Under the pieces are notes generated by a model. The model had not been told where the DNA came from. It saw only the letters and a list, made by a program, of their open reading frames with translations, and did no database searches. 35,659 nt of DNA, taken from IMG/VR virus record IMGVR_UViG_3300024520_000256; one strand, written 5' to 3'. Positions 1-35,659 of the stretch are shown here, piece after piece; positions within the stretch are counted from its first letter, which is position 1, and each line of letters opens with the position of its first letter. The position numbers were made by a program, and so were the translations under genes. Source of the DNA: a virus.

Positions 1-40
1 TGTATATAAATATTATATAATTAATATATAAACATCAAGA
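1..40 (-). promoter_or_regulatory. Triple-TATATAA element, copy A. Candidate promoter/operator for CDS 35177..35515 across the circular junction.
   Basis: Boxes TATATAAA 3..10, TATATAAT 14..21, TATATAAA 25..32 with 11-bp spacing, and CAAG at 36..39. The minus strand reads TTGATG-17-TAATAT. SD AAGGAG lies at 35524..35529 and the ATG at 35515. Confidence 0.6.
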
Positions 41-127
41 CATTTTTTCAAATTCTGCAATTTTCTTTAATCTGTCCTTTACTCTCCATACTCTCACTTG
101 GTTTATTGAAAAGCCAATCATTAAACC
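1..127. repeat. Terminal direct overlap, identical to 35533..35659. It marks a circular or circularly permuted genome with a 35532-bp unit.
   Basis: Read directly. Both copies start tgtatataaatattatataatt and end aagccaatcattaaacc, and match over all 127 nt. Confidence 0.95.
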
Positions 128-153
128 CATTAGAAAAGCAGTTGAATTTTCCA

Positions 154-597
154 TTATCTAGTCCTTTTTTTGGTTAGTCGCTTTATTATTTCTTGAATAT
201 CGTGTTTTGGTTCTGGCTCTTTAGCCATTTTAAGGTACTTCTTGTGTTGTGGATGTTCTGGGGGGTACTTGTCAGCGAAAAGCCAACATTGTTGTTCCCA
301 CGACATTGCAGGCTCATCATAGGGTAATTTATAGCAGTCTGAAGAGTTTCTTTCCTTAAGAGCCATCCAAATTTCTTTAATCTCTCTGGGTTTAGGCATA
401 AACTTTCCCTTAGCTCGGAATTCTTTAAAACAATCTCTAAGTATTTCAGGGTCGTGATTTTCCGAAAAGTTCTCTTCTGCCCAAGTATTAGCTTGAATCT
501 TAAGGGTATCCTCTGAATCAATTTTTTTTCCTAGCGATATATGGGTTATAACCAATTGTTCGTAAATTACGGTTGCTATTCCTCTGTTCAGTTCCAT
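154..597 (-). CDS. Hypothetical protein. Weak resemblance to SPP1 G39P-type helicase loaders, and it directly follows the replisome-organiser gene.
   Basis: 147-aa ORF with an AAGGAAAC SD before ATG 597. The segment W..E....E.L....K......FMPKPREI recalls the G39P family from memory. No Walker motifs. Confidence 0.35.
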   Translation of the reverse strand: MELNRGIATVIYEQLVITHISLGKKIDSEDTLKIQANTWAEENFSENHDPEILRDCFKEFRAKGKFMPKPREIKEIWMALKERNSSDCYKLPYDEPAMSWEQQCWLFADKYPPEHPQHKKYLKMAKEPEPKHDIQEIIKRLTKKRTR

Positions 598-1354
598 TTG
601 TTTCCTTTTGTTGGTTGGCTAGTTCTTGCATGAAATCGTCTTGAAGGTGTTGTATTTGAGATTTAGGTTTTTCAACTTTTGGTAATTCTTGTTCCCAACA
701 GCGTTTATTTAACCAAGTAGAAAGACCTTTCCAGCTCGGACAAAATGCGTCAATTTCTGCTAAAAACTGTTTATGTTCGATTTCTTTATTGAGGGCTGGA
801 AGTAATTTTGGAAGAATTTCTTTGAATTCAGATTTGTATTTTTTCTTAAAGTTTTTCCATTCTGTTTCATATCCGTTTTTAACTCCTGGAAAAACAGAAC
901 GAAAACTTTCAAAATCACTATTAATTATTTCATTCTTAACCTTCTTCTCTTTCTTTATATTCTTGTTTGTGTTCACTGGTTGTTCATCTGTTGTTCGTTG
1001 GTTGTTCACTGGTTGTTCATTTGGTTGTTCATTTTCTTGATAGGACCCCCAGTTAACCACTGATATCAAACGGCTACGGTTAGATTTCTGTTGTTCAATC
1101 TGTTGTTCGGTTTTCAAACACTTTATGATACGCTCAACCTTTGACTCTTGAATTCCGGTTTGTTTAGAAAGTGACCCTCTAGACGTGATAAATTCACCTG
1201 GTTTTAAGGTTATTATCTTACCTCCAAAATTGGACCGATAAGGCGTATGTGTTGCTAAAAGTAGGAAGGTAATCCATAGATTCATAAAATCTGAATCATT
1301 AGATTTGGGGTGGTCTAAGAGTTTTCTGTGTAGTTTTATCCAACCTTGATTCAT
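518..1354 (-). CDS. Replisome organiser / replication initiator-like winged-helix protein
   Basis: The N-terminus MNQGWIKLHRKLLD...LW..LLL.A...GEFITS...L....G....V.R is typical of phage replisome-organiser N domains. I moved the start to ATG 1354 (GAAGGG SD), because the track start at 1423 is TTG. An iteron array lies in the linker. Confidence 0.55.
   Translation of the reverse strand: MNQGWIKLHRKLLDHPKSNDSDFMNLWITFLLLATHTPYRSNFGGKIITLKPGEFITSRGSLSKQTGIQESKVERIIKCLKTEQQIEQQKSNRSRLISVVNWGSYQENEQPNEQPVNNQRTTDEQPVNTNKNIKKEKKVKNEIINSDFESFRSVFPGVKNGYETEWKNFKKKYKSEFKEILPKLLPALNKEIEHKQFLAEIDAFCPSWKGLSTWLNKRCWEQELPKVEKPKSQIQHLQDDFMQELANQQKETNGTEQRNSNRNLRTIGYNPYIARKKN
966..1031. repeat. Iteron-like array inside the replisome-organiser gene; candidate origin of replication
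   Basis: Perfect TGGTTGTTCA at 977, 999, 1010 and 1022, plus 7/10 copies at 966 and 988. Spacing is 11,11,11,11,12 bp, and an AT-rich stretch lies just below at about 900..960. Confidence 0.5.
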
Positions 1355-1482
1355 GTAACCCTTCTTTTTTGTAACCCGATTGAAGACATGGCGGCTGGGG
1401 TTACGCAGCAATTCCGAGAGCAACCAAGGATACTTTACACCACGATTTAAATTAAATTAATTATTTATCATTTGCAATGTGT

Positions 1483-1644
1483 TTATACTAAAAAAGCACT
1501 GACTAAAAATATTGCTGAAATAGCACTAAGAGGCATTGTTATACAAGCGATTAATTCAGGAGCTATTTGATAATGATAACCTAAAAGAGCTATTATCAAA
1601 GCTGACCCTAAACACAGAATAAATCCTATCACCCTTCCCCTCAT
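1483..1644 (-). CDS. Small membrane protein (53 aa, two predicted TM helices), not in the ORF track; holin-sized
   Basis: Hand translation: MRGRVIGFILCLGSALIIALLGYHYQIAPELIACITMPLSAISAIFLVSAFLV. It has a TGATG overlap with the upstream gene's stop. Confidence 0.45.
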   Translation of the reverse strand: MRGRVIGFILCLGSALIIALLGYHYQIAPELIACITMPLSAISAIFLVSAFLV

Positions 1645-1997
1645 CAAACCCCCCTATCGCTGCTTCTAATACAAGTTGCAATTTTAAATAAATTTGCTGT
1701 GTTAACTTCTAGCTTTCGTAAAAATGGGATTTCGTCTTTTTTTACATAAATATTTCCATACAACATTGAAACCATTCTTGGACGAATTATTAAAAACGTT
1801 AAATAATTGGAAAAATCTTCGTGTCCTTCTTCGTATTTTTCATAACACTCTTCAATATCATCTAAGTCCGTCCTGGTTCCATGAATTCCAGAAGTTCCAA
1901 ACATTATGAAGTTCATATCATCAACACCATCTTCAAAATATTCTTTTAAATAATCAACTGATTCTTCTTTTATGTGAATGTTTTTATAGTGGCTCAT
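1644..1997 (-). CDS. Hypothetical protein (acidic, 117 aa)
   Basis: ORF track; ATGA overlap with the upstream small ORF. Confidence 0.6.
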   Translation of the reverse strand: MSHYKNIHIKEESVDYLKEYFEDGVDDMNFIMFGTSGIHGTRTDLDDIEECYEKYEEGHEDFSNYLTFLIIRPRMVSMLYGNIYVKKDEIPFLRKLEVNTANLFKIATCIRSSDRGV

Positions 1998-2149
1998 TGC
2001 TTACCTTCTTCCTTTAATACTTCTAACATCCTTTCTAAGTCTTTTTTAGAAAGCTTTACTTCATAGAATACTCCAGAAAACGTATTACCAAATACGATAA
2101 TATTATCTTTTTCTTTATAAAAGAGACGCCCTTCTTCTGTTTCAGTCAT
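1994..2149 (-). CDS. Hypothetical protein (51 aa), not in the ORF track
   Basis: Hand translation MTETEEGRLFYKEKDNIIVFGNTFSGVFYEVKLSKKDLERMLEVLKEEGKQ. AGAGGA SD, and ATGA overlap with the next gene. Confidence 0.5.
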   Translation of the reverse strand: MTETEEGRLFYKEKDNIIVFGNTFSGVFYEVKLSKKDLERMLEVLKEEGKQ

Positions 2150-2164
2150 TCTTATCCTCTAATT

Positions 2165-2332
2165 TCATAATAGCCTTTTGGGTTTATTTATCTTAACGGT
2201 ATCCTCACACCTGCCCGGTTTATCTTTCATGTTTTTAATTCGCTCAAAGATTTCAGTTTCTTCTTTCATATCCTGAAATAATTGCTCATTTGCTTGTTTT
2301 ATTTGTTCTTCTGATATTTTAGGTCTATACAT
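2165..2332 (-). CDS. Hypothetical protein (55 aa; shortened from the 101-aa track ORF)
   Basis: Internal ATG at 2332 is preceded by an AAAGGAAA SD. The longer N-terminus would run through the hairpin that follows SSB. Confidence 0.4.
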   Translation of the reverse strand: MYRPKISEEQIKQANEQLFQDMKEETEIFERIKNMKDKPGRCEDTVKINKPKRLL

Positions 2333-2427
2333 ATTTTTTCCTTTATTTTCAACACAATTAAATCTCAAAACCTGGTTCTGTGATTTAAAAAGAGAGATAG
2401 GGGGTTGTGCGTATATATGAGAGAATG

Positions 2428-2444
2428 CCCCTACCTCCCAGGGG
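2428..2444 (-). terminator. GC-rich hairpin immediately after the SSB stop codon (possible terminator or processing site)
   Basis: The minus strand reads CCCCU-GGGAGGU-AGGGG, a 5-bp stem with a 7-nt loop. The downstream tract is only moderately U-rich. Confidence 0.3.
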
Positions 2445-2786
2445 TTATAACATTTGAATGTTGTTTGCAATTATTTCTGTTCTATATTTCTTTTGTCCTG
2501 TTTGTGGGTCCTCCCAAGAGCGGTAATTAAGTTTGCCCTCAATAAATAAAGGACTACCCTTTTTAAGGTAGTTCTCTGCTATTTCAGCTAATCTTTTATA
2601 ACACGCTATATTGTGCCATTGGGTACTCTCTTTCTTTACACCTTGGTTATCAGTGTATTTCTCTGTCGTAGCAACTGAAAAGGAAGCTGTTTTTGTTCCT
2701 GTATTTGTGCTTCCTATTTCGGGCTCTTGGCCAATGTTTCCAATCAAAGTTACTTTATTTAAAGTTGGCACATCTAATCCCCTCAT
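2445..2786 (-). CDS. ssb: Single-stranded DNA-binding protein: OB fold only, with no C-terminal acidic tail
   Basis: NKVTLIGNIGQEPE...FSVAT...TQWHNIACYKRLAEIAENYLKKGSPLFIEGKL..RSWED is the classic bacterial/phage SSB OB-fold pattern. The protein ends at NNIQML. Confidence 0.8.
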   Translation of the reverse strand: MRGLDVPTLNKVTLIGNIGQEPEIGSTNTGTKTASFSVATTEKYTDNQGVKKESTQWHNIACYKRLAEIAENYLKKGSPLFIEGKLNYRSWEDPQTGQKKYRTEIIANNIQML

Positions 2787-3726
2787 CTAAAATTGATTTC
2801 ACTTCAGTATACATTTGTTTGTTTACATTTGATTTGAATTCATATTTGCTTTTAAGTTCAGCCAAATCTTTTAACAAGTCTTGCACCTTTTCGGAATCAC
2901 CTTTATTCAAATCAGCTTGAATCCTAGCTTCTTCTTCCTCTTTGGCTTTTAATTCAGCTTCTTTTTGGGCTTTTATCTTATCTTCGAGTTTTTTTCTTTC
3001 TTCAGCTTCTTTTTTTAGTTTAGCTTGATTTTCTGCTTGCACCCTTCTATTCTCTGCGTGAAGTTCAGCCTCTCTAAAACGTTGAAACTCAAGCTCTTTT
3101 TTGCGCTCAGCTTCTTTTTCTGCAGCTTCTGCCCTAAGCTTTTCATTCTCTTTATAAACACGTTGCCTTTCAGCTTTAACCTTTTCCTCTTCTTCCTTGG
3201 CTTTCTGAGCGGCTTCTTCTCGTGTTTTAAGAAGAAGCTCATGATTTGTTTTAGCACCTGAAAGAAAGATTCCCCAAAACTTTTCGGACATATCACCCAA
3301 ATCATCTGGAATAGGGTTTACACCATACTTCATTAAATCTTTAGCTCTAGAAGCTTGAACGGTTTGAATTCGTTCCTTTTCTATGTTCTCATAGTGCTTT
3401 TCAATCTCTTTTAATTTATCCTCATTTCCTTTAGATGCCATAATTTGAGCATTTTTCCAACCATCTACAAACCTCCCCCCCTTTAGGTAAAACTCTTTTA
3501 GCTTCTTATGAACTTCTGCTGTGCCAGTCCTGACTTTAACGTATTTATTCCGAAGCTTTTTAGCTTCTTCACAAACTTCTTCAGTGATATCTTTTTTAAT
3601 AATATCATTGTAATCCTCTTCTAAATCTTTCATTTTATCCAACATCGGAATGAATAATTCAGAAATCTCCTTTGCTTTTGTCGATTCTAAACCATATTCT
3701 GTTGGGTTTACTGTCATTAATTCCAT
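2755..3726 (-). CDS. DUF1351-like protein with a long Lys/Glu-rich coiled coil
   Basis: The N-terminal segment KLRNKYVKVRTGTAEVHKKLKEFYLKGGRFVDGWKN resembles the DUF1351 pattern seen next to phage recombinases (from memory). The C-terminal half is a KE-rich heptad-like repeat. Confidence 0.4.
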   Translation of the reverse strand: MELMTVNPTEYGLESTKAKEISELFIPMLDKMKDLEEDYNDIIKKDITEEVCEEAKKLRNKYVKVRTGTAEVHKKLKEFYLKGGRFVDGWKNAQIMASKGNEDKLKEIEKHYENIEKERIQTVQASRAKDLMKYGVNPIPDDLGDMSEKFWGIFLSGAKTNHELLLKTREEAAQKAKEEEEKVKAERQRVYKENEKLRAEAAEKEAERKKELEFQRFREAELHAENRRVQAENQAKLKKEAEERKKLEDKIKAQKEAELKAKEEEEARIQADLNKGDSEKVQDLLKDLAELKSKYEFKSNVNKQMYTEVKSILDEGIRCANFK

Positions 3727-4056
3727 TTATCCAAATTCCTTTTTTAGTTGAATGTATTTTTCTTTTCTTTCTTCTTTCTCTTGAATTTCTCGTGCTTTAT
3801 TTCTTTCTTTTTGTTCTCTTGTCATTGATTCTAAACGTTTTTCATACTCTTTTTTATCCACAACACCTAAACAAAGAAGCTCTGCAAGGTTGAGTTCTGA
3901 CTCTTTGTAAAACTCCATTTCTAAATCGCCACAAAAAGACGTAATATCAACAACAGCAAATTTTCCACTTTTAAAATGAAAGCATATATATTCATCCTCT
4001 ACTACCTTTTTTATAGTTTCACCCTGCATTGATTCAAAATCCATTATAAATTCCAT
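3727..4056 (-). CDS. Hypothetical protein
   Basis: ORF track; abuts the downstream gene with no gap. Confidence 0.6.
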   Translation of the reverse strand: MEFIMDFESMQGETIKKVVEDEYICFHFKSGKFAVVDITSFCGDLEMEFYKESELNLAELLCLGVVDKKEYEKRLESMTREQKERNKAREIQEKEERKEKYIQLKKEFG

Positions 4057-4065
4057 TTTATTCCT

Positions 4066-4455
4066 TTATGATAATTGTTCGTATAGAGTGTTCATAGCTT
4101 CTTTGTTTGGATGTTTTAGTAGTGTAATTGTAGATTTATCTTTAATCTTTATTTGCAAACAGTGAAACCTTAGCCATTTATTAGAATCTTCTTTTATGTG
4201 TCCGAGTTCAACTAAAGCATCAACAATGCACTGAGAAGATTCAACAAGCTCACCTTCATCATATCGCTTGTCGTTGTAGAATCTAGCCAGGGTCCAATAA
4301 CTCAAACCCTCTTCTTCACCTTGATTCATAATCTCATTAAGGCTAAATTTTATTACTTCGGAAAATTCCTCATAATCTATTATTACCCCGTTTTTATACA
4401 CTGGCTTGTTTATAGTCGGGATATCCATATTGAAAATAAGAGCTTCAGATTTCAT
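4066..4455 (-). CDS. Hypothetical protein (possible RusA-like resolvase; weak)
   Basis: YDEGELVESSQCIVDALVELGHIKEDS...IKIK loosely parallels RusA D.DN..K...DAL...G...DD, but Glu replaces the catalytic Asp residues. The gene sits among recombination genes. Confidence 0.25.
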   Translation of the reverse strand: MKSEALIFNMDIPTINKPVYKNGVIIDYEEFSEVIKFSLNEIMNQGEEEGLSYWTLARFYNDKRYDEGELVESSQCIVDALVELGHIKEDSNKWLRFHCLQIKIKDKSTITLLKHPNKEAMNTLYEQLS

Positions 4456-4778
4456 GATATTAAATCCACATATTTTTTATCACTGATATTTTTAGCCATT
4501 CTTCTCTTACTCATGTGTACATAACTATTATTATCTGTTGTCTCTTCTACAGTGAATTTATTCACAACTTCCCCTTTTTTGTTTACTTGGCATATTTGCA
4601 ATACTGCATTTTCAGTTGTTACCTCTAACTTCCCCATAAACTCCTTAAATTTTTCAAAGTCCTGAAACTTTAATACTTCTCGTAAAAATCTTCCAAAAGC
4701 GTCGAAAGGTTGTTTTCCATGAATCTCTACTAATTCCTGAAAATTCTTTTTGATAATAAAAGTTTTTGGTATTAACAT
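4452..4778 (-). CDS. Hypothetical protein
   Basis: 108-aa ORF; ATGA overlap with the downstream gene. Confidence 0.55.
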   Translation of the reverse strand: MLIPKTFIIKKNFQELVEIHGKQPFDAFGRFLREVLKFQDFEKFKEFMGKLEVTTENAVLQICQVNKKGEVVNKFTVEETTDNNSYVHMSKRRMAKNISDKKYVDLIS

Positions 4779-4896
4779 TTTCCGCTCTCCTGATTAATTG
4801 TTGTAAAGCTCTTATCCTATCAGGGGCAGCGCCAAAAAACAACGCTTCTTTCAATTTGAATTTATTCCAATCTAATATACTGCTTTGTAAATCCAT
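4654..4896 (-). CDS. Hypothetical protein, first ORF after element B. Its 3' part overlaps 4452..4778 out of frame.
   Basis: ATG 4896 lies 7 nt after an AAGGGG SD, directly downstream of element B. Only about the first 39 codons are non-overlapping. Confidence 0.4.
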   Translation of the reverse strand: MDLQSSILDWNKFKLKEALFFGAAPDRIRALQQLIRRAENVNTKNFYYQKEFSGISRDSWKTTFRRFWKIFTRSIKVSGL

Positions 4897-4906
4897 TTCT
4901 CAACCC

Positions 4907-4950
4907 CTTGTTATATATAAATTATATATAATATTTATATAAATATCAAG
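4907..4950 (-). promoter_or_regulatory. Triple-TATATAA element, copy B
   Basis: Boxes at 4914, 4925 and 4936, flanked by CTTG 4907..4910 and CAAG 4947..4950. The minus strand reads a perfect TTGATA-17-TATAAT. Confidence 0.65.
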
Positions 4951-4971
4951 AAATATTATGTTAGGATTATA

Positions 4972-5373
4972 TTAATTTTGCGGTAAATTATAAATCGTTA
5001 TTATACAATCCTTTCCTTTAATTATTTTAGTTAGTTCTTTTTCTGCGCTTCCTTGTATAACTTCCGGCTTAGGTCTAAACTTAGCCGTTAAAATACAGCC
5101 TTCAGTATTTAAATGTGTATTTCCCCCATGGAGTCTTATTCCTGTGAATTGAGGGACATTTAATAATTCTGGCATTATCCTTTTAAATCGATTTGAATAA
5201 GAGGTAGTCACTTTATACTCACCTTTTATGATAGCCGTATGTTTTGGAATTTTAATCCATTCAGGCCTCACAACATCTTCGAGGGTCCATGAAAACAATT
5301 CACCATCTAAATAAAGCTTTCCTATTGTTGTTTTAAGAAAATACTCAAGTCGATATAAATCTAATTTTATCAT
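4972..5373 (-). CDS. DUF5675-like protein with a YkuD-like H-G-N...G-C motif; possible cell-wall enzyme
   Basis: TIGKLYLDGE..WTLED....IP.HTAIIKGEYKV..SYSNRFKR..PELLNVPQFTGIRLHGGNTHLNTEGCIL matches my memory of DUF5675. The start is set at ATG 5373 because the track start is TTG. Confidence 0.55.
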   Translation of the reverse strand: MIKLDLYRLEYFLKTTIGKLYLDGELFSWTLEDVVRPEWIKIPKHTAIIKGEYKVTTSYSNRFKRIMPELLNVPQFTGIRLHGGNTHLNTEGCILTAKFRPKPEVIQGSAEKELTKIIKGKDCIITIYNLPQN

Positions 5374-5450
5374 TTTTAGCCTGTTCAATTCTAGAAACTA
5401 AAGATTTGTTCACTTTTAAAGTAATCAAACCCCTAGTTAATATTACTATC

Positions 5451-5720
5451 TCATCCTTGGCGTAGTACTTCATAAACGATTTTATATACCTGGTCAAAGT
5501 TAATAAGAGTCGATTCAATAATTTTTTCTTCAATAAAGGCCTCCGTTATCTCAGTAGCTTTTTCATGTAAAGAAACCGTTTGCTTGTCCAATAAAGCTTC
5601 CACTTCCTCACGTCTTGCCCTCTCTAAATCCAATCTCAATTGCATTGCTTCCATTGCTTTAATCATGGGGTAATCCCCTCCCGGCTTATATTCTTTGTCT
5701 TGATAATAACGTTTTGCCAT
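5451..5720 (-). CDS. Hypothetical protein
   Basis: 89-aa ORF, closely following the upstream gene. Confidence 0.55.
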   Translation of the reverse strand: MAKRYYQDKEYKPGGDYPMIKAMEAMQLRLDLERARREEVEALLDKQTVSLHEKATEITEAFIEEKIIESTLINFDQVYKIVYEVLRQG

Positions 5721-5724
5721 ACAT

Positions 5725-6408
5725 TTAATCTAGATTATTTTGTTGAGGTTCTTCAGCGCTTGTTTGTTGAGCCTTTTCAGCACTCGCTTTCAGAGCTATT
5801 TCAATATGCTTATCGAATATTTCATTGATTCTTTTATCTTTGGTAAATTTATCACCATAACCTTTCTCGCCTTTTTTCCATAAAATATCCAATGATTTAG
5901 GATTCTTTTGCACAATTTTACATTGTTTATCAAACTCTTCGTGATTTAGCTCTCTTGGCTTTTGTGGAGCTGGTTTCTTTATTTGGGGCTTTCTTCTTTG
6001 TTGTTGTTCTGAATACCCTTCTAACTCCTCCGCTAAGACCCCTTCACCAACTGCATCTCTAAGAGCCCTACCCTTTGCCCTAGTTTCCGCCATTCGGACA
6101 ATATGAGGTTTTATGAAGTCACTTACATTACCTGGTGCAGCGTCCCCAATCCCGGTAAATGTTTTTAATATTTCTTCCCCTAATTCCCCCTCATCCATTA
6201 TCACAACAGCTCTAAACATTGCCACATTTTTATCATTTTCGTAGGGGTTCATAATCATTTCAGTTTCAATTGACTTTAAGCCCATCCTATGAGCCTTTTT
6301 AAGAACTCCGTTGTAAGTGACATAAGATTTACCTTTTATGTCAATCGTATCACCGGCTAATTCATCTGGATGGATTGCATTTTCACGGTTATGTTTTCTT
6401 TCATTCAT
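5725..6408 (-). CDS. Putative single-strand annealing protein (ERF/Rad52-like superfamily)
   Basis: GIGDAAPGNV....HIVRMAETRAKGRALRDAVG resembles the conserved core of ERF-type recombinases. The gene lies near other recombination genes, with SSB further downstream. Confidence 0.45.
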   Translation of the reverse strand: MNERKHNRENAIHPDELAGDTIDIKGKSYVTYNGVLKKAHRMGLKSIETEMIMNPYENDKNVAMFRAVVIMDEGELGEEILKTFTGIGDAAPGNVSDFIKPHIVRMAETRAKGRALRDAVGEGVLAEELEGYSEQQQRRKPQIKKPAPQKPRELNHEEFDKQCKIVQKNPKSLDILWKKGEKGYGDKFTKDKRINEIFDKHIEIALKASAEKAQQTSAEEPQQNNLD

Positions 6409-6409
6409 T

Positions 6410-6703
6410 TTAAGCTACCTCTATTTCATATGTGGCCACATATATTTTGTTTGAAAGTTTAGCTTCTAGCAAAGTGTACATCAAATTTTGACCATCATGC
6501 TCAAAGACTGAACTGGTCGGAAGCCCCATGTCATTTTGTTCGGTTGGGAATTGTATTTGTACAATGTTATCAACAATATCAATATCAATACTACCAGGTG
6601 CACAGTTATCTTCTAAGCCTACTACATTAATGTGAACCGTAATATCATCTGATATTTCGTCACCTAATTCGTCTGCATCTACCCATTCAACTAATTCAAT
6701 CAT
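6410..6703 (-). CDS. Highly acidic small protein (97 aa)
   Basis: By hand count, 21 Asp/Glu against 2 Lys and no Arg. It is the first gene after element C, with an AAGGGGAG SD. Confidence 0.6.
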   Translation of the reverse strand: MIELVEWVDADELGDEISDDITVHINVVGLEDNCAPGSIDIDIVDNIVQIQFPTEQNDMGLPTSSVFEHDGQNLMYTLLEAKLSNKIYVATYEIEVA

Positions 6704-6710
6704 TATTCTC

Positions 6711-6759
6711 CCCTTGTTTGATATATAAAATATATATAATAATTATATAAACACAAGGG
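6711..6759 (-). promoter_or_regulatory. Triple-TATATAA element, copy C
   Basis: Boxes at 6722, 6733 and 6744, flanked by the 7-bp inverted repeat CCCTTGT 6711..6717 / ACAAGGG 6753..6759. Confidence 0.65.
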
Positions 6760-7641
6760 CTAAAATAACTCTGGGATAGATTTCTTTACTTTCATGATAA
6801 CATGTCTTTTTAATTGTTTGTAATCAATTTGAGGGTCTTTATTTTCCTTAATGAAATTCCATGACTCCTCTCTGATAAGGTCATAATAAACCGTGTTAAG
6901 TAGTCTAGGAATATATTTAGTTCTCCAACCGTCTTCAGCATTCCGAATCTTCTCATAGACCTTTTGAACAAAGTGAGGGGTGATATATTTATCTGTAATT
7001 TTCTTTTCTACAGCCAATTTTTCTTTAATATCCAAAGGGTCATTCATTGCTCTGTGTTTATCTTTGAATTCATTTCTCACAATTTTAGCCCAAGTTTGAC
7101 GGCCATATTTATTTTGATAAGAATAATTCTTAAGCACAACCCCCTCACCAATTCCTTCATCAATTAGATAAGTGTTTTTCTCACACATTTCATAAAGAGT
7201 TTCTGGTTTTGCGTCTTCAATTCTACACAAAGGAGGAATGAATTCTATTTCAAATTCTCTTAAAACATGGGCATAGTCATTATAATGAATTACCCCACTT
7301 GGACCGTAAACATCAAATACATAGAACTTTCTCCAAGCTGTTTTTCTATATGTCTTCAAAGAATGAGGGATTAACCATTCACCAAATAAACGCCAATCAG
7401 GATAGAGTAAGAGCAAATTGGCAAAACGCTCATCTTCAAGAATAGCCTTCATAAATCCTTGATTGTCATCATCTAAGGAAAGCTCACGATTTCTTGAACC
7501 ACACTTTAGCTCGTTCCCTTTTCGCCATACAGAGCCGTTTGACCCGTCTAGTTTAGGGAATACATAAACAACGCCCTCTTCAATTCCTTTTGTTTCTACA
7601 GTTTCATATCTTTCAACATGCTGATATCTTTTGAAATTCAT
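6760..7641 (-). CDS. RNA ligase, Rnl2-like nucleotidyltransferase family
   Basis: Motif I KLDGSN (Lys30), motif III LFGEWL, IIIa FYVFDV, IV EGVVLK and V WAKIVR, in the order expected for T4 Rnl2-type ligases. Confidence 0.75.
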   Translation of the reverse strand: MNFKRYQHVERYETVETKGIEEGVVYVFPKLDGSNGSVWRKGNELKCGSRNRELSLDDDNQGFMKAILEDERFANLLLLYPDWRLFGEWLIPHSLKTYRKTAWRKFYVFDVYGPSGVIHYNDYAHVLREFEIEFIPPLCRIEDAKPETLYEMCEKNTYLIDEGIGEGVVLKNYSYQNKYGRQTWAKIVRNEFKDKHRAMNDPLDIKEKLAVEKKITDKYITPHFVQKVYEKIRNAEDGWRTKYIPRLLNTVYYDLIREESWNFIKENKDPQIDYKQLKRHVIMKVKKSIPELF

Positions 7642-7663
7642 TCTATCTCCTGGTTAAAATGTA

Positions 7664-7748
7664 AAGAGAATGAAGGAATTGAACCCTCGCCAGTTTTATC
7701 TGGGCCACGCCTTAGCAAGGCAGCACATTACCACTCTGTCAATTCTCC
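7664..7748 (-). tRNA. tRNA-Ser (anticodon GCU), class II with a long variable arm; no encoded CCA
   Basis: Hand fold: acceptor GGAGAAU/AUUCUCU, D-loop AGUGGUAA, anticodon loop UUGCUAA, variable stem GCCAG/CUGGC, T-arm GAGGG-UUCAAUU-CCUUC. Confidence 0.85.
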
Positions 7749-7756
7749 GTCTAAAA

Positions 7757-7829
7757 GGCCGTAGGGAGGTATCGAACCCCCTACTTTTATGTCTAGACTC
7801 CCACCTGGGCTCTACGGCATGTCTACGGC
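7757..7829 (-). ncRNA. tRNA-like element: canonical T-arm and acceptor stem, but no foldable D or anticodon arm
   Basis: GGGGG-UUCGAUA-CCUCC followed by CUACGGC-C. The complementary GCCGUAG occurs twice (5' ends at 7829 and 7818) as a tandem GCCGTAGA duplication. The 73-nt version has tRNA numbering, but I found no 5-bp/7-nt anticodon hairpin. Confidence 0.4.
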
Positions 7830-7841
7830 ATTATACCCCAA

Positions 7842-8012
7842 TTAATTTCTAGTGTATAGTCTTTTAAGCTGTTTAAAGTTTAACATTCTGTCCCTAACAC
7901 ACCCTTTTTTAAGTTTTTTAACGCCTAAAAAAGCTGTGTACAAAACAACTCTTTCTTCTTCCGTTTGGCTTAGAAGATATTTTCTTAATTGTTTTACTCG
8001 TTTTCCATTCAT
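7842..8012 (-). CDS. Small, very basic protein (56 aa), not in the ORF track
   Basis: Hand translation MNGKRVKQLRKYLLSQTEEERVVLYTAFLGVKKLKKGCVRDRMLNFKQLKRLYTRN, with 16 Lys/Arg. ATGA overlap with the RHH gene stop. Confidence 0.45.
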   Translation of the reverse strand: MNGKRVKQLRKYLLSQTEEERVVLYTAFLGVKKLKKGCVRDRMLNFKQLKRLYTRN

Positions 8013-8170
8013 ACTTTTAGTTTTTTCTTTTTAAAATCTTTACGTAAAAGTTCCATAACGTAAGCGGTCATGTTTCCCCTATGGCCCGCTAGTTTGGAAG
8101 CTGCTTTAATTGTCTTTTTAAACGCTGGCTCCATCCAAAATAGGACGGAGGTTATTTCTTCACTTTCCAT
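8009..8170 (-). CDS. Ribbon-helix-helix (Arc/CopG/MetJ-like) DNA-binding protein (53 aa), not in the ORF track
   Basis: Hand translation MESEEITSVLFWMEPAFKKTIKAASKLAGHRGNMTAYVMELLRKDFKKKKLKV. The pattern is beta-strand, helix, G-x-x-N/S, helix. AGAGG SD, directly after element D. Confidence 0.6.
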   Translation of the reverse strand: MESEEITSVLFWMEPAFKKTIKAASKLAGHRGNMTAYVMELLRKDFKKKKLKV

Positions 8171-8186
8171 GCAAACCTCTATATGT

Positions 8187-8222
8187 TATATAGGTAATAT
8201 ATAATAATTATATAGGCTTGAC
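8187..8222 (-). promoter_or_regulatory. Triple-TATATAA element, copy D (divergent: outer boxes are TATATAGG and there is no clear -35)
   Basis: Boxes at 8187 (TATATAGG), 8198 (TATATAAT) and 8209 (TATATAGG). The 11-bp phasing is the same as in the other copies. Confidence 0.55.
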
Positions 8223-8596
8223 TATACCTTTCTACATTTGACATTAATTAGAAAGTCTATATGTGAAGTTAAATCTTCCATTTTATCTTTACATAAATAA
8301 GTGTCATAACCACTTAAGCCTGCAACTGTGGTAATGCTTTCTTCATGTCCTGTAAGGATTAGGAGGGGAATTCTAAACTTAAACTTAAGCTCAACTAGCT
8401 CCTGGTTTAGTTTATAGCTTTTGTCAGGCAAGTTAACATCTAATATGATTAAATCATACCTGTTTCTTTTAAGGGCTTCTAGTCCCTCTGTAAGGGTGTA
8501 TTTTGATTCACAGTCATAATGGCCTTCGACCTCCATTTTAGACTTTATACCATAACAAAACCCTTCATTGTCATCTATTAGGATTATCCTTTTCAT
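8222..8596 (-). CDS. Stand-alone response-regulator receiver (CheY-like REC) domain protein
   Basis: Asp8-Asp9 (ILIDDN), Asp53 (LIILDVNLPD), Thr82 (LLILTGH) and Lys103 (YLCKD) have canonical REC spacing. At 124 aa there is no output domain. Confidence 0.8.
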   Translation of the reverse strand: MKRIILIDDNEGFCYGIKSKMEVEGHYDCESKYTLTEGLEALKRNRYDLIILDVNLPDKSYKLNQELVELKFKFRIPLLILTGHEESITTVAGLSGYDTYLCKDKMEDLTSHIDFLINVKCRKV

Positions 8597-9083
8597 TTTG
8601 TGGCATTTCTTTCATAAAAGAGGAAAATATTTTTATCAATTCTGCATGCTGTGCATCTTGTTTAGTGCTAATATCCAACATCCACTCTGCTGCGAACTCT
8701 CTATCACTTCCTTGTGTTCCAACTAGCTTATCATAAATAATAAATTTAGGTTTTACAAAGCTTTTCCACTCTTCAAATATTCTTTTTAGTTCTGCTTGTT
8801 CTTTCCTCATCTCTCTTACTGCAACCCATATCTCTTCTTGTTCCTTTTCTCGTTCTGACCTAGCCTTTAGTAGGGGGAACAATTTAAAGAGCTTAAAAGC
8901 CTTAGAAGATGTTTTTCGAGTGAGGATAAATATTATTGCTGTGAGAGCTACACAAATAAAAGCTAGAATTCGCCATTCAATAGGCCAGCCCTCATATAAA
9001 ATGATGCTCTCATTGGCAATATGTACACCTTCCTCAATGAACTCTAGTTCTGAGACTTGTATAAGAGGAACAGTATCAGACAT
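8571..9083 (-). CDS. Single-pass membrane protein with a C-terminal coiled-coil region
   Basis: TM segment WRILAFICVALTAIIFILT (about aa 37-55) followed by KE-rich helices. It overlaps the REC gene by 26 nt and has a TAATG junction with the upstream gene. Confidence 0.6.
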   Translation of the reverse strand: MSDTVPLIQVSELEFIEEGVHIANESIILYEGWPIEWRILAFICVALTAIIFILTRKTSSKAFKLFKLFPLLKARSEREKEQEEIWVAVREMRKEQAELKRIFEEWKSFVKPKFIIYDKLVGTQGSDREFAAEWMLDISTKQDAQHAELIKIFSSFMKEMPQNEKDNPNR

Positions 9084-9871
9084 TAATTATCTACAACAAT
9101 AATGTCAAAATCAGCTGAACCTGAAATATCAGCAGCAGAAGCAATACCATTCATTTTTATAATAGCAGGGCCTTCAATTTCAAATTCTGGGTCAAAAGGG
9201 TGATCATCACTAGATTTTCCATTACTCTGGACCCCTATTGCATGGTCAGACCTAAAATTTGTTAATTCTACTGTTGGATTATCGTTTATAAGTAAACGAT
9301 AAGTAATTGCAGCGGTTGACCCAGATGATTTCAAAATAGTTGCACTAAAAGCAGTAAGATAAGCTTTTTGAATAGATGGGATTCCATAAATAGCCATTTG
9401 TGTGCTCCCTATTCCCGGAAGAATAGCGGCTGTCACTGTACTATCTGTCTGAGCTGTGGCTGTAATTGTTCCAACATTTATATTAGTAGCCCCCCACGTT
9501 TGAACTTTCATTCTATAAATAATTACATAAGCGTTTGATGTTGCAACATCAGTTGTACCATTCAAAGTAACTGTTTCTGATACTTCAGCAGTTGCCCAAG
9601 ATGTTAATCCAAAAATTTTAACTGTTTGAGCTCCCACACCAACCGGGTCTCCATCGTCACTAGTGGAAGAACTAACAATATTATGTAGCCTCGCTTCAGT
9701 TGGGGCTACCCAAATTTGCTGTGTGGGTGTTGCATCTGCTCTATCCCAAACATCTGTAGGCGTAGCTTGAATACCAGAATCAGCAAAACCCCATTTATTC
9801 TCACTCCTCATGCCCGGAACGAGCCCTCTAGCTATGTCAAGTTTTGACATGCCATTTCCTTGCTTTTGCAT
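9083..9871 (-). CDS. Putative virion/tail-associated beta-rich protein
   Basis: 262 aa, Thr/Ser/Gly-rich and beta-rich, translationally coupled within the tail gene string. No motif I can name with confidence. Confidence 0.45.
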   Translation of the reverse strand: MQKQGNGMSKLDIARGLVPGMRSENKWGFADSGIQATPTDVWDRADATPTQQIWVAPTEARLHNIVSSSTSDDGDPVGVGAQTVKIFGLTSWATAEVSETVTLNGTTDVATSNAYVIIYRMKVQTWGATNINVGTITATAQTDSTVTAAILPGIGSTQMAIYGIPSIQKAYLTAFSATILKSSGSTAAITYRLLINDNPTVELTNFRSDHAIGVQSNGKSSDDHPFDPEFEIEGPAIIKMNGIASAADISGSADFDIIVVDN

Positions 9872-10239
9872 TATAAAGATACCTCGGTTTCTATAGTGTA
9901 AGTAATTGTATAGGTTATTTTACCACCCGTATCAGCTTTTAGATGAACGGCATCGCCCGACTTTAACACGTGTAAATCACCACTGACGCCTACATAAGAA
10001 GTATTATCAGCAATAGAAAGGTTTACAAAAGTCTTGTTCCCTCCCACTCCAGCTGTTGCAGTGCCACCGTTTTTAACTAAATAAGCGTCAATTACATCAC
10101 CCCCTCCAGTATTATCATTTACTAGGTTAAAGCTTTGCATTTGAAAAACATATCCATCAGGGAATGTAGAAGGACACGTTAAGACCGCAACTGCAGCAGT
10201 TGTAATTGTTCCCTGTACTGTTATATTATTAGCACCCAT
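9871..10239 (-). CDS. Putative small tail-associated beta protein
   Basis: 122 aa, Gly/Thr-rich; coupled junctions on both sides. Confidence 0.45.
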   Translation of the reverse strand: MGANNITVQGTITTAAVAVLTCPSTFPDGYVFQMQSFNLVNDNTGGGDVIDAYLVKNGGTATAGVGGNKTFVNLSIADNTSYVGVSGDLHVLKSGDAVHLKADTGGKITYTITYTIETEVSL

Positions 10240-10482
10240 TTATTTTAAACTCCTTGTTGTGATTAAATCCGCTTTACTGTAAGTTGTTGCATTCTTTCTC
10301 GCTTCCTTCATCACTCCAGAATTCACGAGCTCTAGAAACTTTGTATCTAAGAAATCTGCAACGTAATCTTCAACCGTTGAATCATCTGCTCCACTTAAAG
10401 CCAAAACGGAAGCTTTCAGTTTGTTGTAAACCTCTGTTTTTTTGCCATCTAGTAAAGTTACTGTAAATATTTTATTAGCCAT
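10240..10482 (-). CDS. Hypothetical protein downstream of the tailspike
   Basis: 80-aa ORF, immediately upstream of (abutting) the next gene at 9871..10239. Confidence 0.5.
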   Translation of the reverse strand: MANKIFTVTLLDGKKTEVYNKLKASVLALSGADDSTVEDYVADFLDTKFLELVNSGVMKEARKNATTYSKADLITTRSLK

Positions 10483-10491
10483 TGTTACCCC

Positions 10492-12882
10492 TTAAGACAT
10501 GTTTTTAGCTATTGTTTTTCCCATATATACGGTTCCATCCCATATCAATTCTACTAAATCTACTGCATTTATTGCGTTTGTAGGTACAAAAGCCCCATCT
10601 GTTGCATCCCAAATAACCGTTCCCGGCCAGGTAAAAGTTGTAGTTGGAGTAGACGAGCCTTGACTAAACTTAATGAAATACCTTGTTACAACAACGGGAT
10701 TACTTAAAGTTACTGTTGAAATAGTGGCTTCGTCACTTAAATCTAAAAGAACACCTTGCCCTGAATTCCAATTAATAGCTAGGGTAGTGCCGGAAGCAAC
10801 AACCCCCTGACCTAAAAAAGAGTCTTGACCATTTACAAAGAAATTTCCATTTGGAATCGATACATTTTCACTAGTATCTATTTTAATTCCGTTGTTGGTT
10901 CCTAAAGAACCTGAATTACTAATAACAAAAGCATCTGTATCAGAATTATGTAAACCAAAAGTCCACCCCCCACTTGTGCCAATTCTAGCACCAAAGTAAG
11001 AGTCACCCGTTGTTTCACCACTTGGAACAGATGTTATTATTCCAGAACTAGTAGAGCTTGCATTTTGTTCGTGAAGTAAGGCACCTGTAGCAAAACTTAA
11101 ATCCTCATTAGCCCAATAAGCTTTGCTTCCTTTAAAGCTGACCTCGTTAAAATTTCCAGAAATAGCAGAATAGTTTGCTCCGTCTGGCTCTAATGTTGAA
11201 TCATCAGAAGTTAAAGCACCAACAAATAAATTCATTGTGCCACCTGTGACTACATTAAAAGTACTCGTTGGGCTGGCCGTTGTAGTTAAAACATGAGCAT
11301 GCAAAACAGATAAATCTAATGTATTTGTAGCATTTAACTTAAAAACTGAATTTGTTCCTGGGTCATCAAGAAATAGAGAACTGATACAAACAGAACCACC
11401 ATTCATTAAGAAAGCATTTGTTAAAGAATCAACCACACTACCAGAAAAGAATAAAGAAGAGGCATTTTCAACTGTAACCCCGTTTTCTTGGTCATTTATA
11501 GACACTCCACTACATACAACCCCTTCGGCACCATTTACATATAAACCACTAGTTCCGGAACCTTTATCAGAATCTAAAACACAGTTATTTAAATTTGCTC
11601 TAACTGTAGCAGAATCAAAAGCGATTCCATATCGTTGAATGTTTGTTGTTCTTACATTTGTGATATTTGTATCAATAGCAGTTGCTAGACTTATTCCATC
11701 TTGGAATCCAGAAATATAAACATTCTCTATCTCTAAGCTTTGGCAATCGTTTGTAGCAATTGCAATGTTAGTTTTAGCAGCATCACTTTGAAAACCTATA
11801 TCCCTAATCGATGCAAAATCAACCGTTGTTCCTGTACTTAAATCAAGTGCATTATCAGAGTTTACAGCATGTTTAATTTGAGTTGTAAGAGGGCCAGAGC
11901 CAACCAGCTGAATATTATCAGTGGTTATTTGTAGGCTTGAACCAATATTAAATACACCCGCCCTTAATTTTACTGTTTTAAGTTCTGCGCTTCCAGCTGC
12001 TGCATCAATTGCGGCCTGAATCTCTTCAACATCATCCGTTGTCCCATCTCCAGTAGCTCCAAACCATTCTCCATAAATAGCATCAGAAGATCCTTCTCCA
12101 AATACATAACTTCCAGCACCTGTAAAAAATGTACCACAAGTTTGGTCTATTGTGGAGTTTATTGTAAGGGTTGTTCCACCATCTGCACTTAATTTGGCAT
12201 CCCCACCCCTTCTTAAACTTAATCCAGCTGGAAAAGTAACGCTACTTGAAAACTTAAATGTTCCATTATCGAATAATATGTCATGCTCTTGCCCTGAAAC
12301 ACTCACATAAGTAATTACTTTACTGACATTTGTTTCGTCATCTGTTGCACCGTCCCCAGTAACTCCAAACCATTTAACATTAATTGGGCCTTCAAATAAT
12401 CGAATCCAACGCCCTGTCCCACTATCAGGAGCGAAAACAATTCCTCCATCAGCTGTTGCGCTACTATCTGGGTCAAAATAAAACAACCCTCCGCCTCCAT
12501 CACCTGCAGTTGTAAAGCCTGTGACCATGGCCATAACACTAGTTCCATTTGCTCCAGGGTTAACAGCAGTCATCAAAGCAATTGATTCATAACGCCTAAA
12601 GTCTTGAGCTGCTGAAGAGATATTATCTACCGTCCAGACATCAACCTCAGCATCCGTTCTTAGTATAAATTTATAAGAACCATCTTCTAGCCAAATATCA
12701 GCTTCACCCCTGGAGTTTAAAACCGTTGGGTGAGCATTTGCGCTTACCGAAGATTGACTTGGGAATGTATCCTTTGGGTTAGAAGTTCCCGCTGCAAAAG
12801 CATATAGTTTATAACCGTTGGCAAGATTCCCACTAGTATCTAAAGCCTGAAACTTTGGCCAGGGTGTTAAAACATTCGCCAT
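10492..12882 (-). CDS. Tailspike / tail fibre with a pectate-lyase-like right-handed beta-helix (putative depolymerase)
   Basis: Two copies of the beta-helix cap motif: WFGVTGDGATDDETNV at aa 171-186 and WFGATGDGTTDDVEEIQAAIDAA at aa 273-295. Also GDGGGGLFYFD....GRWIRL and a long repetitive N/T/S/G-rich body. Confidence 0.8.
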   Translation of the reverse strand: MANVLTPWPKFQALDTSGNLANGYKLYAFAAGTSNPKDTFPSQSSVSANAHPTVLNSRGEADIWLEDGSYKFILRTDAEVDVWTVDNISSAAQDFRRYESIALMTAVNPGANGTSVMAMVTGFTTAGDGGGGLFYFDPDSSATADGGIVFAPDSGTGRWIRLFEGPINVKWFGVTGDGATDDETNVSKVITYVSVSGQEHDILFDNGTFKFSSSVTFPAGLSLRRGGDAKLSADGGTTLTINSTIDQTCGTFFTGAGSYVFGEGSSDAIYGEWFGATGDGTTDDVEEIQAAIDAAAGSAELKTVKLRAGVFNIGSSLQITTDNIQLVGSGPLTTQIKHAVNSDNALDLSTGTTVDFASIRDIGFQSDAAKTNIAIATNDCQSLEIENVYISGFQDGISLATAIDTNITNVRTTNIQRYGIAFDSATVRANLNNCVLDSDKGSGTSGLYVNGAEGVVCSGVSINDQENGVTVENASSLFFSGSVVDSLTNAFLMNGGSVCISSLFLDDPGTNSVFKLNATNTLDLSVLHAHVLTTTASPTSTFNVVTGGTMNLFVGALTSDDSTLEPDGANYSAISGNFNEVSFKGSKAYWANEDLSFATGALLHEQNASSTSSGIITSVPSGETTGDSYFGARIGTSGGWTFGLHNSDTDAFVISNSGSLGTNNGIKIDTSENVSIPNGNFFVNGQDSFLGQGVVASGTTLAINWNSGQGVLLDLSDEATISTVTLSNPVVVTRYFIKFSQGSSTPTTTFTWPGTVIWDATDGAFVPTNAINAVDLVELIWDGTVYMGKTIAKNMS

Positions 12883-14774
12883 TATTGATTACCTCCGAAT
12901 AAATCGCCTAAAGTTTGTCCTGTTAGCCCTAAGCCAACTCTTGCCGCTGATTGATTTTGTACAATATCTGAAAGAGATTGAGCCCCCTTTTCAGCTCCAA
13001 CACCTAATCCAACGAGTCCAGCTTGAACCTTTGGACCACCTAAAACACCTCCAACTATTGCACCCGGAACCCCTAAACTAGGATTTATTGCACTTCCAGC
13101 AGAAGCCCCCAAACCAAAAGCTAAGGTTGACTTCCCTGTACCGATTTGATTAAATATTTTTGGAATACCTTCTTCACCAAACTGTTTAGCTAGGCTAGTC
13201 AACTTGGCTCTTTTAGTAAAATCTTCCCCTAGTATTTTTTCAATTCTTCCTAAGACTAATTGTCTAGATTTTTTATTCTTTCCATATAGGTTATTAATAA
13301 AAGTTTCGACTCTACCAAGCTGCACAGAGGGGTCACTCCCTAAAAACCTGTATAAATCATCTCTTGCATCAAGGGTTCCTGTTAAAGATTTCATGGCCTG
13401 TTCATATTGTGGCTGCCCTTTTGCCGCGCTCAATAAATCTGTTTTAGCTTGAAGCCTCACTTCTTTAAGGGCATCATTTAAAGCATTTGCCTCTGGCCTC
13501 CCCCAGTCAATAACAGCGTCTAATCTCTTCCTAAGTTCAAAATAATCTTTTGCTGAAATTGAAATAGGCTGACCACCTGTTGTAATTGGCTTACCTTTTG
13601 GCCCAAAAAGCTTACTTGTTTTTGTGCTCATTTTTTTTATCAAATCGTTAAGGACTTTATTAACAGGGGCTTCTGGGCCAATCGGTCCAATTATCGCCTC
13701 TAATCCAAAAGAATCTTTTCCTTTCAACACCTCAATCTGAACATCTTTTAATTTTTGTAAAAGATTTTTAGTTGAAATTGTTGGCATTGCATCCAATGAT
13801 TTATTTATAACTTCTGATTCTGGTAACACTAAATCATTCACCTTATCCAAAAGGTCTTTTCCTATTTCAAACCCTTTACCAGCAAATTCTTTCATTTTCT
13901 TAGCAGTTGGACCAAATCCAGTTCCAAAAGCTTTTAGTGCGTCTTTGCTCACCCCAGAGATTACTTCAGCAGATTGTTGTAAAATTGGATTCACAATCTT
14001 CTTCATACCTTGGGCGCTTAATACAATTCCTCCCGGAATAAGGGCGTTTGTTGCTACATCAAACCCAAATTGACCGGGAGAAACTTTTTCTCCTTTCAAT
14101 ACGTTTTCTGCTTGTGTTATTGCACCACCCAATGAACCCTCAACAGCTCCAGCAGTAATCAAACCTTTAATTCCACCACCAACAGCTTGCATTATTTTAG
14201 CTGCAATCCCTGTGCCTGTAAAGGCCCCTAAAATAGGTGTAGCTGGACTAATTAGCATTGATTCAAAAAACCCTTCTCCCTCCGTTTCAGCTAAATCTTC
14301 TAAAACAGTGTTTATTTTATCTCGAACAGCTTCAACAGGTAAACCCGTTTCCTGAGCTATTGAGTCAGGGGATATACCATAAGGGGCTAAAACTTCCTCA
14401 CCTAACCGGCCGAAAGCAACCATTTCTTCTAATTTTTCCTGTGCTTGGGCTTCTGACTGAGCCTTTACGCCTGTTTTTAAAGTCCTCCCCATTCCACTAG
14501 CTACATCTAAAACACCCGCAACACCTCTTTCAAAAAACCCTGCTTCTTCTGCACCCGCTTTTCTACTTCTTGGAAGAGCCGCTTCTAATAAATTAGTAGG
14601 AGGCCCTAAAGGTTCTTGGGGAATTTGTTGTTTAGCTTGTTGAGCTTCAAGTATGCCCGATGTAGTTAAATCACCAAACTTTTCATGAGCCAATTGAATC
14701 AACTCAAACCTATCTTCCGGGGATAAATCGGGAGAGTTATTAATCTCTTCTAGTGCTTCTACTAAACCAGCCAT
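12882..14774 (-). CDS. Internal virion / ejection protein candidate (gp16 position in P22-like order)
   Basis: 630 aa with Gly/Ala-rich hydrophobic stretches at the centre and C-terminus. It lies between the other ejection-like genes and the tailspike. Confidence 0.45.
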   Translation of the reverse strand: MAGLVEALEEINNSPDLSPEDRFELIQLAHEKFGDLTTSGILEAQQAKQQIPQEPLGPPTNLLEAALPRSRKAGAEEAGFFERGVAGVLDVASGMGRTLKTGVKAQSEAQAQEKLEEMVAFGRLGEEVLAPYGISPDSIAQETGLPVEAVRDKINTVLEDLAETEGEGFFESMLISPATPILGAFTGTGIAAKIMQAVGGGIKGLITAGAVEGSLGGAITQAENVLKGEKVSPGQFGFDVATNALIPGGIVLSAQGMKKIVNPILQQSAEVISGVSKDALKAFGTGFGPTAKKMKEFAGKGFEIGKDLLDKVNDLVLPESEVINKSLDAMPTISTKNLLQKLKDVQIEVLKGKDSFGLEAIIGPIGPEAPVNKVLNDLIKKMSTKTSKLFGPKGKPITTGGQPISISAKDYFELRKRLDAVIDWGRPEANALNDALKEVRLQAKTDLLSAAKGQPQYEQAMKSLTGTLDARDDLYRFLGSDPSVQLGRVETFINNLYGKNKKSRQLVLGRIEKILGEDFTKRAKLTSLAKQFGEEGIPKIFNQIGTGKSTLAFGLGASAGSAINPSLGVPGAIVGGVLGGPKVQAGLVGLGVGAEKGAQSLSDIVQNQSAARVGLGLTGQTLGDLFGGNQ

Positions 14775-16048
14775 TATTTACCTAATTTAAATTTATCTAT
14801 TAAACGTTGTTTTTCAGTAGCCTGCTTTTGAGCAACTTCTTTATCAGAAACAATAAAATCTTTCAAAGCCGTTGCTTTAACAGGGTTAAAGTTTTTTGAT
14901 TTCAATTTTGAGTTTGTATCATTAAACAATCGTTCCTCTAATCTATTCAGCTTGTTTATAGCTACTTCTGGACCCTCCCAAATCAATTTTAATTTTTCTG
15001 GGCTACCAGTGATAGCATTTAAAATATCCAAATCTGGACCAGCTAAAACACCTAAATCCGCTCCTTCAGGCCCTTTTTCCAATAGTTGCAAACTTCTAAG
15101 CTCTGAAGAAATAGCGGCAATTCTTGGGTCAGATGCATTAAAAATTGCTCCTATAGCTTTTATCTTGGACATTTCATTTAGTGCAGTCTTAGCCCTTCTA
15201 ATTCCGTCTGTTTTTCGAGAAGAAAAAGAAATAATTGATTGTCCTTTTTCTACATCTTTTTCAGAAATAGATTTTCCTTTTTTAACTGTAAGAATATCTG
15301 GAAGCCTAGATTTAAGCTCTGTTTGTTTTTCAGTGCGTATTCTAGCAGATTTTTCCTCTGGAGTTTCAGCAATCTTTCTTGCTTGTAACCTGTCTAAAAA
15401 ATCCTTATTCGTGTCGTTTCTTCGGATTAGAGAGTTTACAGTATTTTCAACTTCTGGAGTATATTCAGGAGTTTCAGACCCAAACCTTTTAACTATTTGT
15501 TCCGGGGTAAATATCCCTTCGTCAAGCAAATCTTGAATTCCCGTGTGCAATCCAGCTTCTCTTTCTTCTAAAGGGAGTGAAATAATACCTTTACCAATAC
15601 TAGCCGCAAGACTAACTCTACTTTTTGCGGCATCTAATTCTTTTTGCTCTGTTTCTTGAGCAAGTTTGTCTAGTTCTGCAATGCGTTTCGATTTAGCGTC
15701 TTCTTCTTCTTCTGCTTTTATATCGAACTCTTGTTGCCTTTGAGCCAACTGTTGTCTAGCTAGTTCACGAGCTTGAAGCTCTCCACTTATATCAAGAACT
15801 TTAGAACCTAGTCCTTTTTCTGCTAAACTACTTAAAAGTTCTCCTGGTTGTTGAAGTGCTCCCGTTTCAGGGTCGAATTGTGCTGTAGAAAAAACATCCT
15901 GTAGAGTTTCTTGTCTCTTCCTCTCTGCTCTTCGCGCTCTTCTTTCATCTAGAACATTTACAAGATTCAAACCTTGTTGAAGCCCTTGAAGAGTGTTGTC
16001 CTGACTTGGAGAAACCGCACCTAAAATAATATTCGGGTCAATGGCCAT
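14774..16048 (-). CDS. Internal virion / ejection protein candidate (gp20 position)
   Basis: 424 aa, charged coiled-coil regions, translationally coupled. Confidence 0.45.
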   Translation of the reverse strand: MAIDPNIILGAVSPSQDNTLQGLQQGLNLVNVLDERRARRAERKRQETLQDVFSTAQFDPETGALQQPGELLSSLAEKGLGSKVLDISGELQARELARQQLAQRQQEFDIKAEEEEDAKSKRIAELDKLAQETEQKELDAAKSRVSLAASIGKGIISLPLEEREAGLHTGIQDLLDEGIFTPEQIVKRFGSETPEYTPEVENTVNSLIRRNDTNKDFLDRLQARKIAETPEEKSARIRTEKQTELKSRLPDILTVKKGKSISEKDVEKGQSIISFSSRKTDGIRRAKTALNEMSKIKAIGAIFNASDPRIAAISSELRSLQLLEKGPEGADLGVLAGPDLDILNAITGSPEKLKLIWEGPEVAINKLNRLEERLFNDTNSKLKSKNFNPVKATALKDFIVSDKEVAQKQATEKQRLIDKFKLGK

Positions 16049-16890
16049 TATTTAATTCCACCTTGTAAGGCCAAAAGAGGGAGTAGTTGCTGAATAGTTC
16101 CGAATGGGCCACCCATAGCTCTACCCTGTGCAATTTCACGAGCGGAGCTAATATTGCCTAATGCCTGTTGACTTTGGGCTAGTTGTTGCCCTTGTCCTAC
16201 AAACTGACCACCGATTGAAGAAGCCAATTGAGGCCCAACGTTTGCGAGCCCTGCTAATGTACTTATTGGGGCTTGTTGTTCTGCAAATTGTTGACGCCTT
16301 CCAGCTAATAATTCACCAAACCTTTGACCCTGTGTTTGTGCTGCGAGTTGTTGCTGTGCTAAATTCTGCCCAAACTGTTGACCTTGTTGAGACTGAAAAC
16401 GATTAAAAGCTTGCCCCGCTTCTTGAGAGGCTAACCCTTGGTTAAACCTTAAAGATTCCTTTATGGCTCTTCCACCTAAAGCCCTACCTTTAGATGCTCC
16501 AAATCTTTCCAAAGCTTGTTCACCTTGTTGCTGTCTAAATTGAAAACCTGGGTCTTGTCCTAATATATCTTGAAGGGTGAATTGTTGTTGCCCTTGTTGG
16601 GGTTGAAAAGCTTGCGTTCCAGGTTCCAATGCTTGAGGCTGTTGCCCTAGTTGTTGGGTTGTTAAATCTTGTAGCGTTTGAAATGCTTGTTGCCCTCGTC
16701 TTAGAAAGGGTTGTTGAATTCCTAAAGCTTGTTGGAATTGTTGTTGTTGTTGCTTTTGTCCCTTTTCAACTGCTCTTGTTTGAATCCTTGCCGCATCTCT
16801 AGCAGATTCACCTTCAATTAAATTTTTAGCTATTCCAGAAGCTAATAACCCGCCACCAATCGCTAAAGCTGTTCCCGTTGCAACCGCCAT
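16048..16890 (-). CDS. Gln/Gly-rich internal virion protein candidate (gp7 position)
   Basis: N-terminal hydrophobic AIGGGLLASGIA. The DPGFQFRQQQGEQALER...GRALGGRAIK pattern recurs in podovirus internal proteins (from memory). Extensive Q-rich low complexity. Confidence 0.45.
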   Translation of the reverse strand: MAVATGTALAIGGGLLASGIAKNLIEGESARDAARIQTRAVEKGQKQQQQQFQQALGIQQPFLRRGQQAFQTLQDLTTQQLGQQPQALEPGTQAFQPQQGQQQFTLQDILGQDPGFQFRQQQGEQALERFGASKGRALGGRAIKESLRFNQGLASQEAGQAFNRFQSQQGQQFGQNLAQQQLAAQTQGQRFGELLAGRRQQFAEQQAPISTLAGLANVGPQLASSIGGQFVGQGQQLAQSQQALGNISSAREIAQGRAMGGPFGTIQQLLPLLALQGGIK

Positions 16891-17357
16891 TAATCTAACT
16901 CCTTAACATAATGAGTCTCTATTTCTCTATACCCTTTTTTTGTATAGATAGACTTTAATTTTTCAGGCATTAATTCATTAAGATGAACCATTGTTAATCT
17001 TTTAACCCCTAATTCCTCACTGATTTCTTCAAACCTATTTAAAAGCCGAAGCCCTCCGCCCCTATGCTCTTTTCTCATATACCAAAACGTTTCTGTAGCA
17101 GATAGCTCACCATCTAGAATATCTTCATAAAAGATAAAGCCAAACATTCCAACGATTTCGCCTTTTTTATGAGCTTTTAATATTATTCCCGTTCCGTTAT
17201 TGTAGAAGTTAATCCAATTTCTTTTGAAAACATCTTCTTTAAATGAGAAAGAGCTGTTCGATTCTTCAACAAACTCATAGCCTAGAGGGTATAATTGCTC
17301 GATATCCTGTACTTCTAGGATATCTATCTGTAATTTTTCATTAATTGTTTCTACCAC
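16890..17357 (-). CDS. GNAT-family N-acetyltransferase
   Basis: Motif A: MRKEHRGGGLRLLNRFEEISEELGVKRLTM (R-x-x-G-x-G type acetyl-CoA loop), preceded by beta strands IVGMFGFIF. GTG start with an AAGGAA SD. Confidence 0.7.
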   Translation of the reverse strand: MVETINEKLQIDILEVQDIEQLYPLGYEFVEESNSSFSFKEDVFKRNWINFYNNGTGIILKAHKKGEIVGMFGFIFYEDILDGELSATETFWYMRKEHRGGGLRLLNRFEEISEELGVKRLTMVHLNELMPEKLKSIYTKKGYREIETHYVKELD

Positions 17358-17440
17358 TATGTTCCTTATTGTGTACTCGTTTGCATATAGTGGTAGCTAT
17401 AAGAAGGGGGGGTGAGTACTTTCTATTAATATAATTAAAA

Positions 17441-17917
17441 TTAAATAATAATCCTATAGTTTCCCGTAATTGATATTGAATCAGTCACAGTTGCCCATGT
17501 TGGAGTATAATGTCTTACCTTCCCATTTAATGTACCTGTGCTCTTTAGAACAGGCCCTGAACCGATACTAATATTGGTTGATATATTGTCTGTTTGGCCT
17601 TGCCCATCAACAGCAGAGAGAAAGGGTAAATTATTTATATATGTGGTTCCCGCTGTACTTGAAGTGTTTGTACCTGGAACAATTTTTACATCAAAAAAGA
17701 CCATGGTATTGAACCTATAATAATTTCCTGTAATTGTTGCCGTCCCTACTTCAGTCAAACTCGTAAACGTTGGAGTGAATGATATGACTTGACTATTTCT
17801 TTGCCCAAGCATCTTTTCAATACTTGTAAACCATTTTCCCCACACAAGACCTAAGCCATTCATTCCGAATAATTGGGATTGAATAGGTGCTGGGTTTATA
17901 TATTCTTTTGCGTCCAT
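17441..17917 (-). CDS. Hypothetical virion protein
   Basis: 158 aa, beta-rich; TAATG junction with the upstream gene. Confidence 0.45.
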   Translation of the reverse strand: MDAKEYINPAPIQSQLFGMNGLGLVWGKWFTSIEKMLGQRNSQVISFTPTFTSLTEVGTATITGNYYRFNTMVFFDVKIVPGTNTSSTAGTTYINNLPFLSAVDGQGQTDNISTNISIGSGPVLKSTGTLNGKVRHYTPTWATVTDSISITGNYRIII

Positions 17918-19065
17918 TAATTTCTTAAAGCCTTACTTTCAATTGTTCCACCCGTAATAGCTACTTTCACCTTGGATGTAGTTTGAATTTCATAAACTCT
18001 ATTTCTTGATGTTCCGAGCCTATCCCACCTAACCCTAGTTTCATACTCTCCTTTTTTACCCATTGAGCGCCAATGCTCATTTCCCCAAGACCTAGCCCCA
18101 TTTTCTGACCATCTAAGTCTTATTTGTGGGTCTACATCTGGACCAGCCACAATAGTGTAATTAACAGCTGAGCTCGTTCCTTCAGTTGTTGTCAAAGTGA
18201 CAGGATGAACCCCCAATTCTAAACCGGGAACCGTCACCCCTGTTATTAAAGTGGGGTTGTATGTTGTTCCTGTAACTGCCGTTCCATCAAAATCAATTGT
18301 GGGGTCAGCAATTGAAGGAGAATTTAAAAGGTTTGTTCTATCTGAAGAGGTTAATAAATAATTATCATAATATCTGAAATCATCAATTTGACCGTCAAAA
18401 TAATTAGCAACTCCAGAACCATAATCTGAAGCACCTACCCTTAAAAATCCTGTTGTAGAATCAAAAGTTGAAGATGTACCAGGGCCAATAGTTGAAACAT
18501 TATCAATATAAACAGTAGTTAACATTGTTCTAGGAGAAGAAAAAAGGGTTCTAGTTACGATAATATTATACCAAGTATCAACAACCATTGAGCCACCGCG
18601 AGCAGTAAAACTAGGAGGAGTATTGGGTCCATAGTAATAATTTATCCTACCTGAAGCATCCACATAAAGAGTTTGAGCGTTAGTGTCTACAGTTGTATCT
18701 CCATTTTGGAAAATAACCATTGAATCCCTTAATACGTCCATCTTAATCCAAAAAGACATAGACCAAGTTCTTAAATCATCAGTGGTCCCCATAATTCCAG
18801 GGTGGGTTAAAGTGCTCGTTACATACTGAGAAGTTCCATTTAAATTTATTGCTTGATTTATTTTACCCGTTACATATGTGGGAGAACCCGAACTCGTTTG
18901 AGCGTAGTTTCCTAATGCGTCTGTATCATCCCCGTCAAAACGTAGGTGCATACTTCCAGCGTTGCCAACTGTAGGTTCTACTTTTAAATCGGTTCCTATT
19001 ATTCCAAATGTAGAACCAACAATACCCCTATTGGGTTGTAAGCTTGTGATTGCTGGGGCGGTCAT
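17917..19065 (-). CDS. LamG (concanavalin-like lectin) domain protein with IPT-like segments and a gp10-type C-terminal module
   Basis: LRFDGDD...INLNGTSQYV...WSMSFWIKMD...YFDGQIDDFRYYD is the Laminin_G_3 pattern. The last 70 aa are paralogous to the 77-aa ORF 19065..19298. Confidence 0.6.
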   Translation of the reverse strand: MTAPAITSLQPNRGIVGSTFGIIGTDLKVEPTVGNAGSMHLRFDGDDTDALGNYAQTSSGSPTYVTGKINQAINLNGTSQYVTSTLTHPGIMGTTDDLRTWSMSFWIKMDVLRDSMVIFQNGDTTVDTNAQTLYVDASGRINYYYGPNTPPSFTARGGSMVVDTWYNIIVTRTLFSSPRTMLTTVYIDNVSTIGPGTSSTFDSTTGFLRVGASDYGSGVANYFDGQIDDFRYYDNYLLTSSDRTNLLNSPSIADPTIDFDGTAVTGTTYNPTLITGVTVPGLELGVHPVTLTTTEGTSSAVNYTIVAGPDVDPQIRLRWSENGARSWGNEHWRSMGKKGEYETRVRWDRLGTSRNRVYEIQTTSKVKVAITGGTIESKALRN

Positions 19066-19298
19066 TAATTCCTCAATGGCTTAGTTTCGATTGTTCCGCC
19101 TTTTATTGCAACTTTTACGGGAGCCGTTACCCTTATCTCATAAATCCTGTTTCTCGCTACACCTAAACGATTCCATTTTATTCTCTTTCTATACTCACCC
19201 TTCTTGCCCATTGGAAGCCAATGTTCATTACTCCAATTTCTGGCTTTATTATTTGACCATCTAAGCATTATTTGGGGGTTAGATTCTGCTTCAGCCAT
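19065..19298 (-). CDS. Stand-alone copy of the gp10-type C-terminal module (77 aa)
   Basis: PQIMLRWSNNKARNWSNEHW..MGKKGEY.KR.KWNRLG.ARNRIYEI...VKVAIKGGTIE. 48 of 70 positions are identical to the C-terminus of 17917..19065. TAATG junctions on both sides. Confidence 0.65.
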   Translation of the reverse strand: MAEAESNPQIMLRWSNNKARNWSNEHWLPMGKKGEYRKRIKWNRLGVARNRIYEIRVTAPVKVAIKGGTIETKPLRN

Positions 19299-20542
19299 TA
19301 GCTTGTTAACCCCACACCTGTTTCCATAACAATTTGTAAACTATTATGTCTTACTCTTTTTTCATCTGAATCTATGTGCTGACAAGTTCTAATTCTTGGT
19401 ATTCTATCCCCATTATCATCATAAGTATTTGTATCAAATTCATAAATAAGAGGTTTACTGTGGTCTCCAACTAATACTTTATTGAATGCTGAAATAGCAT
19501 TTATTCCTCTATGCTTCTTGAGGTTTCCCGTTGAGGGTTGTAAATAGGCTTTCTCATGCCAAACCCCTGTAACTTCATCATAACAAAATGTCATTTCGTC
19601 AGCTTGGAATGATAATGTATAAACTGGATGCCCTTCTAATTCGTATGTATACCCAACAGCATCTTCAGGAGTAGACATTTCATTTATCTTTCTTTCAATT
19701 GGGTGGGTACTTATTCTTTGTGATTGAAAGTTTACACTTTTGTAAATGCTACCAATTCCTTGTTCACTTCTTCCCAACCAGAAAATAGAATCATTCATTT
19801 TGGCAGCGGAATATCTAGCCAATATACCACGCTCAATTATAGCTCCTGGTATTCTTTCCATTGGGAAATCGTTGTTTCCCGTATCCTGAAAAACTTCAAC
19901 ACCATTTGAACCAAGCAACCAAATGTTTTGATTAGTGATTAAGAAAGATTCAATTATATCCGGGTTGCTTTCAGCTGTTCCGAAATCTAAAGCGTTCCAT
20001 GTAGTACCATCCAACAGCCCAGAGATAAAGAAGTCTTGTGTATTAAGTTGATTAACTAGAAAGAACTGGTCTAAGAAACCTGCATGTGTTGGAGAGCTTG
20101 GAAACCCTCCAGAGTTTGGAAAGTTGGTTGTGTTTATTTCCAATAATGTATTAGTGGTTAAAGTAAGTAGATATCCATTGAACCCATCCACAATCAACAA
20201 CTCAGAACCATTATCAACCATACTGACAGTTCCAATAGTTGTATTAATTGTACCTAGATTTGTTTCTATTCCTGAGCTATTAACCTCATAAAGAATATTT
20301 CCAGATACTGTAAAATACCTTCCTTTTGCTGTTTTATATTGACCCCTAATCCCTCCGCCTGTAGTCAAATTGGCAAATAGCTTTAAGCCTGGAGTTCCGT
20401 ACATTATTTGACCATCTGTATTTTGAGACTCTGGAGGAGCGTATTCTAAATATAGATTTACAGACCTTTGAGCCGCAAATGGTAAACTTCTGGCCTCATA
20501 AGCAGGCCCAAGAAAAGGAAACTTCAAGAAATAGTACTCCAA
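19298..20542 (-). CDS. P22 gp10-like tail hub / packaged-DNA stabilisation protein; body only
   Basis: FLGPAYEARS...NLY.E........MYGTPGL... is the N-terminal pattern of the phage stabilisation protein family. The gene follows the gp4-like adaptor, as in P22. Confidence 0.55.
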   Translation of the reverse strand: MEYYFLKFPFLGPAYEARSLPFAAQRSVNLYLEYAPPESQNTDGQIMYGTPGLKLFANLTTGGGIRGQYKTAKGRYFTVSGNILYEVNSSGIETNLGTINTTIGTVSMVDNGSELLIVDGFNGYLLTLTTNTLLEINTTNFPNSGGFPSSPTHAGFLDQFFLVNQLNTQDFFISGLLDGTTWNALDFGTAESNPDIIESFLITNQNIWLLGSNGVEVFQDTGNNDFPMERIPGAIIERGILARYSAAKMNDSIFWLGRSEQGIGSIYKSVNFQSQRISTHPIERKINEMSTPEDAVGYTYELEGHPVYTLSFQADEMTFCYDEVTGVWHEKAYLQPSTGNLKKHRGINAISAFNKVLVGDHSKPLIYEFDTNTYDDNGDRIPRIRTCQHIDSDEKRVRHNSLQIVMETGVGLTS

Positions 20543-21237
20543 TAAAAGTCTTCGTCAAGCCCATCAGAAAAAACATCATCAAATATTGTAGGAGTTCTTT
20601 CATAATCATTATTAACATCTTCAAGAAGTGCTTTAAGTCTACCCGCTTCATCTTTTACAGCTTGTTCAACTGGAGCCCCGTATTCATAACTCAACCTAAT
20701 AGCTAAGGCATAGATTAAAGCATATTCATAACCAGGCGGCAAGCTAGCAGAAGTTGCCAACGTTGAGAAAGCTGTAAATTGTAGTTCACTTGTAAAATGA
20801 AGAGTATTAGCAGTGTTTGGAGTTGGATACAATGTTATTGTTCCATTTGGATACCCTGGATTATAAAACAATGTACTAGGAATATCTGATTTATTTGTTT
20901 TCTGGAAAATTCTATCAAATTCACCTTTATTGACAACCCTTAAACTATAATCGACGTTGCTAGAATCACGAATAAAAGCCGATATAATTCGGGTTGGTCT
21001 CGTTGTGTCAATAGTGGCACCTGAACCAATTGTATAACTGGCCGTTGTTGCTACTAATGTATGACTTCCCTCTGTCTTCTGGAATGTCATCAACTTCTCA
21101 ATTGACCACGATTCTAGAATATAATTTAAAACAATCCTAGCATCTTCTGATTGAGATGCCTGAAGTGTTTCACCATCCGCTAATATTCCTGTGAGCCTAA
21201 AGGCCCTATTGATTAGCTCCTGTGCTGTTGCTGCCAT
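20524..21237 (-). CDS. Head-to-tail adaptor, P22 gp4-like
   Basis: ELINRAFRLTGILADGETLQASQSEDARIVLNYILESWSIE parallels P22 gp4 [40 protein letters not shown] (from memory). The start at ATG 21237 lies 9 nt after AAGGAG. Confidence 0.6.
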   Translation of the reverse strand: MAATAQELINRAFRLTGILADGETLQASQSEDARIVLNYILESWSIEKLMTFQKTEGSHTLVATTASYTIGSGATIDTTRPTRIISAFIRDSSNVDYSLRVVNKGEFDRIFQKTNKSDIPSTLFYNPGYPNGTITLYPTPNTANTLHFTSELQFTAFSTLATSASLPPGYEYALIYALAIRLSYEYGAPVEQAVKDEAGRLKALLEDVNNDYERTPTIFDDVFSDGLDEDFYWSTIS

Positions 21238-21694
21238 CTTCATCATCTCCTTCAATAAGGATTTCAGTTTGTTTTATCATATTCAATAAGGAAAACTTTT
21301 TATCTAAATCTTCACCTAAATGTACAGAAACAAGCTTTTCCAACTCGGATTTCTTAGCACTCAATTCATCACCTCTAAAGGTTTTGCTATCAACAGAGTC
21401 TTTAAAATCATCCAGCCATTGAAGAGTTTTTACCGAACTAGCTAAACTAGTCACTTCAACCTTAGGAGCTTCTTTAGCTTTTTTTAATTCAGCTTCAAAT
21501 ATTCTGCTTTCTTTAGGGCTTTTCTTATAGTTCTTTGAAACGTATTCATCGTAAGATGCTTCAGTTTCAATGAGAACACTATCACATATCCCACTAACTT
21601 CTCTATGAAGCCACTTTCGTTCAAAGCTCTCTTCTCTTAAGAGAAATTCTTTTTTAAACAACTCTTTCAACTTTAAATATTCTTGGTCTGTCAT
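21206..21694 (-). CDS. Hypothetical head-module protein
   Basis: 162-aa charged helical ORF between the decoration-like gene and the adaptor. Confidence 0.5.
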   Translation of the reverse strand: MTDQEYLKLKELFKKEFLLREESFERKWLHREVSGICDSVLIETEASYDEYVSKNYKKSPKESRIFEAELKKAKEAPKVEVTSLASSVKTLQWLDDFKDSVDSKTFRGDELSAKKSELEKLVSVHLGEDLDKKFSLLNMIKQTEILIEGDDEDGSNSTGANQ

Positions 21695-21741
21695 TCTATT
21701 CCTTTCTAAAAAAGGGGTCTAAATTAATAGACCCCTAAAGT

Positions 21742-22212
21742 TTAAGCTGCAACCGCTTTGATTATCGCATAATTAATAACTATTGCCCCTGTTTCAGCCG
21801 TTCCAGCTGCCACATTGTTATTAATAACAGTGATTTCAAAAGTGCCTGCTGCCGTATCAGTTACAACAACATCAGTATTCAATGCTACTGCATCTCTAAA
21901 GCTAATCACAATAACATCTGCTTCAGCAACTGAAGAGTTTGTAACTGTGAATTTAGCAGAAGCTTCAGCCGCGAGCGAAGAATTATCTGTTGTTATTTGA
22001 CCACAAATACTATTAATTGTTACACCTGTTGCTCTACTTGTTATTTGAGTAACAGTTGAACCCGCTCCCGTCTTGTACCCTATGCCCAATGAAGAGCTAC
22101 TTGAGAGTACAGAAGAAGTAGTTGACAAAGGTCCACGAATAGAAGTGGTTTCATCCGCTCCGTAATCAATGGTATTTGTACCTGCTGCGTTTGTATTTGG
22201 ATTTGTTCCCAT
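21742..22212 (-). CDS. Ala/Thr/Ser-rich beta protein next to the coat gene (possible capsid decoration protein)
   Basis: Position immediately after the coat gene, and 156 aa of beta-rich composition. Function is inferred from context only. Confidence 0.35.
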   Translation of the reverse strand: MGTNPNTNAAGTNTIDYGADETTSIRGPLSTTSSVLSSSSSLGIGYKTGAGSTVTQITSRATGVTINSICGQITTDNSSLAAEASAKFTVTNSSVAEADVIVISFRDAVALNTDVVVTDTAAGTFEITVINNNVAAGTAETGAIVINYAIIKAVAA

Positions 22213-22222
22213 TTTTTTCTCC

Positions 22223-23413
22223 TTATGCTCCCCAAAGCCTTACAGCCCAACGAGGAATTACTGTTATGAAACCATATAAAATATCTAAGCGGTAAAGCAT
22301 GTCATCATTTTTACCGTCCCAAACTTTGGCCAATCGCATAGAGATACCGTCAAAATTCATCCTTGACTCGAAATCTGTCATACCTGGAAGAGGTAAATCA
22401 ACAGTTGCAATAGTAAAGGCTTTTTTATGATAAATCATGTTTTGGTCAAAAGCAGTTGAATTAGTTCCTAACTCAGCAATAACAGCACTAGAAGCTGGAA
22501 GAGCATCAACATTTTGAAGAGGTCCCTCAGCATACATGGCAGGGTCAACAGAAACTGTTCCCGCTCCGCCTGCATAGTCAGCCGTAACAGTAAATTCTTT
22601 CAATCCGCCAGTAGTTTGTTTACTAAGTGGATTAACTTGGTTTACTGCTGCAACAGTAAGGATATCACCTTTTGTGAAGGTTCCCGTTCCTGTTGTTACT
22701 GATAAGGTACTAGCCCCTTCAGAAGCTGCCGTATTTATAACATAGTTCCCATCTCCAGTTCCAACCGTATGACGATTAACATTCACAGACTCTGCAAATT
22801 CTAATCCAGCCATTGTTCCCATGTTACCAGTAACAAATTGATTTCTCAATTGGCTTCTGTCTTCGAAACGATTTGTTCCAAGACCGTTAACTAGGGCACT
22901 CATTCCATCAGGAGAAAGAACCGCTGAGCGTTCAGTTTGAGGGGTTGAATTTTTTGTCAAATATGCTTTTGCATCTGTAAAAGGAAGCATAGTTGCTGGA
23001 TGAGTTCCGGGTGTTCCTGTATGGTTTGCCACTTGTTGGTAAGCATCTGTAAAGCATTCATATTCAATCCCACTAGATAAAGTATTCATTGCGGGAGTAA
23101 TAATTTGTTCGCTAAACATTGAAATGTCTTGCTCTAGTTCTGCCGTTGAGAAACGAAGGTCAACACCGCGATACCTGGTTTTACTCAAAGTAACACTTTG
23201 TTCCTTGTTGTCTTGTACGTCCACTGTTTTACCTGAACGCATTTTATATTCTTTTGGCACCTGAATCTTAACAAAATCACCTGCTTTTGCACCTGCTACT
23301 TCATAGGAGTCATCATACTCTCTACCAATACCTTGCAAAAAGGGTGTATTGTTCTTAAACTGGGCCAAACCTTCTTTGACAATTATATCTGCCGTGATTT
23401 GTTCGTTAGCCAT
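22223..23413 (-). CDS. Major capsid protein, P22 gp5-like coat
   Basis: 396 aa following the scaffold gene, with a strong AAGAGG SD. The layout resembles P22 coat, for example FTKGDILTVAAVNQVNP.. against KRGDKISFAGVKFLG.., and it ends in a hydrophobic C-terminus. Confidence 0.75.
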   Translation of the reverse strand: MANEQITADIIVKEGLAQFKNNTPFLQGIGREYDDSYEVAGAKAGDFVKIQVPKEYKMRSGKTVDVQDNKEQSVTLSKTRYRGVDLRFSTAELEQDISMFSEQIITPAMNTLSSGIEYECFTDAYQQVANHTGTPGTHPATMLPFTDAKAYLTKNSTPQTERSAVLSPDGMSALVNGLGTNRFEDRSQLRNQFVTGNMGTMAGLEFAESVNVNRHTVGTGDGNYVINTAASEGASTLSVTTGTGTFTKGDILTVAAVNQVNPLSKQTTGGLKEFTVTADYAGGAGTVSVDPAMYAEGPLQNVDALPASSAVIAELGTNSTAFDQNMIYHKKAFTIATVDLPLPGMTDFESRMNFDGISMRLAKVWDGKNDDMLYRLDILYGFITVIPRWAVRLWGA

Positions 23414-23433
23414 TTAAGCCTCTTGGTTTGTAT

Positions 23434-24219
23434 TTATCCGAACCTCTGTTTATAATAATCATCAACAGAGGTGTTTTTATTCCTCATGCTCGGCTTACCA
23501 GGAGTTTTTTGGGTCCTACCAGGATTGATAGGTGCAGGTGCCTTACTTTTTGGTTTTTGTTTCCTTTTTTTAGGGCTGGCAAGGGTGCCCTTGATTCTTC
23601 CGAGTTCCCAAACTAATTCTTCTCCTTCCATGGATTTTAAATCGTTTAGTTCATCGGGGTGCATGCCTAGGTAATACAGAAGTCTTGCACCCGTTTTCTT
23701 TGCGCCCATGATTTTTGACCCCAACTCGGAATCAATATCAACAGAAATTGAGTGTATTACTTCAGAAAAGTCTTCGTATTCGTCACTAACTTCGTCCATT
23801 GCTACAGCGAAATTATGTTTAATATCTATTTCTTTTTGTGCGGCTTGTGTTTTTTTATTCTCTTTATCCGCTTTCTCTTGGTTCTCATCCCATTTTTTTT
23901 GGGCTTCTCTTCGCCCTACTTCCTTATAATATTCTTCTTCGGATTCAAAATCAACTAATCTCAAAGGTTTGTCATTAGAGCCATTCTTTAATTTATTTAG
24001 TTCTTCTTCAGCTCGCAAAGCTCTTTCTTCAGCTGCGCTTGCCCTTCTAGAAGCATCTTTTTCTTTTTTATGAAGACCATCAATCCGTTTTTGATTTTTG
24101 GATACCCATTTATCACGAGCTTCTTCCTTTTTCTGCTCTTCAGTTTTTTCTTCGTTAGATTCTTCTCCAGAATTTTCTTCTAGTTCTAAATCTTCAATTG
24201 TTTCTTCTTCATCTAGCAT
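23434..24219 (-). CDS. Scaffolding protein
   Basis: 261 aa with a very acidic N-terminus, long charged helices and a basic C-terminal tail. It lies between the portal and coat genes. Confidence 0.6.
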   Translation of the reverse strand: MLDEEETIEDLELEENSGEESNEEKTEEQKKEEARDKWVSKNQKRIDGLHKKEKDASRRASAAEERALRAEEELNKLKNGSNDKPLRLVDFESEEEYYKEVGRREAQKKWDENQEKADKENKKTQAAQKEIDIKHNFAVAMDEVSDEYEDFSEVIHSISVDIDSELGSKIMGAKKTGARLLYYLGMHPDELNDLKSMEGEELVWELGRIKGTLASPKKRKQKPKSKAPAPINPGRTQKTPGKPSMRNKNTSVDDYYKQRFG

Positions 24220-24234
24220 GGTTTTTACTCCAAG

Positions 24235-26307
24235 TTATGCGGGTTCACCGCGAGGTTTGACTAATTTGTCAATCGAAACGGATTTACCCGCCTTGATTAG
24301 TTCCTCTCCTAGTTCCCCTCTAGAATCAATAACTTGTGTTAGAACGTCCTTCTCATCCTGTCTATCTTGTAATTCTAATTTAGTTTCGTTATCCAGTTTC
24401 TTACCAGCCAACATTGCCTGGTTTTTCTCATCTGCTATTTCTCTTTGGATTTCTTGATTTTTTATAAATTCTTTTAACTGTTCGTTCTCTTGTGAGAGAA
24501 TATCAACTTGTCCCTTACTTTGAACGAGTAACTGGTCTTTTTCCGCTTCACTTAAGTTTTCACTCTCTGGGTCTGGGAATATTTCAGGGTTTGTTTGTCT
24601 AAGTTTAGCTTGTGACCTATCAGCCCATTCTTCACTGCCATTAAAATCTTGACCTCTAATAATTAAATCAGCTCCAAGTGCTGCCGCCTCTGGTAAAGCT
24701 TGAGCTGTAGCTTGCATAGCTTCAGCGGCATCTTTACGTTTAGTTGCAAAGTCTGGACCAACATCAATATCAACGTCATATCTTCCAACATTTAAATGAA
24801 ACAAATCCCCTTCATTGTCTTCACCTGGCTCAGCGTTAAAAGTAACCATCTCTTCAACGCCATCATCACCTAAGATTCTAGTGGACCGCTCAACATCCAT
24901 AATTTTTCTAATGATATCAAAAACTACCACATATGTTTGCTTGACTGACATATTGAAATTATCAATGAAATCATACGTTGTTATTTCACCCTGAGCCACC
25001 CTATTATCAATCGCTATTCCTGATATTTCTTGCCCTTGGTCTCCAACAACTCCATCTGACATTCCCATTGTATCTTTAATATCTATCTCAGATGATTGTG
25101 CTGCTGCAATATATCCAATTGGAGCATCTGGAGGGGGTACGATTTGAGGGGCTGGAACTAAAACACCACCAATTGCGATTGGGTCGTATTCTTTTGTTTG
25201 AGTTGGGTTTCTATTCCCATCTTTCCAACCTGGGTCTGATTTAAATTGGCCCTTGGCTCCTATGTATTCTGTTTTATTAGCTTGATTAAGTTTCTCAGCT
25301 TCAGAGCTTCGCCAATAATTGTACATTCTTTGTGAATCTTTGGATTTTCTAATGAGTGAAAGAAGATACAATTTATTATTAATTACCTTCCTTCTACCAA
25401 ATACACCAATAATAGGAAACAATGTTCCCGGTAAATCTTCTTCTTCTAATACTTCAATCGCGTTTAGTTTGGCCCAATGCCAGGTTTTTCTAACTGTTGG
25501 TCTTGTGTTCCCGGTTATAATCGAATCAAAATCAATCCCATCTTTTACCATATCGGATTTAAAAGCAATGATTTCTTCATCTGGGTCTTCTGCTTTGGGG
25601 TCAGTATATTCAATCAGTTCATCATGAATCTTTTTCATGTAGTAATATTCAACAACTCGAATAAAGTCTTTACCCATCCATGATTTTTTGGAATCCCCTA
25701 GATTATTTCCAGAGAAATCATTCATTTCTGCATCTGGAAACTCTTGTTTGAATTCATCTTTGGGCATATCGTGAGTAATAAAACCCCATTCACAATCGCT
25801 AGCCGTTGGGCTTTCATAACTTGGGTCTAATACAACTGAGTTGGGATTGACGATATATTGAATGTCAATGTCTTGGTCAAAAGAATCATCACTTACAAAC
25901 TTTGTTAATACTCTATAGAATCCAAAGGAACTTTCAACAGCATTCTCAAAAGCTTGGGCCGCAACCATATCAAATTTTGAATTCTTTAGGGATTGTTTTA
26001 TAAGTCCTTTGATTTTATCAGCTGTCTTTTTATCTGACTTATCATCTTCCGGAGATATTTTAACACCGGGTTTATTTAATCGTACTTCGTTTGATATTCT
26101 TTTTAGATATTTGAATTGTTTATTAATTTCAAGACAAGGGCGGTTTCTATCTCTTCGCCTTCTGTTTTTCTTCATCTTGTCTGTCCATGAAGAAATATAT
26201 AAGAACTTTTGGTCTGATAATGAGTTTTCTACATTATGAACATTCGCATCTGAGCCAGCCTTATACCTGTCAACAGCCTCCTGAATAAAGCTATCTTGTG
26301 CACCCAT
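24235..26307 (-). CDS. Portal protein (P22 gp1-like, with a long C-terminal helical extension)
   Basis: 690 aa directly after TerL. The C-terminal ~120 aa form a continuous charged helix (LSEAEKDQLLVQSKGQVDILSQENEQLKEFIKNQEIQ...), like the P22 portal barrel. Confidence 0.8.
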   Translation of the reverse strand: MGAQDSFIQEAVDRYKAGSDANVHNVENSLSDQKFLYISSWTDKMKKNRRRRDRNRPCLEINKQFKYLKRISNEVRLNKPGVKISPEDDKSDKKTADKIKGLIKQSLKNSKFDMVAAQAFENAVESSFGFYRVLTKFVSDDSFDQDIDIQYIVNPNSVVLDPSYESPTASDCEWGFITHDMPKDEFKQEFPDAEMNDFSGNNLGDSKKSWMGKDFIRVVEYYYMKKIHDELIEYTDPKAEDPDEEIIAFKSDMVKDGIDFDSIITGNTRPTVRKTWHWAKLNAIEVLEEEDLPGTLFPIIGVFGRRKVINNKLYLLSLIRKSKDSQRMYNYWRSSEAEKLNQANKTEYIGAKGQFKSDPGWKDGNRNPTQTKEYDPIAIGGVLVPAPQIVPPPDAPIGYIAAAQSSEIDIKDTMGMSDGVVGDQGQEISGIAIDNRVAQGEITTYDFIDNFNMSVKQTYVVVFDIIRKIMDVERSTRILGDDGVEEMVTFNAEPGEDNEGDLFHLNVGRYDVDIDVGPDFATKRKDAAEAMQATAQALPEAAALGADLIIRGQDFNGSEEWADRSQAKLRQTNPEIFPDPESENLSEAEKDQLLVQSKGQVDILSQENEQLKEFIKNQEIQREIADEKNQAMLAGKKLDNETKLELQDRQDEKDVLTQVIDSRGELGEELIKAGKSVSIDKLVKPRGEPA

Positions 26308-26389
26308 TACATTGTCCTTTTGAGGTCAGAGATACTCATATGTACATAAAATAGATTAATTATTTCCTGTTTGGCAATTTTATTATTCA

Positions 26390-27808
26390 TTAATTACCCA
26401 TCCAGCCATCATCAGAGGCGTAGTAGAAGTCTTGATGGGGTGCCTCTTCCTCTTCTCGTTCCTTAATTATGGGTGTTGCATAAGTCATTGCTAGGGCATC
26501 TCCATTATCTGGAGATTTAAGCCCCCGCCTTTTCATATCTTGCTTTTTCTCTAATTGAAGCCTGTTTTTATTATCAAAGCCATATTCAGGAGCGGTTAAA
26601 TCAACCTTCATTTCATCACTGTAAGGTAAGTCTACCCCCGCTTTAAAGGCATCCTTCATTGTGTCCCACATTTCTATACGCTTATTGAAATATTTAATTG
26701 GGTTGTTTGCTTTCCTTCCTCCGTTTATTTCTTGAACTACTTCCGGGGGGATTAACTGCTTAACTCGGTCAACAACTCCACCTCCAACACCGTCTCCATC
26801 TATAAATATGGCCTCTGGTTTGCGCTCTTCATAAAATTCAACAATCTTTCCCGCTGTCACCATCGTGTCAACACCTCGCCAGGTTTGAATTGGTTCAACC
26901 TTTCTACCCTGCCTAACAGCTAAAGCATTTTGGTCATCCCCAAACCTTGCGATATCAACACCGAATATAATTGGAAACTGTTCATAACCTAAAGCCTCAT
27001 ACAAAAAGCAATCCTCTACAACTTCAGAAGATATCAATTGGTTTGAACCTGCCCTTGGGAATTGTCCTTTTATCCTAATTCTGCAGAAATCCGAATCTTC
27101 CCCATAGTCCTCAATCCATTCTTTTATTTGACCCTTATCCGAAATAGAAACGTCTCTCGAATCAACCTGCATTGTTTTCCATCTATGTGCAAGCTTCCCC
27201 CAACATTCTTTAAACCTTCCAGTATTTCTAGTGGGATTCCCAAAGGCAACCCAACGAGCTCCAGCTGTGGTCATTGCACCCTCTGAAGTTTCCCAAATGT
27301 TATCAGAAATGGCGCTTGCCTCATCAAATAAATAAAGTACATGGTCTTCATGAGTTCCCGCAAAGGCTTCAGGATTCTTTTCGCTCCATGGAATAGCAGA
27401 AGCAAACCAAGTATCAGGGGCGCTTTTCATATAAAACTTAGTTGCTATTTTCTCATACCAACTCTTATTGAGGGCCATATTATTTATTTTAGATAGCTCT
27501 CTCCAGGTTTTAGTATCTAATTGGGATTTGGTGTTTGCAGTAACAACGACTTGAGGTTCTGGCCTGGTTGACATAAACCAATGAATAATAACAGCTATTT
27601 CAAATGTTTTACCGATTCCATGCCCAGAAGCAACAGCAATTCTTTTATTATCAACCAAGTTCTCTAGCATTTCTTTTTGCCAGTCTTCTAGGTTTTTTAT
27701 TCCGAGTACATCGTAAGCATAACCAACCGGATTTTGGAAATAGTTTTCCGTTATAAATGCGCCATCATCCAAATTACTTATTCCATTTCTGTTTAATTTG
27801 GTCAGCAA
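26390..27808 (-). CDS. terL: Terminase large subunit
   Basis: Walker A VASGHGIGKT, Walker B HVLYLFDEAS, and nuclease-domain acidic motifs FGVDIARFGDD and IFIDGDGVGGGV. Confidence 0.9.
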   Translation of the reverse strand: MLTKLNRNGISNLDDGAFITENYFQNPVGYAYDVLGIKNLEDWQKEMLENLVDNKRIAVASGHGIGKTFEIAVIIHWFMSTRPEPQVVVTANTKSQLDTKTWRELSKINNMALNKSWYEKIATKFYMKSAPDTWFASAIPWSEKNPEAFAGTHEDHVLYLFDEASAISDNIWETSEGAMTTAGARWVAFGNPTRNTGRFKECWGKLAHRWKTMQVDSRDVSISDKGQIKEWIEDYGEDSDFCRIRIKGQFPRAGSNQLISSEVVEDCFLYEALGYEQFPIIFGVDIARFGDDQNALAVRQGRKVEPIQTWRGVDTMVTAGKIVEFYEERKPEAIFIDGDGVGGGVVDRVKQLIPPEVVQEINGGRKANNPIKYFNKRIEMWDTMKDAFKAGVDLPYSDEMKVDLTAPEYGFDNKNRLQLEKKQDMKRRGLKSPDNGDALAMTYATPIIKEREEEEAPHQDFYYASDDGWMGN

Positions 27809-28244
27809 TTGATATTTCTCCAGAGTGTTTAACTTCTTGTGGAGTGTATTTAGCTGTCATTTTATTGCAAATGTCTAAGTATTTGGCTCTAGCCTGATGG
27901 TCTGCATAAATCTCTAAATCAAATTTGGGTTCACCTTCTTTTGCATTTGGATTCTTTTTCCACTTTTCAAAGGTTGCTTCTAGCCCTTCAACCAATACCA
28001 TTAATATTTTGTCTTCAGGCATTCCGAGCCTAGCTAGTTTCTGAATAGTATTTTCTTCTATCTGTTCTTCAACCTTTTTAGCAAGACTTCCCTTAACCCA
28101 ACCTTCTTTACTTATTTTAGTTTTTATTGAAGGTACTGATATCGTATGCTTTTTGGATAAGTCTTCAACACTCTTAAATTTACCGCTTTCATAGTCTACC
28201 CTAGCTCTTTTCCAAGCTGCTTTACTATAAGCCATTAAACCCAC
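27774..28244 (-). CDS. terS: Terminase small subunit (putative)
   Basis: 156 aa immediately upstream of and overlapping terL. N-terminal HTH-like SVEDLSKKHTISVPSIKTKISKEGW. Confidence 0.55.
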   Translation of the reverse strand: MGLMAYSKAAWKRARVDYESGKFKSVEDLSKKHTISVPSIKTKISKEGWVKGSLAKKVEEQIEENTIQKLARLGMPEDKILMVLVEGLEATFEKWKKNPNAKEGEPKFDLEIYADHQARAKYLDICNKMTAKYTPQEVKHSGEISIADQIKQKWNK

Positions 28245-28435
28245 TCCATTCCGTTATAGGTTTTAATTTCATATTCATCTCTCCATAAGTCGCCTATGAT
28301 TGGTTTCTCTGGTTTAGGTAGTTCAGCGATAAAACAGGTGTACATTTGAATTATATCTAGAGGTAAGAGGTTTTCAGTTGGATAACCTTTTTCAGTTAAA
28401 AACCTTTTGGCTTCTTTGATGGTTATGGTTTCCAT
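28235..28435 (-). CDS. Hypothetical protein
   Basis: 66-aa ORF, coupled on both sides. Confidence 0.55.
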   Translation of the reverse strand: METITIKEAKRFLTEKGYPTENLLPLDIIQMYTCFIAELPKPEKPIIGDLWRDEYEIKTYNGMEWV

Positions 28436-28629
28436 TATTTAGTAGTCTCTTTGTATACTTCGTCTAAAATGTTTTTATCAATTTCGTCTGCTATTTTATT
28501 AGCGAAGTCTTGAATAAGTGTTGAAGTGCATTTTTTTCTATGTTCTTTAATATCTCTTGTTATTAGTCCTCCACATTTATTGCATGAGTACTTCAGCATT
28601 TCTTCAATGGTCATTTTTGCTTCAATCAT
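28435..28629 (-). CDS. Hypothetical protein (contains C-x-x-C)
   Basis: 64-aa ORF with TAATG junctions. Confidence 0.55.
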   Translation of the reverse strand: MIEAKMTIEEMLKYSCNKCGGLITRDIKEHRKKCTSTLIQDFANKIADEIDKNILDEVYKETTK

Positions 28630-28856
28630 TAGCTTTTAATCCTAGCAATCTTTTCATTTGGTTTAGGTGAGTATCCATAAGGAAAATCAACCGTTCCATT
28701 TGGGTTTATTTCTAGCCAACATTCAATAGTATCATTAATAAATGACACTTCATTTTCTATTGCTTTGTCTAGTTTTTCATTCCAGTTAGTACTGGGCCTT
28801 TTACTTATCTCATTAGCCTTATTCTCAATTGTTGTTGTGTTAGAATCTTTGCTCAT
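28629..28856 (-). CDS. Hypothetical protein; first gene after the internal promoter. No SD, so possibly leaderless.
   Basis: 75-aa ORF. ATG 28856 lies 7 nt after the predicted -10. Confidence 0.5.
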   Translation of the reverse strand: MSKDSNTTTIENKANEISKRPSTNWNEKLDKAIENEVSFINDTIECWLEINPNGTVDFPYGYSPKPNEKIARIKS

Positions 28857-28863
28857 TATATAG

Positions 28864-28892
28864 AATCTATATATTTATTCAATATAAGTCAA
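28864..28892 (-). promoter_or_regulatory. Sigma70-like promoter TTGACT-17-TAGATT
   Basis: On the minus strand, TTGACT is at 28892..28887 and TAGATT at 28869..28864, with an exact 17-nt spacer. Confidence 0.45.
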
Positions 28893-28896
28893 ATTG

Positions 28897-28926
28897 AAAA
28901 AGCCCAGCTCAATTAAGAACCGGGCT
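28897..28926 (-). terminator. Rho-independent terminator candidate
   Basis: Minus-strand RNA AGCCCGG-(12 nt loop)-CUGGGCU followed by UUUUU: a 7-bp stem that includes one G-U pair. Confidence 0.55.
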
Positions 28927-28948
28927 CTGTAGGGGGGAGAGAAAAAGT

Positions 28949-29095
28949 CTATTTAGTTTCTGTGTTTGTTAATTCTTCTGGAGTTTCCCAACATTGGCAG
29001 CTTGTATTAGTTGGGATGGGTGTTAATCCAAACCAGAATTGGTTTTGGGTGTATTTTGTTTTGCATCTTCTACAATAACCTGTACATAATTCCAT
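28949..29095 (-). CDS. Possible Cys-rich small protein (48 aa), not in the ORF track
   Basis: Hand translation MELCTGYCRRCKTKYTQNQFWFGLTPIPTNTSCQCWETPEELTNTETK. It overlaps the 3' end of 29070..29222 out of frame. Confidence 0.3.
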   Translation of the reverse strand: MELCTGYCRRCKTKYTQNQFWFGLTPIPTNTSCQCWETPEELTNTETK

Positions 29096-29222
29096 TTATT
29101 CGCTCTTCTAGTGTTGATTCTTTTTGTTTTTGTTTAACTTCTATTTCTCTTTTTAACTTAATAGCTTTTTCATTCCAATTAAGTAGAGATTCCAAACCAT
29201 CTTCAGGGTATATATCAATCAT
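29070..29222 (-). CDS. Hypothetical protein (50 aa), not in the ORF track
   Basis: Hand translation MIDIYPEDGLESLLNWNEKAIKLKREIEVKQKQKESTLEERINGIMYRLL. ATGA overlap with the upstream gene. Confidence 0.45.
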   Translation of the reverse strand: MIDIYPEDGLESLLNWNEKAIKLKREIEVKQKQKESTLEERINGIMYRLL

Positions 29223-29422
29223 TCTTCTTCTTTGAACCAGTAGTCTACTAGTAGTTTAAGTTTTATCAGGTCATTTTGTGCGATTGACAATACTCGTCCA
29301 CCAACAACAAAAGATATTCCATGCATATCAAAATTAACTGAAGTGCACCAGTCTTTATTAATCCCGTGTGAACATTCCATTTTTTTGAAGAGTAGTTCTT
29401 TAGCTTTGTCTAGGTTAGTCAT
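29219..29422 (-). CDS. Hypothetical protein
   Basis: 67-aa ORF in the packed early string. Confidence 0.55.
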   Translation of the reverse strand: MTNLDKAKELLFKKMECSHGINKDWCTSVNFDMHGISFVVGGRVLSIAQNDLIKLKLLVDYWFKEEE

Positions 29423-29672
29423 CGTATTCCTTTGTTTTAATGTTGTCTAAGAAGTTTTGTAAGGTTTCAAAATCGTTTATGTGGAGGGTTAGGCTTTCCT
29501 CTCCTTTACTAAGAGTGAATTCACCGTTCTCACTTAATGAAGCTCGTAAAGTTTCTCCATCACAGATGGCGTGACAATGAGAGATAAAGCATTTATTTTT
29601 TTCTAACTCTTCTTGAAGTTCTAAGTATTTCTTATGCTTGGTTAGTGCTTTTTCAAGATGTGTTCTAGTCAT
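29415..29672 (-). CDS. Hypothetical protein
   Basis: 85-aa ORF with overlapping junctions. Confidence 0.55.
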   Translation of the reverse strand: MTRTHLEKALTKHKKYLELQEELEKNKCFISHCHAICDGETLRASLSENGEFTLSKGEESLTLHINDFETLQNFLDNIKTKEYDD

Positions 29673-29878
29673 TTCATTTTCCTCTTAAGTTCTTTAAGCC
29701 CTTCTTTAAATGGTTTAAACTTGGGTTCTTTTATGCCTTTAATCTTGATTGTTCCGCCCCTTTTCTTTTTAAACCTGAGTGATATGGGCTCTACTTCACC
29801 TTTTAATTCAGAATAGTTTTCTCTAGCCCAAATTATTGAAGTTGTTTTACCTTCTAATTCACATTTAATCATTCTCAT
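29669..29878 (-). CDS. Hypothetical basic protein
   Basis: 69-aa ORF with an ATGA junction downstream. Confidence 0.55.
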   Translation of the reverse strand: MRMIKCELEGKTTSIIWARENYSELKGEVEPISLRFKKKRGGTIKIKGIKEPKFKPFKEGLKELKRKMK

Positions 29879-30005
29879 ATTCCTTTATAATTGCTTTAGC
29901 TATTTTAGGGAAGTCTTGCTTTCTGATATGAAGTTTACCAGACCAATCAGAATACAACCATTTTGGGCTACTCATTATATCTACTATTCTCTCTTCTGTT
30001 ATCAT
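29865..30005 (-). CDS. Hypothetical protein (46 aa), not in the ORF track
   Basis: Hand translation MITEERIVDIMSSPKWLYSDWSGKLHIRKQDFPKIAKAIIKEYEND. ATGA overlap with the upstream stop. Confidence 0.4.
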   Translation of the reverse strand: MITEERIVDIMSSPKWLYSDWSGKLHIRKQDFPKIAKAIIKEYEND

Positions 30006-30199
30006 GGGGTGATCTCCTTTCTTAATGCCTCTAGTGCTTTGTCGACATCTTGATATAAAACATCTAAAACGAATGTGTAATAAATCTCATTAATAGGGCC
30101 TTTCAATAAAGCTTCTTGAACTTCTATTTTTTCATACATAGTTAAGGAACCCCATAACTCTATAAACTTGAGTATTTTATCTTCTCTAGTTTTACTCAT
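30002..30199 (-). CDS. Hypothetical protein
   Basis: 65-aa ORF, abutting neighbours. Confidence 0.55.
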   Translation of the reverse strand: MSKTREDKILKFIELWGSLTMYEKIEVQEALLKGPINEIYYTFVLDVLYQDVDKALEALRKEITP

Positions 30200-30538
30200 C
30201 TATTCTTTGTCCCCTGTGTCCTTAATATATTCCCACTCTCTTTTAGGTTTTTTCCCTATTATTTTTAAAGCAAAGTTTAAATTTTCAAGTTGTAATTTTC
30301 TAATTTCTATTTTATCGAGAATAATTTTTCTGTATTCATTCCTTTTTTCCACATTGTAAATAGTGCCTTTTATGTGCCAGCTGTGCTTCCAGTCATCCAT
30401 GTCTATCATAGAATTTAAGAATTTTTCTTTAACCCTATCAACATTGTAGTAGTTTGATGAGTGGTGTATTTCTAGCCCATCGCGTTTATTTTTAAATAAA
30501 TAATTTTCGCCATCCATATAAAAATTTAGTGTGCTCAC
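30200..30538 (-). CDS. Hypothetical protein
   Basis: 112-aa ORF with an ATGA-type junction. Confidence 0.6.
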   Translation of the reverse strand: MSTLNFYMDGENYLFKNKRDGLEIHHSSNYYNVDRVKEKFLNSMIDMDDWKHSWHIKGTIYNVEKRNEYRKIILDKIEIRKLQLENLNFALKIIGKKPKREWEYIKDTGDKE

Positions 30539-30834
30539 TGTTCTTTCCTTTCTAATTGTTTAGCCTCTTTGACTATTCTTTTTAAATATTCCTGTATTGT
30601 TTCCGAGTGTACAATATGAGATTTAAGAAATACTCTTCTCCAAGAGCCCTCGTAATCACCCCAAATCCCTGCGCCCTCTTCGTAAATTACAACCTTAGCC
30701 TTGGGCGCTAACTTTTCAAACTCCTCTTTACTTAAATCACAAAACCCCTCACAAACTTTACTCTTCACTCTAATTTTAGCTTGACTAGGCGTTCGGAAAC
30801 AGTAAAATGAATTATTCTCTTGTATGCAGGGCAT
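30535..30834 (-). CDS. Hypothetical protein (99 aa; start moved to ATG 30834)
   Basis: The track start 30906 is GTG and lies inside a structured intergenic region. ATG 30834 follows a GAGAGAGAGG SD. Confidence 0.55.
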   Translation of the reverse strand: MPCIQENNSFYCFRTPSQAKIRVKSKVCEGFCDLSKEEFEKLAPKAKVVIYEEGAGIWGDYEGSWRRVFLKSHIVHSETIQEYLKRIVKEAKQLERKEQ

Positions 30835-30863
30835 TATTATCCTCTCTCTCTTATGTGAAAGTG

Positions 30864-30966
30864 TATAGAGCAGGCAGCAAGCTAAAATCCGTTTTATTAC
30901 TGACACCCATGTTGCCTTCCGGAAGGTGGATTACACATAAGTATGCAAACTCACCACTGCTCTATA
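30864..30966 (-). ncRNA. Candidate structured RNA element in a 150-nt gap
   Basis: A perfect 10-bp closing stem, TATAGAGCAG 30864..30873 with CTGCTCTATA 30957..30966. It encloses the 12-bp palindrome CCTTCCGGAAGG (30915..30926) and a TAAAA/TTTTA hairpin. Confidence 0.3.
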
Positions 30967-30984
30967 TACTATTCCTTTAGTTGT

Positions 30985-31164
30985 TTAATTCAAAGAAGCC
31001 CTTACAAAACAATCTTTTGCTTCTAAAAGCTTTCTTAATCCAGCCGATTTCTCTGCACAATCTGGCAATACGTGGTCCATTTCTTGGGCTAATACGCAAA
31101 TGGGTTTTGAAACCTCCTGAAGTTTTTCAGGTAAATGTTCGTATTTAAAATATTTTATAATCAT
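30985..31164 (-). CDS. Conserved phage hypothetical protein (59 aa), not in the ORF track
   Basis: Hand translation MIIKYFKYEHLPEKLQEVSKPICVLAQEMDHVLPDCAEKSAGLRKLLEAKDCFVRASLN. The LRKLLEAKDCFVRA tail is a pattern I recall from many phages. AAAGGAA SD. Confidence 0.55.
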   Translation of the reverse strand: MIIKYFKYEHLPEKLQEVSKPICVLAQEMDHVLPDCAEKSAGLRKLLEAKDCFVRASLN

Positions 31165-31176
31165 ATTGTTATTCCT

Positions 31177-31374
31177 TTATTGTTTAGCTCTTAATTTTTC
31201 TATTTCACATTGTCTTTCTGTTTTCCCCGATTCTATACATTGTAATTTTATCAGTTTTCTATTCTCTACCCTCTCAAAAGCTCTGCTTATGCTTTGAAGC
31301 ATATTGCTCACACAAAAAGTTAATGCGATTCCGCAAAAAATAGGAATCCAGTATTTCTTTAAAAAAGTTTTCAT
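31177..31374 (-). CDS. Small N-terminally anchored membrane protein
   Basis: YWIPIFCGIALTFCVSNML hydrophobic segment followed by a charged helix. Confidence 0.55.
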   Translation of the reverse strand: MKTFLKKYWIPIFCGIALTFCVSNMLQSISRAFERVENRKLIKLQCIESGKTERQCEIEKLRAKQ

Positions 31375-31829
31375 ATTATTTCCTTAATTAAATGCTTATC
31401 TTCATGAATGTTGCCTATTTGTATTATCCCATCATCACTTGGAAGAGTGTTTAAAGGTCTTCGCTCTGGATATATTTTATTAATCTCTTTCGCATAAAAC
31501 CCCCAAGCACTTGAAATCCCTCCATATTGGTCATCAAAAGAATGCTCTCCAAACTTCACAACCCATGTGCGTCCTATTTCCTTTCCACTACAGCTTTTCC
31601 AAGGGTTTTGAATAAAATCATCCTTAAATATTTTCTTGTCGTTCTTATCCTTACGGTTTGTGTATTGCATTGTTTTTATATCTAAATCTCTGCCTACCTC
31701 TTCGATAAGTTTTGGCATTGCTAGTTTATTTCCTAATGCTTCCCAATCATAAAGGAGTATTGAAAAAGGTTTTATTCCTACATTCTGATACATTTTACCT
31801 TCATACCATGCTCTAAACTCTAATTCCAT
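31371..31829 (-). CDS. YopX-family protein
   Basis: N-terminal MELEFRAWYEGKMY and C-terminal IIQIGNIHEDKHLI match the YopX signatures (FRAW...M, GNI.EN..LL). Confidence 0.65.
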   Translation of the reverse strand: MELEFRAWYEGKMYQNVGIKPFSILLYDWEALGNKLAMPKLIEEVGRDLDIKTMQYTNRKDKNDKKIFKDDFIQNPWKSCSGKEIGRTWVVKFGEHSFDDQYGGISSAWGFYAKEINKIYPERRPLNTLPSDDGIIQIGNIHEDKHLIKEII

Positions 31830-31830
31830 T

Positions 31831-32031
31831 CTATAACTCCTCTAACCAATCTTTCATTTCTTGAATAAGCGCTTCTTTTATTGTTTTTTTTGCTTCCGAA
31901 ATAATTTCTAGGGGTTGCTCATAATCAAAAACATCTCCTAAATCTTTTTTAATTTTAAAAATGGGAGCAACCCCAATAATATCATGAGACATTGATTCTT
32001 TATTGTAAACAATTCTGTAATCAAATTCCAT
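31831..32031 (-). CDS. Hypothetical protein
   Basis: 66-aa ORF, 1-nt gaps to neighbours. Confidence 0.55.
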   Translation of the reverse strand: MEFDYRIVYNKESMSHDIIGVAPIFKIKKDLGDVFDYEQPLEIISEAKKTIKEALIQEMKDWLEEL

Positions 32032-32032
32032 T

Positions 32033-32515
32033 CTAGTCTATCTCCTTTAGTTGTGTGCCGCATTTAGGGCAGAAGTTTGTTTCTTCTTTGATTGTTTTTG
32101 CAACATATTTTCTTGATATGTCTAAAGCGTAATTAGAAATAGTATTCGTATGTTTACACTTAGCTCTTAGCTCCATGAGTTTCTTAGCTTTTATGTCTTT
32201 AATTTCTTGTTTAGTTTTAAATCTTAATTGAATTCCATCTCTAATTTCTGGGTCTTCAGATAATTCCAATTGCTTCTTTTCTTCTTTCCAAGCTTTGCTT
32301 TTCCAAAAATCAAGTACTTCTAATTGTTCTTCGTTAAGGGTTTTTTCTATTGCGTCAAATTCTTGACATTCTCCAGCTGATAAAAAAGGAGGGCCTTCTT
32401 CTCCTTTTTCTTCTCTCTCTAATACTCTTTGAAGTAAATCCTTACCTTTTTCTGTTAAACCCCATGAATCGACTCCATCGTTATTCCATATTACACCTTT
32501 AAAATATTCACTCAT
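32033..32515 (-). CDS. Hypothetical protein with a C-terminal zinc-ribbon-like CKH...CPKCG
   Basis: 160-aa ORF with an AAGGGAGAG SD. Confidence 0.55.
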   Translation of the reverse strand: MSEYFKGVIWNNDGVDSWGLTEKGKDLLQRVLEREEKGEEGPPFLSAGECQEFDAIEKTLNEEQLEVLDFWKSKAWKEEKKQLELSEDPEIRDGIQLRFKTKQEIKDIKAKKLMELRAKCKHTNTISNYALDISRKYVAKTIKEETNFCPKCGTQLKEID

Positions 32516-32533
32516 TTCTCTCTCCCTTAAATA

Positions 32534-32609
32534 CAGTGTAGGGGGTTTCCCCCCCGATACTTACAACAGATTCACCTAGTTAAAAGTAAGCACCCCACTC
32601 TGGACACTG
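32534..32609 (-). ncRNA. Candidate structured 5' leader (three-way junction, about 76 nt)
   Basis: Outer stem CAGTGT 32534..32539 / ACACTG 32604..32609. Inner hairpins are G5-TTT-C7 at 32541..32555 and CTTAC 32560..32564 / GTAAG 32586..32590. Confidence 0.3.
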
Positions 32610-32617
32610 ATTTTTAT

Positions 32618-32995
32618 TTATTTGTTGTAATAATCGAAACAAACACTTTCAACTTCGTAAAATTGAACAAAGTTATTGGCTGTAACAACTGCAATTCTCA
32701 TATCTTCTGCAATTAGATTATCACCTTTTTCACTTGGTTTAAATGAGGGTGGAAAAACTTTCAATACAACAGCTGGCGAGCCAATAGCGGGACATCTATA
32801 TCTTGTTTTACCTCCAACGTTTTTCTGTGTTATCACATCCCCTTCTTTAAATAAAGGTTCTTTCAAGCCACCGATTAAATCAGAAATCATTTCTAATTGT
32901 TCCTCTTTGCTCATGCTTACTGGCTCATCCTTCCCGCTGCGCGACCCTCTTTCTTCCATGTCTCGTTCCATTCCTTCAAGTAATTCTTTAAACAT
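32618..32995 (-). CDS. Hypothetical protein, first gene after element E
   Basis: 125-aa ORF with an AAGGAG SD. Confidence 0.6.
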   Translation of the reverse strand: MFKELLEGMERDMEERGSRSGKDEPVSMSKEEQLEMISDLIGGLKEPLFKEGDVITQKNVGGKTRYRCPAIGSPAVVLKVFPPSFKPSEKGDNLIAEDMRIAVVTANNFVQFYEVESVCFDYYNK

Positions 32996-33002
32996 CTTAA
33001 CT

Positions 33003-33057
33003 CCTTGTTGTTGTTTGTTAATATATAAAATATATATAACTATTATATAAATCCAAG
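33003..33057 (-). promoter_or_regulatory. Triple-TATATAA element, copy E
   Basis: Boxes at 33022 (TATATAAA), 33033 (TATATAAC) and 33044 (TATATAAA), with CCTTG 33003..33007 and CAAG 33054..33057. Confidence 0.6.
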
Positions 33058-33064
33058 CTTTTAT

Positions 33065-33469
33065 TTATTTATTTTCCAATTCCAATATAAGGTCTTTATC
33101 TACTAGGATTAATCTTTCTTCAAGCTGTATGAATTCTAAGACTTTGTAACCAGGTCTATTAATGTACTGTGCTGTATCAAGAGTACAGTTTGTAATATTT
33201 TTGATTCTTAAGTCTTCTAAAAGGAGTAGATTACTTTGAGTTGTATAAGAATAAGTTTGGATGTTTATTAGGCATGTATCAGAATAGAGCTCTATGCTAT
33301 ACTCATTTTTACTAAAAATATGTACCTGTGTGGAATCTTTTTTATAGGTTCCTTTTATGGCTAATGGTTCTACTTGCTCTCCTTCATGGGTATGCGGAGT
33401 TAGTGGGTTTTCTTCCTTAATAGCACAACCAAGTAAGAATATTAGTATTAAATAGTATCGGTAATCCAT
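33065..33469 (-). CDS. Lipoprotein (lipobox LLGC, Cys15)
   Basis: The N-terminus MDYRYYLILIFLLGCAIKEEN is a type II signal peptide. Confidence 0.65.
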   Translation of the reverse strand: MDYRYYLILIFLLGCAIKEENPLTPHTHEGEQVEPLAIKGTYKKDSTQVHIFSKNEYSIELYSDTCLINIQTYSYTTQSNLLLLEDLRIKNITNCTLDTAQYINRPGYKVLEFIQLEERLILVDKDLILELENK

Positions 33470-33723
33470 TCGTTAATCTCCTGTCTAAGTGAATCTAAAA
33501 AGGTTTTTTCTGAAGCTGTTTTAATTGTAGGTTGGTGTACTGTTTTTTCATCGTACCAATTATATTGTCTTGGAGCAGCAGCCTCCATATGGCCGCCAAG
33601 ACTACCTAAAACTTCAGCTTGAAAAGCGTTCCCCATCGCCTGCGCGCCTCTTTGTCTACACCTTTGTTCATTAAGAGAGCGAGTTAAAATATCAGCATTA
33701 AAACCTAAGCTAGCCATAGCCAT
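33448..33723 (-). CDS. Hypothetical protein
   Basis: 91-aa ORF, coupled. Confidence 0.55.
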   Translation of the reverse strand: MAMASLGFNADILTRSLNEQRCRQRGAQAMGNAFQAEVLGSLGGHMEAAAPRQYNWYDEKTVHQPTIKTASEKTFLDSLRQEINEWITDTI

Positions 33724-34103
33724 TATCTTTTCTCGGTTATTTTCATATTTACATTGGGAAGGGCTTCAGAGAGTTTGTCATAAACTGCTTTTAATTCAAC
33801 CTTTCCTTCTTTGATTAGCTCCATTTGTTTCTCATGGTATTGTCTTTCAAGTTCTCGCTCTTTCTCTTGGTAGTCCCTTTGCATGACTACTAGTTTTTTG
33901 TCTAATTCTAATTGGTCTTTTTCTTGTTTCATTTTAACAAGATGTTTGATTTCTTTTTCTTCAAGCTTCTTTTGAAGCTTGAGTTCTGCCACCTCGTCTT
34001 TAAGTTTGATAACTTCGCTTTTTAAAGAAACCTCCTTCTTTTCGTCTTCAAAATAAATGGCGTCTCGAATAATGTTAATTAGTGTTTTTTTTGTGAAAAT
34101 CAT
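33723..34103 (-). CDS. Hypothetical coiled-coil protein
   Basis: 126 aa, KE-rich heptads, coupled junctions. Confidence 0.55.
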   Translation of the reverse strand: MIFTKKTLINIIRDAIYFEDEKKEVSLKSEVIKLKDEVAELKLQKKLEEKEIKHLVKMKQEKDQLELDKKLVVMQRDYQEKERELERQYHEKQMELIKEGKVELKAVYDKLSEALPNVNMKITEKR

Positions 34104-34360
34104 GTTGCCTCCTTGATTTTTCTTAGTTGTTTTTTTGTTATTTTTGGAAATCTCTTACCGTGCGCGTGGTCATGGTGTTTTCTACATAGGGTTATAAGAT
34201 TGTTGTGTTCATCACCTCCGCCTTGGGATTTAAAAACGATATGGTGGGGAGGGTCTAAAAAAAATTCACAACCTTTTCCTATTTGACAATATGGATATAA
34301 TTCAAAATATTCCTTAACTAGTTTTTTATCTCTTATTATCTCTTTTTTCGGAAACATCAT
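34100..34360 (-). CDS. HNH endonuclease
   Basis: PHHIVFKSQGGGDEHNNLITLCRKHHDHAH is a canonical H-N-H beta-beta-alpha metal motif, preceded by a Cys pair. Confidence 0.8.
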   Translation of the reverse strand: MMFPKKEIIRDKKLVKEYFELYPYCQIGKGCEFFLDPPHHIVFKSQGGGDEHNNLITLCRKHHDHAHGKRFPKITKKQLRKIKEAT

Positions 34361-34432
34361 ATTATCCTACTGTTTACATAATTCCAAACATCAGAACCAT
34401 AAAAAGCTTTTTTTTCCACTCGGTTTCGTTAA

Positions 34433-34726
34433 TCATTTGTTAACCTTCATGAGTTTGTTTATTTCTTTTTCGTATTCCTCTGGGCATGCTTGCCAGTTTC
34501 TAACATTCTCTAATATTTTCATAGCACTATCAAAGTTTTCTCTTAAGGTCTTCGTTTCTTTAAGGTTACTTTTTGCTTGGTCATACCAAAATAATTTAGT
34601 CCCAATACACCCCTCTAATTCCTCGTTAAGTACCTTATTTTCTCTAGTGAGTCTTACTATTTCTTTTTCCTGGTCTTCGTTATGAGTCTTAAGGACTCTT
34701 AGTTGTTTTTCTAACTCTTCTGACAT
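34433..34726 (-). CDS. Hypothetical coiled-coil protein
   Basis: 97-aa ORF. Confidence 0.55.
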   Translation of the reverse strand: MSEELEKQLRVLKTHNEDQEKEIVRLTRENKVLNEELEGCIGTKLFWYDQAKSNLKETKTLRENFDSAMKILENVRNWQACPEEYEKEINKLMKVNK

Positions 34727-34885
34727 TTATTCCTCCAAGGGTACAAAGGTTTCAGTTTTTATTTTGTAATTACTATAAATTAATCCACCAGGAACGCGAC
34801 AAACAATATATATGGTTGGTCCAACCGATACCTCTTTGAAAGAGTGGATTTTCATGTTTATTAACTCTTCTTTATTGTTAGTCAT
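34727..34885 (-). CDS. Hypothetical protein (52 aa), not in the ORF track
   Basis: Hand translation MTNNKEELINMKIHSFKEVSVGPTIYIVCRVPGGLIYSNYKIKTETFVPLEE. It exactly fills the gap between its neighbours. Confidence 0.45.
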   Translation of the reverse strand: MTNNKEELINMKIHSFKEVSVGPTIYIVCRVPGGLIYSNYKIKTETFVPLEE

Positions 34886-35180
34886 TTAATTTTCCTAGTA
34901 TTAGGAGTCTTTTATGTTCAGGAATTAGATTTACTATTTCTTCAAAAGACGGAGCTTTCTCTTCTCCTAAAAACTCTTTTCTAATATTATCTACAAATCC
35001 TAATTCATGGGTAAATACAGCCCTTCCAAGTTCTTTTTCTAAACACATATGAAAATGAGAAAAATCCATGCAAAGCTTTTCTTGAAAAAGTTGAAACTTC
35101 ACAACTTCATTTGGTGTCCATTTTTTCCATACTTTACTTTCTGCAAGCTCTATGGCTTGTTTTTCTGTCAGTTCTTTCAT
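34878..35180 (-). CDS. Hypothetical protein
   Basis: 100-aa ORF with an ATGA junction. Confidence 0.6.
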   Translation of the reverse strand: MKELTEKQAIELAESKVWKKWTPNEVVKFQLFQEKLCMDFSHFHMCLEKELGRAVFTHELGFVDNIRKEFLGEEKAPSFEEIVNLIPEHKRLLILGKLND

Positions 35181-35515
35181 TCTTCAACCTCTATAGGGGA
35201 TAAACCTTCTGCTAGCATATAATCACAGTTATGAAAATCTGCTTCTGCTTCTTCTGGAGTTCTGTAGATGTCTGAAAGGCGCCATTCTTTAGTAGTTCTG
35301 TATCTGTGTAAGTATTTCTCAACTGTTTTCTTAGGTTCTATGTAGAGTTCCCAAGGCCAGCAATAGAAACAGTGCATCTCATTTTTTTGGTTATCTACAC
35401 AAAAAAAAGCATTTGTTCCGAGGTATAACACTATAACCCAAGAATCTTTTGACCATTCGCCATGCCTAACTTTGTCCCCAATATTAAACTTTCCTATAAA
35501 CTCTTCTCTAGTCAT
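35177..35515 (-). CDS. Hypothetical protein, first gene after element A
   Basis: 112-aa ORF with an AAGGAG SD at 35524..35529. Confidence 0.6.
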   Translation of the reverse strand: MTREEFIGKFNIGDKVRHGEWSKDSWVIVLYLGTNAFFCVDNQKNEMHCFYCWPWELYIEPKKTVEKYLHRYRTTKEWRLSDIYRTPEEAEADFHNCDYMLAEGLSPIEVEE

Positions 35516-35532
35516 TTTGCTCTCTCCTTCGT

Positions 35533-35659
35533 TGTATATAAATATTATATAATTAATATATAAACATCAAGACATTTTTTCAAATTCTGCAATTTTCTTT
35601 AATCTGTCCTTTACTCTCCATACTCTCACTTGGTTTATTGAAAAGCCAATCATTAAACC
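35533..35659. repeat. Second copy of the terminal overlap (same as 1..127)
   Basis: Exact match to 1..127 read by eye. Confidence 0.95.

Follow-up and report, generated by a model that had tools for sequence, protein, structure and literature searches.

We analyzed a window of 35,659 nt, the whole stretch of DNA under study, whose two ends share an exact 127-bp overlap; the genome is therefore approximately 35,532 bp and circular or permuted. The source is an uncultured 35.5-kb P22-like podophage. All of its genes lie on one strand, and recurring cassettes, each with three TATA-rich boxes, split the genome into five blocks. This division, which had been proposed in a sequence-only reading, holds, and the elements are nonrandom, oriented, and intergenic. 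Each non-structural block (5/5) is headed by one cassette copy, whereas the packaging and structural block is entered through a terminator and a degenerate copy (region F) instead. The features are as follows.

35513..35570, minus strand: cassette A, with TTGATG at 35570-35565, three TTATATA boxes at 35563-35535, SD GAAGGAG, and ATG at 35515; its block has eight small genes, from 35515 down to 33065
1..38, minus strand: second image of cassette A, a product of the 127-bp terminal overlap and not an extra copy
4894..4949, minus strand: cassette B, with TTGATA at 4949-4944, 17 nt, then TATAAT; boxes at 4942-4914, SD AAGGGG, and ATG at 4896; its block is that of replication (SSB, initiator)
6701..6759, minus strand: cassette C, with TTGTGT at 6756-6751, boxes at 6750-6722, SD AAGGGG, and ATG at 6703
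8168..8224, minus strand: cassette D, the most divergent copy, with outer boxes CTATATA, no TTG, and ATG at 8170; its block holds a 53-aa ORF, a 56-aa ORF, tRNA-Ser, and an RNA ligase
32993..33056, minus strand: cassette E, with TTGGAT at 33056-33051, boxes at 33050-33022, SD AAGGAG, and ATG at 32995; its block is made of small genes down to the terminator at 28.9 kb
28855..28928, minus strand: region F, a strong intrinsic terminator (28928-28899) followed by a degenerate sixth relative of the cassette (28855-28892)
8009..8170, minus strand: 53-aa ORF, the first gene after cassette D, an RHH candidate only
8222..8596, minus strand: a 124-aa response-regulator receiver domain that stands alone, encoded by the last gene before cassette D

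The pattern TATATAA-N4-TATATAA-N4-TATATAA matches the plus strand exactly at 3, 4914, 6722, 33022, and 35535 and with two mismatches at 8187, against a chance expectation of 0.03 (100 dinucleotide shuffles). Because the terminal overlap makes the matches at 3 and 35535 one locus, the copies number five, as the sequence-only reading had counted them. On the coding strand the form is TTATATA-N4-TTATATA-N4-TTATATA, and the 11-bp spacing is kept in all five. Every copy is intergenic and in the same orientation, ending 16 to 26 nt before the start codon of a minus-strand gene (starts at 35515, 4896, 6703, 8170, and 32995) with an SD of AAGGGG, AAGGAG, or AGAGG in between, which agrees with the placement described earlier. 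The 80-aa ORF that starts at 4896 was skipped by the gene callers, and the next gene is called from 4778.

Conservation is located in the three heptads, box 1 included, and not in the -35 or -10 hexamers. Mismatches fall at 2 of 105 box positions versus 11 of 40 positions in the 4-nt spacers (Fisher p = 1e-5), a contrast that disfavors gene conversion or recent duplication as the cause. Genome-wide, 13 of the 14 coding-strand TTATATA heptamers fall in cassettes, and the number expected in the whole genome is 4.8 +/- 2.4. The box core is preceded by T in 13 of 15 boxes and followed by A in only 6 of 15, indicating that the boxes are head-to-tail direct repeats rather than palindromes. When all 30-bp segments of the genome are ranked by duplex stability, cassettes B, C, A, and E are the four least stable, in that order, and D is sixth. 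CTTG stands at a fixed 3 to 4 nt before box 1 in four of the five copies. The exact CTTG...CAAG pair, however, which had been ascribed to four copies, is present in three (B, C, and E): on the coding strand copy A does carry CTTG, but its other side is CGAAGG, and copy D has neither flank. The extension of the pair to a 7-bp inverted repeat in copy C was correctly described (CCCTTGT at 6759-6753 and ACAAGGG at 6717-6711).

Upstream of the boxes, the -35-like hexamers TTGATG (A), TTGATA (B), TTGTGT (C), and TTGGAT (E) match TTGACA at 3 to 5 of 6 positions, and D has no TTG. The corresponding -10 hexamers in A, B, C, and E are TAATAT, TATAAT, TATATT, and TATATT, at distances of 17, 17, 16, and 16 bp. 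In cassette D, TATATT lies 17 bp downstream of TAGTCA, and the alternative registers of this copy are TAGTCA-17-TATATT and TAGAAA-16-TATAAT. The four copies with a TTG share the register TTGNNN, 16 to 17 nt, TAnnnT. The earlier claim that four copies are sigma70-like promoters is generous: B, whose TTGATA-17-TATAAT had been pointed out, is the only strong match (11/12), and A, C, and E score only 8/12. A TAnnnT hexamer does occur 16 to 18 bp after the -35 hexamer, with matches of equal quality as frequent in shuffled sequence, and sigma70-like matches across the genome are no commoner than in shuffles (35 versus 34.2 and 30 versus 31.7). If box 1 is taken as the -10, registers of 9 to 10/12 appear in A, D, and E. 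The cassettes have no TG extension of the -10 but retain the TTG remnant of a -35. Overall, reading the cassettes as promoters is reasonable, and the shared register would fit a host sigma70-type promoter. We rejected a promoter for a phage RNAP or phage sigma factor, as no such gene is detectable: domain searches found no RNAP, sigma, or HTH domain in any phage gene. Trans_reg_C and other DNA-binding domains were likewise found in none of the phage genes, and no candidate DNA-binding protein was identified in the phage.

Among 50,697 phage records, no DNA match to the phage was found. In IMG/VR, its portal has relatives of no more than 35% identity, none with the motif, which is also absent in 80 of 80 RNA-ligase relatives. 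The closest relatives in a set of 5.8 billion proteins (L284, L285, and L297; portal 43 to 47%, ejection protein 40%) have ordinary promoters and no triple box, and an nhmmer profile built from the five copies found nothing significant in 2.15 Mb of related loci. In the sequence-only reading, absence of the motif from related phages was to count against its proposal. The nearest relatives do lack the cassette, but at 40 to 47% protein identity they are distant, so their lack of it shows lineage specificity and not non-function. Other contigs of the same phage are 99.9 to 100% identical and therefore uninformative on conservation. The canonical TTGACT-17-TATTAT promoters of L297 support a sigma70-type host.

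Outside this group, a scan for the unflanked triple box gave >120 loci, with plain tandem repeats accounting for 142 of 228 sites; the unflanked pattern is common in AT-rich viral contigs and thus uninformative alone. The same layout as in the phage occurs in a few unrelated mobile-element contigs (L290 and L079), where a perfect TTGACA stands 1 to 3 nt before box 1. Apart from a 34% terminase (L074) and a weak SSB match, no proteins are common to the phage and the other cassette-bearing contigs. Similar cassettes in unrelated elements that have no protein in common with the phage argue against a phage-specific regulator, which leaves the boxes to be read by a host factor or by RNAP itself.

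Intrinsic terminators (a stem-loop and a U-tract) occur in the phage, and none was found before cassettes B, C, D, or E. If the upstream blocks are transcribed, read-through RNA must therefore exist, which is a point in favor of an element that acts in such transcripts. The AU-rich heptads and the CUUG/CAAGG flanks might then form a hairpin, be cut by an RNase, or bind S1 as an enhancer, and in this way control how the first gene of each block is translated. Copy C does fold at -15.4 kcal/mol (z = -2.66), sequestering part of the SD. However, shuffles fold just as well as A, B, D, and E (z = +0.02, -1.11, -0.75, and +0.55), and we rejected a structured RNA for these four of the five copies. 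The cassettes have no Rfam match, the flanks pair over just 4 bp in B and E and form no inverted repeat in A or D, and exact 11-bp phasing with invariant heptads has no obvious rationale in RNA. The hairpin reading is disfavored, and we judge any role at the RNA level to be very improbable.

The low duplex stability of the cassettes, where the DNA of the genome melts most easily, could instead point to replication origins or DUEs in which the three AT-rich 11-mers unwind; tandem AT-rich 11-13-mers are typical of unwinding elements. We rejected this reading because a classical iteron origin lies elsewhere and the boxes are dispersed and tied to gene starts. An array of 5.5 tandem 11-bp iterons (TGTTCACTGGT) is located at 970-1032, with more copies at 1090-1113, all inside the initiator gene (518-1423). 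Five dispersed origins in one orientation within 35 kb, each abutting an SD and a start codon, are implausible, and this disfavored reading retains next to no probability.

In four copies, boxes 1 and 3 have the sequence TTTATATA. This octamer is the archaeal TATA-box consensus, and with an archaeal host the boxes would be TBP sites. Taking box 1 as the TATA box would put the start where the bacterial reading puts it, and when we searched 185,579 genomes for the flanks plus three boxes, the single match was a Methanomassiliicoccaceae MAG. That locus, however, which consists of three TTTATATAC units in a divergent intergenic region, has nothing else in common with the phage window. The TATA-like octamer (TTTAWATA) is present in the cassettes, but a purine-rich BRE before the boxes is absent. 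Gene content, terminators, and relatives are also bacterial. The phage encodes a bacterial-type SSB and a DnaD/O-like initiator with iterons; its terminators are of the intrinsic stem-loop and U-tract kind; the relatives of its portal, coat, terminase, and tail-fibre proteins all come from phages of bacteria; and the promoters of L297 are textbook examples. An archaeal TATA-box reading is unlikely, and an archaeal host would surprise us greatly.

Judging from the sequence, we see about an even chance that the cassettes are paralogous early promoters and that an operator of three head-to-tail sites, phased at 11 bp, overlies each of them from -28 to +1. The anatomy, the conservation pattern, the placement, the extreme instability of the duplex, and the lack of a phage RNAP or sigma gene are observed; that the cassettes are active promoters, where transcription begins, and that some protein binds them, as well as which one, are what we infer. 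All five paralogous copies would share one compact cassette, in which the previous gene's stop codon, a TTG-type -35, three heptads, an SD, and an ATG follow one another, and from which a host sigma70-type RNAP would start transcription of the five non-structural blocks. In the shared register, the -35 hexamer would stand 0 to 1 nt before box 1, and the -10 hexamer would be made up of the last two bases of box 2 and the next 4-nt spacer. The transcript would then begin close to the end of box 3 with a leader of 17 to 26 nt that includes the SD, and the TTATATA heptads would occupy about -28 to -22, -17 to -11, and -6 to +1, on one face of the helix given the 11-bp period. Selection acts on the heptads, so together they are most likely a single operator array. 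If a sequence-specific protein bound this array cooperatively, it would occlude the promoter and so switch the five blocks together, for example in an early-gene shut-off. Sigma70 makes no base-specific contacts in the promoter spacer, and box 1 is conserved inside the predicted spacer; the earlier remark that the boxes are more than a promoter needs therefore stands. The absence of the cassette from the relatives and from the 2.15 Mb of related loci gives the promoter-operator explanation no comparative support.

A dedicated regulator may also be unnecessary, with the phased heptads read by host RNAP itself as helically phased AT-rich signals that offset a weak -35, as overlapping alternative -10s, or as an easily melted, very strong early core. 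This is possible, although we consider it rather doubtful. The cassettes are among the least stable duplex in the genome, box 1 is usable as a -10 in A, D, and E, so that the three TATA-rich boxes could be alternative -10s, and the occurrence of similar cassettes in unrelated mobile elements without common proteins suggests a feature of the host polymerase. Periodic AT-rich promoter signals that are helically phased upstream of the -10 in low-GC genomes, and that replace the -35 in M. hyopneumoniae and C. jejuni, are described in PMC3325076, which cites Petersen 2003. The cassettes resemble them in carrying a helically phased A/T-rich signal upstream of the -10, with the period present. The known signals, however, are statistical and degenerate, loose A/T-rich stretches rather than invariant heptads, and they take the place of the -35. 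The units of the cassettes are exact heptads between variable spacers, without a TG extension and with a TTG remnant; since this TTG is kept in four of five copies, the boxes do not replace the -35. In addition, the spacers are also A/T-rich yet free to vary, and the relatives of the phage have ordinary TTGACA-type promoters without boxes.

The principle of a promoter-operator cassette is not new, as conserved phage promoter/operator motifs and promoter-overlapping operators of three repeats at 11 bp are both known. T7 class II/III promoters, T4 late TATAAATA, and mycobacteriophage stoperators are cases in which a phage genome carries near-identical copies of one motif throughout. The cassettes are similar in being one motif, in one orientation, at the heads of transcription units. 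Those systems, however, need an identifiable phage RNAP, sigma factor, or repressor, none of which is recognizable here, and they have no counterpart of the triple phasing inside the cassette. The omega repressor of pSM19035 is a single small repressor that reads repeated 7-bp units in several promoters and exerts global control. Repeated 7-bp units likewise occur in several predicted promoters of one replicon here, but omega heptads adjoin one another (7-bp period) in varying numbers and orientations, whereas the cassette heptads are spaced at 11 bp and always number three. In P22 immI, two small RHH repressors, Arc and Mnt, bind within the core promoter; they do so as dimers whose neighboring sites are separated by about one turn of the helix. 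The virion genes of our phage are P22-like and the sites lie about one turn apart in a predicted core promoter; P22, in contrast, has a single operator region with dyad symmetry, where this genome has five dispersed three-site direct-repeat arrays, and nothing found here supports an RHH fold for the 53-aa protein.

The closest known geometry is the triple direct-repeat array of the ArcA/PhoB type. The sites of ArcA, an E. coli regulator of the OmpR/PhoB family, are predominantly three direct repeats with 11-bp spacing that overlap sigma70 elements (PMC4173790). ArcA binds cooperatively along one face, and full repression needs all three repeats (PMC4173790), so that three sites one turn apart over a core promoter, as the sequence-only reading envisaged, are a documented repressor architecture. 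The cassettes also have three direct repeats, exactly 11 bp from center to center, over a predicted promoter. They differ in that the ArcA repeat is a 10-bp ATGTTAAAAA-type unit, with unequal information content, in place of invariant TTATATA heptads, and in that the phage encodes no winged-helix protein. Repeats of the general OmpR/PhoB kind (6 to 10 bp, head to tail, 10 to 11 bp from center to center) are found in all five copies. Sites of Mtb PhoP have a 7+4 geometry (PMC4832192), and KdpE half-sites are TTTATA/TTTACA at 6+5 (PMC3264566). The pho-box of PhoB/PhoP and the KdpE site thus share with the cassettes 7-bp (6-bp) head-to-tail repeats, a 4-bp (5-bp) A/T-rich spacer, and an 11-bp period, and boxes 1 and 3 include the KdpE half-site TTTATA. 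Usually, however, these regulators have two half-sites that lie upstream of the -35 or take its place, and they activate (PMC4832192, PMC3264566). The three sites of the cassettes would cover -28 to +1, which implies repression, unlike the activation by PhoB, PhoP, and KdpE.

The sequence-only reading named the 53-aa product of 8009-8170 as an RHH repressor that binds the boxes cooperatively and regulates itself through the divergent copy D. P22-type phages do have RHH repressors (Arc and Mnt) on operators inside the core promoter. The 53-aa protein is basic and of the right size; in it, a hydrophobic segment that resembles a strand (SVLFWM) precedes two predicted helices (15-28 and 34-49), and the gene for the protein comes first behind the only variant cassette. 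Its AF2 model is of low confidence (pLDDT 65) and places helices where RHH helices would lie, but the N-terminal segment is modeled as helical. We found no match to the protein in Pfam (E up to 10), NCBIfam, PHROGs, or PDB sequences (phmmer, E up to 10), none by Foldseek with the low-confidence model, and no homologue in sets of 5.8 billion and 1.84 billion proteins (exhaustive phmmer). The sole match of the exhaustive search, a cadherin-like repeat protein, was spurious. BLASTP against an Arc sequence gave E = 0.17 over 7 residues. These searches leave the RHH identity without support, and autoregulation through copy D is conjecture. Direct-repeat boxes do not call for a symmetric dimer either, so the suggestion of an operator for a small dimeric regulator gains no particular favor. 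We regard such a repressor as unlikely.

The other gene next to cassette D encodes the receiver, and it lies at the end of the late operon. The DD/D/T/K residues of the receiver are present, and its best matches are receivers of the OmpR/PhoB family. A host regulator of this family might bind the three repeats, with the phage receiver tuning it by heterodimerization or as a phosphate sink. Sites of the family are built of 7-bp direct repeats with a 4-bp spacer between them (11-bp period), boxes 1 and 3 agree with such sites in four copies through TTTATATA, and the receiver gene abuts cassette D. The likeness is one of geometry only, however, and the position of the receiver may be coincidence; no winged-helix output domain was found among the phage genes, and no receiver domain or gene was found in the examined parts of other triple-box contigs. 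A host OmpR/PhoB regulator on the repeats seems quite improbable to us, and any link of the receiver to the boxes is speculative. The fuller version, in which the cassettes, with head-to-tail TTTATA-like heptads over the core promoter, are a genome-wide single-operator switch read by such a regulator and the phage receiver intercepts the phosphorelay or heterodimerizes and thereby times the early genes, is a long shot. If it were true, a lytic phage would wire its whole early program into a host two-component system.

If the promoter-operator explanation is right, every non-structural transcription unit of this phage would be under a single repeated module of 29 bp that is promoter and operator in one, a minimal global switch that is easy to synthesize. 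It would also offer a handle on temporal regulation in a large group of uncultured P22-like podophages without an RNAP, a sigma factor, or a recognizable repressor. The conservation pattern is unusual in combining invariant heptads, free spacers, and weak hexamers, and this makes the cassette a clean test case for telling sequence read by RNAP from sequence read by a regulator.

Region F is where the packaging and structural block is entered. After its terminator, the degenerate cassette reads TTGACT, then TTATATT-N4-AAATATA-N6-CTATATAA, and alternative promoter readings of the region are TTGACT-17-TAGATT and TTGAAT-16-TATAAT. The last box of region F is the CTATATAA variant, which occurs elsewhere only in cassette D.

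The triple-box observation was confirmed and lies far beyond chance. The pattern TATATAA-N4-TATATAA-N4-TATATAA is matched exactly at 3, 4914, 6722, 33022, and 35535 and with two mismatches at 8187, compared to a shuffle expectation of 0.03. The hits at 3 and 35535 are one locus, leaving five unique copies, which we refer to as cassettes A (35535), B (4914), C (6722), D (8187), and E (33022), as the sequence-only reading had described them: repeated intergenic elements with 11-bp spacing. The window (35,659 bases) ends in a 127-bp exact repeat of its start, indicating a circular or circularly permuted genome of ~35,532 bp. The same genome recurs at 99.9 to 100% identity in independent assemblies (ENA ERZ27250134 and ERZ27250054; Logan SRR7615700), therefore the elements are not an assembly artefact.

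On the coding (minus) strand, each copy consists of (C)TTG, 3 to 4 nt, TTATATA-N4-TTATATA-N4-TTATATA, then 16 to 26 nt containing a Shine-Dalgarno-type (SD) site (AAGGGG, AAGGAG, or AGAGG), and ATG; the stop codon of the preceding gene lies within a few bases of each copy's start. The CTTG...CAAG flank pair reported earlier for four copies is real, but it occurs in three. When the five copies are aligned by their boxes, 2 of 105 cells are mismatched across the 21 box positions, compared to 11 of 40 across the 8 spacer positions (Fisher p = 1e-5), and both box mismatches are 5' T-to-C changes in the outer boxes of copy D. Genome-wide, 13 of the 14 coding-strand occurrences of TTATATA fall inside the elements (first-order Markov expectation, 4.8 +/- 2.4 per genome); TATATA outside the elements is neither enriched nor depleted (10 observed, 12.9 +/- 3.6 expected). 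Together, the mismatch contrast and the heptamer counts indicate selection on three heptads at fixed 11-bp spacing. The target of selection is neither A+T richness nor either promoter hexamer (-35 or -10). Had the copies been kept alike by gene conversion or by recent duplication, the spacers would have been preserved as well. The base before the palindromic TATATA core is T in 13 of the 15 boxes, but the base after it is A in only 6, an asymmetry which argues that the units act as head-to-tail direct repeats, not dyads.

Five nonstructural gene blocks are each headed by one cassette, whereas the packaging and structural block is entered differently:

Block A: eight small genes
Block E: successive small genes as far as 28.9 kb
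Packaging and structural block, 28.86 to 8.2 kb: entered by a terminator, then a degenerate cassette (region F, 28855-28928)
Terminator of region F, 28928-28899, minus strand: strong, with a 12-bp stem
Block D: 53-aa ORF, 56-aa ORF, tRNA-Ser, and RNA ligase
Block C: four genes, including one for a DUF5675 protein
Block B: replication module

Behind the region F terminator lie TTGACT and TTATATT-N4-AAATATA-N6-CTATATAA, in that order, a degenerate version of the cassette whose -35 is better but whose phasing is broken. The coding strand has just three instances of the variant box CTATATAA, two of them in D and the third in region F. The -10 candidates of region F adjoin or overlap the annotated ATG at 28856, so either the transcript may have no leader or translation may really begin ~42 nt downstream, at an ATG preceded by AAGG. 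The placement of the cassettes is the layout expected for early or middle promoters, unlike that of a late promoter. Right behind cassette B, gene callers skip an 80-aa ORF (4654-4896, minus strand) with a good SD site and begin the next gene at 4778, with a 125-nt overlap in different frames.

Cassettes A, B, C, and E share a common register, with TTGNNN 0 to 1 nt ahead of box 1 and a -10 hexamer that takes its first two bases from the end of box 2 and the rest from spacer 2 (TAATAT, TATAAT, TATATT, and TATATT, respectively), separated by 17, 17, 16, and 16 nt. These four had been read as sigma70-like, which holds well for copy B at 11/12 (TTGATA-17-TATAAT), but A, C, and E score only 8/12. 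In our scans, shuffled sequence was equally rich in sigma70-like sites (35 in real sequence vs 34.2; 30 vs 31.7), so hexamer matches alone prove nothing in this A+T-rich genome. Cassettes B, C, A, and E rank first to fourth among the least stable 30-bp windows genome-wide (-22.6 to -23.9 kcal/mol; mean, -36.4 +/- 3.0), with D sixth and F seventh. In the common register, transcription would start near the end of box 3, giving a leader of 17 to 26 nt with an SD site, and the boxes would lie at about -28 to -22, -17 to -11, and -6 to +1. Box 1 is invariant though it would occupy a site without base-specific sigma70 contacts, which is our main argument for a reader beyond canonical hexamer readout.

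The most likely explanation, which we hold with middling confidence, is that the cassettes are paralogous early promoters of sigma70 type, five in all, and that a direct-repeat operator with three helically phased sites for some protein overlaps each of them. Conserved phage promoter/operator motifs and multi-direct-repeat operators are already known, and the cassette is a variant of these kinds. The P22 Arc and Mnt operators sit inside the core promoter, and omega-repressor heptad arrays are another comparator. The cassette system is clean, and synthesis makes experiments tractable. The main rival, which we doubt but take seriously, is a promoter-intrinsic role in which RNA polymerase alone reads the boxes; it draws on the periodic AT-rich signals that stand in for the -35 in some AT-rich bacteria (PMC3325076). 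Promoters for a phage RNA polymerase or sigma factor were rejected, as neither gene is detectable in the genome; a recognisable DNA-binding regulator is likewise undetectable in any phage gene.

The cassettes share their geometry with OmpR/PhoB-family response-regulator sites: 7-bp repeats arranged head to tail, A/T-rich spacers of 4 bp, and a period of 11 bp. In Mycobacterium tuberculosis, PhoP recognises 7-bp motifs in direct repeat, 4 bp apart (PMC4832192). KdpE has the half-sites TTTATA and TTTACA with 5 A/T-rich bp between them (PMC3264566), and cassette boxes 1 and 3 resemble these in reading TTTATATA in four copies. In Escherichia coli, most ArcA sites consist of three direct repeats at 11-bp spacing; they overlap sigma70 elements of repressed promoters almost exclusively, with each of the three repeats contributing to repression (PMC4173790). 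The phage itself, a lytic podophage, carries a receiver domain:

8222-8596, minus strand: stand-alone response-regulator receiver, 124 aa, immediately before cassette D

This protein has the conserved acidic pocket (DD), phospho-acceptor Asp (D), Thr, and Lys, and its best matches are OmpR/PhoB-family receivers (CtrA, PmrA/BasR, VanR, WalR, ArcA, PhoB, and KdpE). We regard a possible connection between receiver and cassettes as a lead; we found no winged-helix domain in the phage and no receiver gene in the other cassette-bearing contigs.

The sequence-only reading had suggested autoregulation by a ribbon-helix-helix (RHH) protein encoded at 8009-8170. The 53-aa product had no match in Pfam (E up to 10), PHROGs, NCBIfam, or PDB sequences (E up to 10), by Foldseek, or in a word-indexed search of 5.8 billion proteins, and phmmer, run exhaustively against 1.84 billion representatives, gave a single, spurious match, to a cadherin-like repeat protein; the RHH assignment drew no support from any of these. 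Its sequence pattern is compatible with strand-helix-helix (MESEEITSVLFWMEPAFKKTIKAASKLAGHRGNMTAYVMELLRKDFKKKKLKV), and in a low-confidence AF2 model (pLDDT 65), residues 15-28 and 34-49 are helical. RHH identity is thus a guess, neither confirmed nor refuted, and the autoregulation model, although possible, is unsupported and improbable.

A reading of the cassettes as RNA structures was rejected for four of the five copies (A, B, D, and E), which fold no better than shuffles; copy C does (z = -2.66). An Rfam search of the window returned tRNA only. A role as replication origins was also rejected, given the following array:

970-1032, with more copies at 1090-1113: iterons with the 11-bp unit TGTTCACTGGT, inside the DnaD/O-like initiator gene (518-1423, minus strand)

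With 5.5 tandem copies in the first interval and two in the second, this is probably a lambda-O-style origin, and such a textbook array inside the initiator gene places the origin elsewhere than the cassettes. The flank-plus-three-box pattern had one match among 185,579 genomes, in a Methanomassiliicoccaceae MAG:

L295 (DAHB01000004.1), 3244-3280, divergent intergenic region: three tandem TTTATATAC-NN units with an 11-bp period, also found in L289 and L293

These units are archaeal TATA-box-like, in an archaeal genome that is much GC-richer, and in L295 they have GTACTACAC / GTAGTATC-like repeats on either side; the locus has nothing else in common with the window. Archaeal TATA boxes are an unlikely reading of the cassettes, since a bacterial host is indicated by the phage SSB, its initiator, its stem-loop terminators, and the relatives of all its virion genes; the textbook promoters of relative L297 also speak against it.

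The phage has no close relatives, with the best non-self portal matches 43 to 48% identical. The triple box is absent from contigs of three relatives (L284, L285, and L297), whose intergenic regions look like ordinary promoters (textbook TTGACT-17-TATTAT in L297), and from IMG/VR relatives of the portal and of the RNA ligase (eighty of each), and a profile built from the five copies had no significant match across 2.15 Mb of related loci. These absences make the cassette lineage-specific, and conservation can neither support nor refute its function. The same layout occurs in a few contigs without any protein common to the phage (the first three lines below), and a related arrangement occurs in L074:

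L290, methyltransferase-rich phage-like contig: two copies of CTTGACA-AAN-TTATATA-N4-TTATATAAT, both perfect TTGACA-17-TATAAT promoters
L079 (IMGVR_UViG_3300029825_000389): TTGACA-T, three TTATATA boxes, SD site, ATG
L291 and L292 (L292 with Rep and ParA-like genes): CTTGT(G/T)T, then three boxes
L074 (IMGVR_UViG_3300000115_000580), 9381-9445: two divergent TTGACA hexamers with three AATATATAA units, phased at 11 bp, between them

Cassette-bearing contigs were retrieved by querying the pattern itself and are therefore weak proof. Plain tandem repeats in AT-rich viral contigs also commonly match the generic triple box (>120 loci; identical spacers at 142 of 228 sites). The full TTGACA and the downstream gene start were not imposed by the query, which suggests a recurrent promoter design. 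There is a hint that the box reader may be a host component, not a phage-specific protein. In L074, whose terminase is 34% identical to that of the window, the units are enclosed by an inverted repeat (CTGTCAATA/TATTGACAG) within a divergent control region that looks like a switch operator, where the boxes form a module apart from the core promoters. L079 has two copies of a 29-nt triple-box unit (TTTATATAAAACTTATATAAACTTTATATAAA), 64 bp apart, at 4300-4430; the second has TTGACA ahead of it and an SD site and ATG after it.

The window has a GC content of ~36%, and its minus strand carries every gene. The virion module is P22-like, with a portal (PF16510, E = 1e-132), P22-type coat, gp10-like stabilisation protein, and terminase, and the tail fibre has a T7-gp17-like N-terminus. 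Among the nonstructural genes are those for an SSB, the initiator, an HNH protein, the receiver, and an RNA ligase adjoining tRNA-Ser(GCU). No endolysin, holin, or other lysis gene was recognisable genome-wide with Pfam and PHROGs; unannotated genes of 80, 122, 262, and 170 aa follow the tail fibre (8571-10482). Further features are as follows:

7664-7748 and 7749-7841, minus strand: tRNA-Ser(GCU), directly upstream of the RNA ligase gene, and a tRNA-like fragment
6760-7641: RNA ligase gene
21695-21741, minus strand: intrinsic terminator (GGGGTCTA...TAGACCCC, then T6) after the 156-aa gene that follows the coat gene

The tRNA and RNA ligase pair suggests repair of, or bypass for, a host anticodon-nuclease defence. 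The fragment just upstream of the tRNA, uncalled by ARAGORN and Rfam, comprises an acceptor stem and T-arm (GCCGTAG...GGGGGTTCGATACCTCCCTACGGC). The terminator at 21695-21741 is in the usual place for an attenuator boosting capsid-gene transcripts.

Follow-up and report, generated by a model that had tools for sequence, protein, structure and literature searches.

In phage T4, tRNA-Lys cut by PrrC is repaired by Pnkp acting with the RNA ligase Rnl1. Wider RNA-repair cassettes have also been described: Burroughs & Aravind (2016), as relayed in PMC12776372, group an RNA ligase with polynucleotide kinase, phosphoesterase and RlaP, and Iyer et al. (2021; PMC7824862) treat RNA-repair cassettes together with tRNA provisioning, propose phage Rnl2 ligases, RlaP and tRNA provisioning as counter-measures and place HNH-Rnl2 fusions in a conflict/RNA-repair context. 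Depleted host tRNAs can moreover be replaced. The tRNA-Tyr of phage T5 substitutes for the host tRNA depleted by Retron-Eco7/PtuAB (PMC11555353), and in mycobacteriophages tRNA-Ser(GCU) has been proposed to get round the cleavage of UCN-reading serine tRNAs by nucleases (PMC10264068). That phage Rnl2 ligases and tRNAs counter tRNA-targeting immunity is an idea already published (PMC7824862, PMC10264068); in the accessible RNA-repair literature we did not come across a rule that places tRNA(s) immediately before the ligase gene.

The locus described here lies in a viral sequence of 35,659 nt, referred to below as the window, which is the complete genome of a roughly 35.5-kb P22-like podovirus; the ends of the window share an overlap of ~128 nt, bearing out the completeness assumed in the initial annotation. 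The contigs are of metagenomic origin. A tRNA-like element (7757..7829), a tRNA-Ser(GCU) gene (7664..7748) and the gene for a 293-aa Rnl2-type ATP-dependent RNA ligase (6760..7641) form a single cassette, all on the minus strand. As in the published RNA-repair cassettes, relatives of this ligase clade occur with kinase-HD, RlaP-like and RtcB genes, whereas the version in the window is stripped down to ligase, one tRNA and the tRNA-like element, and its carrier is a 35-kb podovirus rather than a jumbo phage. We lean towards the reading that during infection the cassette provides RNAs for translation and protects them, with a role in RNA/tRNA repair that is probably limited here to 3'-OH/5'-P breaks.

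The cassette belongs to a block that is accessory, because it is absent from phages that share the neighbouring structural gene: an upstream 262-aa structural gene led to 42 relative phages and the whole block is missing from 42/42. A search through the downstream 227-aa gene found no relatives, and the block has no DNA similarity to known phages. The operons that come after it encode SSB and a DnaD-like loader. A cRec idea for the neighbouring receiver-domain gene was dropped, with no homologue of that gene near the ligase in about 230 loci.

The ligase was assigned by profile, fold and catalytic residues. Pfam PF09414 (RNA_ligase) matches it at E 1.1e-14 (55.4 bits against a cutoff of 27) and phrog_548 ('RNA ligase') matches it over its full length at E 1.3e-41. 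Its AF2 model (pLDDT 89) is predicted to comprise a nucleotidyltransferase domain of about residues 1–190 and a C-terminal helical domain of about residues 210–290, with helices spanning 211–288. The top Foldseek match of this model is full-length T4 Rnl2 (2hvr/2hvq; E 4e-13, about 339 columns), followed in order by Rnl5, Rnl3, REL1, Rnl1 and Trl1; DNA ligases are matched at E 6e-6 or weaker and in the nucleotidyltransferase domain only. Alignment with hhalign likewise covers both domains (T4 residues 2–324) and sets K30, E88, F109/D110, E166/K171 and K186 of the ligase against K35, E99, F119/D120, E204/K209 and K225 of T4 Rnl2. Residues K30, D32, G33, E88, F109/D110, E166, K171 and K186 are invariant across 44 homologues. 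The ligase ORF has no DNA-ligase Pfam match and no OB domain, its C-terminal domain being helical. PDB sequence searches with the ligase family profile were marginal (E 8e-4); the clade is large and separate, with >2,700 metagenomic proteins.

Judged by its sequence and model, the enzyme is an Rnl2-type RNA ligase, neither a DNA ligase nor catalytically degenerate. The initial annotation had reached the same family from the nucleotidyltransferase motifs, all of which align with T4 Rnl2, and had suggested a profile search and structure prediction as a check, with a DNA ligase or a dead enzyme as the opposite outcome. Both approaches agree with it, with a PF09414 score above gathering and T4 Rnl2 as the best fold match, and the missing OB domain and invariant catalytic residues go against that opposite outcome.

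The likeness to T4 Rnl2 (gp24.1; PDB 2HVQ/2HVR/1S68) extends to the common nucleotidyltransferase and C-terminal helical domains and to motifs I, III, IIIa and IV with the first lysine of motif V. The two proteins differ in length (293 against 334 aa), share about 17% identity and part at the second lysine of motif V, K227 of T4 Rnl2, which in the hhalign register falls opposite V188. We know of no established biological role for T4 Rnl2, and the match is therefore silent on the in vivo substrate; to our knowledge the in vivo role of phage Rnl2-type ligases has never been pinned down. In sequence, Rnl5 (Naegleria NgrRnl and Deinococcus DraRnl) and Rnl2 are about equally close to the nucleotidyltransferase domain. 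However, Rnl5 has its extra domain at the N terminus and no C-terminal helical domain, whereas the window ligase has its extra domain at the C terminus, in alignment with the Rnl2 one. Rnl5 enzymes seal 3'-OH RNA/5'-P nicks without partner healing enzymes.

Such partners are missing from the window. Pfam and PHROG scans of its 58 ORFs found no kinase, phosphatase, RtcB or DNA ligase, HMMs for kinase-HD and RlaP-like partners gave only E > 0.1 against the six-frame translation, and tblastn of the window with RtcB, kinase-HD and nucleotidyltransferase returned no match. The earlier remark that no end-healing kinase or phosphatase could be recognized in this genome is thus upheld by these scans. 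In a phage that encodes neither kinase nor phosphatase, the ligase alone would be limited to 3'-OH/5'-phosphate breaks, and PrrC-type breaks with 2',3'-cyclic-phosphate/5'-OH ends would be beyond repair by the phage alone. Ends of the 3'-OH/5'-phosphate kind are what metal-dependent tRNases of the PIN, Toprim or HNH type should produce.

Comparison with T4 Pnkp and Rnl1 brings out likenesses and differences. In each case the task proposed for a phage RNA ligase is to reverse the cutting of host tRNA, and relatives of the window ligase adjoin kinase-phosphoesterase healing enzymes. The window ligase is however of Rnl2 type, not Rnl1 type, and has neither Pnkp nor another healing enzyme beside it, and the healing partner found in relatives is a kinase-HD fusion, not a kinase-HAD protein.

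The surroundings of the ligase in other phages were surveyed in about 235 loci encoding this clade, clustered at 70% identity into 111 lineages; the loci were gathered by ligase similarity, many contigs are short and the frequencies that follow are rough. In 9 of the 111 lineages a tRNA or tRNA-like gene on the strand of the ligase precedes it by ≤500 nt, and in none (0/111) does one lie ≤500 nt downstream. With ARAGORN calls only and one representative per lineage, 4 cases were observed against 0.69 expected (P = 0.003). The loci with an upstream tRNA or tRNA-like gene are the window, L076, L067, L037, L183, L144, L223, L260, L261, L265 and L273. Some carry several tRNAs (19 in L261, 11 in L265, 3 in L273), L260 has the order five tRNAs, ligase, kinase-HD, and L076 has an odd tRNA-Ser(CGA). 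One group excepted, the tRNA-linked ligases are mutually ≤55% identical.

Co-occurrence of ligase and tRNA genes, which the initial annotation had proposed to examine statistically, is therefore non-random and recurrently takes the form of upstream placement. It is nonetheless a minority trait: about 90% of the ligase lineages have no tRNA within 4–5 kb.

RNA-repair genes recur beside the ligase as well. A P-loop-type kinase (AAA_33) fused to HD (PF01966) adjoins it in 6/111 lineages (loci L076, L176, L215, L232, L233, L234, L247, L250 and L260), an RlaP-like pol-beta nucleotidyltransferase in 4/111 (PF10127, a weak match below the Pfam threshold at 15–21 bits against 23) and RtcB in 2/111 (PF01139, E 4e-59). 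All three adjacencies are seen in relatives and are absent from the window. In Bacillus phage Thrax2, a 28% relative, the ligase is accompanied by another RNA ligase, by a polynucleotide kinase and by a DNA ligase of its own.

Other neighbourhoods suggest a different use. The ligase might be a tool of DNA replication, recombination or nucleotide metabolism, sealing nicks with ribonucleotides on the 3' side or repairing RNA-primed intermediates, with tRNAs adjacent only since accessory genes pile up at module junctions. The dominant lineage (about 45 loci) has FEN exonuclease, dGTP diphosphohydrolase, HNH and SSB-like genes on the upstream side of the ligase, and on the downstream side those for MazG, RNR alpha and beta and PhoH. 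The nearest relatives, at 56–58% identity, adjoin SSB, DnaB or AAA_24 genes and have no tRNA, the ligases of Cellulophaga phage phi19:3 and Clostridium phage Amboise sit among replication genes, and 56 of 85 ligase genes overlap the upstream ORF. In the window itself, the ligase is directly upstream of the SSB and DnaD-like loader operons, in a phage with no DNA ligase of its own. The chemistry would allow such a job, as Rnl2- and Rnl5-type enzymes seal duplex nicks having an RNA 3'-OH strand.

Several observations nevertheless count against a replication tool, which we regard as rather unlikely. Its fold and C-terminal domain are of Rnl2 type without an OB domain, Thrax2 has its separate DNA ligase adjoining, and kinase-HD, RlaP and RtcB neighbours in several lineages point to RNA ends. 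The placement of tRNAs is directional and non-random, and HNH-Rnl2 fusions belong to a conflict/RNA-repair context (PMC7824862).

The tRNA that accompanies the ligase in the window is of type II, with a cloverleaf, a long variable arm and no encoded CCA. The initial annotation's tRNA-Ser(GCU) is confirmed by ARAGORN and by Rfam (46.8 bits against a gathering score of 29). An exact-match search of IMG/VR with the T-arm/acceptor half of this tRNA found no match. No AGY codon bias hints at a dependence on tRNA-Ser(GCU), AGY making up 34.5% of serine codons. The likeness to systems that replace depleted tRNAs lies in the single phage tRNA and in its being the Ser-GCU isoacceptor proposed to escape UCN-tRNA nucleases; the serine codons of this phage are, however, unbiased.

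At the head of the block is an AT-rich, near-palindromic promoter/operator-like sequence, element D (8197..8215, minus strand; TATATAATTATTATATAT, exact). Its family has 21 matches against 0.21 expected, and relatives of it precede four other operon heads, 25–45 nt before SD and ATG. A sigma-70-like match overlaps element D, which in contrast to the remaining copies is without the CTTG -35-like motif. The claim that the block has its own promoter element holds for the element itself, its promoter function being putative. The next AT-rich promoter-like element, a family match at 6721..6750 (minus strand), marks the downstream end of the block and heads the operon that follows, from orf97 onward, so that such elements bracket the block on both sides. 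A second candidate, TATACA-17-TATAAT (7830..7858, minus strand; consensus scan, 10/12 matches), stands directly before the tRNA-like element, its perfect TATAAT stopping 1 nt short of the first GCCGTAGA copy. Sigma-70-like matches in this genome are no commoner than in shuffles, and 7830–7858 is a putative promoter at most.

Between element D and the tRNA-like element are two small ORFs, orf53 (8009..8170, minus strand; SD AGAGG upstream) and the basic orf56 (7842..8012, minus strand), whose start overlaps the orf53 stop by 4 nt. The proposal that they are an RHH pair was not confirmed: neither has a sequence match in Pfam, PHROG or PDB, and orf56 has no family or structure match and nothing RHH-like. 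For orf53, an ORFan with no homologues found beyond this phage, an RHH-like pattern is possible but unproven. A single-sequence AF2 model of low confidence (pLDDT 65) has two helices after a short N-terminal segment, which is compatible with RHH without demonstrating it. An Arc-like identity by analogy with P22 immI lacks statistical support, similarity to P22 Arc/Mnt not being significant (z 1.26 or lower, BLASTP E 0.17).

The junction between tRNA and ligase is tight. The 3' end of tRNA-Ser is only 22 nt before the ligase ATG, the spacer contains the Shine-Dalgarno sequence AGGAGA (7646..7651, minus strand), and no terminator was found between the genes of the block. This arrangement is consistent with the tRNA and tRNA-like element serving mainly as RNA-processing punctuation for ligase expression, with no functional tie to ligase chemistry. 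Cuts by RNase P or RNase Z would then detach the ligase mRNA from the regulator genes that precede it and determine how stable it is. The upstream and never directly downstream position of tRNAs in other phages fits this account, as does a tRNA-like element that retains acceptor, T-arm and elbow features for processing enzymes without decoding parts. We consider it improbable, however. Translational coupling to an upstream ORF, with no tRNA, is the rule among the ligase genes, and punctuation is hence dispensable; the 5–19 canonical tRNAs of L260, L261 and L265 are clearly decoding tRNAs; and kinase-HD, RlaP and RtcB partners are left unexplained.

The tRNA-like element is the sole unusual part of the cassette. 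Sequence, folds and an acceptor/T-arm scanner give it an acceptor stem, a D-like hairpin and a T arm, and to that extent the earlier description of it stands. It has no anticodon arm, however, and no ARAGORN call, and its best Rfam match, tRNA-Sec, is far below threshold (14.3 bits against 47, E 8). Two registers are possible, of 62 nt from 7818 or 73 nt from 7829 (discriminator base counted), the 73-nt register using the duplicated GCCGTAGA. The acceptor stem is a perfect, G+C-rich 7 bp (GCCGTAG/CTACGGC), the T arm is canonical (GGGGG-TTCGATA-CCTCC) and the D-like hairpin has 3 bp and a GG loop; predicted folds contain either the 3-bp hairpin or a single long hairpin capped by a 4-nt loop. 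In the descriptor scanner, acceptor plus T-arm motifs arise by chance at 0.145 per shuffled genome, and the chance of one in a ~90-nt slot adjoining a true tRNA on the same strand is about 2e-4.

Could this element be a functional small RNA, one that distracts or competes for a nuclease aimed at tRNAs, or that serves the ligase as a cofactor? The perfect acceptor stem, canonical T loop and GG-containing D-like loop would be able to form an elbow. Two unrelated phages have comparable elements of 53–59 nt, likewise without an anticodon arm, ahead of the ligase and on its strand (L164, 2692–2750; L144, 681–733), and control phage loci totalling 0.45 Mb yielded none. Yet the 2–3 examples in 1.67 Mb are too few for statistics, and the L144 element fails a stricter descriptor filter. 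Folding z-scores are unremarkable (−1.3 to −2.05), and 8-nt and 7-nt duplicated repeats inside the element resemble a rearrangement scar. Further copies are identical and occur only in near-identical contigs of the same phage, offering no sequence variation, and the T-arm/acceptor half has no exact match in IMG/VR. We therefore hold a functional small RNA to be quite doubtful; most likely, the element is a decayed tRNA gene still serving as a processing signal.

These comparisons used descriptor scans and not a covariance model, because a MAFFT alignment of the three mini tRNA-like elements was structurally poor. When seven loci were scanned with Rfam by E-value, nothing of the odd elements beyond their acceptor/T-arm parts was picked up, and the mitochondrial and low-threshold modes of ARAGORN were too noisy on upstream regions and were excluded. 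Other identities were rejected. An attP or integration remnant is unlikely, with no integrase/recombinase family in the genome and both acceptor strands present, and YrlA/Y-RNA-like or tmRNA-like identity has no Rfam support.

For the preferred reading, RNA supply and repair, the following course of events is proposed. The block would be transcribed from its own AT-rich promoter-like element, to which the second -10-like site before the tRNA-like element may contribute. Host RNase P and 3'-processing enzymes would excise the tRNA-like element and tRNA-Ser(GCU), and since no CCA is encoded, the host CCA-adding enzyme would be needed to complete both excised RNAs. Excision would leave a ligase mRNA with a 22-nt leader and a strong Shine-Dalgarno sequence. 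The tRNA-Ser(GCU) would then add AGY decoding independent of host serine tRNAs, and the Rnl2-type ligase would reseal broken RNA, most plausibly nicked tRNAs, acting alone on 3'-OH/5'-phosphate breaks and otherwise relying on host healing enzymes. Of this picture, the analysis establishes what the parts are, the Rnl2 family of the ligase, the missing healing enzymes and the repeated association of the clade with tRNA and RNA-repair genes in other phages; co-transcription, processing, the substrate of the ligase and a part in counter-defence are proposals.

The counter-defence by tRNA repair or replacement put forward in the initial annotation survives in part. It gains from the non-random tRNA linkage and from the RNA-repair neighbours in relatives. 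It is weakened by the minority status of that linkage, by the missing healing enzyme and AGY bias, by the absence of the block from 42 relatives and by nearest ligases without a tRNA.

A bolder version, to which we give little credence, is that the mimic works with the Rnl2-type ligase as nuclease decoy, ligase cofactor or substrate, in a cassette directed against metal-dependent tRNases that leave 3'-OH/5'-P ends. If true, mimic, one replacement tRNA and ligase would make up a minimal small-phage cassette with no healing enzymes, and a functional truncated tRNA mimic would be a new kind of anti-defence RNA. More broadly, the linkage seen across the clade suggests that some phages counter tRNases leaving ligatable 3'-OH/5'-P ends. 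Having a single tRNA and a single ligase but lacking healing enzymes, this 35-kb phage offers a minimal system in which an RNA-repair role is directly testable.

The 293-residue ligase encoded at 6760-7641(-) scores 55 bits with Pfam RNA_ligase (PF09414; cutoff 27), and phrog_548 'RNA ligase' covers it end to end. PDB sequence searches gave weak matches, to Naegleria Rnl5 and, using a family profile, to T4 Rnl2 (E ~1e-3). The AF2 model is confident (pLDDT 89). Its best Foldseek match is full-length T4 Rnl2 (2hvr/2hvq; E 4e-13), followed by Rnl5, Rnl3, REL1, Rnl1 and Trl1; DNA ligases lie far down the list, matching solely via the shared nucleotidyltransferase core. Alignment of the 44-sequence family with T4 Rnl2 (hhalign; reference sequence from the T4 genome record) spans both domains (T4 residues 2-324, E 3.5e-6) and pairs K30 with K35, E88 with E99, F109/D110 with F119/D120, E166/K171 with E204/K209 and K186 with K225. 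These ligase residues are invariant throughout the family, the single deviation being K227 of T4 Rnl2, which stands opposite V188. From sequence profiles and the predicted fold we conclude that this is an Rnl2-type RNA ligase of a distinct, very large clade (2,742 matches at E <= 1e-5 among the candidates scored) and not a DNA ligase. It is under purifying selection and is therefore unlikely to be catalytically dead.

The minus strand carries every gene of the window, whose first ~128 nt are repeated at its end; the genome is therefore complete and circular-assembled, at ~35.5 kb. Several samples hold near-identical contigs. Scanned with Pfam and PHROG, the 58 ORFs mark the phage as a P22-like podovirus (P22 portal, P22 coat, SU10 adaptor, scaffold, terminase and tailspike) that also encodes SSB, a DnaD-like loader, YopX, HNH and a GNAT acetyltransferase; no integrase, recombinase, DNA polymerase or DNA ligase family was detected. 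The ligase, its neighbouring small ORFs, receiver gene and tRNAs are absent from 42 phages with the same neighbouring 262-aa structural protein, and the block is thus accessory. A 227-aa protein two genes 3' of the ligase (5725-6408(-)) has as its sole match phrog_22961, of unknown function (E 1e-4), and a pattern search of IMG/VR returned no relatives.

In transcription order, all on the minus strand, the block runs from element D, an AT-rich near-palindrome (8197-8215), through orf53 (8170-8009), orf56 (8012-7842), the tRNA-like element (7829/7818-7757) and tRNA-Ser(GCU) (7748-7664) to a 22-nt spacer with the SD AGGAGA, the ligase (7641-6760) and a further AT-rich element (6750-6721). The repeated promoter- or operator-like signal proposed in the initial annotation is supported: counting overlapping registers, TATATAAnnATTATATAT has 21 matches where 0.21 would be expected, and near-palindromic copies stand at five operon heads (2-31, equal to 35534-35563; 4911-4942; 6721-6750; 8197-8215; 33021-33050), each 25-45 nt 5' of the SD and ATG. 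Four contain a CTTG -35-like motif, which element D lacks. A similar AT-rich element precedes the ligase in L087, a locus of a 58% relative. The family probably serves as phage promoters or operators. Distinct from it is a TATACA-17-TATAAT match that stops 1 nt short of the tRNA-like element, and there is no terminator-like site between the tRNAs and the ligase.

The two ORFs at the block head had been read as an RHH pair. The residue pattern of orf53 is RHH-like and its low-confidence model has two helices; neither P22 Arc nor Mnt resembles it significantly, and orf53 and orf56 both lack family, structure or homologue support. The RHH reading is a guess.

tRNA-Ser(GCU) is a solid type II call with no encoded CCA. 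This isoacceptor has been proposed by van den Berg et al. to let phages get round nucleases whose targets are UCN-reading serine tRNAs (PMC10264068). The tRNA-like element beside it combines a perfectly paired 7-bp acceptor stem with a canonical T arm and a short D-like hairpin that has GG in the loop, and ~18 nt alone replace the anticodon arm and variable region. A second copy of its 5' acceptor strand lies 11 nt upstream and gives an alternative register of 72 nt, or 73 nt with the discriminator base, which forms one long hairpin with a 4-nt loop instead of the D and anticodon arms. Short direct repeats, GCCGTAGA at 7829-7822 and 7818-7811(-) and TAGACAT at 7825-7819 and 7795-7789(-), account for the two acceptor registers and suggest a duplication or rearrangement scar at 7789-7829. 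ARAGORN does not call the element, and Rfam scores it at 14.3 bits with the tRNA-Sec model. An acceptor-plus-T-arm descriptor finds 0.145 matches per dinucleotide-shuffled genome, so the motif by itself is not rare; chance does not account for its position immediately next to a genuine tRNA of the same strand. The element is unable to decode. From general tRNA biology we infer that it keeps features recognised by RNase P, RNase Z and CCA-adding enzymes.

3'-OH/5'-P ends are what metal-dependent PIN, Toprim and HNH nucleases are expected to leave. The lack of a recognisable end-healing enzyme in the genome, first noted by eye, held up in Pfam and PHROG searches of the 58 ORFs, in tblastn of the window with RtcB, kinase-HD and nucleotidyltransferase queries, and with HMMs built from relatives' healing partners. 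Hence, autonomous repair by this phage is probably restricted to 3'-OH/5'-P breaks. The last gene before element D (8222-8596(-)) encodes a stand-alone 124-aa receiver domain (PF00072, E 1.3e-11) that retains the acidic pocket and the phospho-Asp, Thr and Lys positions. For divergent 'cRec' receiver domains associated with RNA ligases, cyclic-phosphate esterase activity has been proposed (Iyer et al. 2021, PMC7824862). A cRec-like esterase role here is only a lead, because none of ~230 other loci has a homologue near the ligase.

Ligase loci were gathered from IMG/VR (80), metagenomes (80) and GTDB genomes (79; hosts include Bacteroidota, Firmicutes and Orbaceae), with contigs of three close relatives, and their 235 full-length ligases form 111 clusters at 70% identity. 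Most lack a tRNA (none within 5 kb in 74 of 80 IMG/VR loci). A same-strand tRNA or tRNA-like gene ends <=500 nt 5' of the ligase ATG in the window and in L076, L067, L037, L183, L144, L223, L260, L261, L265 and L273, nine clusters in all; none lies within 500 nt downstream among the loci examined. With ARAGORN calls only and one representative per cluster, picked by length alone, the upstream slot is used in 4 of 10 lineages with any same-strand tRNA, against 0.69 expected (P = 0.003).

Anticodon-arm-less elements with acceptor stem, T arm and GG D-like hairpin also occur in L164 (59 nt; 26.6 bits with the tRNA-Sec model) and L144 (53 nt), again 5' of the ligase, and none was found in 0.45 Mb of control loci; with two to three cases, their recurrence is a lead rather than a finding. 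Separately, tRNA-like genes with 30-65-nt mid-insertions, too short for group I introns, occur near the ligase in unrelated phages (L067 4856-4983, L164 2832-2970, L064 426-562, L020 7899-7999); their acceptor stems and T arms are good, yet in ARAGORN and Rfam they go uncalled or receive sub-threshold scores. Gaps in tRNA arrays 5' of the ligase (L261 1600-1762 and 1915-2011; L265 122-208 and 933-1014; L260 3899-4003) fold cloverleaf-like with non-canonical T loops, and ARAGORN makes no call.

Repair partners accompany the ligase in some lineages. A ~300-aa P-loop kinase (AAA_33)-HD fusion directly adjoins it in L076, L176, L215, L232-L234, L247, L250 and L260 (6 of 111 clusters). A pol-beta nucleotidyltransferase with a weak match to RlaP (PF10127), whose family adds nucleotides to broken RNA ends ahead of ligation (PMC12776372), occurs in L076, L218, L232-L234, L247, L250 and the L047 group (4 clusters), and RtcB in L191 (32% identity) as well as the L047 group (2 clusters). 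L260 has the full arrangement of tRNA array, ligase and kinase-HD; L076 runs odd tRNA-Ser(CGA), ligase, RlaP-like, kinase-HD. In Bacillus phage vB_BanS-Thrax2 (L291, 1-4903), the gene cluster of a distant ligase relative (28% identity) also includes another RNA ligase, a polynucleotide kinase and ClpP, plus a separate DNA ligase.

The upstream ORF overlaps the ligase gene in 56 of 85 cases. In about 45 loci of the major lineage (L004-L080), a 134-aa HNH endonuclease gene (for example L034 2772-3176) shares 4 nt with the start of the ligase, an unfused counterpart of the known HNH-Rnl2 fusions (PMC7824862). The gene order in this lineage, the largest, is SSB-like, FEN 5'-3' exonuclease, dGTP diphosphohydrolase, HNH, ligase, MazG, RNR alpha and beta, PhoH. 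This dominant neighbourhood supports the main rival, that the ligase serves replication or repair and the tRNAs are bystanders at a module junction, as do the SSB and DnaD-like loader in the window operons after the block; we consider it rather unlikely.

Clade-level gene neighbourhoods support a ligase clade that acts on RNA ends, often alongside tRNA genes, and an RNA-end role for phage Rnl2 ligases is already the published view (PMC7824862). The initial annotation was largely correct in observation and is partly supported in interpretation: neighbourhoods with tRNAs and repair enzymes favour its tRNA repair or replacement idea, although the phage's serine codons are not AGY-biased (34.5% of 681). 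The block adds a minimal, new case to the known phage cassettes that combine RNA repair with tRNA supply.

Follow-up and report, generated by a model that had tools for sequence, protein, structure and literature searches.

Bacteria universally signal through receiver domains, which act as phospho-switches, and in phages such domains have so far only been listed as unexplained "auxiliary" genes. The virus record IMGVR_UViG_3300024520_000256, a stretch of 35,659 nucleotides that we analysed whole and refer to as the window, raises the question of what such a gene might do when it stands without an output domain, without a kinase, and in overlap with the gene of a membrane protein. A preliminary description, made from the sequence alone, had proposed an orphan CheY-like receiver coupled to a single-pass membrane protein, lying in the moron position after the tail genes of a P22-like phage, and had suggested a phosphate sink or decoy as its role. 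Here we examine both proteins, their relatives and their setting, and weigh the functions that these would allow.

A receiver and a membrane protein at the end of the late block

The phage is a podovirus of roughly 35.5 kb with P22-like head and connector genes. The two genes under study, which encode a membrane protein (TM170) and a receiver (REC), form the end of its long late block, after the tailspike and a tail-fibre-like gene. Both open reading frames lie exactly where they had first been placed, on the minus strand and with an overlap of 26 nt. The features of the locus, in window coordinates, are as follows.

9083-9871: tail-fibre-like gene, 262 aa, directly upstream of the TM170 gene
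9081..9085, minus: TAATG stop/start junction from the upstream 262-aa tail-fibre-like gene to the TM170 gene (sequence, ORF coordinates)
8571..9083, minus: TM170 gene, 170-aa bitopic membrane protein (ORF, hydropathy, charge, dN/dS)
8976-9083, minus: TM170 residues 1-36, predicted acidic periplasmic N-tail (hydropathy and charge)
8919-8975, minus: TM170 residues 37-55, predicted transmembrane (TM) helix (hydropathy)
8574-8918, minus: TM170 residues 56-170, predicted cytoplasmic part, with a basic juxtamembrane stretch before a charged helical domain
8571-8573, minus: TM170 stop codon
8571..8596, minus: overlap of the TM170 end with the REC start, 26 nt, out of frame (ORF coordinates)
8222..8596, minus: REC gene, 124-aa stand-alone receiver (Pfam, PDB, NCBIfam, CheY alignment, dN/dS)
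8438-8440, minus: codon of the REC phospho-acceptor Asp53
8183..8222, minus: boundary element directly after the REC stop (40-nt motif, repeat family, alignment)

REC matches the Pfam family Response_reg (PF00072) with 45.1 bits, where the gathering score is 30.2 (E 1.3e-11); its residues 4-113 cover profile positions 1-110 of 111, and 44 PDB receiver chains were matched at E<=1e-3. In alignments to BasR/PmrA structures and to E. coli CheY, REC residues D8/D9, D53, T82, Y100 and K103 fall on CheY D12/D13, D57, T87, Y106 and K109, and Y100 is the switch Tyr. The profile match and the aligned residues bear out the complete receiver catalytic set that had been reported, and the absence of an output domain stands as well, since 124 aa leave no room for one. 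REC is thus a stand-alone receiver and apparently competent for phosphorylation. The lack of histidine-kinase boxes in both proteins was also upheld, as neither TM170 nor REC matched the HisKA, HATPase_c or Hpt profiles even at E<=1; from this absence of kinase domains we infer that any phosphodonor must be the host's. A classical two-component pair was rejected, TM170 having no Pfam match at E<=1 and no PDB relative.

The label "CheY-like" survives as a statement of superfamily membership through PF00072 and fails for CheY proper. The best matches of REC in the PDB and NCBIfam are OmpR/PhoB-type receiver domains, namely those of BasR/PmrA (3w9s/4s04), CtrA, YycF and PhoP, which align over REC residues 3-117 with E from 7e-9 to 1e-6, while no CheY model stands among the best 25 of the 46 matched NCBIfam families. 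The phage genome holds no che genes, and no link of REC to chemotaxis was found. At an identity of about 30-35%, however, REC differs from the OmpR/PhoB regulators in having no winged-helix DNA-binding domain, and from their receivers in having neither the Gly usually found at D+8 nor a Pro following the catalytic Lys. We rejected an OmpR/PhoB-family transcription regulator, as all 124 aa are receiver and Trans_reg_C was not matched. With NCBIfam scores of at most 44 bits, REC falls more than 200 bits short of every equivalog cut-off (250 or more), and nothing among 1.84 billion representative proteins is more than about 42% identical; by sequence comparison, REC is a deep orphan. Its AlphaFold2 single-sequence model, at a pLDDT of 43.4, is too low in confidence to judge the (beta-alpha)5 fold.

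Hydropathy singles out one strongly hydrophobic stretch in TM170, residues 37-55, with a Kyte-Doolittle mean of 2.36. The 36-residue N-tail before it has a net charge of -8 and not one Lys or Arg, and the 21 residues directly after the helix carry +7, a pattern that under the positive-inside rule predicts that the C-terminal 115 residues are cytoplasmic. Hydropathy and charge therefore agree with the single-pass topology and cytoplasmic C-terminal domain already proposed, as a prediction. Bearing on the coiled coil claimed for that domain is a long helix at residues 78-120 in the AlphaFold2 single-sequence model, which is of low confidence (pLDDT 43.1) and too low to use. TM170 had no match in Pfam, PHROG, NCBIfam, PADLOC or the PDB, and a word index of 5.8 billion clusters returned identical copies and nothing else. 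An i-spanin/o-spanin pair was rejected, the charges predicting an N-out/C-in protein where an i-spanin would be of type II (N-in/C-out), and the overlapping gene encoding a cytoplasmic receiver; no lipobox ORF lies inside or adjoining the TM170 gene.

The TAATG junction embeds the two genes in the late operon by joining them to the tail-fibre-like gene, and stop/start junctions of this style also run along the chain of tail genes. In a survey of Shine-Dalgarno motifs the REC gene had none of its own.

A second pair in fragment L059 and selection on both genes

Searches of cultured phages, IMG/VR and the word index of 5.8 billion clusters for relatives of TM170 or REC turned up the same phage again, in identical or near-identical copies, and nothing else. 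The closest stand-alone relative of REC is the protein P0024 on the phage fragment L059 (34% identity, E 7e-22), which has the top single-domain score, 182, with the next at 144. Here, too, a membrane-protein gene (L059:752-1303; product L059_183, 183 aa) overlaps the start of the receiver gene, by 32 nt, and its product is related to TM170 in architecture and N-tail: from the N-terminus it runs through an acidic tail, a single TM helix and a basic juxtamembrane stretch to a charged C-domain of 136 aa. The similarity of the N-tails reaches a z of 5.8 (0 of 2000 shuffles), with a global z of 5.2, and the part that is alike in the two proteins is the predicted periplasmic N-tail together with the TM helix. 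Similarity between the cytoplasmic domains was undetectable (z 0.6-1.9), so that a conserved REC-docking surface is hypothetical. Both phage receivers keep D/E8, D9, D53, T82 and K103. The genes flanking the L059 pair are unrelated to those of the present phage; the pair nevertheless comes, there as well, right behind a gene for a virion structural protein (phrog_1645, E 4.5e-35). The coupling of receiver and membrane protein that had been put forward from one locus accordingly recurs, as an overlapping pair, in an otherwise unrelated phage fragment, and the family of such receivers and membrane proteins has two known members.

The 22 "phage" tblastn matches to REC are generic receivers of about 30% identity, mostly in unannotated or host-derived records; a metagenome scan with P0024 yielded ordinary bacterial operons of OmpR-type regulator and kinase and nothing else; and a DNA motif of the subfamily occurred in 0 of 185,579 representative genomes. 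Relatives of the portal protein, in Bdellovibrionota and other MAGs at 30-35% identity, lacked the module and did not pinpoint a host. A candidate termed L051, in which a REC-PAS protein is accompanied by a coupled single-pass TM protein and a lipoprotein, was set aside as an analogy only (its membrane protein against TM170, E 0.35). Two putative shared derived traits of the phage receivers were rejected: a catalytic Lys not followed by Pro, as K-P occurs in only 42 of the 149 best matches, and a "deletion" in the beta3-alpha3 loop, which proved to be a substitution of the Gly at D+8 that is also present in about 10 of the 149. L059_183 weakly matches phrog_726 (E 1.4e-4), and TM170 does not.

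A natural variant contig with 93.5% identity allowed selection to be estimated. REC differs from it by 19 synonymous and 5 non-synonymous changes (dN/dS 0.055, p 9e-10), and TM170, over its last 57 codons, which the comparison covers, by 12 synonymous and 5 non-synonymous changes (dN/dS 0.064, p 2e-6). Both genes are under strong purifying selection, with dN/dS about 0.06, and are thus real, selected genes and not chance ORFs. The variant receiver keeps the catalytic quintet, and its four amino-acid changes are all conservative and distant from the active site. Purifying selection, the orphan status of REC and the recurrence of the overlapping pair in L059 together argue that the two genes are a conserved, translationally coupled two-gene phage module.

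Genomic setting and candidate functions

The gene directly upstream is common to 42 viral loci, the pair is present in none of the 42, and the slot is hypervariable in what it contains; the TM170/REC pair is an accessory cassette in a variable slot. To this extent the designation "moron" was apt. The cassette does not, however, have a promoter or terminator of its own or a deviant base composition: a consensus scan gave 17 promoter-like sites in the region where 14.9+/-4.4 are expected by chance and no terminator within 8171-9100, and GC across the pair is 0.33-0.37, with 0.32-0.43 in the flanks and 0.362 genome-wide. The P22-like setting likewise holds for the head and connector genes and not for lysogenic conversion; no integrase, repressor or excisionase was recognised among any ORFs of the genome, and the logic of P22 morons is hence not obviously applicable. 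Directly after the REC stop lies the 40-nt boundary motif, one of five copies in a repeat family whose three TATATA boxes are invariant and phased at 11 bp. It contains a -10-like TATAAT, a sigma-70-like match spans 8234..8207, and the 93.5%-identical variant has no substitutions in 8171-8221. This element is probably a promoter or operator for the next transcription unit.

We consider it rather probable that TM170 and REC are functionally coupled as a membrane anchor and a phospho-switch. In the mechanism that we propose, TM170 would insert so that its short acidic N-tail faces the periplasm and its charged helical domain of roughly 115 residues faces the cytoplasm, and the receiver, translated from the overlapping frame, would dock on that domain. 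Asp53 of the receiver would take its phosphoryl group from the host, be it from a HisKA-type sensor kinase or from acetyl phosphate, the donor being assigned to the host because the phage encodes no kinase. Once phosphorylated, the receiver would change the activity of TM170 or its oligomeric state, and of the processes that could be so controlled we favour a late inner-membrane event, namely the timing of lysis. TM170 would in that case be holin-like or regulate a holin, and the receiver would be its phosphorylation-dependent cytoplasmic regulator, in effect an antiholin or an activator. Module, phospho-switch and lysis timing taken together are the best explanation we can offer, and we offer it tentatively. 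Lysis timing as the controlled process is possible; the interaction, the phosphodonor and the role in lysis are all parts that we infer. It is somewhat doubtful, in particular, that the receiver reads host kinase activity or the acetyl-phosphate pool late in infection and sets lysis through a new bitopic protein of holin/antiholin type.

Several observations speak for a late membrane event. Stop/start overlaps tie the pair to the tail genes, and a promoter-like motif marks its end. Xanthomonas phage PBR31 is related to the present phage in connector, ejection proteins and tailspike N-terminus, and its slot after "tailspike + structural protein" holds a holin-lysozyme-spanin cassette, which counts for the lysis reading. 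The genome has two credible membrane-protein genes in all, and no holin was recognised in it. In phage T7, lysozyme 3.5 lies apart from holin 17.5, the latter placed after tail-fibre gene 17, and in phage T4 the T/RIII pair represents a single-TM holin under cytoplasmic regulation. The present genome mirrors the T7 arrangement in that its sole lysin candidate, DUF5675 at 4972-5388, is split from the late membrane gene, lying among DNA-metabolism genes about 3 kb from TM170; DUF5675 is a C82-like peptidase (bioRxiv 10.64898/2026.04.11.717860). N4 gp63/gp62 is a further precedent for cytoplasmic control of a single-TM holin (PMC12642591). Single-domain response regulators act through protein-protein contact, and in Myxococcus the stand-alone receiver EpsW is reported to regulate an integral membrane enzyme directly (PMC12802240).

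As a candidate holin, TM170 itself gives a mixed picture. Its gene is late, and its one TM helix is followed by a basic juxtamembrane stretch and a charged C-domain, as would be expected of a holin, but at 170 aa the protein is larger than most holins, and its predicted N-out/C-in single-TM topology is atypical for a holin and differs from that of T4 T and N4 gp63, which are class III holins. It has no Pfam or PHROG holin match and is not adjacent to the lysin candidate. Another candidate for the holin is a 54-aa ORF with two TM segments at 1483-1647; the genome yielded no spanin.

The phosphate sink or decoy of the preliminary description, in the refined form considered here, is a different use of the same parts, and on balance an unlikely one: TM170 would tether the receiver at the inner membrane beside host sensor kinases, and the receiver would draw phosphoryl groups out of an OmpR/PhoB-type pathway of the host, such as one of envelope stress, and so blunt the host response. 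TM170 may contact one of these kinases by way of its periplasmic N-tail and its TM helix, which are conserved, in the manner of small connector proteins. Phosphate-sink receivers and the membrane connectors SafA, MzrA and MgrB are established in bacteria. The phospho-acceptor set of REC is intact, conserved and under selection, the receivers it most resembles are of the OmpR/PhoB type that partner HisKA kinases, and the N-tail and TM helix, the part alike in both membrane proteins, could touch a host membrane protein; there is also a phage protein, PIT4 of phage LSL4, that is reported to perturb host two-component systems (PMC10714779). The genes, however, stand at the very end of a late operon without a promoter of their own, and host-reprogramming genes are usually early. 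With at most about 42% identity to the 1.84 billion representatives, REC shows no sign of mimicking a particular host regulator, and the lack of its own ribosome-binding site argues against the high copy number that a sink needs.

Quite improbable, in our assessment, is a role in superinfection exclusion, by a block of DNA entry as with P22 SieA or T4 Imm, or as a virion-delivered effector, the receiver gating the activity in either case. The pair does lie among and after virion, ejection and tail genes as a patchily distributed cassette in a variable slot, and P22 sieA sits after ejection-protein genes; yet homology to Sie/Imm families or ejection proteins was not found, nothing indicates packaging, and with no lysogeny genes found, exclusion that acts only late in a lytic cycle would be of limited value.

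Two further readings are very improbable. An anti-defence decoy, in which the receiver would imitate the REC domain of an anti-phage system in the host, or of that system's regulator, and so stop activation, is suggested by a weak resemblance between the two phage receivers and PADLOC candidates that contain a REC (PDC-M60B/C, SduA variants). The scores, however, are low at 14-25 bits, extend over only about the first 60 residues and would be obtained with any REC; PADLOC gave no match for the membrane partner, and late expression is ill-suited to such a role. A minimal phosphotransfer pair would make the cytoplasmic domain of TM170, helical in the low-confidence model, a divergent ATPase-less DHp- or Hpt-like module that exchanges phosphoryl groups with the receiver or dephosphorylates it, for which His146 in the C-terminal amphipathic helix of TM170, His residues in the corresponding region of L059_183 and a gene order, membrane protein then overlapping receiver, that recalls kinase-regulator operons might speak; against it stand the lack of HisKA, Hpt or HATPase_c signal at E<=1, the lack of any PDB relative for TM170, L059_183 or their two-sequence profile, and C-domains that are not significantly similar and whose His residues a MAFFT alignment splits over different columns.

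Comparison with known systems

In its single receiver domain, its phospho-acceptor set, its switch Tyr and its lack of output, REC resembles CheY, Spo0F, DivK, CpdR and EpsW. Unlike cellular stand-alone receivers, it is encoded by a phage, in a late operon, paired by overlap with a membrane protein that is not a kinase and without a cognate kinase; nor has it, in contrast to CheY and its like, a close cellular relative or neighbours of chemotaxis or phosphorelay. The connectors SafA, MzrA and MgrB are, like TM170, bitopic inner-membrane proteins that are not kinases, and the likeness that we propose is a modulation of phospho-signalling; they are chromosomal, however, and bind sensor kinases and not receivers.

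The proposed control of lysis has its nearest counterparts in T4 T/RIII and N4 gp63/gp62, each of which combines, as would be the case here, a single-TM protein whose cytoplasmic part is regulatory and a separate small regulator, expressed late, and the slot of the pair matches the lysis cassette of PBR31. There is no sequence homology to either system, the predicted topology of TM170 is opposite, and the regulator would be a phosphorylatable receiver, a kind of regulator not known from any lysis system. A "Receiver domain" in N4 gp63 was rejected as a parallel, the name being all that is shared (PMC12642591).

That no phage system of this shape was known, as was first stated, agrees with the searchable literature, in which we found none. 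What is new is a phage receiver that has the full phosphorylation machinery and is under purifying selection while its kinase is not encoded, and that is inherited with an overlapping, dedicated membrane-protein gene in two otherwise unrelated phages. The module may be a route by which a virus reads or rewires the phosphorylation state of its host at the inner membrane. If lysis timing were indeed what it controls, it would be the first lysis control built on His-Asp chemistry, a new principle for the timing of lysis and a new route to lysis inhibition, for instance by sensing envelope stress from superinfection; if the receiver instead drained a host pathway, it would represent a new kind of host takeover.

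Other phage proteins of the REC superfamily exist but are multi-domain (the phrog_731 profile has 227 positions and that of phrog_5982 has 1030), and none has been described with an overlapping membrane partner or an assigned function. In jumbo phages, the divergent cREC is tied to NAD+/ADP-ribose or cyclic-nucleotide enzymes and never to classical signalling (PMC7824862). This family was rejected as a parallel: no NAD/ADPr genes adjoin REC, which fits the classical PF00072 with the full quintet.

The overlapping genes and their products

The membrane protein (TM170) and the receiver (REC) are encoded as follows.

8571..9083, minus strand: TM170 gene, ORF of 170 aa
8222..8596, minus strand: REC gene, ORF of 124 aa
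8571-8596, minus strand: overlap of the two genes, 26 nt, from the ORF coordinates

These coordinates agree with the overlap of two late genes reported in the preliminary description, which had also proposed a receiver with a full set of catalytic residues and no output domain. REC matches the Pfam profile PF00072 (Response_reg) with 45.1 bits (E 1.3e-11; curated threshold 30.2 bits), and consists of a receiver domain alone, the match running over residues 4-113 and profile positions 1-110 of 111. HMMER alignments to BasR/PmrA receiver structures, together with a MAFFT alignment including E. coli CheY, pair D8/D9, D53, T82, Y100 and K103 of REC with CheY D12/D13, D57, T87, Y106 and K109. The earlier residue list is thus correct at every position, and REC additionally has the switch tyrosine (Y100), which lay beyond that list.

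Profile and catalytic residues alike point to membership in the receiver superfamily. The label CheY-like holds at this level but not at a finer one, as its strongest matches in NCBIfam and the PDB are to OmpR/PhoB-type receiver domains (BasR/PmrA at E 7e-9, then CtrA, YycF, PhoP and ArlR), which rules out CheY proper. An OmpR/PhoB regulator was likewise ruled out, given that REC has 124 aa, is a receiver only, and scores far under the equivalog cut-offs in all of its NCBIfam matches. When 1.84 billion representative proteins were searched exhaustively with phmmer, only REC's own fragment came above 1e-30; the remaining matches had at most ~42% identity, and many of the top scorers carry several REC domains. 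This lack of a close relative marks REC as an orphan, old and divergent, as opposed to a host regulator captured recently. Jumbo-phage cREC was also rejected as an identity, as was a PADLOC defence system, for which there were generic low scores only.

TM170 has a single strongly hydrophobic segment (residues 37-55, mean hydropathy 2.36), preceded by a 36-residue N-tail devoid of basic residues and followed directly by 21 residues with a charge of +7. From this charge distribution, the positive-inside rule predicts a periplasmic N-tail and a cytoplasmic 115-residue C-terminal domain, in keeping with the one helix and cytoplasmic domain described before. A low-confidence AlphaFold model suggests that the C-terminal domain is helical, with a long helix at ~78-120. 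Neither protein has similarity to HisKA, HATPase_c or Hpt, even at E ≤ 1; histidine-kinase boxes are indeed missing, as had been noted, and a classical two-component pair is ruled out.

Identical copies of both genes occur on ~35 kb contigs in several ENA metagenome assemblies, and a 644-bp variant contig (L045, sample ERZ27250004) is 93.5% identical to window positions 8102-8744.

Substitutions relative to the variant contig
REC gene: 19 synonymous, 5 non-synonymous; dN/dS 0.055; p 9e-10 (binomial)
TM170 gene, last 57 codons: 12 synonymous, 5 non-synonymous; dN/dS 0.064; p 2e-6 (binomial)

The four amino acid changes in REC (K2R, K20Q, V23I and H26R) are conservative and remote from the active site. 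TM170 and REC are genuine genes under purifying selection, and because selection acts on these minus-strand genes, the plus-strand ORFs overlapping the region are spurious.

A second copy of the module

The best single-domain relative of REC in the exhaustive list, P0024 (123 aa as called), shares 34% identity over 116 residues (pairwise E 7e-22; local score 182 vs 144 for the next match). It is encoded on a second phage fragment, L059, a 2,289-bp JGI metagenome sequence (GC 35.9%) with the gene order virion structural protein (phrog_1645, E 4.5e-35), 183-aa ORF, REC, and PLA2-like small protein. The true start of its receiver gene is a TTG after AGGAGG, yielding MIKILMIEDN..., and puts the first 32 nt within the 183-aa gene. 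The product of the latter (L059_183) has the same architecture as TM170.

Architecture of the two membrane proteins
N-tail net charge: TM170, -8; L059_183, -4
TM helix (residues): TM170, 37-55; L059_183, 29-47
Charge of the 25 residues after the helix: TM170, +7; L059_183, +5
Charged C-terminal domain: TM170, 115 aa; L059_183, 136 aa

Both N-tails have E14 and E18-G19-V20 at the same spacing from Met1, and W-P-x(0-2)-W at the helix entrance is common to both proteins. Similarity was significant for the N-tails taken by themselves (z = 5.8; 0/2000 shuffles) and for the whole-protein global score (z = 5.2); the C-terminal domains had no significant similarity (z 0.6-1.9), and none of the remaining L059 genes resembles any window gene. 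Sequence comparison therefore indicates that a cassette of an overlapping bitopic membrane protein and stand-alone receiver has been retained by two phages whose backgrounds are unrelated in other respects. In both it directly follows a virion structural gene, and the conservation of the overlap speaks for the two genes being expressed in a coupled way and acting together.

These are the known members of the module (n = 2). Scans of IMG/VR, using motifs that do match both copies, recovered no further copy, and the shared REC motif was absent from 185,579 representative genomes; the module is rare. Receiver-type genes are already known in phages, being listed without function in Alteromonas phage V22 (PMC7289586) and in PHROGs 731, 5982 and 37855. 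What is new is the conserved overlapping pair: as the preliminary description had supposed, we found no account in the searchable literature of a stand-alone phage receiver paired with an overlapping gene for a non-kinase membrane partner of its own. The module is of interest in being conserved, compact and directly testable.

The gene after the L059 pair (1639-1989) encodes a protein of 116 aa that carries a phospholipase-A2-like domain of prokaryotic type (PF09056; phrog_6098) and could be a membrane-active neighbor.

Genomic setting and accessory status

Window positions 1-127 and 35533-35659 are 100% identical over 127 nt, and the assembly is thus a closed circle, 35,532 bp long, that constitutes the complete genome. 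All genes lie on the minus strand, ordered along transcription as follows.

Start: small early genes; small and large terminase subunits; P22-like portal
Next: scaffold and major capsid protein; P22 gp4- and gp10-like connector proteins; acetyltransferase; ejection proteins
Next: 796-aa pectate-lyase-type tailspike; three small genes, one for a 262-aa tail-fibre-like protein (phrog_8198)
End of late block: TM170, then REC, then a 51-nt gap
Second block: two small genes, tRNA-Ser(GCT), RNA ligase, DUF5675 protein, SSB, DnaD-like loader
4910-4949, 6718-6757, 8183-8222, 33018-33057 and 35531-35570: five copies of a 40-nt intergenic motif

The 262-aa gene and the TM170 gene meet in a TAATG stop/start overlap. 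The 40-nt motif has three invariant TATATA boxes with 11-bp phasing, and each copy stands in an intergenic position ahead of a minus-strand gene block. The copy after REC includes a -10-like TATAAT and has no substitutions in the 93.5%-identical variant. Because this copy follows REC and none is present between 33018 and 8222, TM170 and REC form the 3' end of a long late transcription unit, as had been proposed. The motif copies probably act as promoters or operators for the early and middle units. Their binding protein is perhaps the small product of the gene immediately downstream (8009-8170), which looks ribbon-helix-helix-like by eye and has no database match.

The earlier designation of the pair as a moron holds only in part. 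Relatives of TM170 or REC were found in 0/42 viral contigs carrying the upstream 262-aa gene (42-59% identity), among which the content downstream of this gene is highly variable; the pair is accessory. It is not a strict moron, however, as its composition is normal, its promoter and terminator signals are not above shuffled-sequence level, and neither gene has a Shine-Dalgarno motif, which is present in 32/53 genes of the genome. Similarly, the description of the phage as P22-like applies to the head and connector module, at only ~30-34% identity, but none of the genome's ORFs was recognised as belonging to an integrase, excisionase or repressor family. A Gram-negative proteobacterial host is suggested by the Shine-Dalgarno usage and by the genera that the closest cultured relatives infect (Vibrio, Shewanella, Thalassomonas, Xanthomonas and Rhodoferax). 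The portal's nearest genomic relatives (34-35% identity) are on two Bdellovibrionota MAG contigs, L060 and L061, of which L061 (JADJOF010000007.1) comes from a Bdellovibrionales MAG and is 259.5 kb long; these relatives may stem from prophages in a phage group that is only distantly related.

Other features of the genome were observed. The tRNA-Ser(GCT) (7664-7748, minus strand; ARAGORN; Rfam 46.8 bits) sits between two small ORFs and the RNA ligase gene (6760-7641). The acetyltransferase gene (phrog_1249, 16890-17357) lies between connector and ejection genes inside the structural module, the same position as in Xanthomonas phage PBR31. The gp10-like gene (17917-20542) looks split and partly duplicated: ORF 19298-20542 corresponds to Hc3 profile positions 5-400, the adjoining 77-aa ORF (19065-19298) to positions 402-472, and the C-terminus of the next gene (17917-19065, Laminin_G_3 domain) again matches positions 402-470. 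A genuine split, a readthrough or frameshift event, or duplication of a domain could each account for this arrangement.

A proposed phospho-switch

The basis for a functional proposal is a receiver that appears from its sequence to be phosphorylation-competent, a co-inherited, apparently co-translated membrane partner with predicted N-out/C-in topology, the lack of a phage kinase, late-operon placement and purifying selection. We consider it probable that TM170 and REC are a functionally coupled membrane anchor and phospho-switch. The two proteins would bind each other, REC would take its phosphoryl group from a host HisKA-type kinase or acetyl phosphate, and the process controlled would be a late inner-membrane event, for which we favor lysis timing.

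Control of lysis timing is a tentative reading. PBR31 shares connector, ejection and tailspike N-terminus genes with the window, and its slot after the tailspike and structural protein holds holin-lysozyme-spanin, whereas the equivalent slot here holds TM170 and REC. This favors the lysis reading, as does the fact that no holin was recognised in the genome and only two membrane-protein genes are credible, TM170 and a 54-aa two-TM ORF (1483-1647). The only endolysin candidate, the DUF5675 protein (4972-5388, 138 aa; Pfam, phrog_1501), lies among DNA-metabolism genes with no membrane-protein gene adjoining, a split that resembles the lysis genes of phage T7 and is also consistent with this reading. 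Further, lysis timing is the main late decision of a lytic phage, and single-TM holins with cytoplasmic regulators exist, such as T4 T/RIII. N4 gp63/gp62 is another such pair (PMC12642591). Against these points, TM170 has no holin homology and is unlike usual holins in size and topology, no spanin was found in the genome, and the lysin gene, whose DUF5675 product is a C82-like peptidase according to a 2026 preprint, is distant. The unannotated 54-aa ORF, which begins with TTG, is predicted to have two TM helices and is flanked by the DnaD-like gene and a gene for 117 aa, is an alternative holin candidate.

The phosphate sink or decoy for a host pathway suggested earlier is to us a less likely rival. 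In its favor, what is conserved between TM170 and L059_183 is the periplasmic N-tail and TM helix, a part that might touch a host sensor; against it, expression is late, REC lacks a ribosome-binding site, and REC resembles no particular cellular regulator. Superinfection exclusion or a virion-delivered effector is more doubtful still, and we give very little credence to an anti-defence decoy or to TM170 as a minimal DHp/Hpt-like phosphotransfer partner of REC.

A looser arrangement occurs on the viral contig L051 (IMGVR_UViG_3300005264_000023, 1096-3395), where the gene for a 427-aa REC-PAS-PAS protein is stop/start-coupled to that of a 192-aa single-pass coiled-coil membrane protein with no detected homology to TM170. 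The third gene encodes a 137-aa lipoprotein with an LFTGC lipobox, and the set may be analogous in tying a receiver to proteins of the envelope or of lysis.

Follow-up and report, generated by a model that had tools for sequence, protein, structure and literature searches.

A P22-type tail hub with a separately encoded and duplicated C-terminal module, one copy of which is joined to a lectin-fold protein, in an IMG/VR virus

The P22-like tail hub is regarded as a conserved, single-chain structural hexamer. The virus record IMGVR_UViG_3300024520_000256 of IMG/VR, a stretch of 35,659 nucleotides that we call the window, raises the question of how such a hub is completed when its C-terminal module is encoded apart from the body and, a second time, at the end of a lectin-like protein. 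The gene order of the window (portal, scaffold, coat, adaptor, hub, ejection-type genes, tailspike) places the hub directly after the adaptor within a P22-type morphogenesis block. On the minus strand, the head-to-tail adaptor (243 aa, 20524..21255; Pfam SU10_adaptor, E 3.5e-10; phrog_12985, E 1.7e-49) is followed by the hub body (414 aa from the TTG at 20542, 19298..20542), a free hub C-terminal module of 77 aa (19065..19298), an accessory protein of 382 aa (17917..19065) and a next coupled gene of 158 aa (17441..17917). The motif TAATG is found at all three junctions downstream of the body (body/77-aa, 77-aa/382-aa and, at 17917, 382-aa/158-aa), and the three consecutive coupled genes of 414, 77 and 382 aa that a first-pass annotation had described are present as open reading frames at these positions. 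An alternative hub start, TTG 20527, would give 409 aa and overlap the adaptor stop as TTGA, and is more likely the true one. For the 158-aa product a Pfam search gave no match and the PHROG match was weak; its N-terminus has a motif in common with the genes after the hub in the related loci L059, L100, L102, L104, L107 and L108, and it may be a plug or a needle/fibre protein, as after the hub in relatives. The window also encodes a 796-aa tailspike with a conserved N-terminal anchor common to L059, L100, L102 and L104.

The first of these coupled genes encodes a recognizable hub. The body aligns with phrog_578 ('head closure Hc3') over positions 5-400 of 486 (E 1.6e-96), Pfam PF11134 Phage_stabilise (29.6 bits, cut-off 25) and our own hub HMM over positions 2-396 of 471, and its PDB matches are 9vyg_M, 7eeq_1, P22 gp10 (8tvr_S, E 3e-8) and Sf6 gp8, which bears out the proposed resemblance to the body of P22 gp10. 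It is composed of the gp10/Phage_stabilise beta-propeller and an N-terminal extension, without the C-terminal module. In gp10-type hubs body and module are parts of one continuous chain, whereas here the body ends in IVMETGVGLTS and a TAA stop, at profile position ~396-400, and the following ORF encodes the module, as does the last stretch of the ORF after it. The 77-aa protein takes up the family profile where the body leaves it (phrog_578 positions 402-472, E 8e-17; precomputed Pfam assignment, PF11134), as expected if the hub C-terminal module has been detached into its own ORF, and, by the profile matches, the cut in the hub falls neatly between domains.

The second copy of the module lies at aa 310-382 of the 382-aa protein (17920..18138), of which residues 310-378 match phrog_578 positions 402-470 (E 1.5e-13); the module is indeed tethered to the LamG protein, as had been claimed. 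In our own hub HMM both modules begin at position 395 or 398 and end at 467. The 77-aa protein and the last 70 aa of the 382-aa protein are paralogous, with 48/70 identical positions (BLASTP E 9e-37), exactly the count given in the first-pass annotation. The nucleotide identity of the two copies is 66%, with a pS of 0.85 (saturated) and a dN of 0.24; the 77-aa protein, which retains all of the family-conserved residues, is found identical on six contigs from several samples. Both module copies are real genes, and purifying selection acts on both. Of the modules compared, the free ones of the window and of the diverged relative L007 are furthest apart (33/70), so that there is no evidence for a clade of free modules.

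The remainder of the 382-aa protein is of the kind found in adhesins. A Laminin_G_3 domain (PF13385) is matched at residues 77-237 (18355..18837) with an E of 6.2e-13 and 49.6 bits, against a gathering cut-off of 27.6. In an AF2 model built with a 33-row alignment (the single-sequence version had a pLDDT of 30), this region has a pLDDT of ~62-89 and the second module copy one of ~77-91, and the model is poor in the IPT/TIG segments. The top Foldseek PDB matches of the LamG model are pentraxin, CBM40 sialic-acid-binding modules and neurexin/agrin LNS domains (E ~1e-6 to 1e-7, TM to target ~0.5-0.6), and model and matches agree on a LamG/concanavalin-like beta-sandwich. A Pfam search with the native 382-aa sequence gave no match to TIG (PF01833), but in silico removal of aa 33-247 yields a match over TIG positions 1-83 of 84 (E 1.8e-6, 28.3 bits, cut-off 20.9). 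The same removal of LamG produces a full-length TIG match in the homologues P0004, which is organized in the same way (42% identity across 99% of the query), and P0021, where the segment equivalent to the C-terminal part also matches TIG directly (E 3.9e-8). Judged from these profile matches, the protein is a single IPT/TIG domain with LamG nested inside it, between an N-terminal part (aa ~1-32, 18970..19065) and a C-terminal part (aa ~252-308, 18142..18312), followed by the module. The IPT-like segments that had been described on either side of LamG are thereby retained, and refined to two halves of one domain.

The similarity of the module to the C-termini of gp10-family hubs had been set beforehand as a test of the idea, and a profile of 30 module sequences finds it at residues 367-438 of the Pam1 hub (7eeq_1, E 2.4e-15) and 369-438 of 9vyg_M (E 4e-13). 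The match of the same profile to Sf6 gp8, the orthologue of P22 gp10, is weak (residues 433-471, E 0.085). The C-terminal pattern that the first-pass annotation had given for P22 gp10 is reproduced, as Y.KRV.W.RVGR, in a single-sequence alignment with Sf6 gp8 (E 1.3), but P22 gp10 is matched directly by the body and not by the module. Given direct P22/Sf6 matches as weak as E 0.085 to 1.3, we transfer the structural role by way of the family profiles and the Pam1 and 9VYG hubs. In Sf6, the N- and C-terminal extensions of the hub jointly form one lamin-like (Ig-like) domain, which inserts between two of the subunits that make up the head-to-tail adaptor and occupies only every second adaptor interface (PMC9728967). 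By homology, the module would be the C-terminal half of such a domain, and a 12-mer of the 243-aa adaptor is the expected docking partner. Since the domain binds the adaptor, the lectin would lie at the hub/adaptor collar and not at the needle; the earlier comparison with the P22 needle therefore agrees with the position of the gene and not with the predicted site of the protein.

Relatives show both the split and the duplication in other combinations. In the close relatives L003 and L006 the body is followed by a LamG-module protein and a free module is missing; a LamG-module protein is thus sufficient as a source of the module, which makes the free 77-aa protein an optional extra. L007 repeats the three-gene layout of the window, with the body end, a 74-aa module and the start of an IPT-LamG protein. 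In the 36.9-kb genome L100, a 405-aa body precedes a He_PIG/fn3 protein of 1193 aa, and the C-terminus of the latter is the only module within the 19.6 kb examined around the hub. L002, L102 and L108 each have two or three alternative C-terminal pieces that include the last propeller strands (profile ~355-470). PKD, fn3, He_PIG and LamG, all adhesin-type domains, make up the cargo in relatives, and at least 48 of the best 150 cluster representatives carrying the module are separate (trans-acting) pieces. Hits to the module number 4193. One-piece hubs also occur with insertions of 53-260 aa exactly at the body/module junction, between profile positions ~396 and ~398, and because such large insertions are tolerated there the junction must face outward. 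One junction insertion, in P0016, was considered as an IPT relic and set aside, its similarity outside the module being unconvincing. The nearest cultured relatives have one-piece hubs. A scan of IMG/VR with the module returned 80 loci, consisting of 78 one-piece hubs, one partial and one with a frame change (L059), so that the split is rare among the nearest IMG/VR relatives; a scan with the LamG-protein alignment returned distant LamG domains only, and no module. From the genome contigs, a scan brought up a single hub, of the one-piece kind and in a Planctomycetota MAG, without any clue to the host. The split arrangement, seen in L003, L006, L007, L100 and the cultured phage Xfas53, is found again in numerous uncultured phages, and its probable role is to clip accessory adhesins onto the tail.

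We consider it rather probable that the window encodes a split hub with a module vacancy that is filled in trans by either a bare or a lectin-bearing module, as alternative occupants. The hexameric hub of P22/Sf6 type would then be built from two polypeptides and not one. The body would provide a six-bladed propeller with its N-terminal extension, minus the last ~70 residues, which in one-piece hubs pair with that extension to form the small Ig-like domain wedged between adaptors. The missing half-domain would be supplied by the bare 77-aa module or by the 382-aa protein, in which an IPT stalk bearing a LamG lectin-fold head precedes the module. With one vacancy on each of six body subunits, the 77-aa and 382-aa proteins would be alternative occupants, and within the hubs of virions some subunits would be bare and others decorated with the lectin. 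The lectin arms would project outside the hub/adaptor collar, beside the tailspikes, and would probably add weak, reversible binding of surface glycans to that of the 796-aa tailspike. Docking in trans, mutual exclusivity, the external position of the arms and glycan binding are all steps that we infer, as is the competition of the two module versions for the same site, which had been put forward in the first-pass annotation.

Such competition presupposes one site for both versions. Both module proteins could instead be present in every virion at different positions, at a constant ratio of 6+6. The 77-aa module, for example, could complete the hub Ig-like domain, and the module of the LamG protein could fill the six free adaptor-adaptor interfaces of the 12-mer, or stack on the first module. 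The free interfaces reported for Sf6 (PMC9728967) would accommodate this arrangement, as would the several genomes that retain two or three module copies and the tandem double-module proteins of L103 (216 aa) and L109 (177 aa). The tandem proteins suggest that two modules per chain are used in some phages, and are left unexplained by a model with a single vacancy. We nevertheless regard two sites as unlikely. In L003, L006 and L100, which are without a free module, the primary site has to be one that the module with cargo can occupy, and a module that is half of an Ig-like domain by homology with Sf6 would require the N-terminal strands of the body. A single shared site is favoured because the pieces of L002, L102 and L108 all hold the last propeller strands, for which a body offers a single vacancy, and because in five of the six genomes with at least two copies (the window, L102, L103, L108 and L109) the co-resident module copies are more closely related to each other than to any other, as if they tracked the same partner. 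The clustering of co-resident copies could instead come from repeated independent duplications.

A different possibility is that a -1 ribosomal slip near the end of the body joins it to the 77-aa ORF and restores a normal one-piece hub, the 382-aa protein then being either an optional, separate competitor or else some unrelated fibre. The 77-aa frame is indeed -1 relative to the body and has 14 open codons upstream of its ATG, with a G_GGG run inside this stretch, and in L059 a body-LamG ORF and the module lie in different frames, the module motif beginning upstream of the module Met. Against such a fusion, the overlap holds no canonical slippery heptamer (X_XXY_YYZ), and the 77-aa ORF starts at an ATG of its own that lies exactly on the domain boundary and overlaps the stop. 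Moreover, the geometry of the junction differs among relatives, L003 included (a stop and a 22-nt spacer in L006, an ATGA overlap after the cargo in Xfas53), so that there is no conserved shift site, and we hold this explanation to be quite improbable. Least credible of all is that only one module is functional and the 77-aa ORF represents a degenerating duplicate or a mistake of assembly or reading frame: the prevalence of one-piece hubs (in the nearest cultured relatives and in 78 of the 80 IMG/VR loci) and the dispensability of the free module in L003 and L006 would fit it, but an artefact is made unlikely by the identical protein in six contigs, the saturated pS, the dN of 0.24 and the conserved residues, the diverged L007 has its free module at the same place, and the body would still be without a C-terminal module.

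The split hub and its duplicated module are confirmed, and the interpretation that the first-pass annotation gave of them is, as a whole, partly supported. To extend the reading of alternative occupants in trans to P22-like podophages at large is more tentative, and we put it a little short of even. Bodies with an empty slot would widely receive portable C-terminal anchors, one to three per genome, that clip on interchangeable adhesins by fold complementation. The anchor would be the C-terminal half-domain of the hub, with or without the last propeller strands, and the cargo LamG, PKD or fn3/Ig arrays of up to ~1100 aa. One phage population could show mixed or tunable sets of accessory adhesins, with the bare 77-aa module as a 'blank' that sets occupancy. 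If true, short tails would have a further, new route for attaching host-recognition accessories, in addition to the N-terminal anchors that tailspikes provide. It would also account for many unannotated small ORFs beside hub genes (e.g., Xfas53 gp37 and phrog_19101), and for the 'hypothetical' Ig/lectin proteins found there. For engineering, virions would come with a split-domain display site of natural origin, to which binding domains could be added with the tailspike left intact.

In its gene position after the adaptor, its propeller body and, by profile, its C-terminal module, the hub of the window agrees with P22 gp10 and Sf6 gp8, and with the Pam1 'needle head' (7EEQ) and 9VYG, and it is surrounded by P22-type portal, coat and ejection genes. 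Unlike the known P22/Sf6-type hubs, which are single polypeptides of 442-472 aa, it has its last ~70 aa encoded apart, and the module is present twice, once fused to IPT-LamG cargo. The closest cultured parallel is the P22-like Xylella phage Xfas53, in which the hub is likewise split: gp36 is the body with an extension of ~250 aa, and gp37, which overlaps the upstream gene, is a 72-aa module (own hub HMM positions 403-469, E 3e-22). However, Xfas53 is split after the cargo (body-cargo, then module) and the window before it, and Xfas53 has one module where the window has two. The GenBank annotation of gp37 is merely 'conserved phage protein', and in the part of the literature on split tail hubs, PF11134 and Xfas53 that our search covered we found no earlier description of the arrangement. 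One-piece insertion hubs (P0022, 757 aa; P0078, 706 aa; P0084, 712 aa) carry cargo at the same point as the window, but as a single body-cargo-module chain they would have it on every subunit, with no bare alternative.

The head-binding domain of the P22/Sf6 tailspike and T7 gp17 also combine a conserved anchor with exchangeable receptor-binding parts; there, the anchor is N-terminal and a separate binding domain, whereas the anchor of the window is C-terminal and a fragment of the hub fold itself. Ig-like or lectin-like accessory domains are found on other virions (e.g., T4 Hoc), and T7 incorporates a mixture of the short and long forms 10A and 10B. In a similar way, the window and its relatives would place adhesin-type domains (IPT, LamG, PKD, fn3) on a structural scaffold, possibly with partial occupancy. 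The two forms of the window come from a duplicated anchor gene, in contrast to the frameshifting that yields 10A and 10B, and the display site would be the tail hub, where that of Hoc and of 10A/10B is the capsid.

All genes discussed here lie on the minus strand, in the order terminase, P22-type portal (24235..26307), scaffold, P22-type coat (22223..23413), two small genes, head-to-tail adaptor (SU10_adaptor, 20524..21255), the three genes of the split hub, a 158-aa gene (17441..17917), a GNAT acetyltransferase, an ejection-type protein (phrog_598 match), two large unknown genes and a 796-aa tailspike with a pectate-lyase fold (10492..12882). The three hub ORFs lie within 17917..20542, and TAATG occurs at each of their junctions, including that to the 158-aa gene; in coordinates, junctions and paralogy the first-pass annotation was correct in every detail that could be checked. 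The start of the hub gene is most likely TTG 20527 (MKFPFLG..., 409 aa) rather than 20542, since this start agrees with gene calls on other assemblies and with the start of the orthologue in the related locus L003. It overlaps the adaptor stop codon as TTGA, so that adaptor, body, free module, LamG protein and 158-aa gene would form a single chain of overlapping start and stop codons.

The window contains a variant of the known gp10-type hub, divided into a body and a C-terminal module. The body matches positions 5-400 of the 486 in phrog_578 (P22 gp10 type; E 1.6e-96), the 77-aa protein positions 402-472 (E 8e-17), and residues 310-378 of the 382-aa LamG protein positions 402-470 (E 1.5e-13), so the cut falls at a clean domain boundary, with no part missing. 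The body also retains the N-terminal extension (matching our own hub HMM from position 2), and its PDB matches are 9vyg_M, the Pam1 'needle head' 7eeq_1, P22 gp10 8tvr_S (E 3e-8) and Sf6 gp8. A module profile built from 30 sequences matches two of these at their C-terminal ends, 7eeq_1 over residues 367-438 of its 442 (E 2.4e-15) and 9vyg_M over residues 369-438 of its 446 (E 4e-13), and, weakly, residues 433-471 of Sf6 gp8 (E 0.085). The Y.KRV.W.RVGR pattern, originally noted for P22 gp10, can be seen in a single-sequence alignment of the module to Sf6 gp8, although that alignment alone is not significant (E 1.3). Members of the module family open with an Asp-box of the canonical form SxDxGxTW (RWSDDGGHTWS is an example), and the profile also detects Asp-boxes in PDB entries for bacterial sialidases; in the window, the Asp-box is degenerate in each of the two copies (SNNKARNW and SENGARSW, approximately 19230..19260 and 18070..18100).

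The first interpretation was largely right, with three corrections. One concerns the 382-aa protein, described as a LamG domain flanked by IPT-like segments: both kinds of domain were found, but the two flanks are halves of one IPT domain. Laminin_G_3 covers residues 77-237, and the native sequence gives no IPT match. Once residues 33-247 are excised in silico, what remains matches the IPT/TIG profile from end to end (positions 1-83 of 84; score 28.3 bits, cut-off 20.9), and the same excision restores the match in the homologues P0004 and P0021. The protein is therefore a single IPT domain that holds the LamG domain within an early loop and leads straight into the module. In an AF2 model from a 33-row alignment (mean pLDDT 66.9) the LamG core and the module are confident and the IPT segments poor. 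The LamG part, whose Foldseek neighbours (pentraxins, CBM40 sialic-acid-binding modules, neurexin/agrin LNS domains) do not specify a ligand, may bind a glycan.

Of the 80 nearest IMG/VR loci, 78 have ordinary one-piece hubs, with body and module in a single chain, as do cultured relatives (Rhodoferax phage P26218, Manatee Spring podophages, several Vibrio phages). Three closer metagenomic relatives, with hub bodies 62-65% identical, lack one. L003 has an adaptor, a 401-aa body (ending ...IVMETGVGTTT) and a 373-aa IPT-LamG-module protein, with no free module; in L006 the end of the body is followed by a stop, a 22-nt spacer and a 599-aa IPT-LamG-LamG-module protein; and L007 has the three-gene layout of the window (end of the body, free module of 74 aa, beginning of an IPT-LamG protein). 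A further correction is that in close relatives the dispensable copy is the free one and not the LamG-bearing one. The next gene in L003 (4227..4757) starts with an IPT-like segment and contains Laminin_G_3, which suggests a second cargo protein, although the contig end cuts it before its C-terminus. In L059 (IMGVR_UViG_3300009093_000023, 3728..6246) an 807-aa body-plus-LamG ORF has the module in another frame, and the NPQAMLRW motif of the module begins before its first Met; this is either a one-piece body-LamG-module hub with a 1-nt error in the assembly or a case of programmed frameshifting.

A profile of the two window modules, searched against 1.84 billion cluster representatives (E<=1e-3), matched 4193 proteins, the best 150 of which were classified with the hub HMM, made from 45 one-piece hubs. 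These comprise 50 canonical one-piece hubs, 11 one-piece or 5'-truncated hubs with an insertion of 53-440 aa exactly at the body/module junction, 4 with an insertion elsewhere, 29 Met-initiated proteins with a non-hub N-terminal region before the module, 17 short free modules, 2 tandem two-module proteins and 37 ambiguous fragments. The hub match of the 29 cargo proteins begins at profile position ~396 in 14 and ~360 in 15; cargo domains besides that of the window include PKD+LamG, PKD and fn3/He_PIG. Their genomic contexts identify such proteins as parts of split hubs. L100 (36.9 kb) has an adaptor, a 405-aa body (positions 2-396) and a 1193-aa He_PIG/fn3 protein with a terminal module, the only one in 19.6 kb around the hub; L102 (38 kb) has a 260-aa piece (355-470), a body (4-356) and a 574-aa piece (358-469); L002 has a body to position 359, two unrelated genes and pieces of 237 and 116 aa (both 361-470); L108 (1..3653) has three consecutive genes ending in the hub C-piece (~355-470), with an unrelated 339-aa gene between; and in L103 and L109 a module-less body is directly followed by a single protein with two tandem modules (2110..2760, 216 aa; 7001..7534, 177 aa). 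In the cultured Xylella phage Xfas53, gp36 is a body (positions 3-389) with a ~250-aa Ig-like extension, and the overlapping gp37 (72 aa, L105 3492..3710), labelled only 'conserved phage protein' in GenBank, is a detached module (E 3e-22). The PHROGs family phrog_19101 (595 positions) includes the module at ~521-593, so at least one existing family consists of cargo-plus-module proteins.

We propose that in the window each body subunit would have one vacancy, to be filled by either a bare module or one that bears the IPT-LamG arm. Four points favour a single vacancy: one-piece hubs take insertions of up to 260 aa at the junction, which must therefore face outward; in L003, L006 and L100 a cargo-bearing module can serve as the sole module; in Xfas53 a lone free module suffices; and the last propeller strands, for which each body has only one place, are likewise part of all the alternative pieces in L002, L102 and L108. 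Competition between the modules, their occupancy and their presence in virions would follow from this model as predictions. The tandem-module proteins are not explained by it in its simple form; one possibility is that each such protein staples a pair of adjacent hub subunits together. They leave room for a two-site (6+6) arrangement, in which modules also use the six adaptor interfaces left free by a hexameric hub.

Of the last 70 residues, 48 are identical between the window's two modules, the second of which lies at 17920..18129, as counted at first (BLASTP E 9e-37); nucleotide identity is 66%, and just 23 of these 48 have the same codon in both. Synonymous differences are saturated (proportion 0.85), dN is 0.24 and all near-invariant family positions are retained in both, so the pair is old, with purifying selection on each member. 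Co-resident copies are mutually nearest in the window, L102, L103, L108 and L109 (55-74% identity), which fits co-adaptation to a shared partner and is equally compatible with repeated independent duplication. Re-fusion of the body with the 77-aa ORF by frameshifting is unlikely, as the junction offers a G_GGG run but no slippery heptamer and junction geometries are incompatible among relatives. An assembly error or a decaying remnant is rejected by this divergence pattern together with the recurrence of the 77-aa protein, which is identical residue for residue on six contigs, drawn from several ENA samples, and has the same neighbours each time.

Several other genes deserve mention. The 158-aa protein has a short N-terminal motif, ~P..V....G(L/M).T..W..F, common to otherwise dissimilar post-hub proteins (L059 6243-6578, L100 11582-12013, L104 7419-7739, L107 1454-1729, L108 3654-4067), and may be a hub-plug or fibre-attachment peptide. 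The GNAT-family gene (16890..17357, 155 aa, GTG start) stands within the tail/ejection block, between the 158-aa and ejection-type genes, and the non-structural region encodes a stand-alone 124-aa response-regulator receiver protein (8222..8596; Pfam Response_reg, E 1.3e-11) and a 293-aa RNA ligase (6760..7641).

We found no description of a split gp10-type hub in the open-access literature, and the plug-in use of the module, which recurs widely, is apparently undescribed. No P22 gp26-type needle is recognisable in the window, and the position of the split hub in the gene order does resemble that of the P22 needle gene, as first proposed; the module itself, by homology, would belong to the hub/adaptor collar and not to the needle region. 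The Sf6 hub protomer is a six-bladed beta-propeller with an apical 'lamin B1-like' domain, formed jointly by N- and C-terminal extensions from blades 1 and 6 (PMC9728967). By homology, the detached module is the C-terminal half of that domain, which is Ig-like and binds the adaptor.
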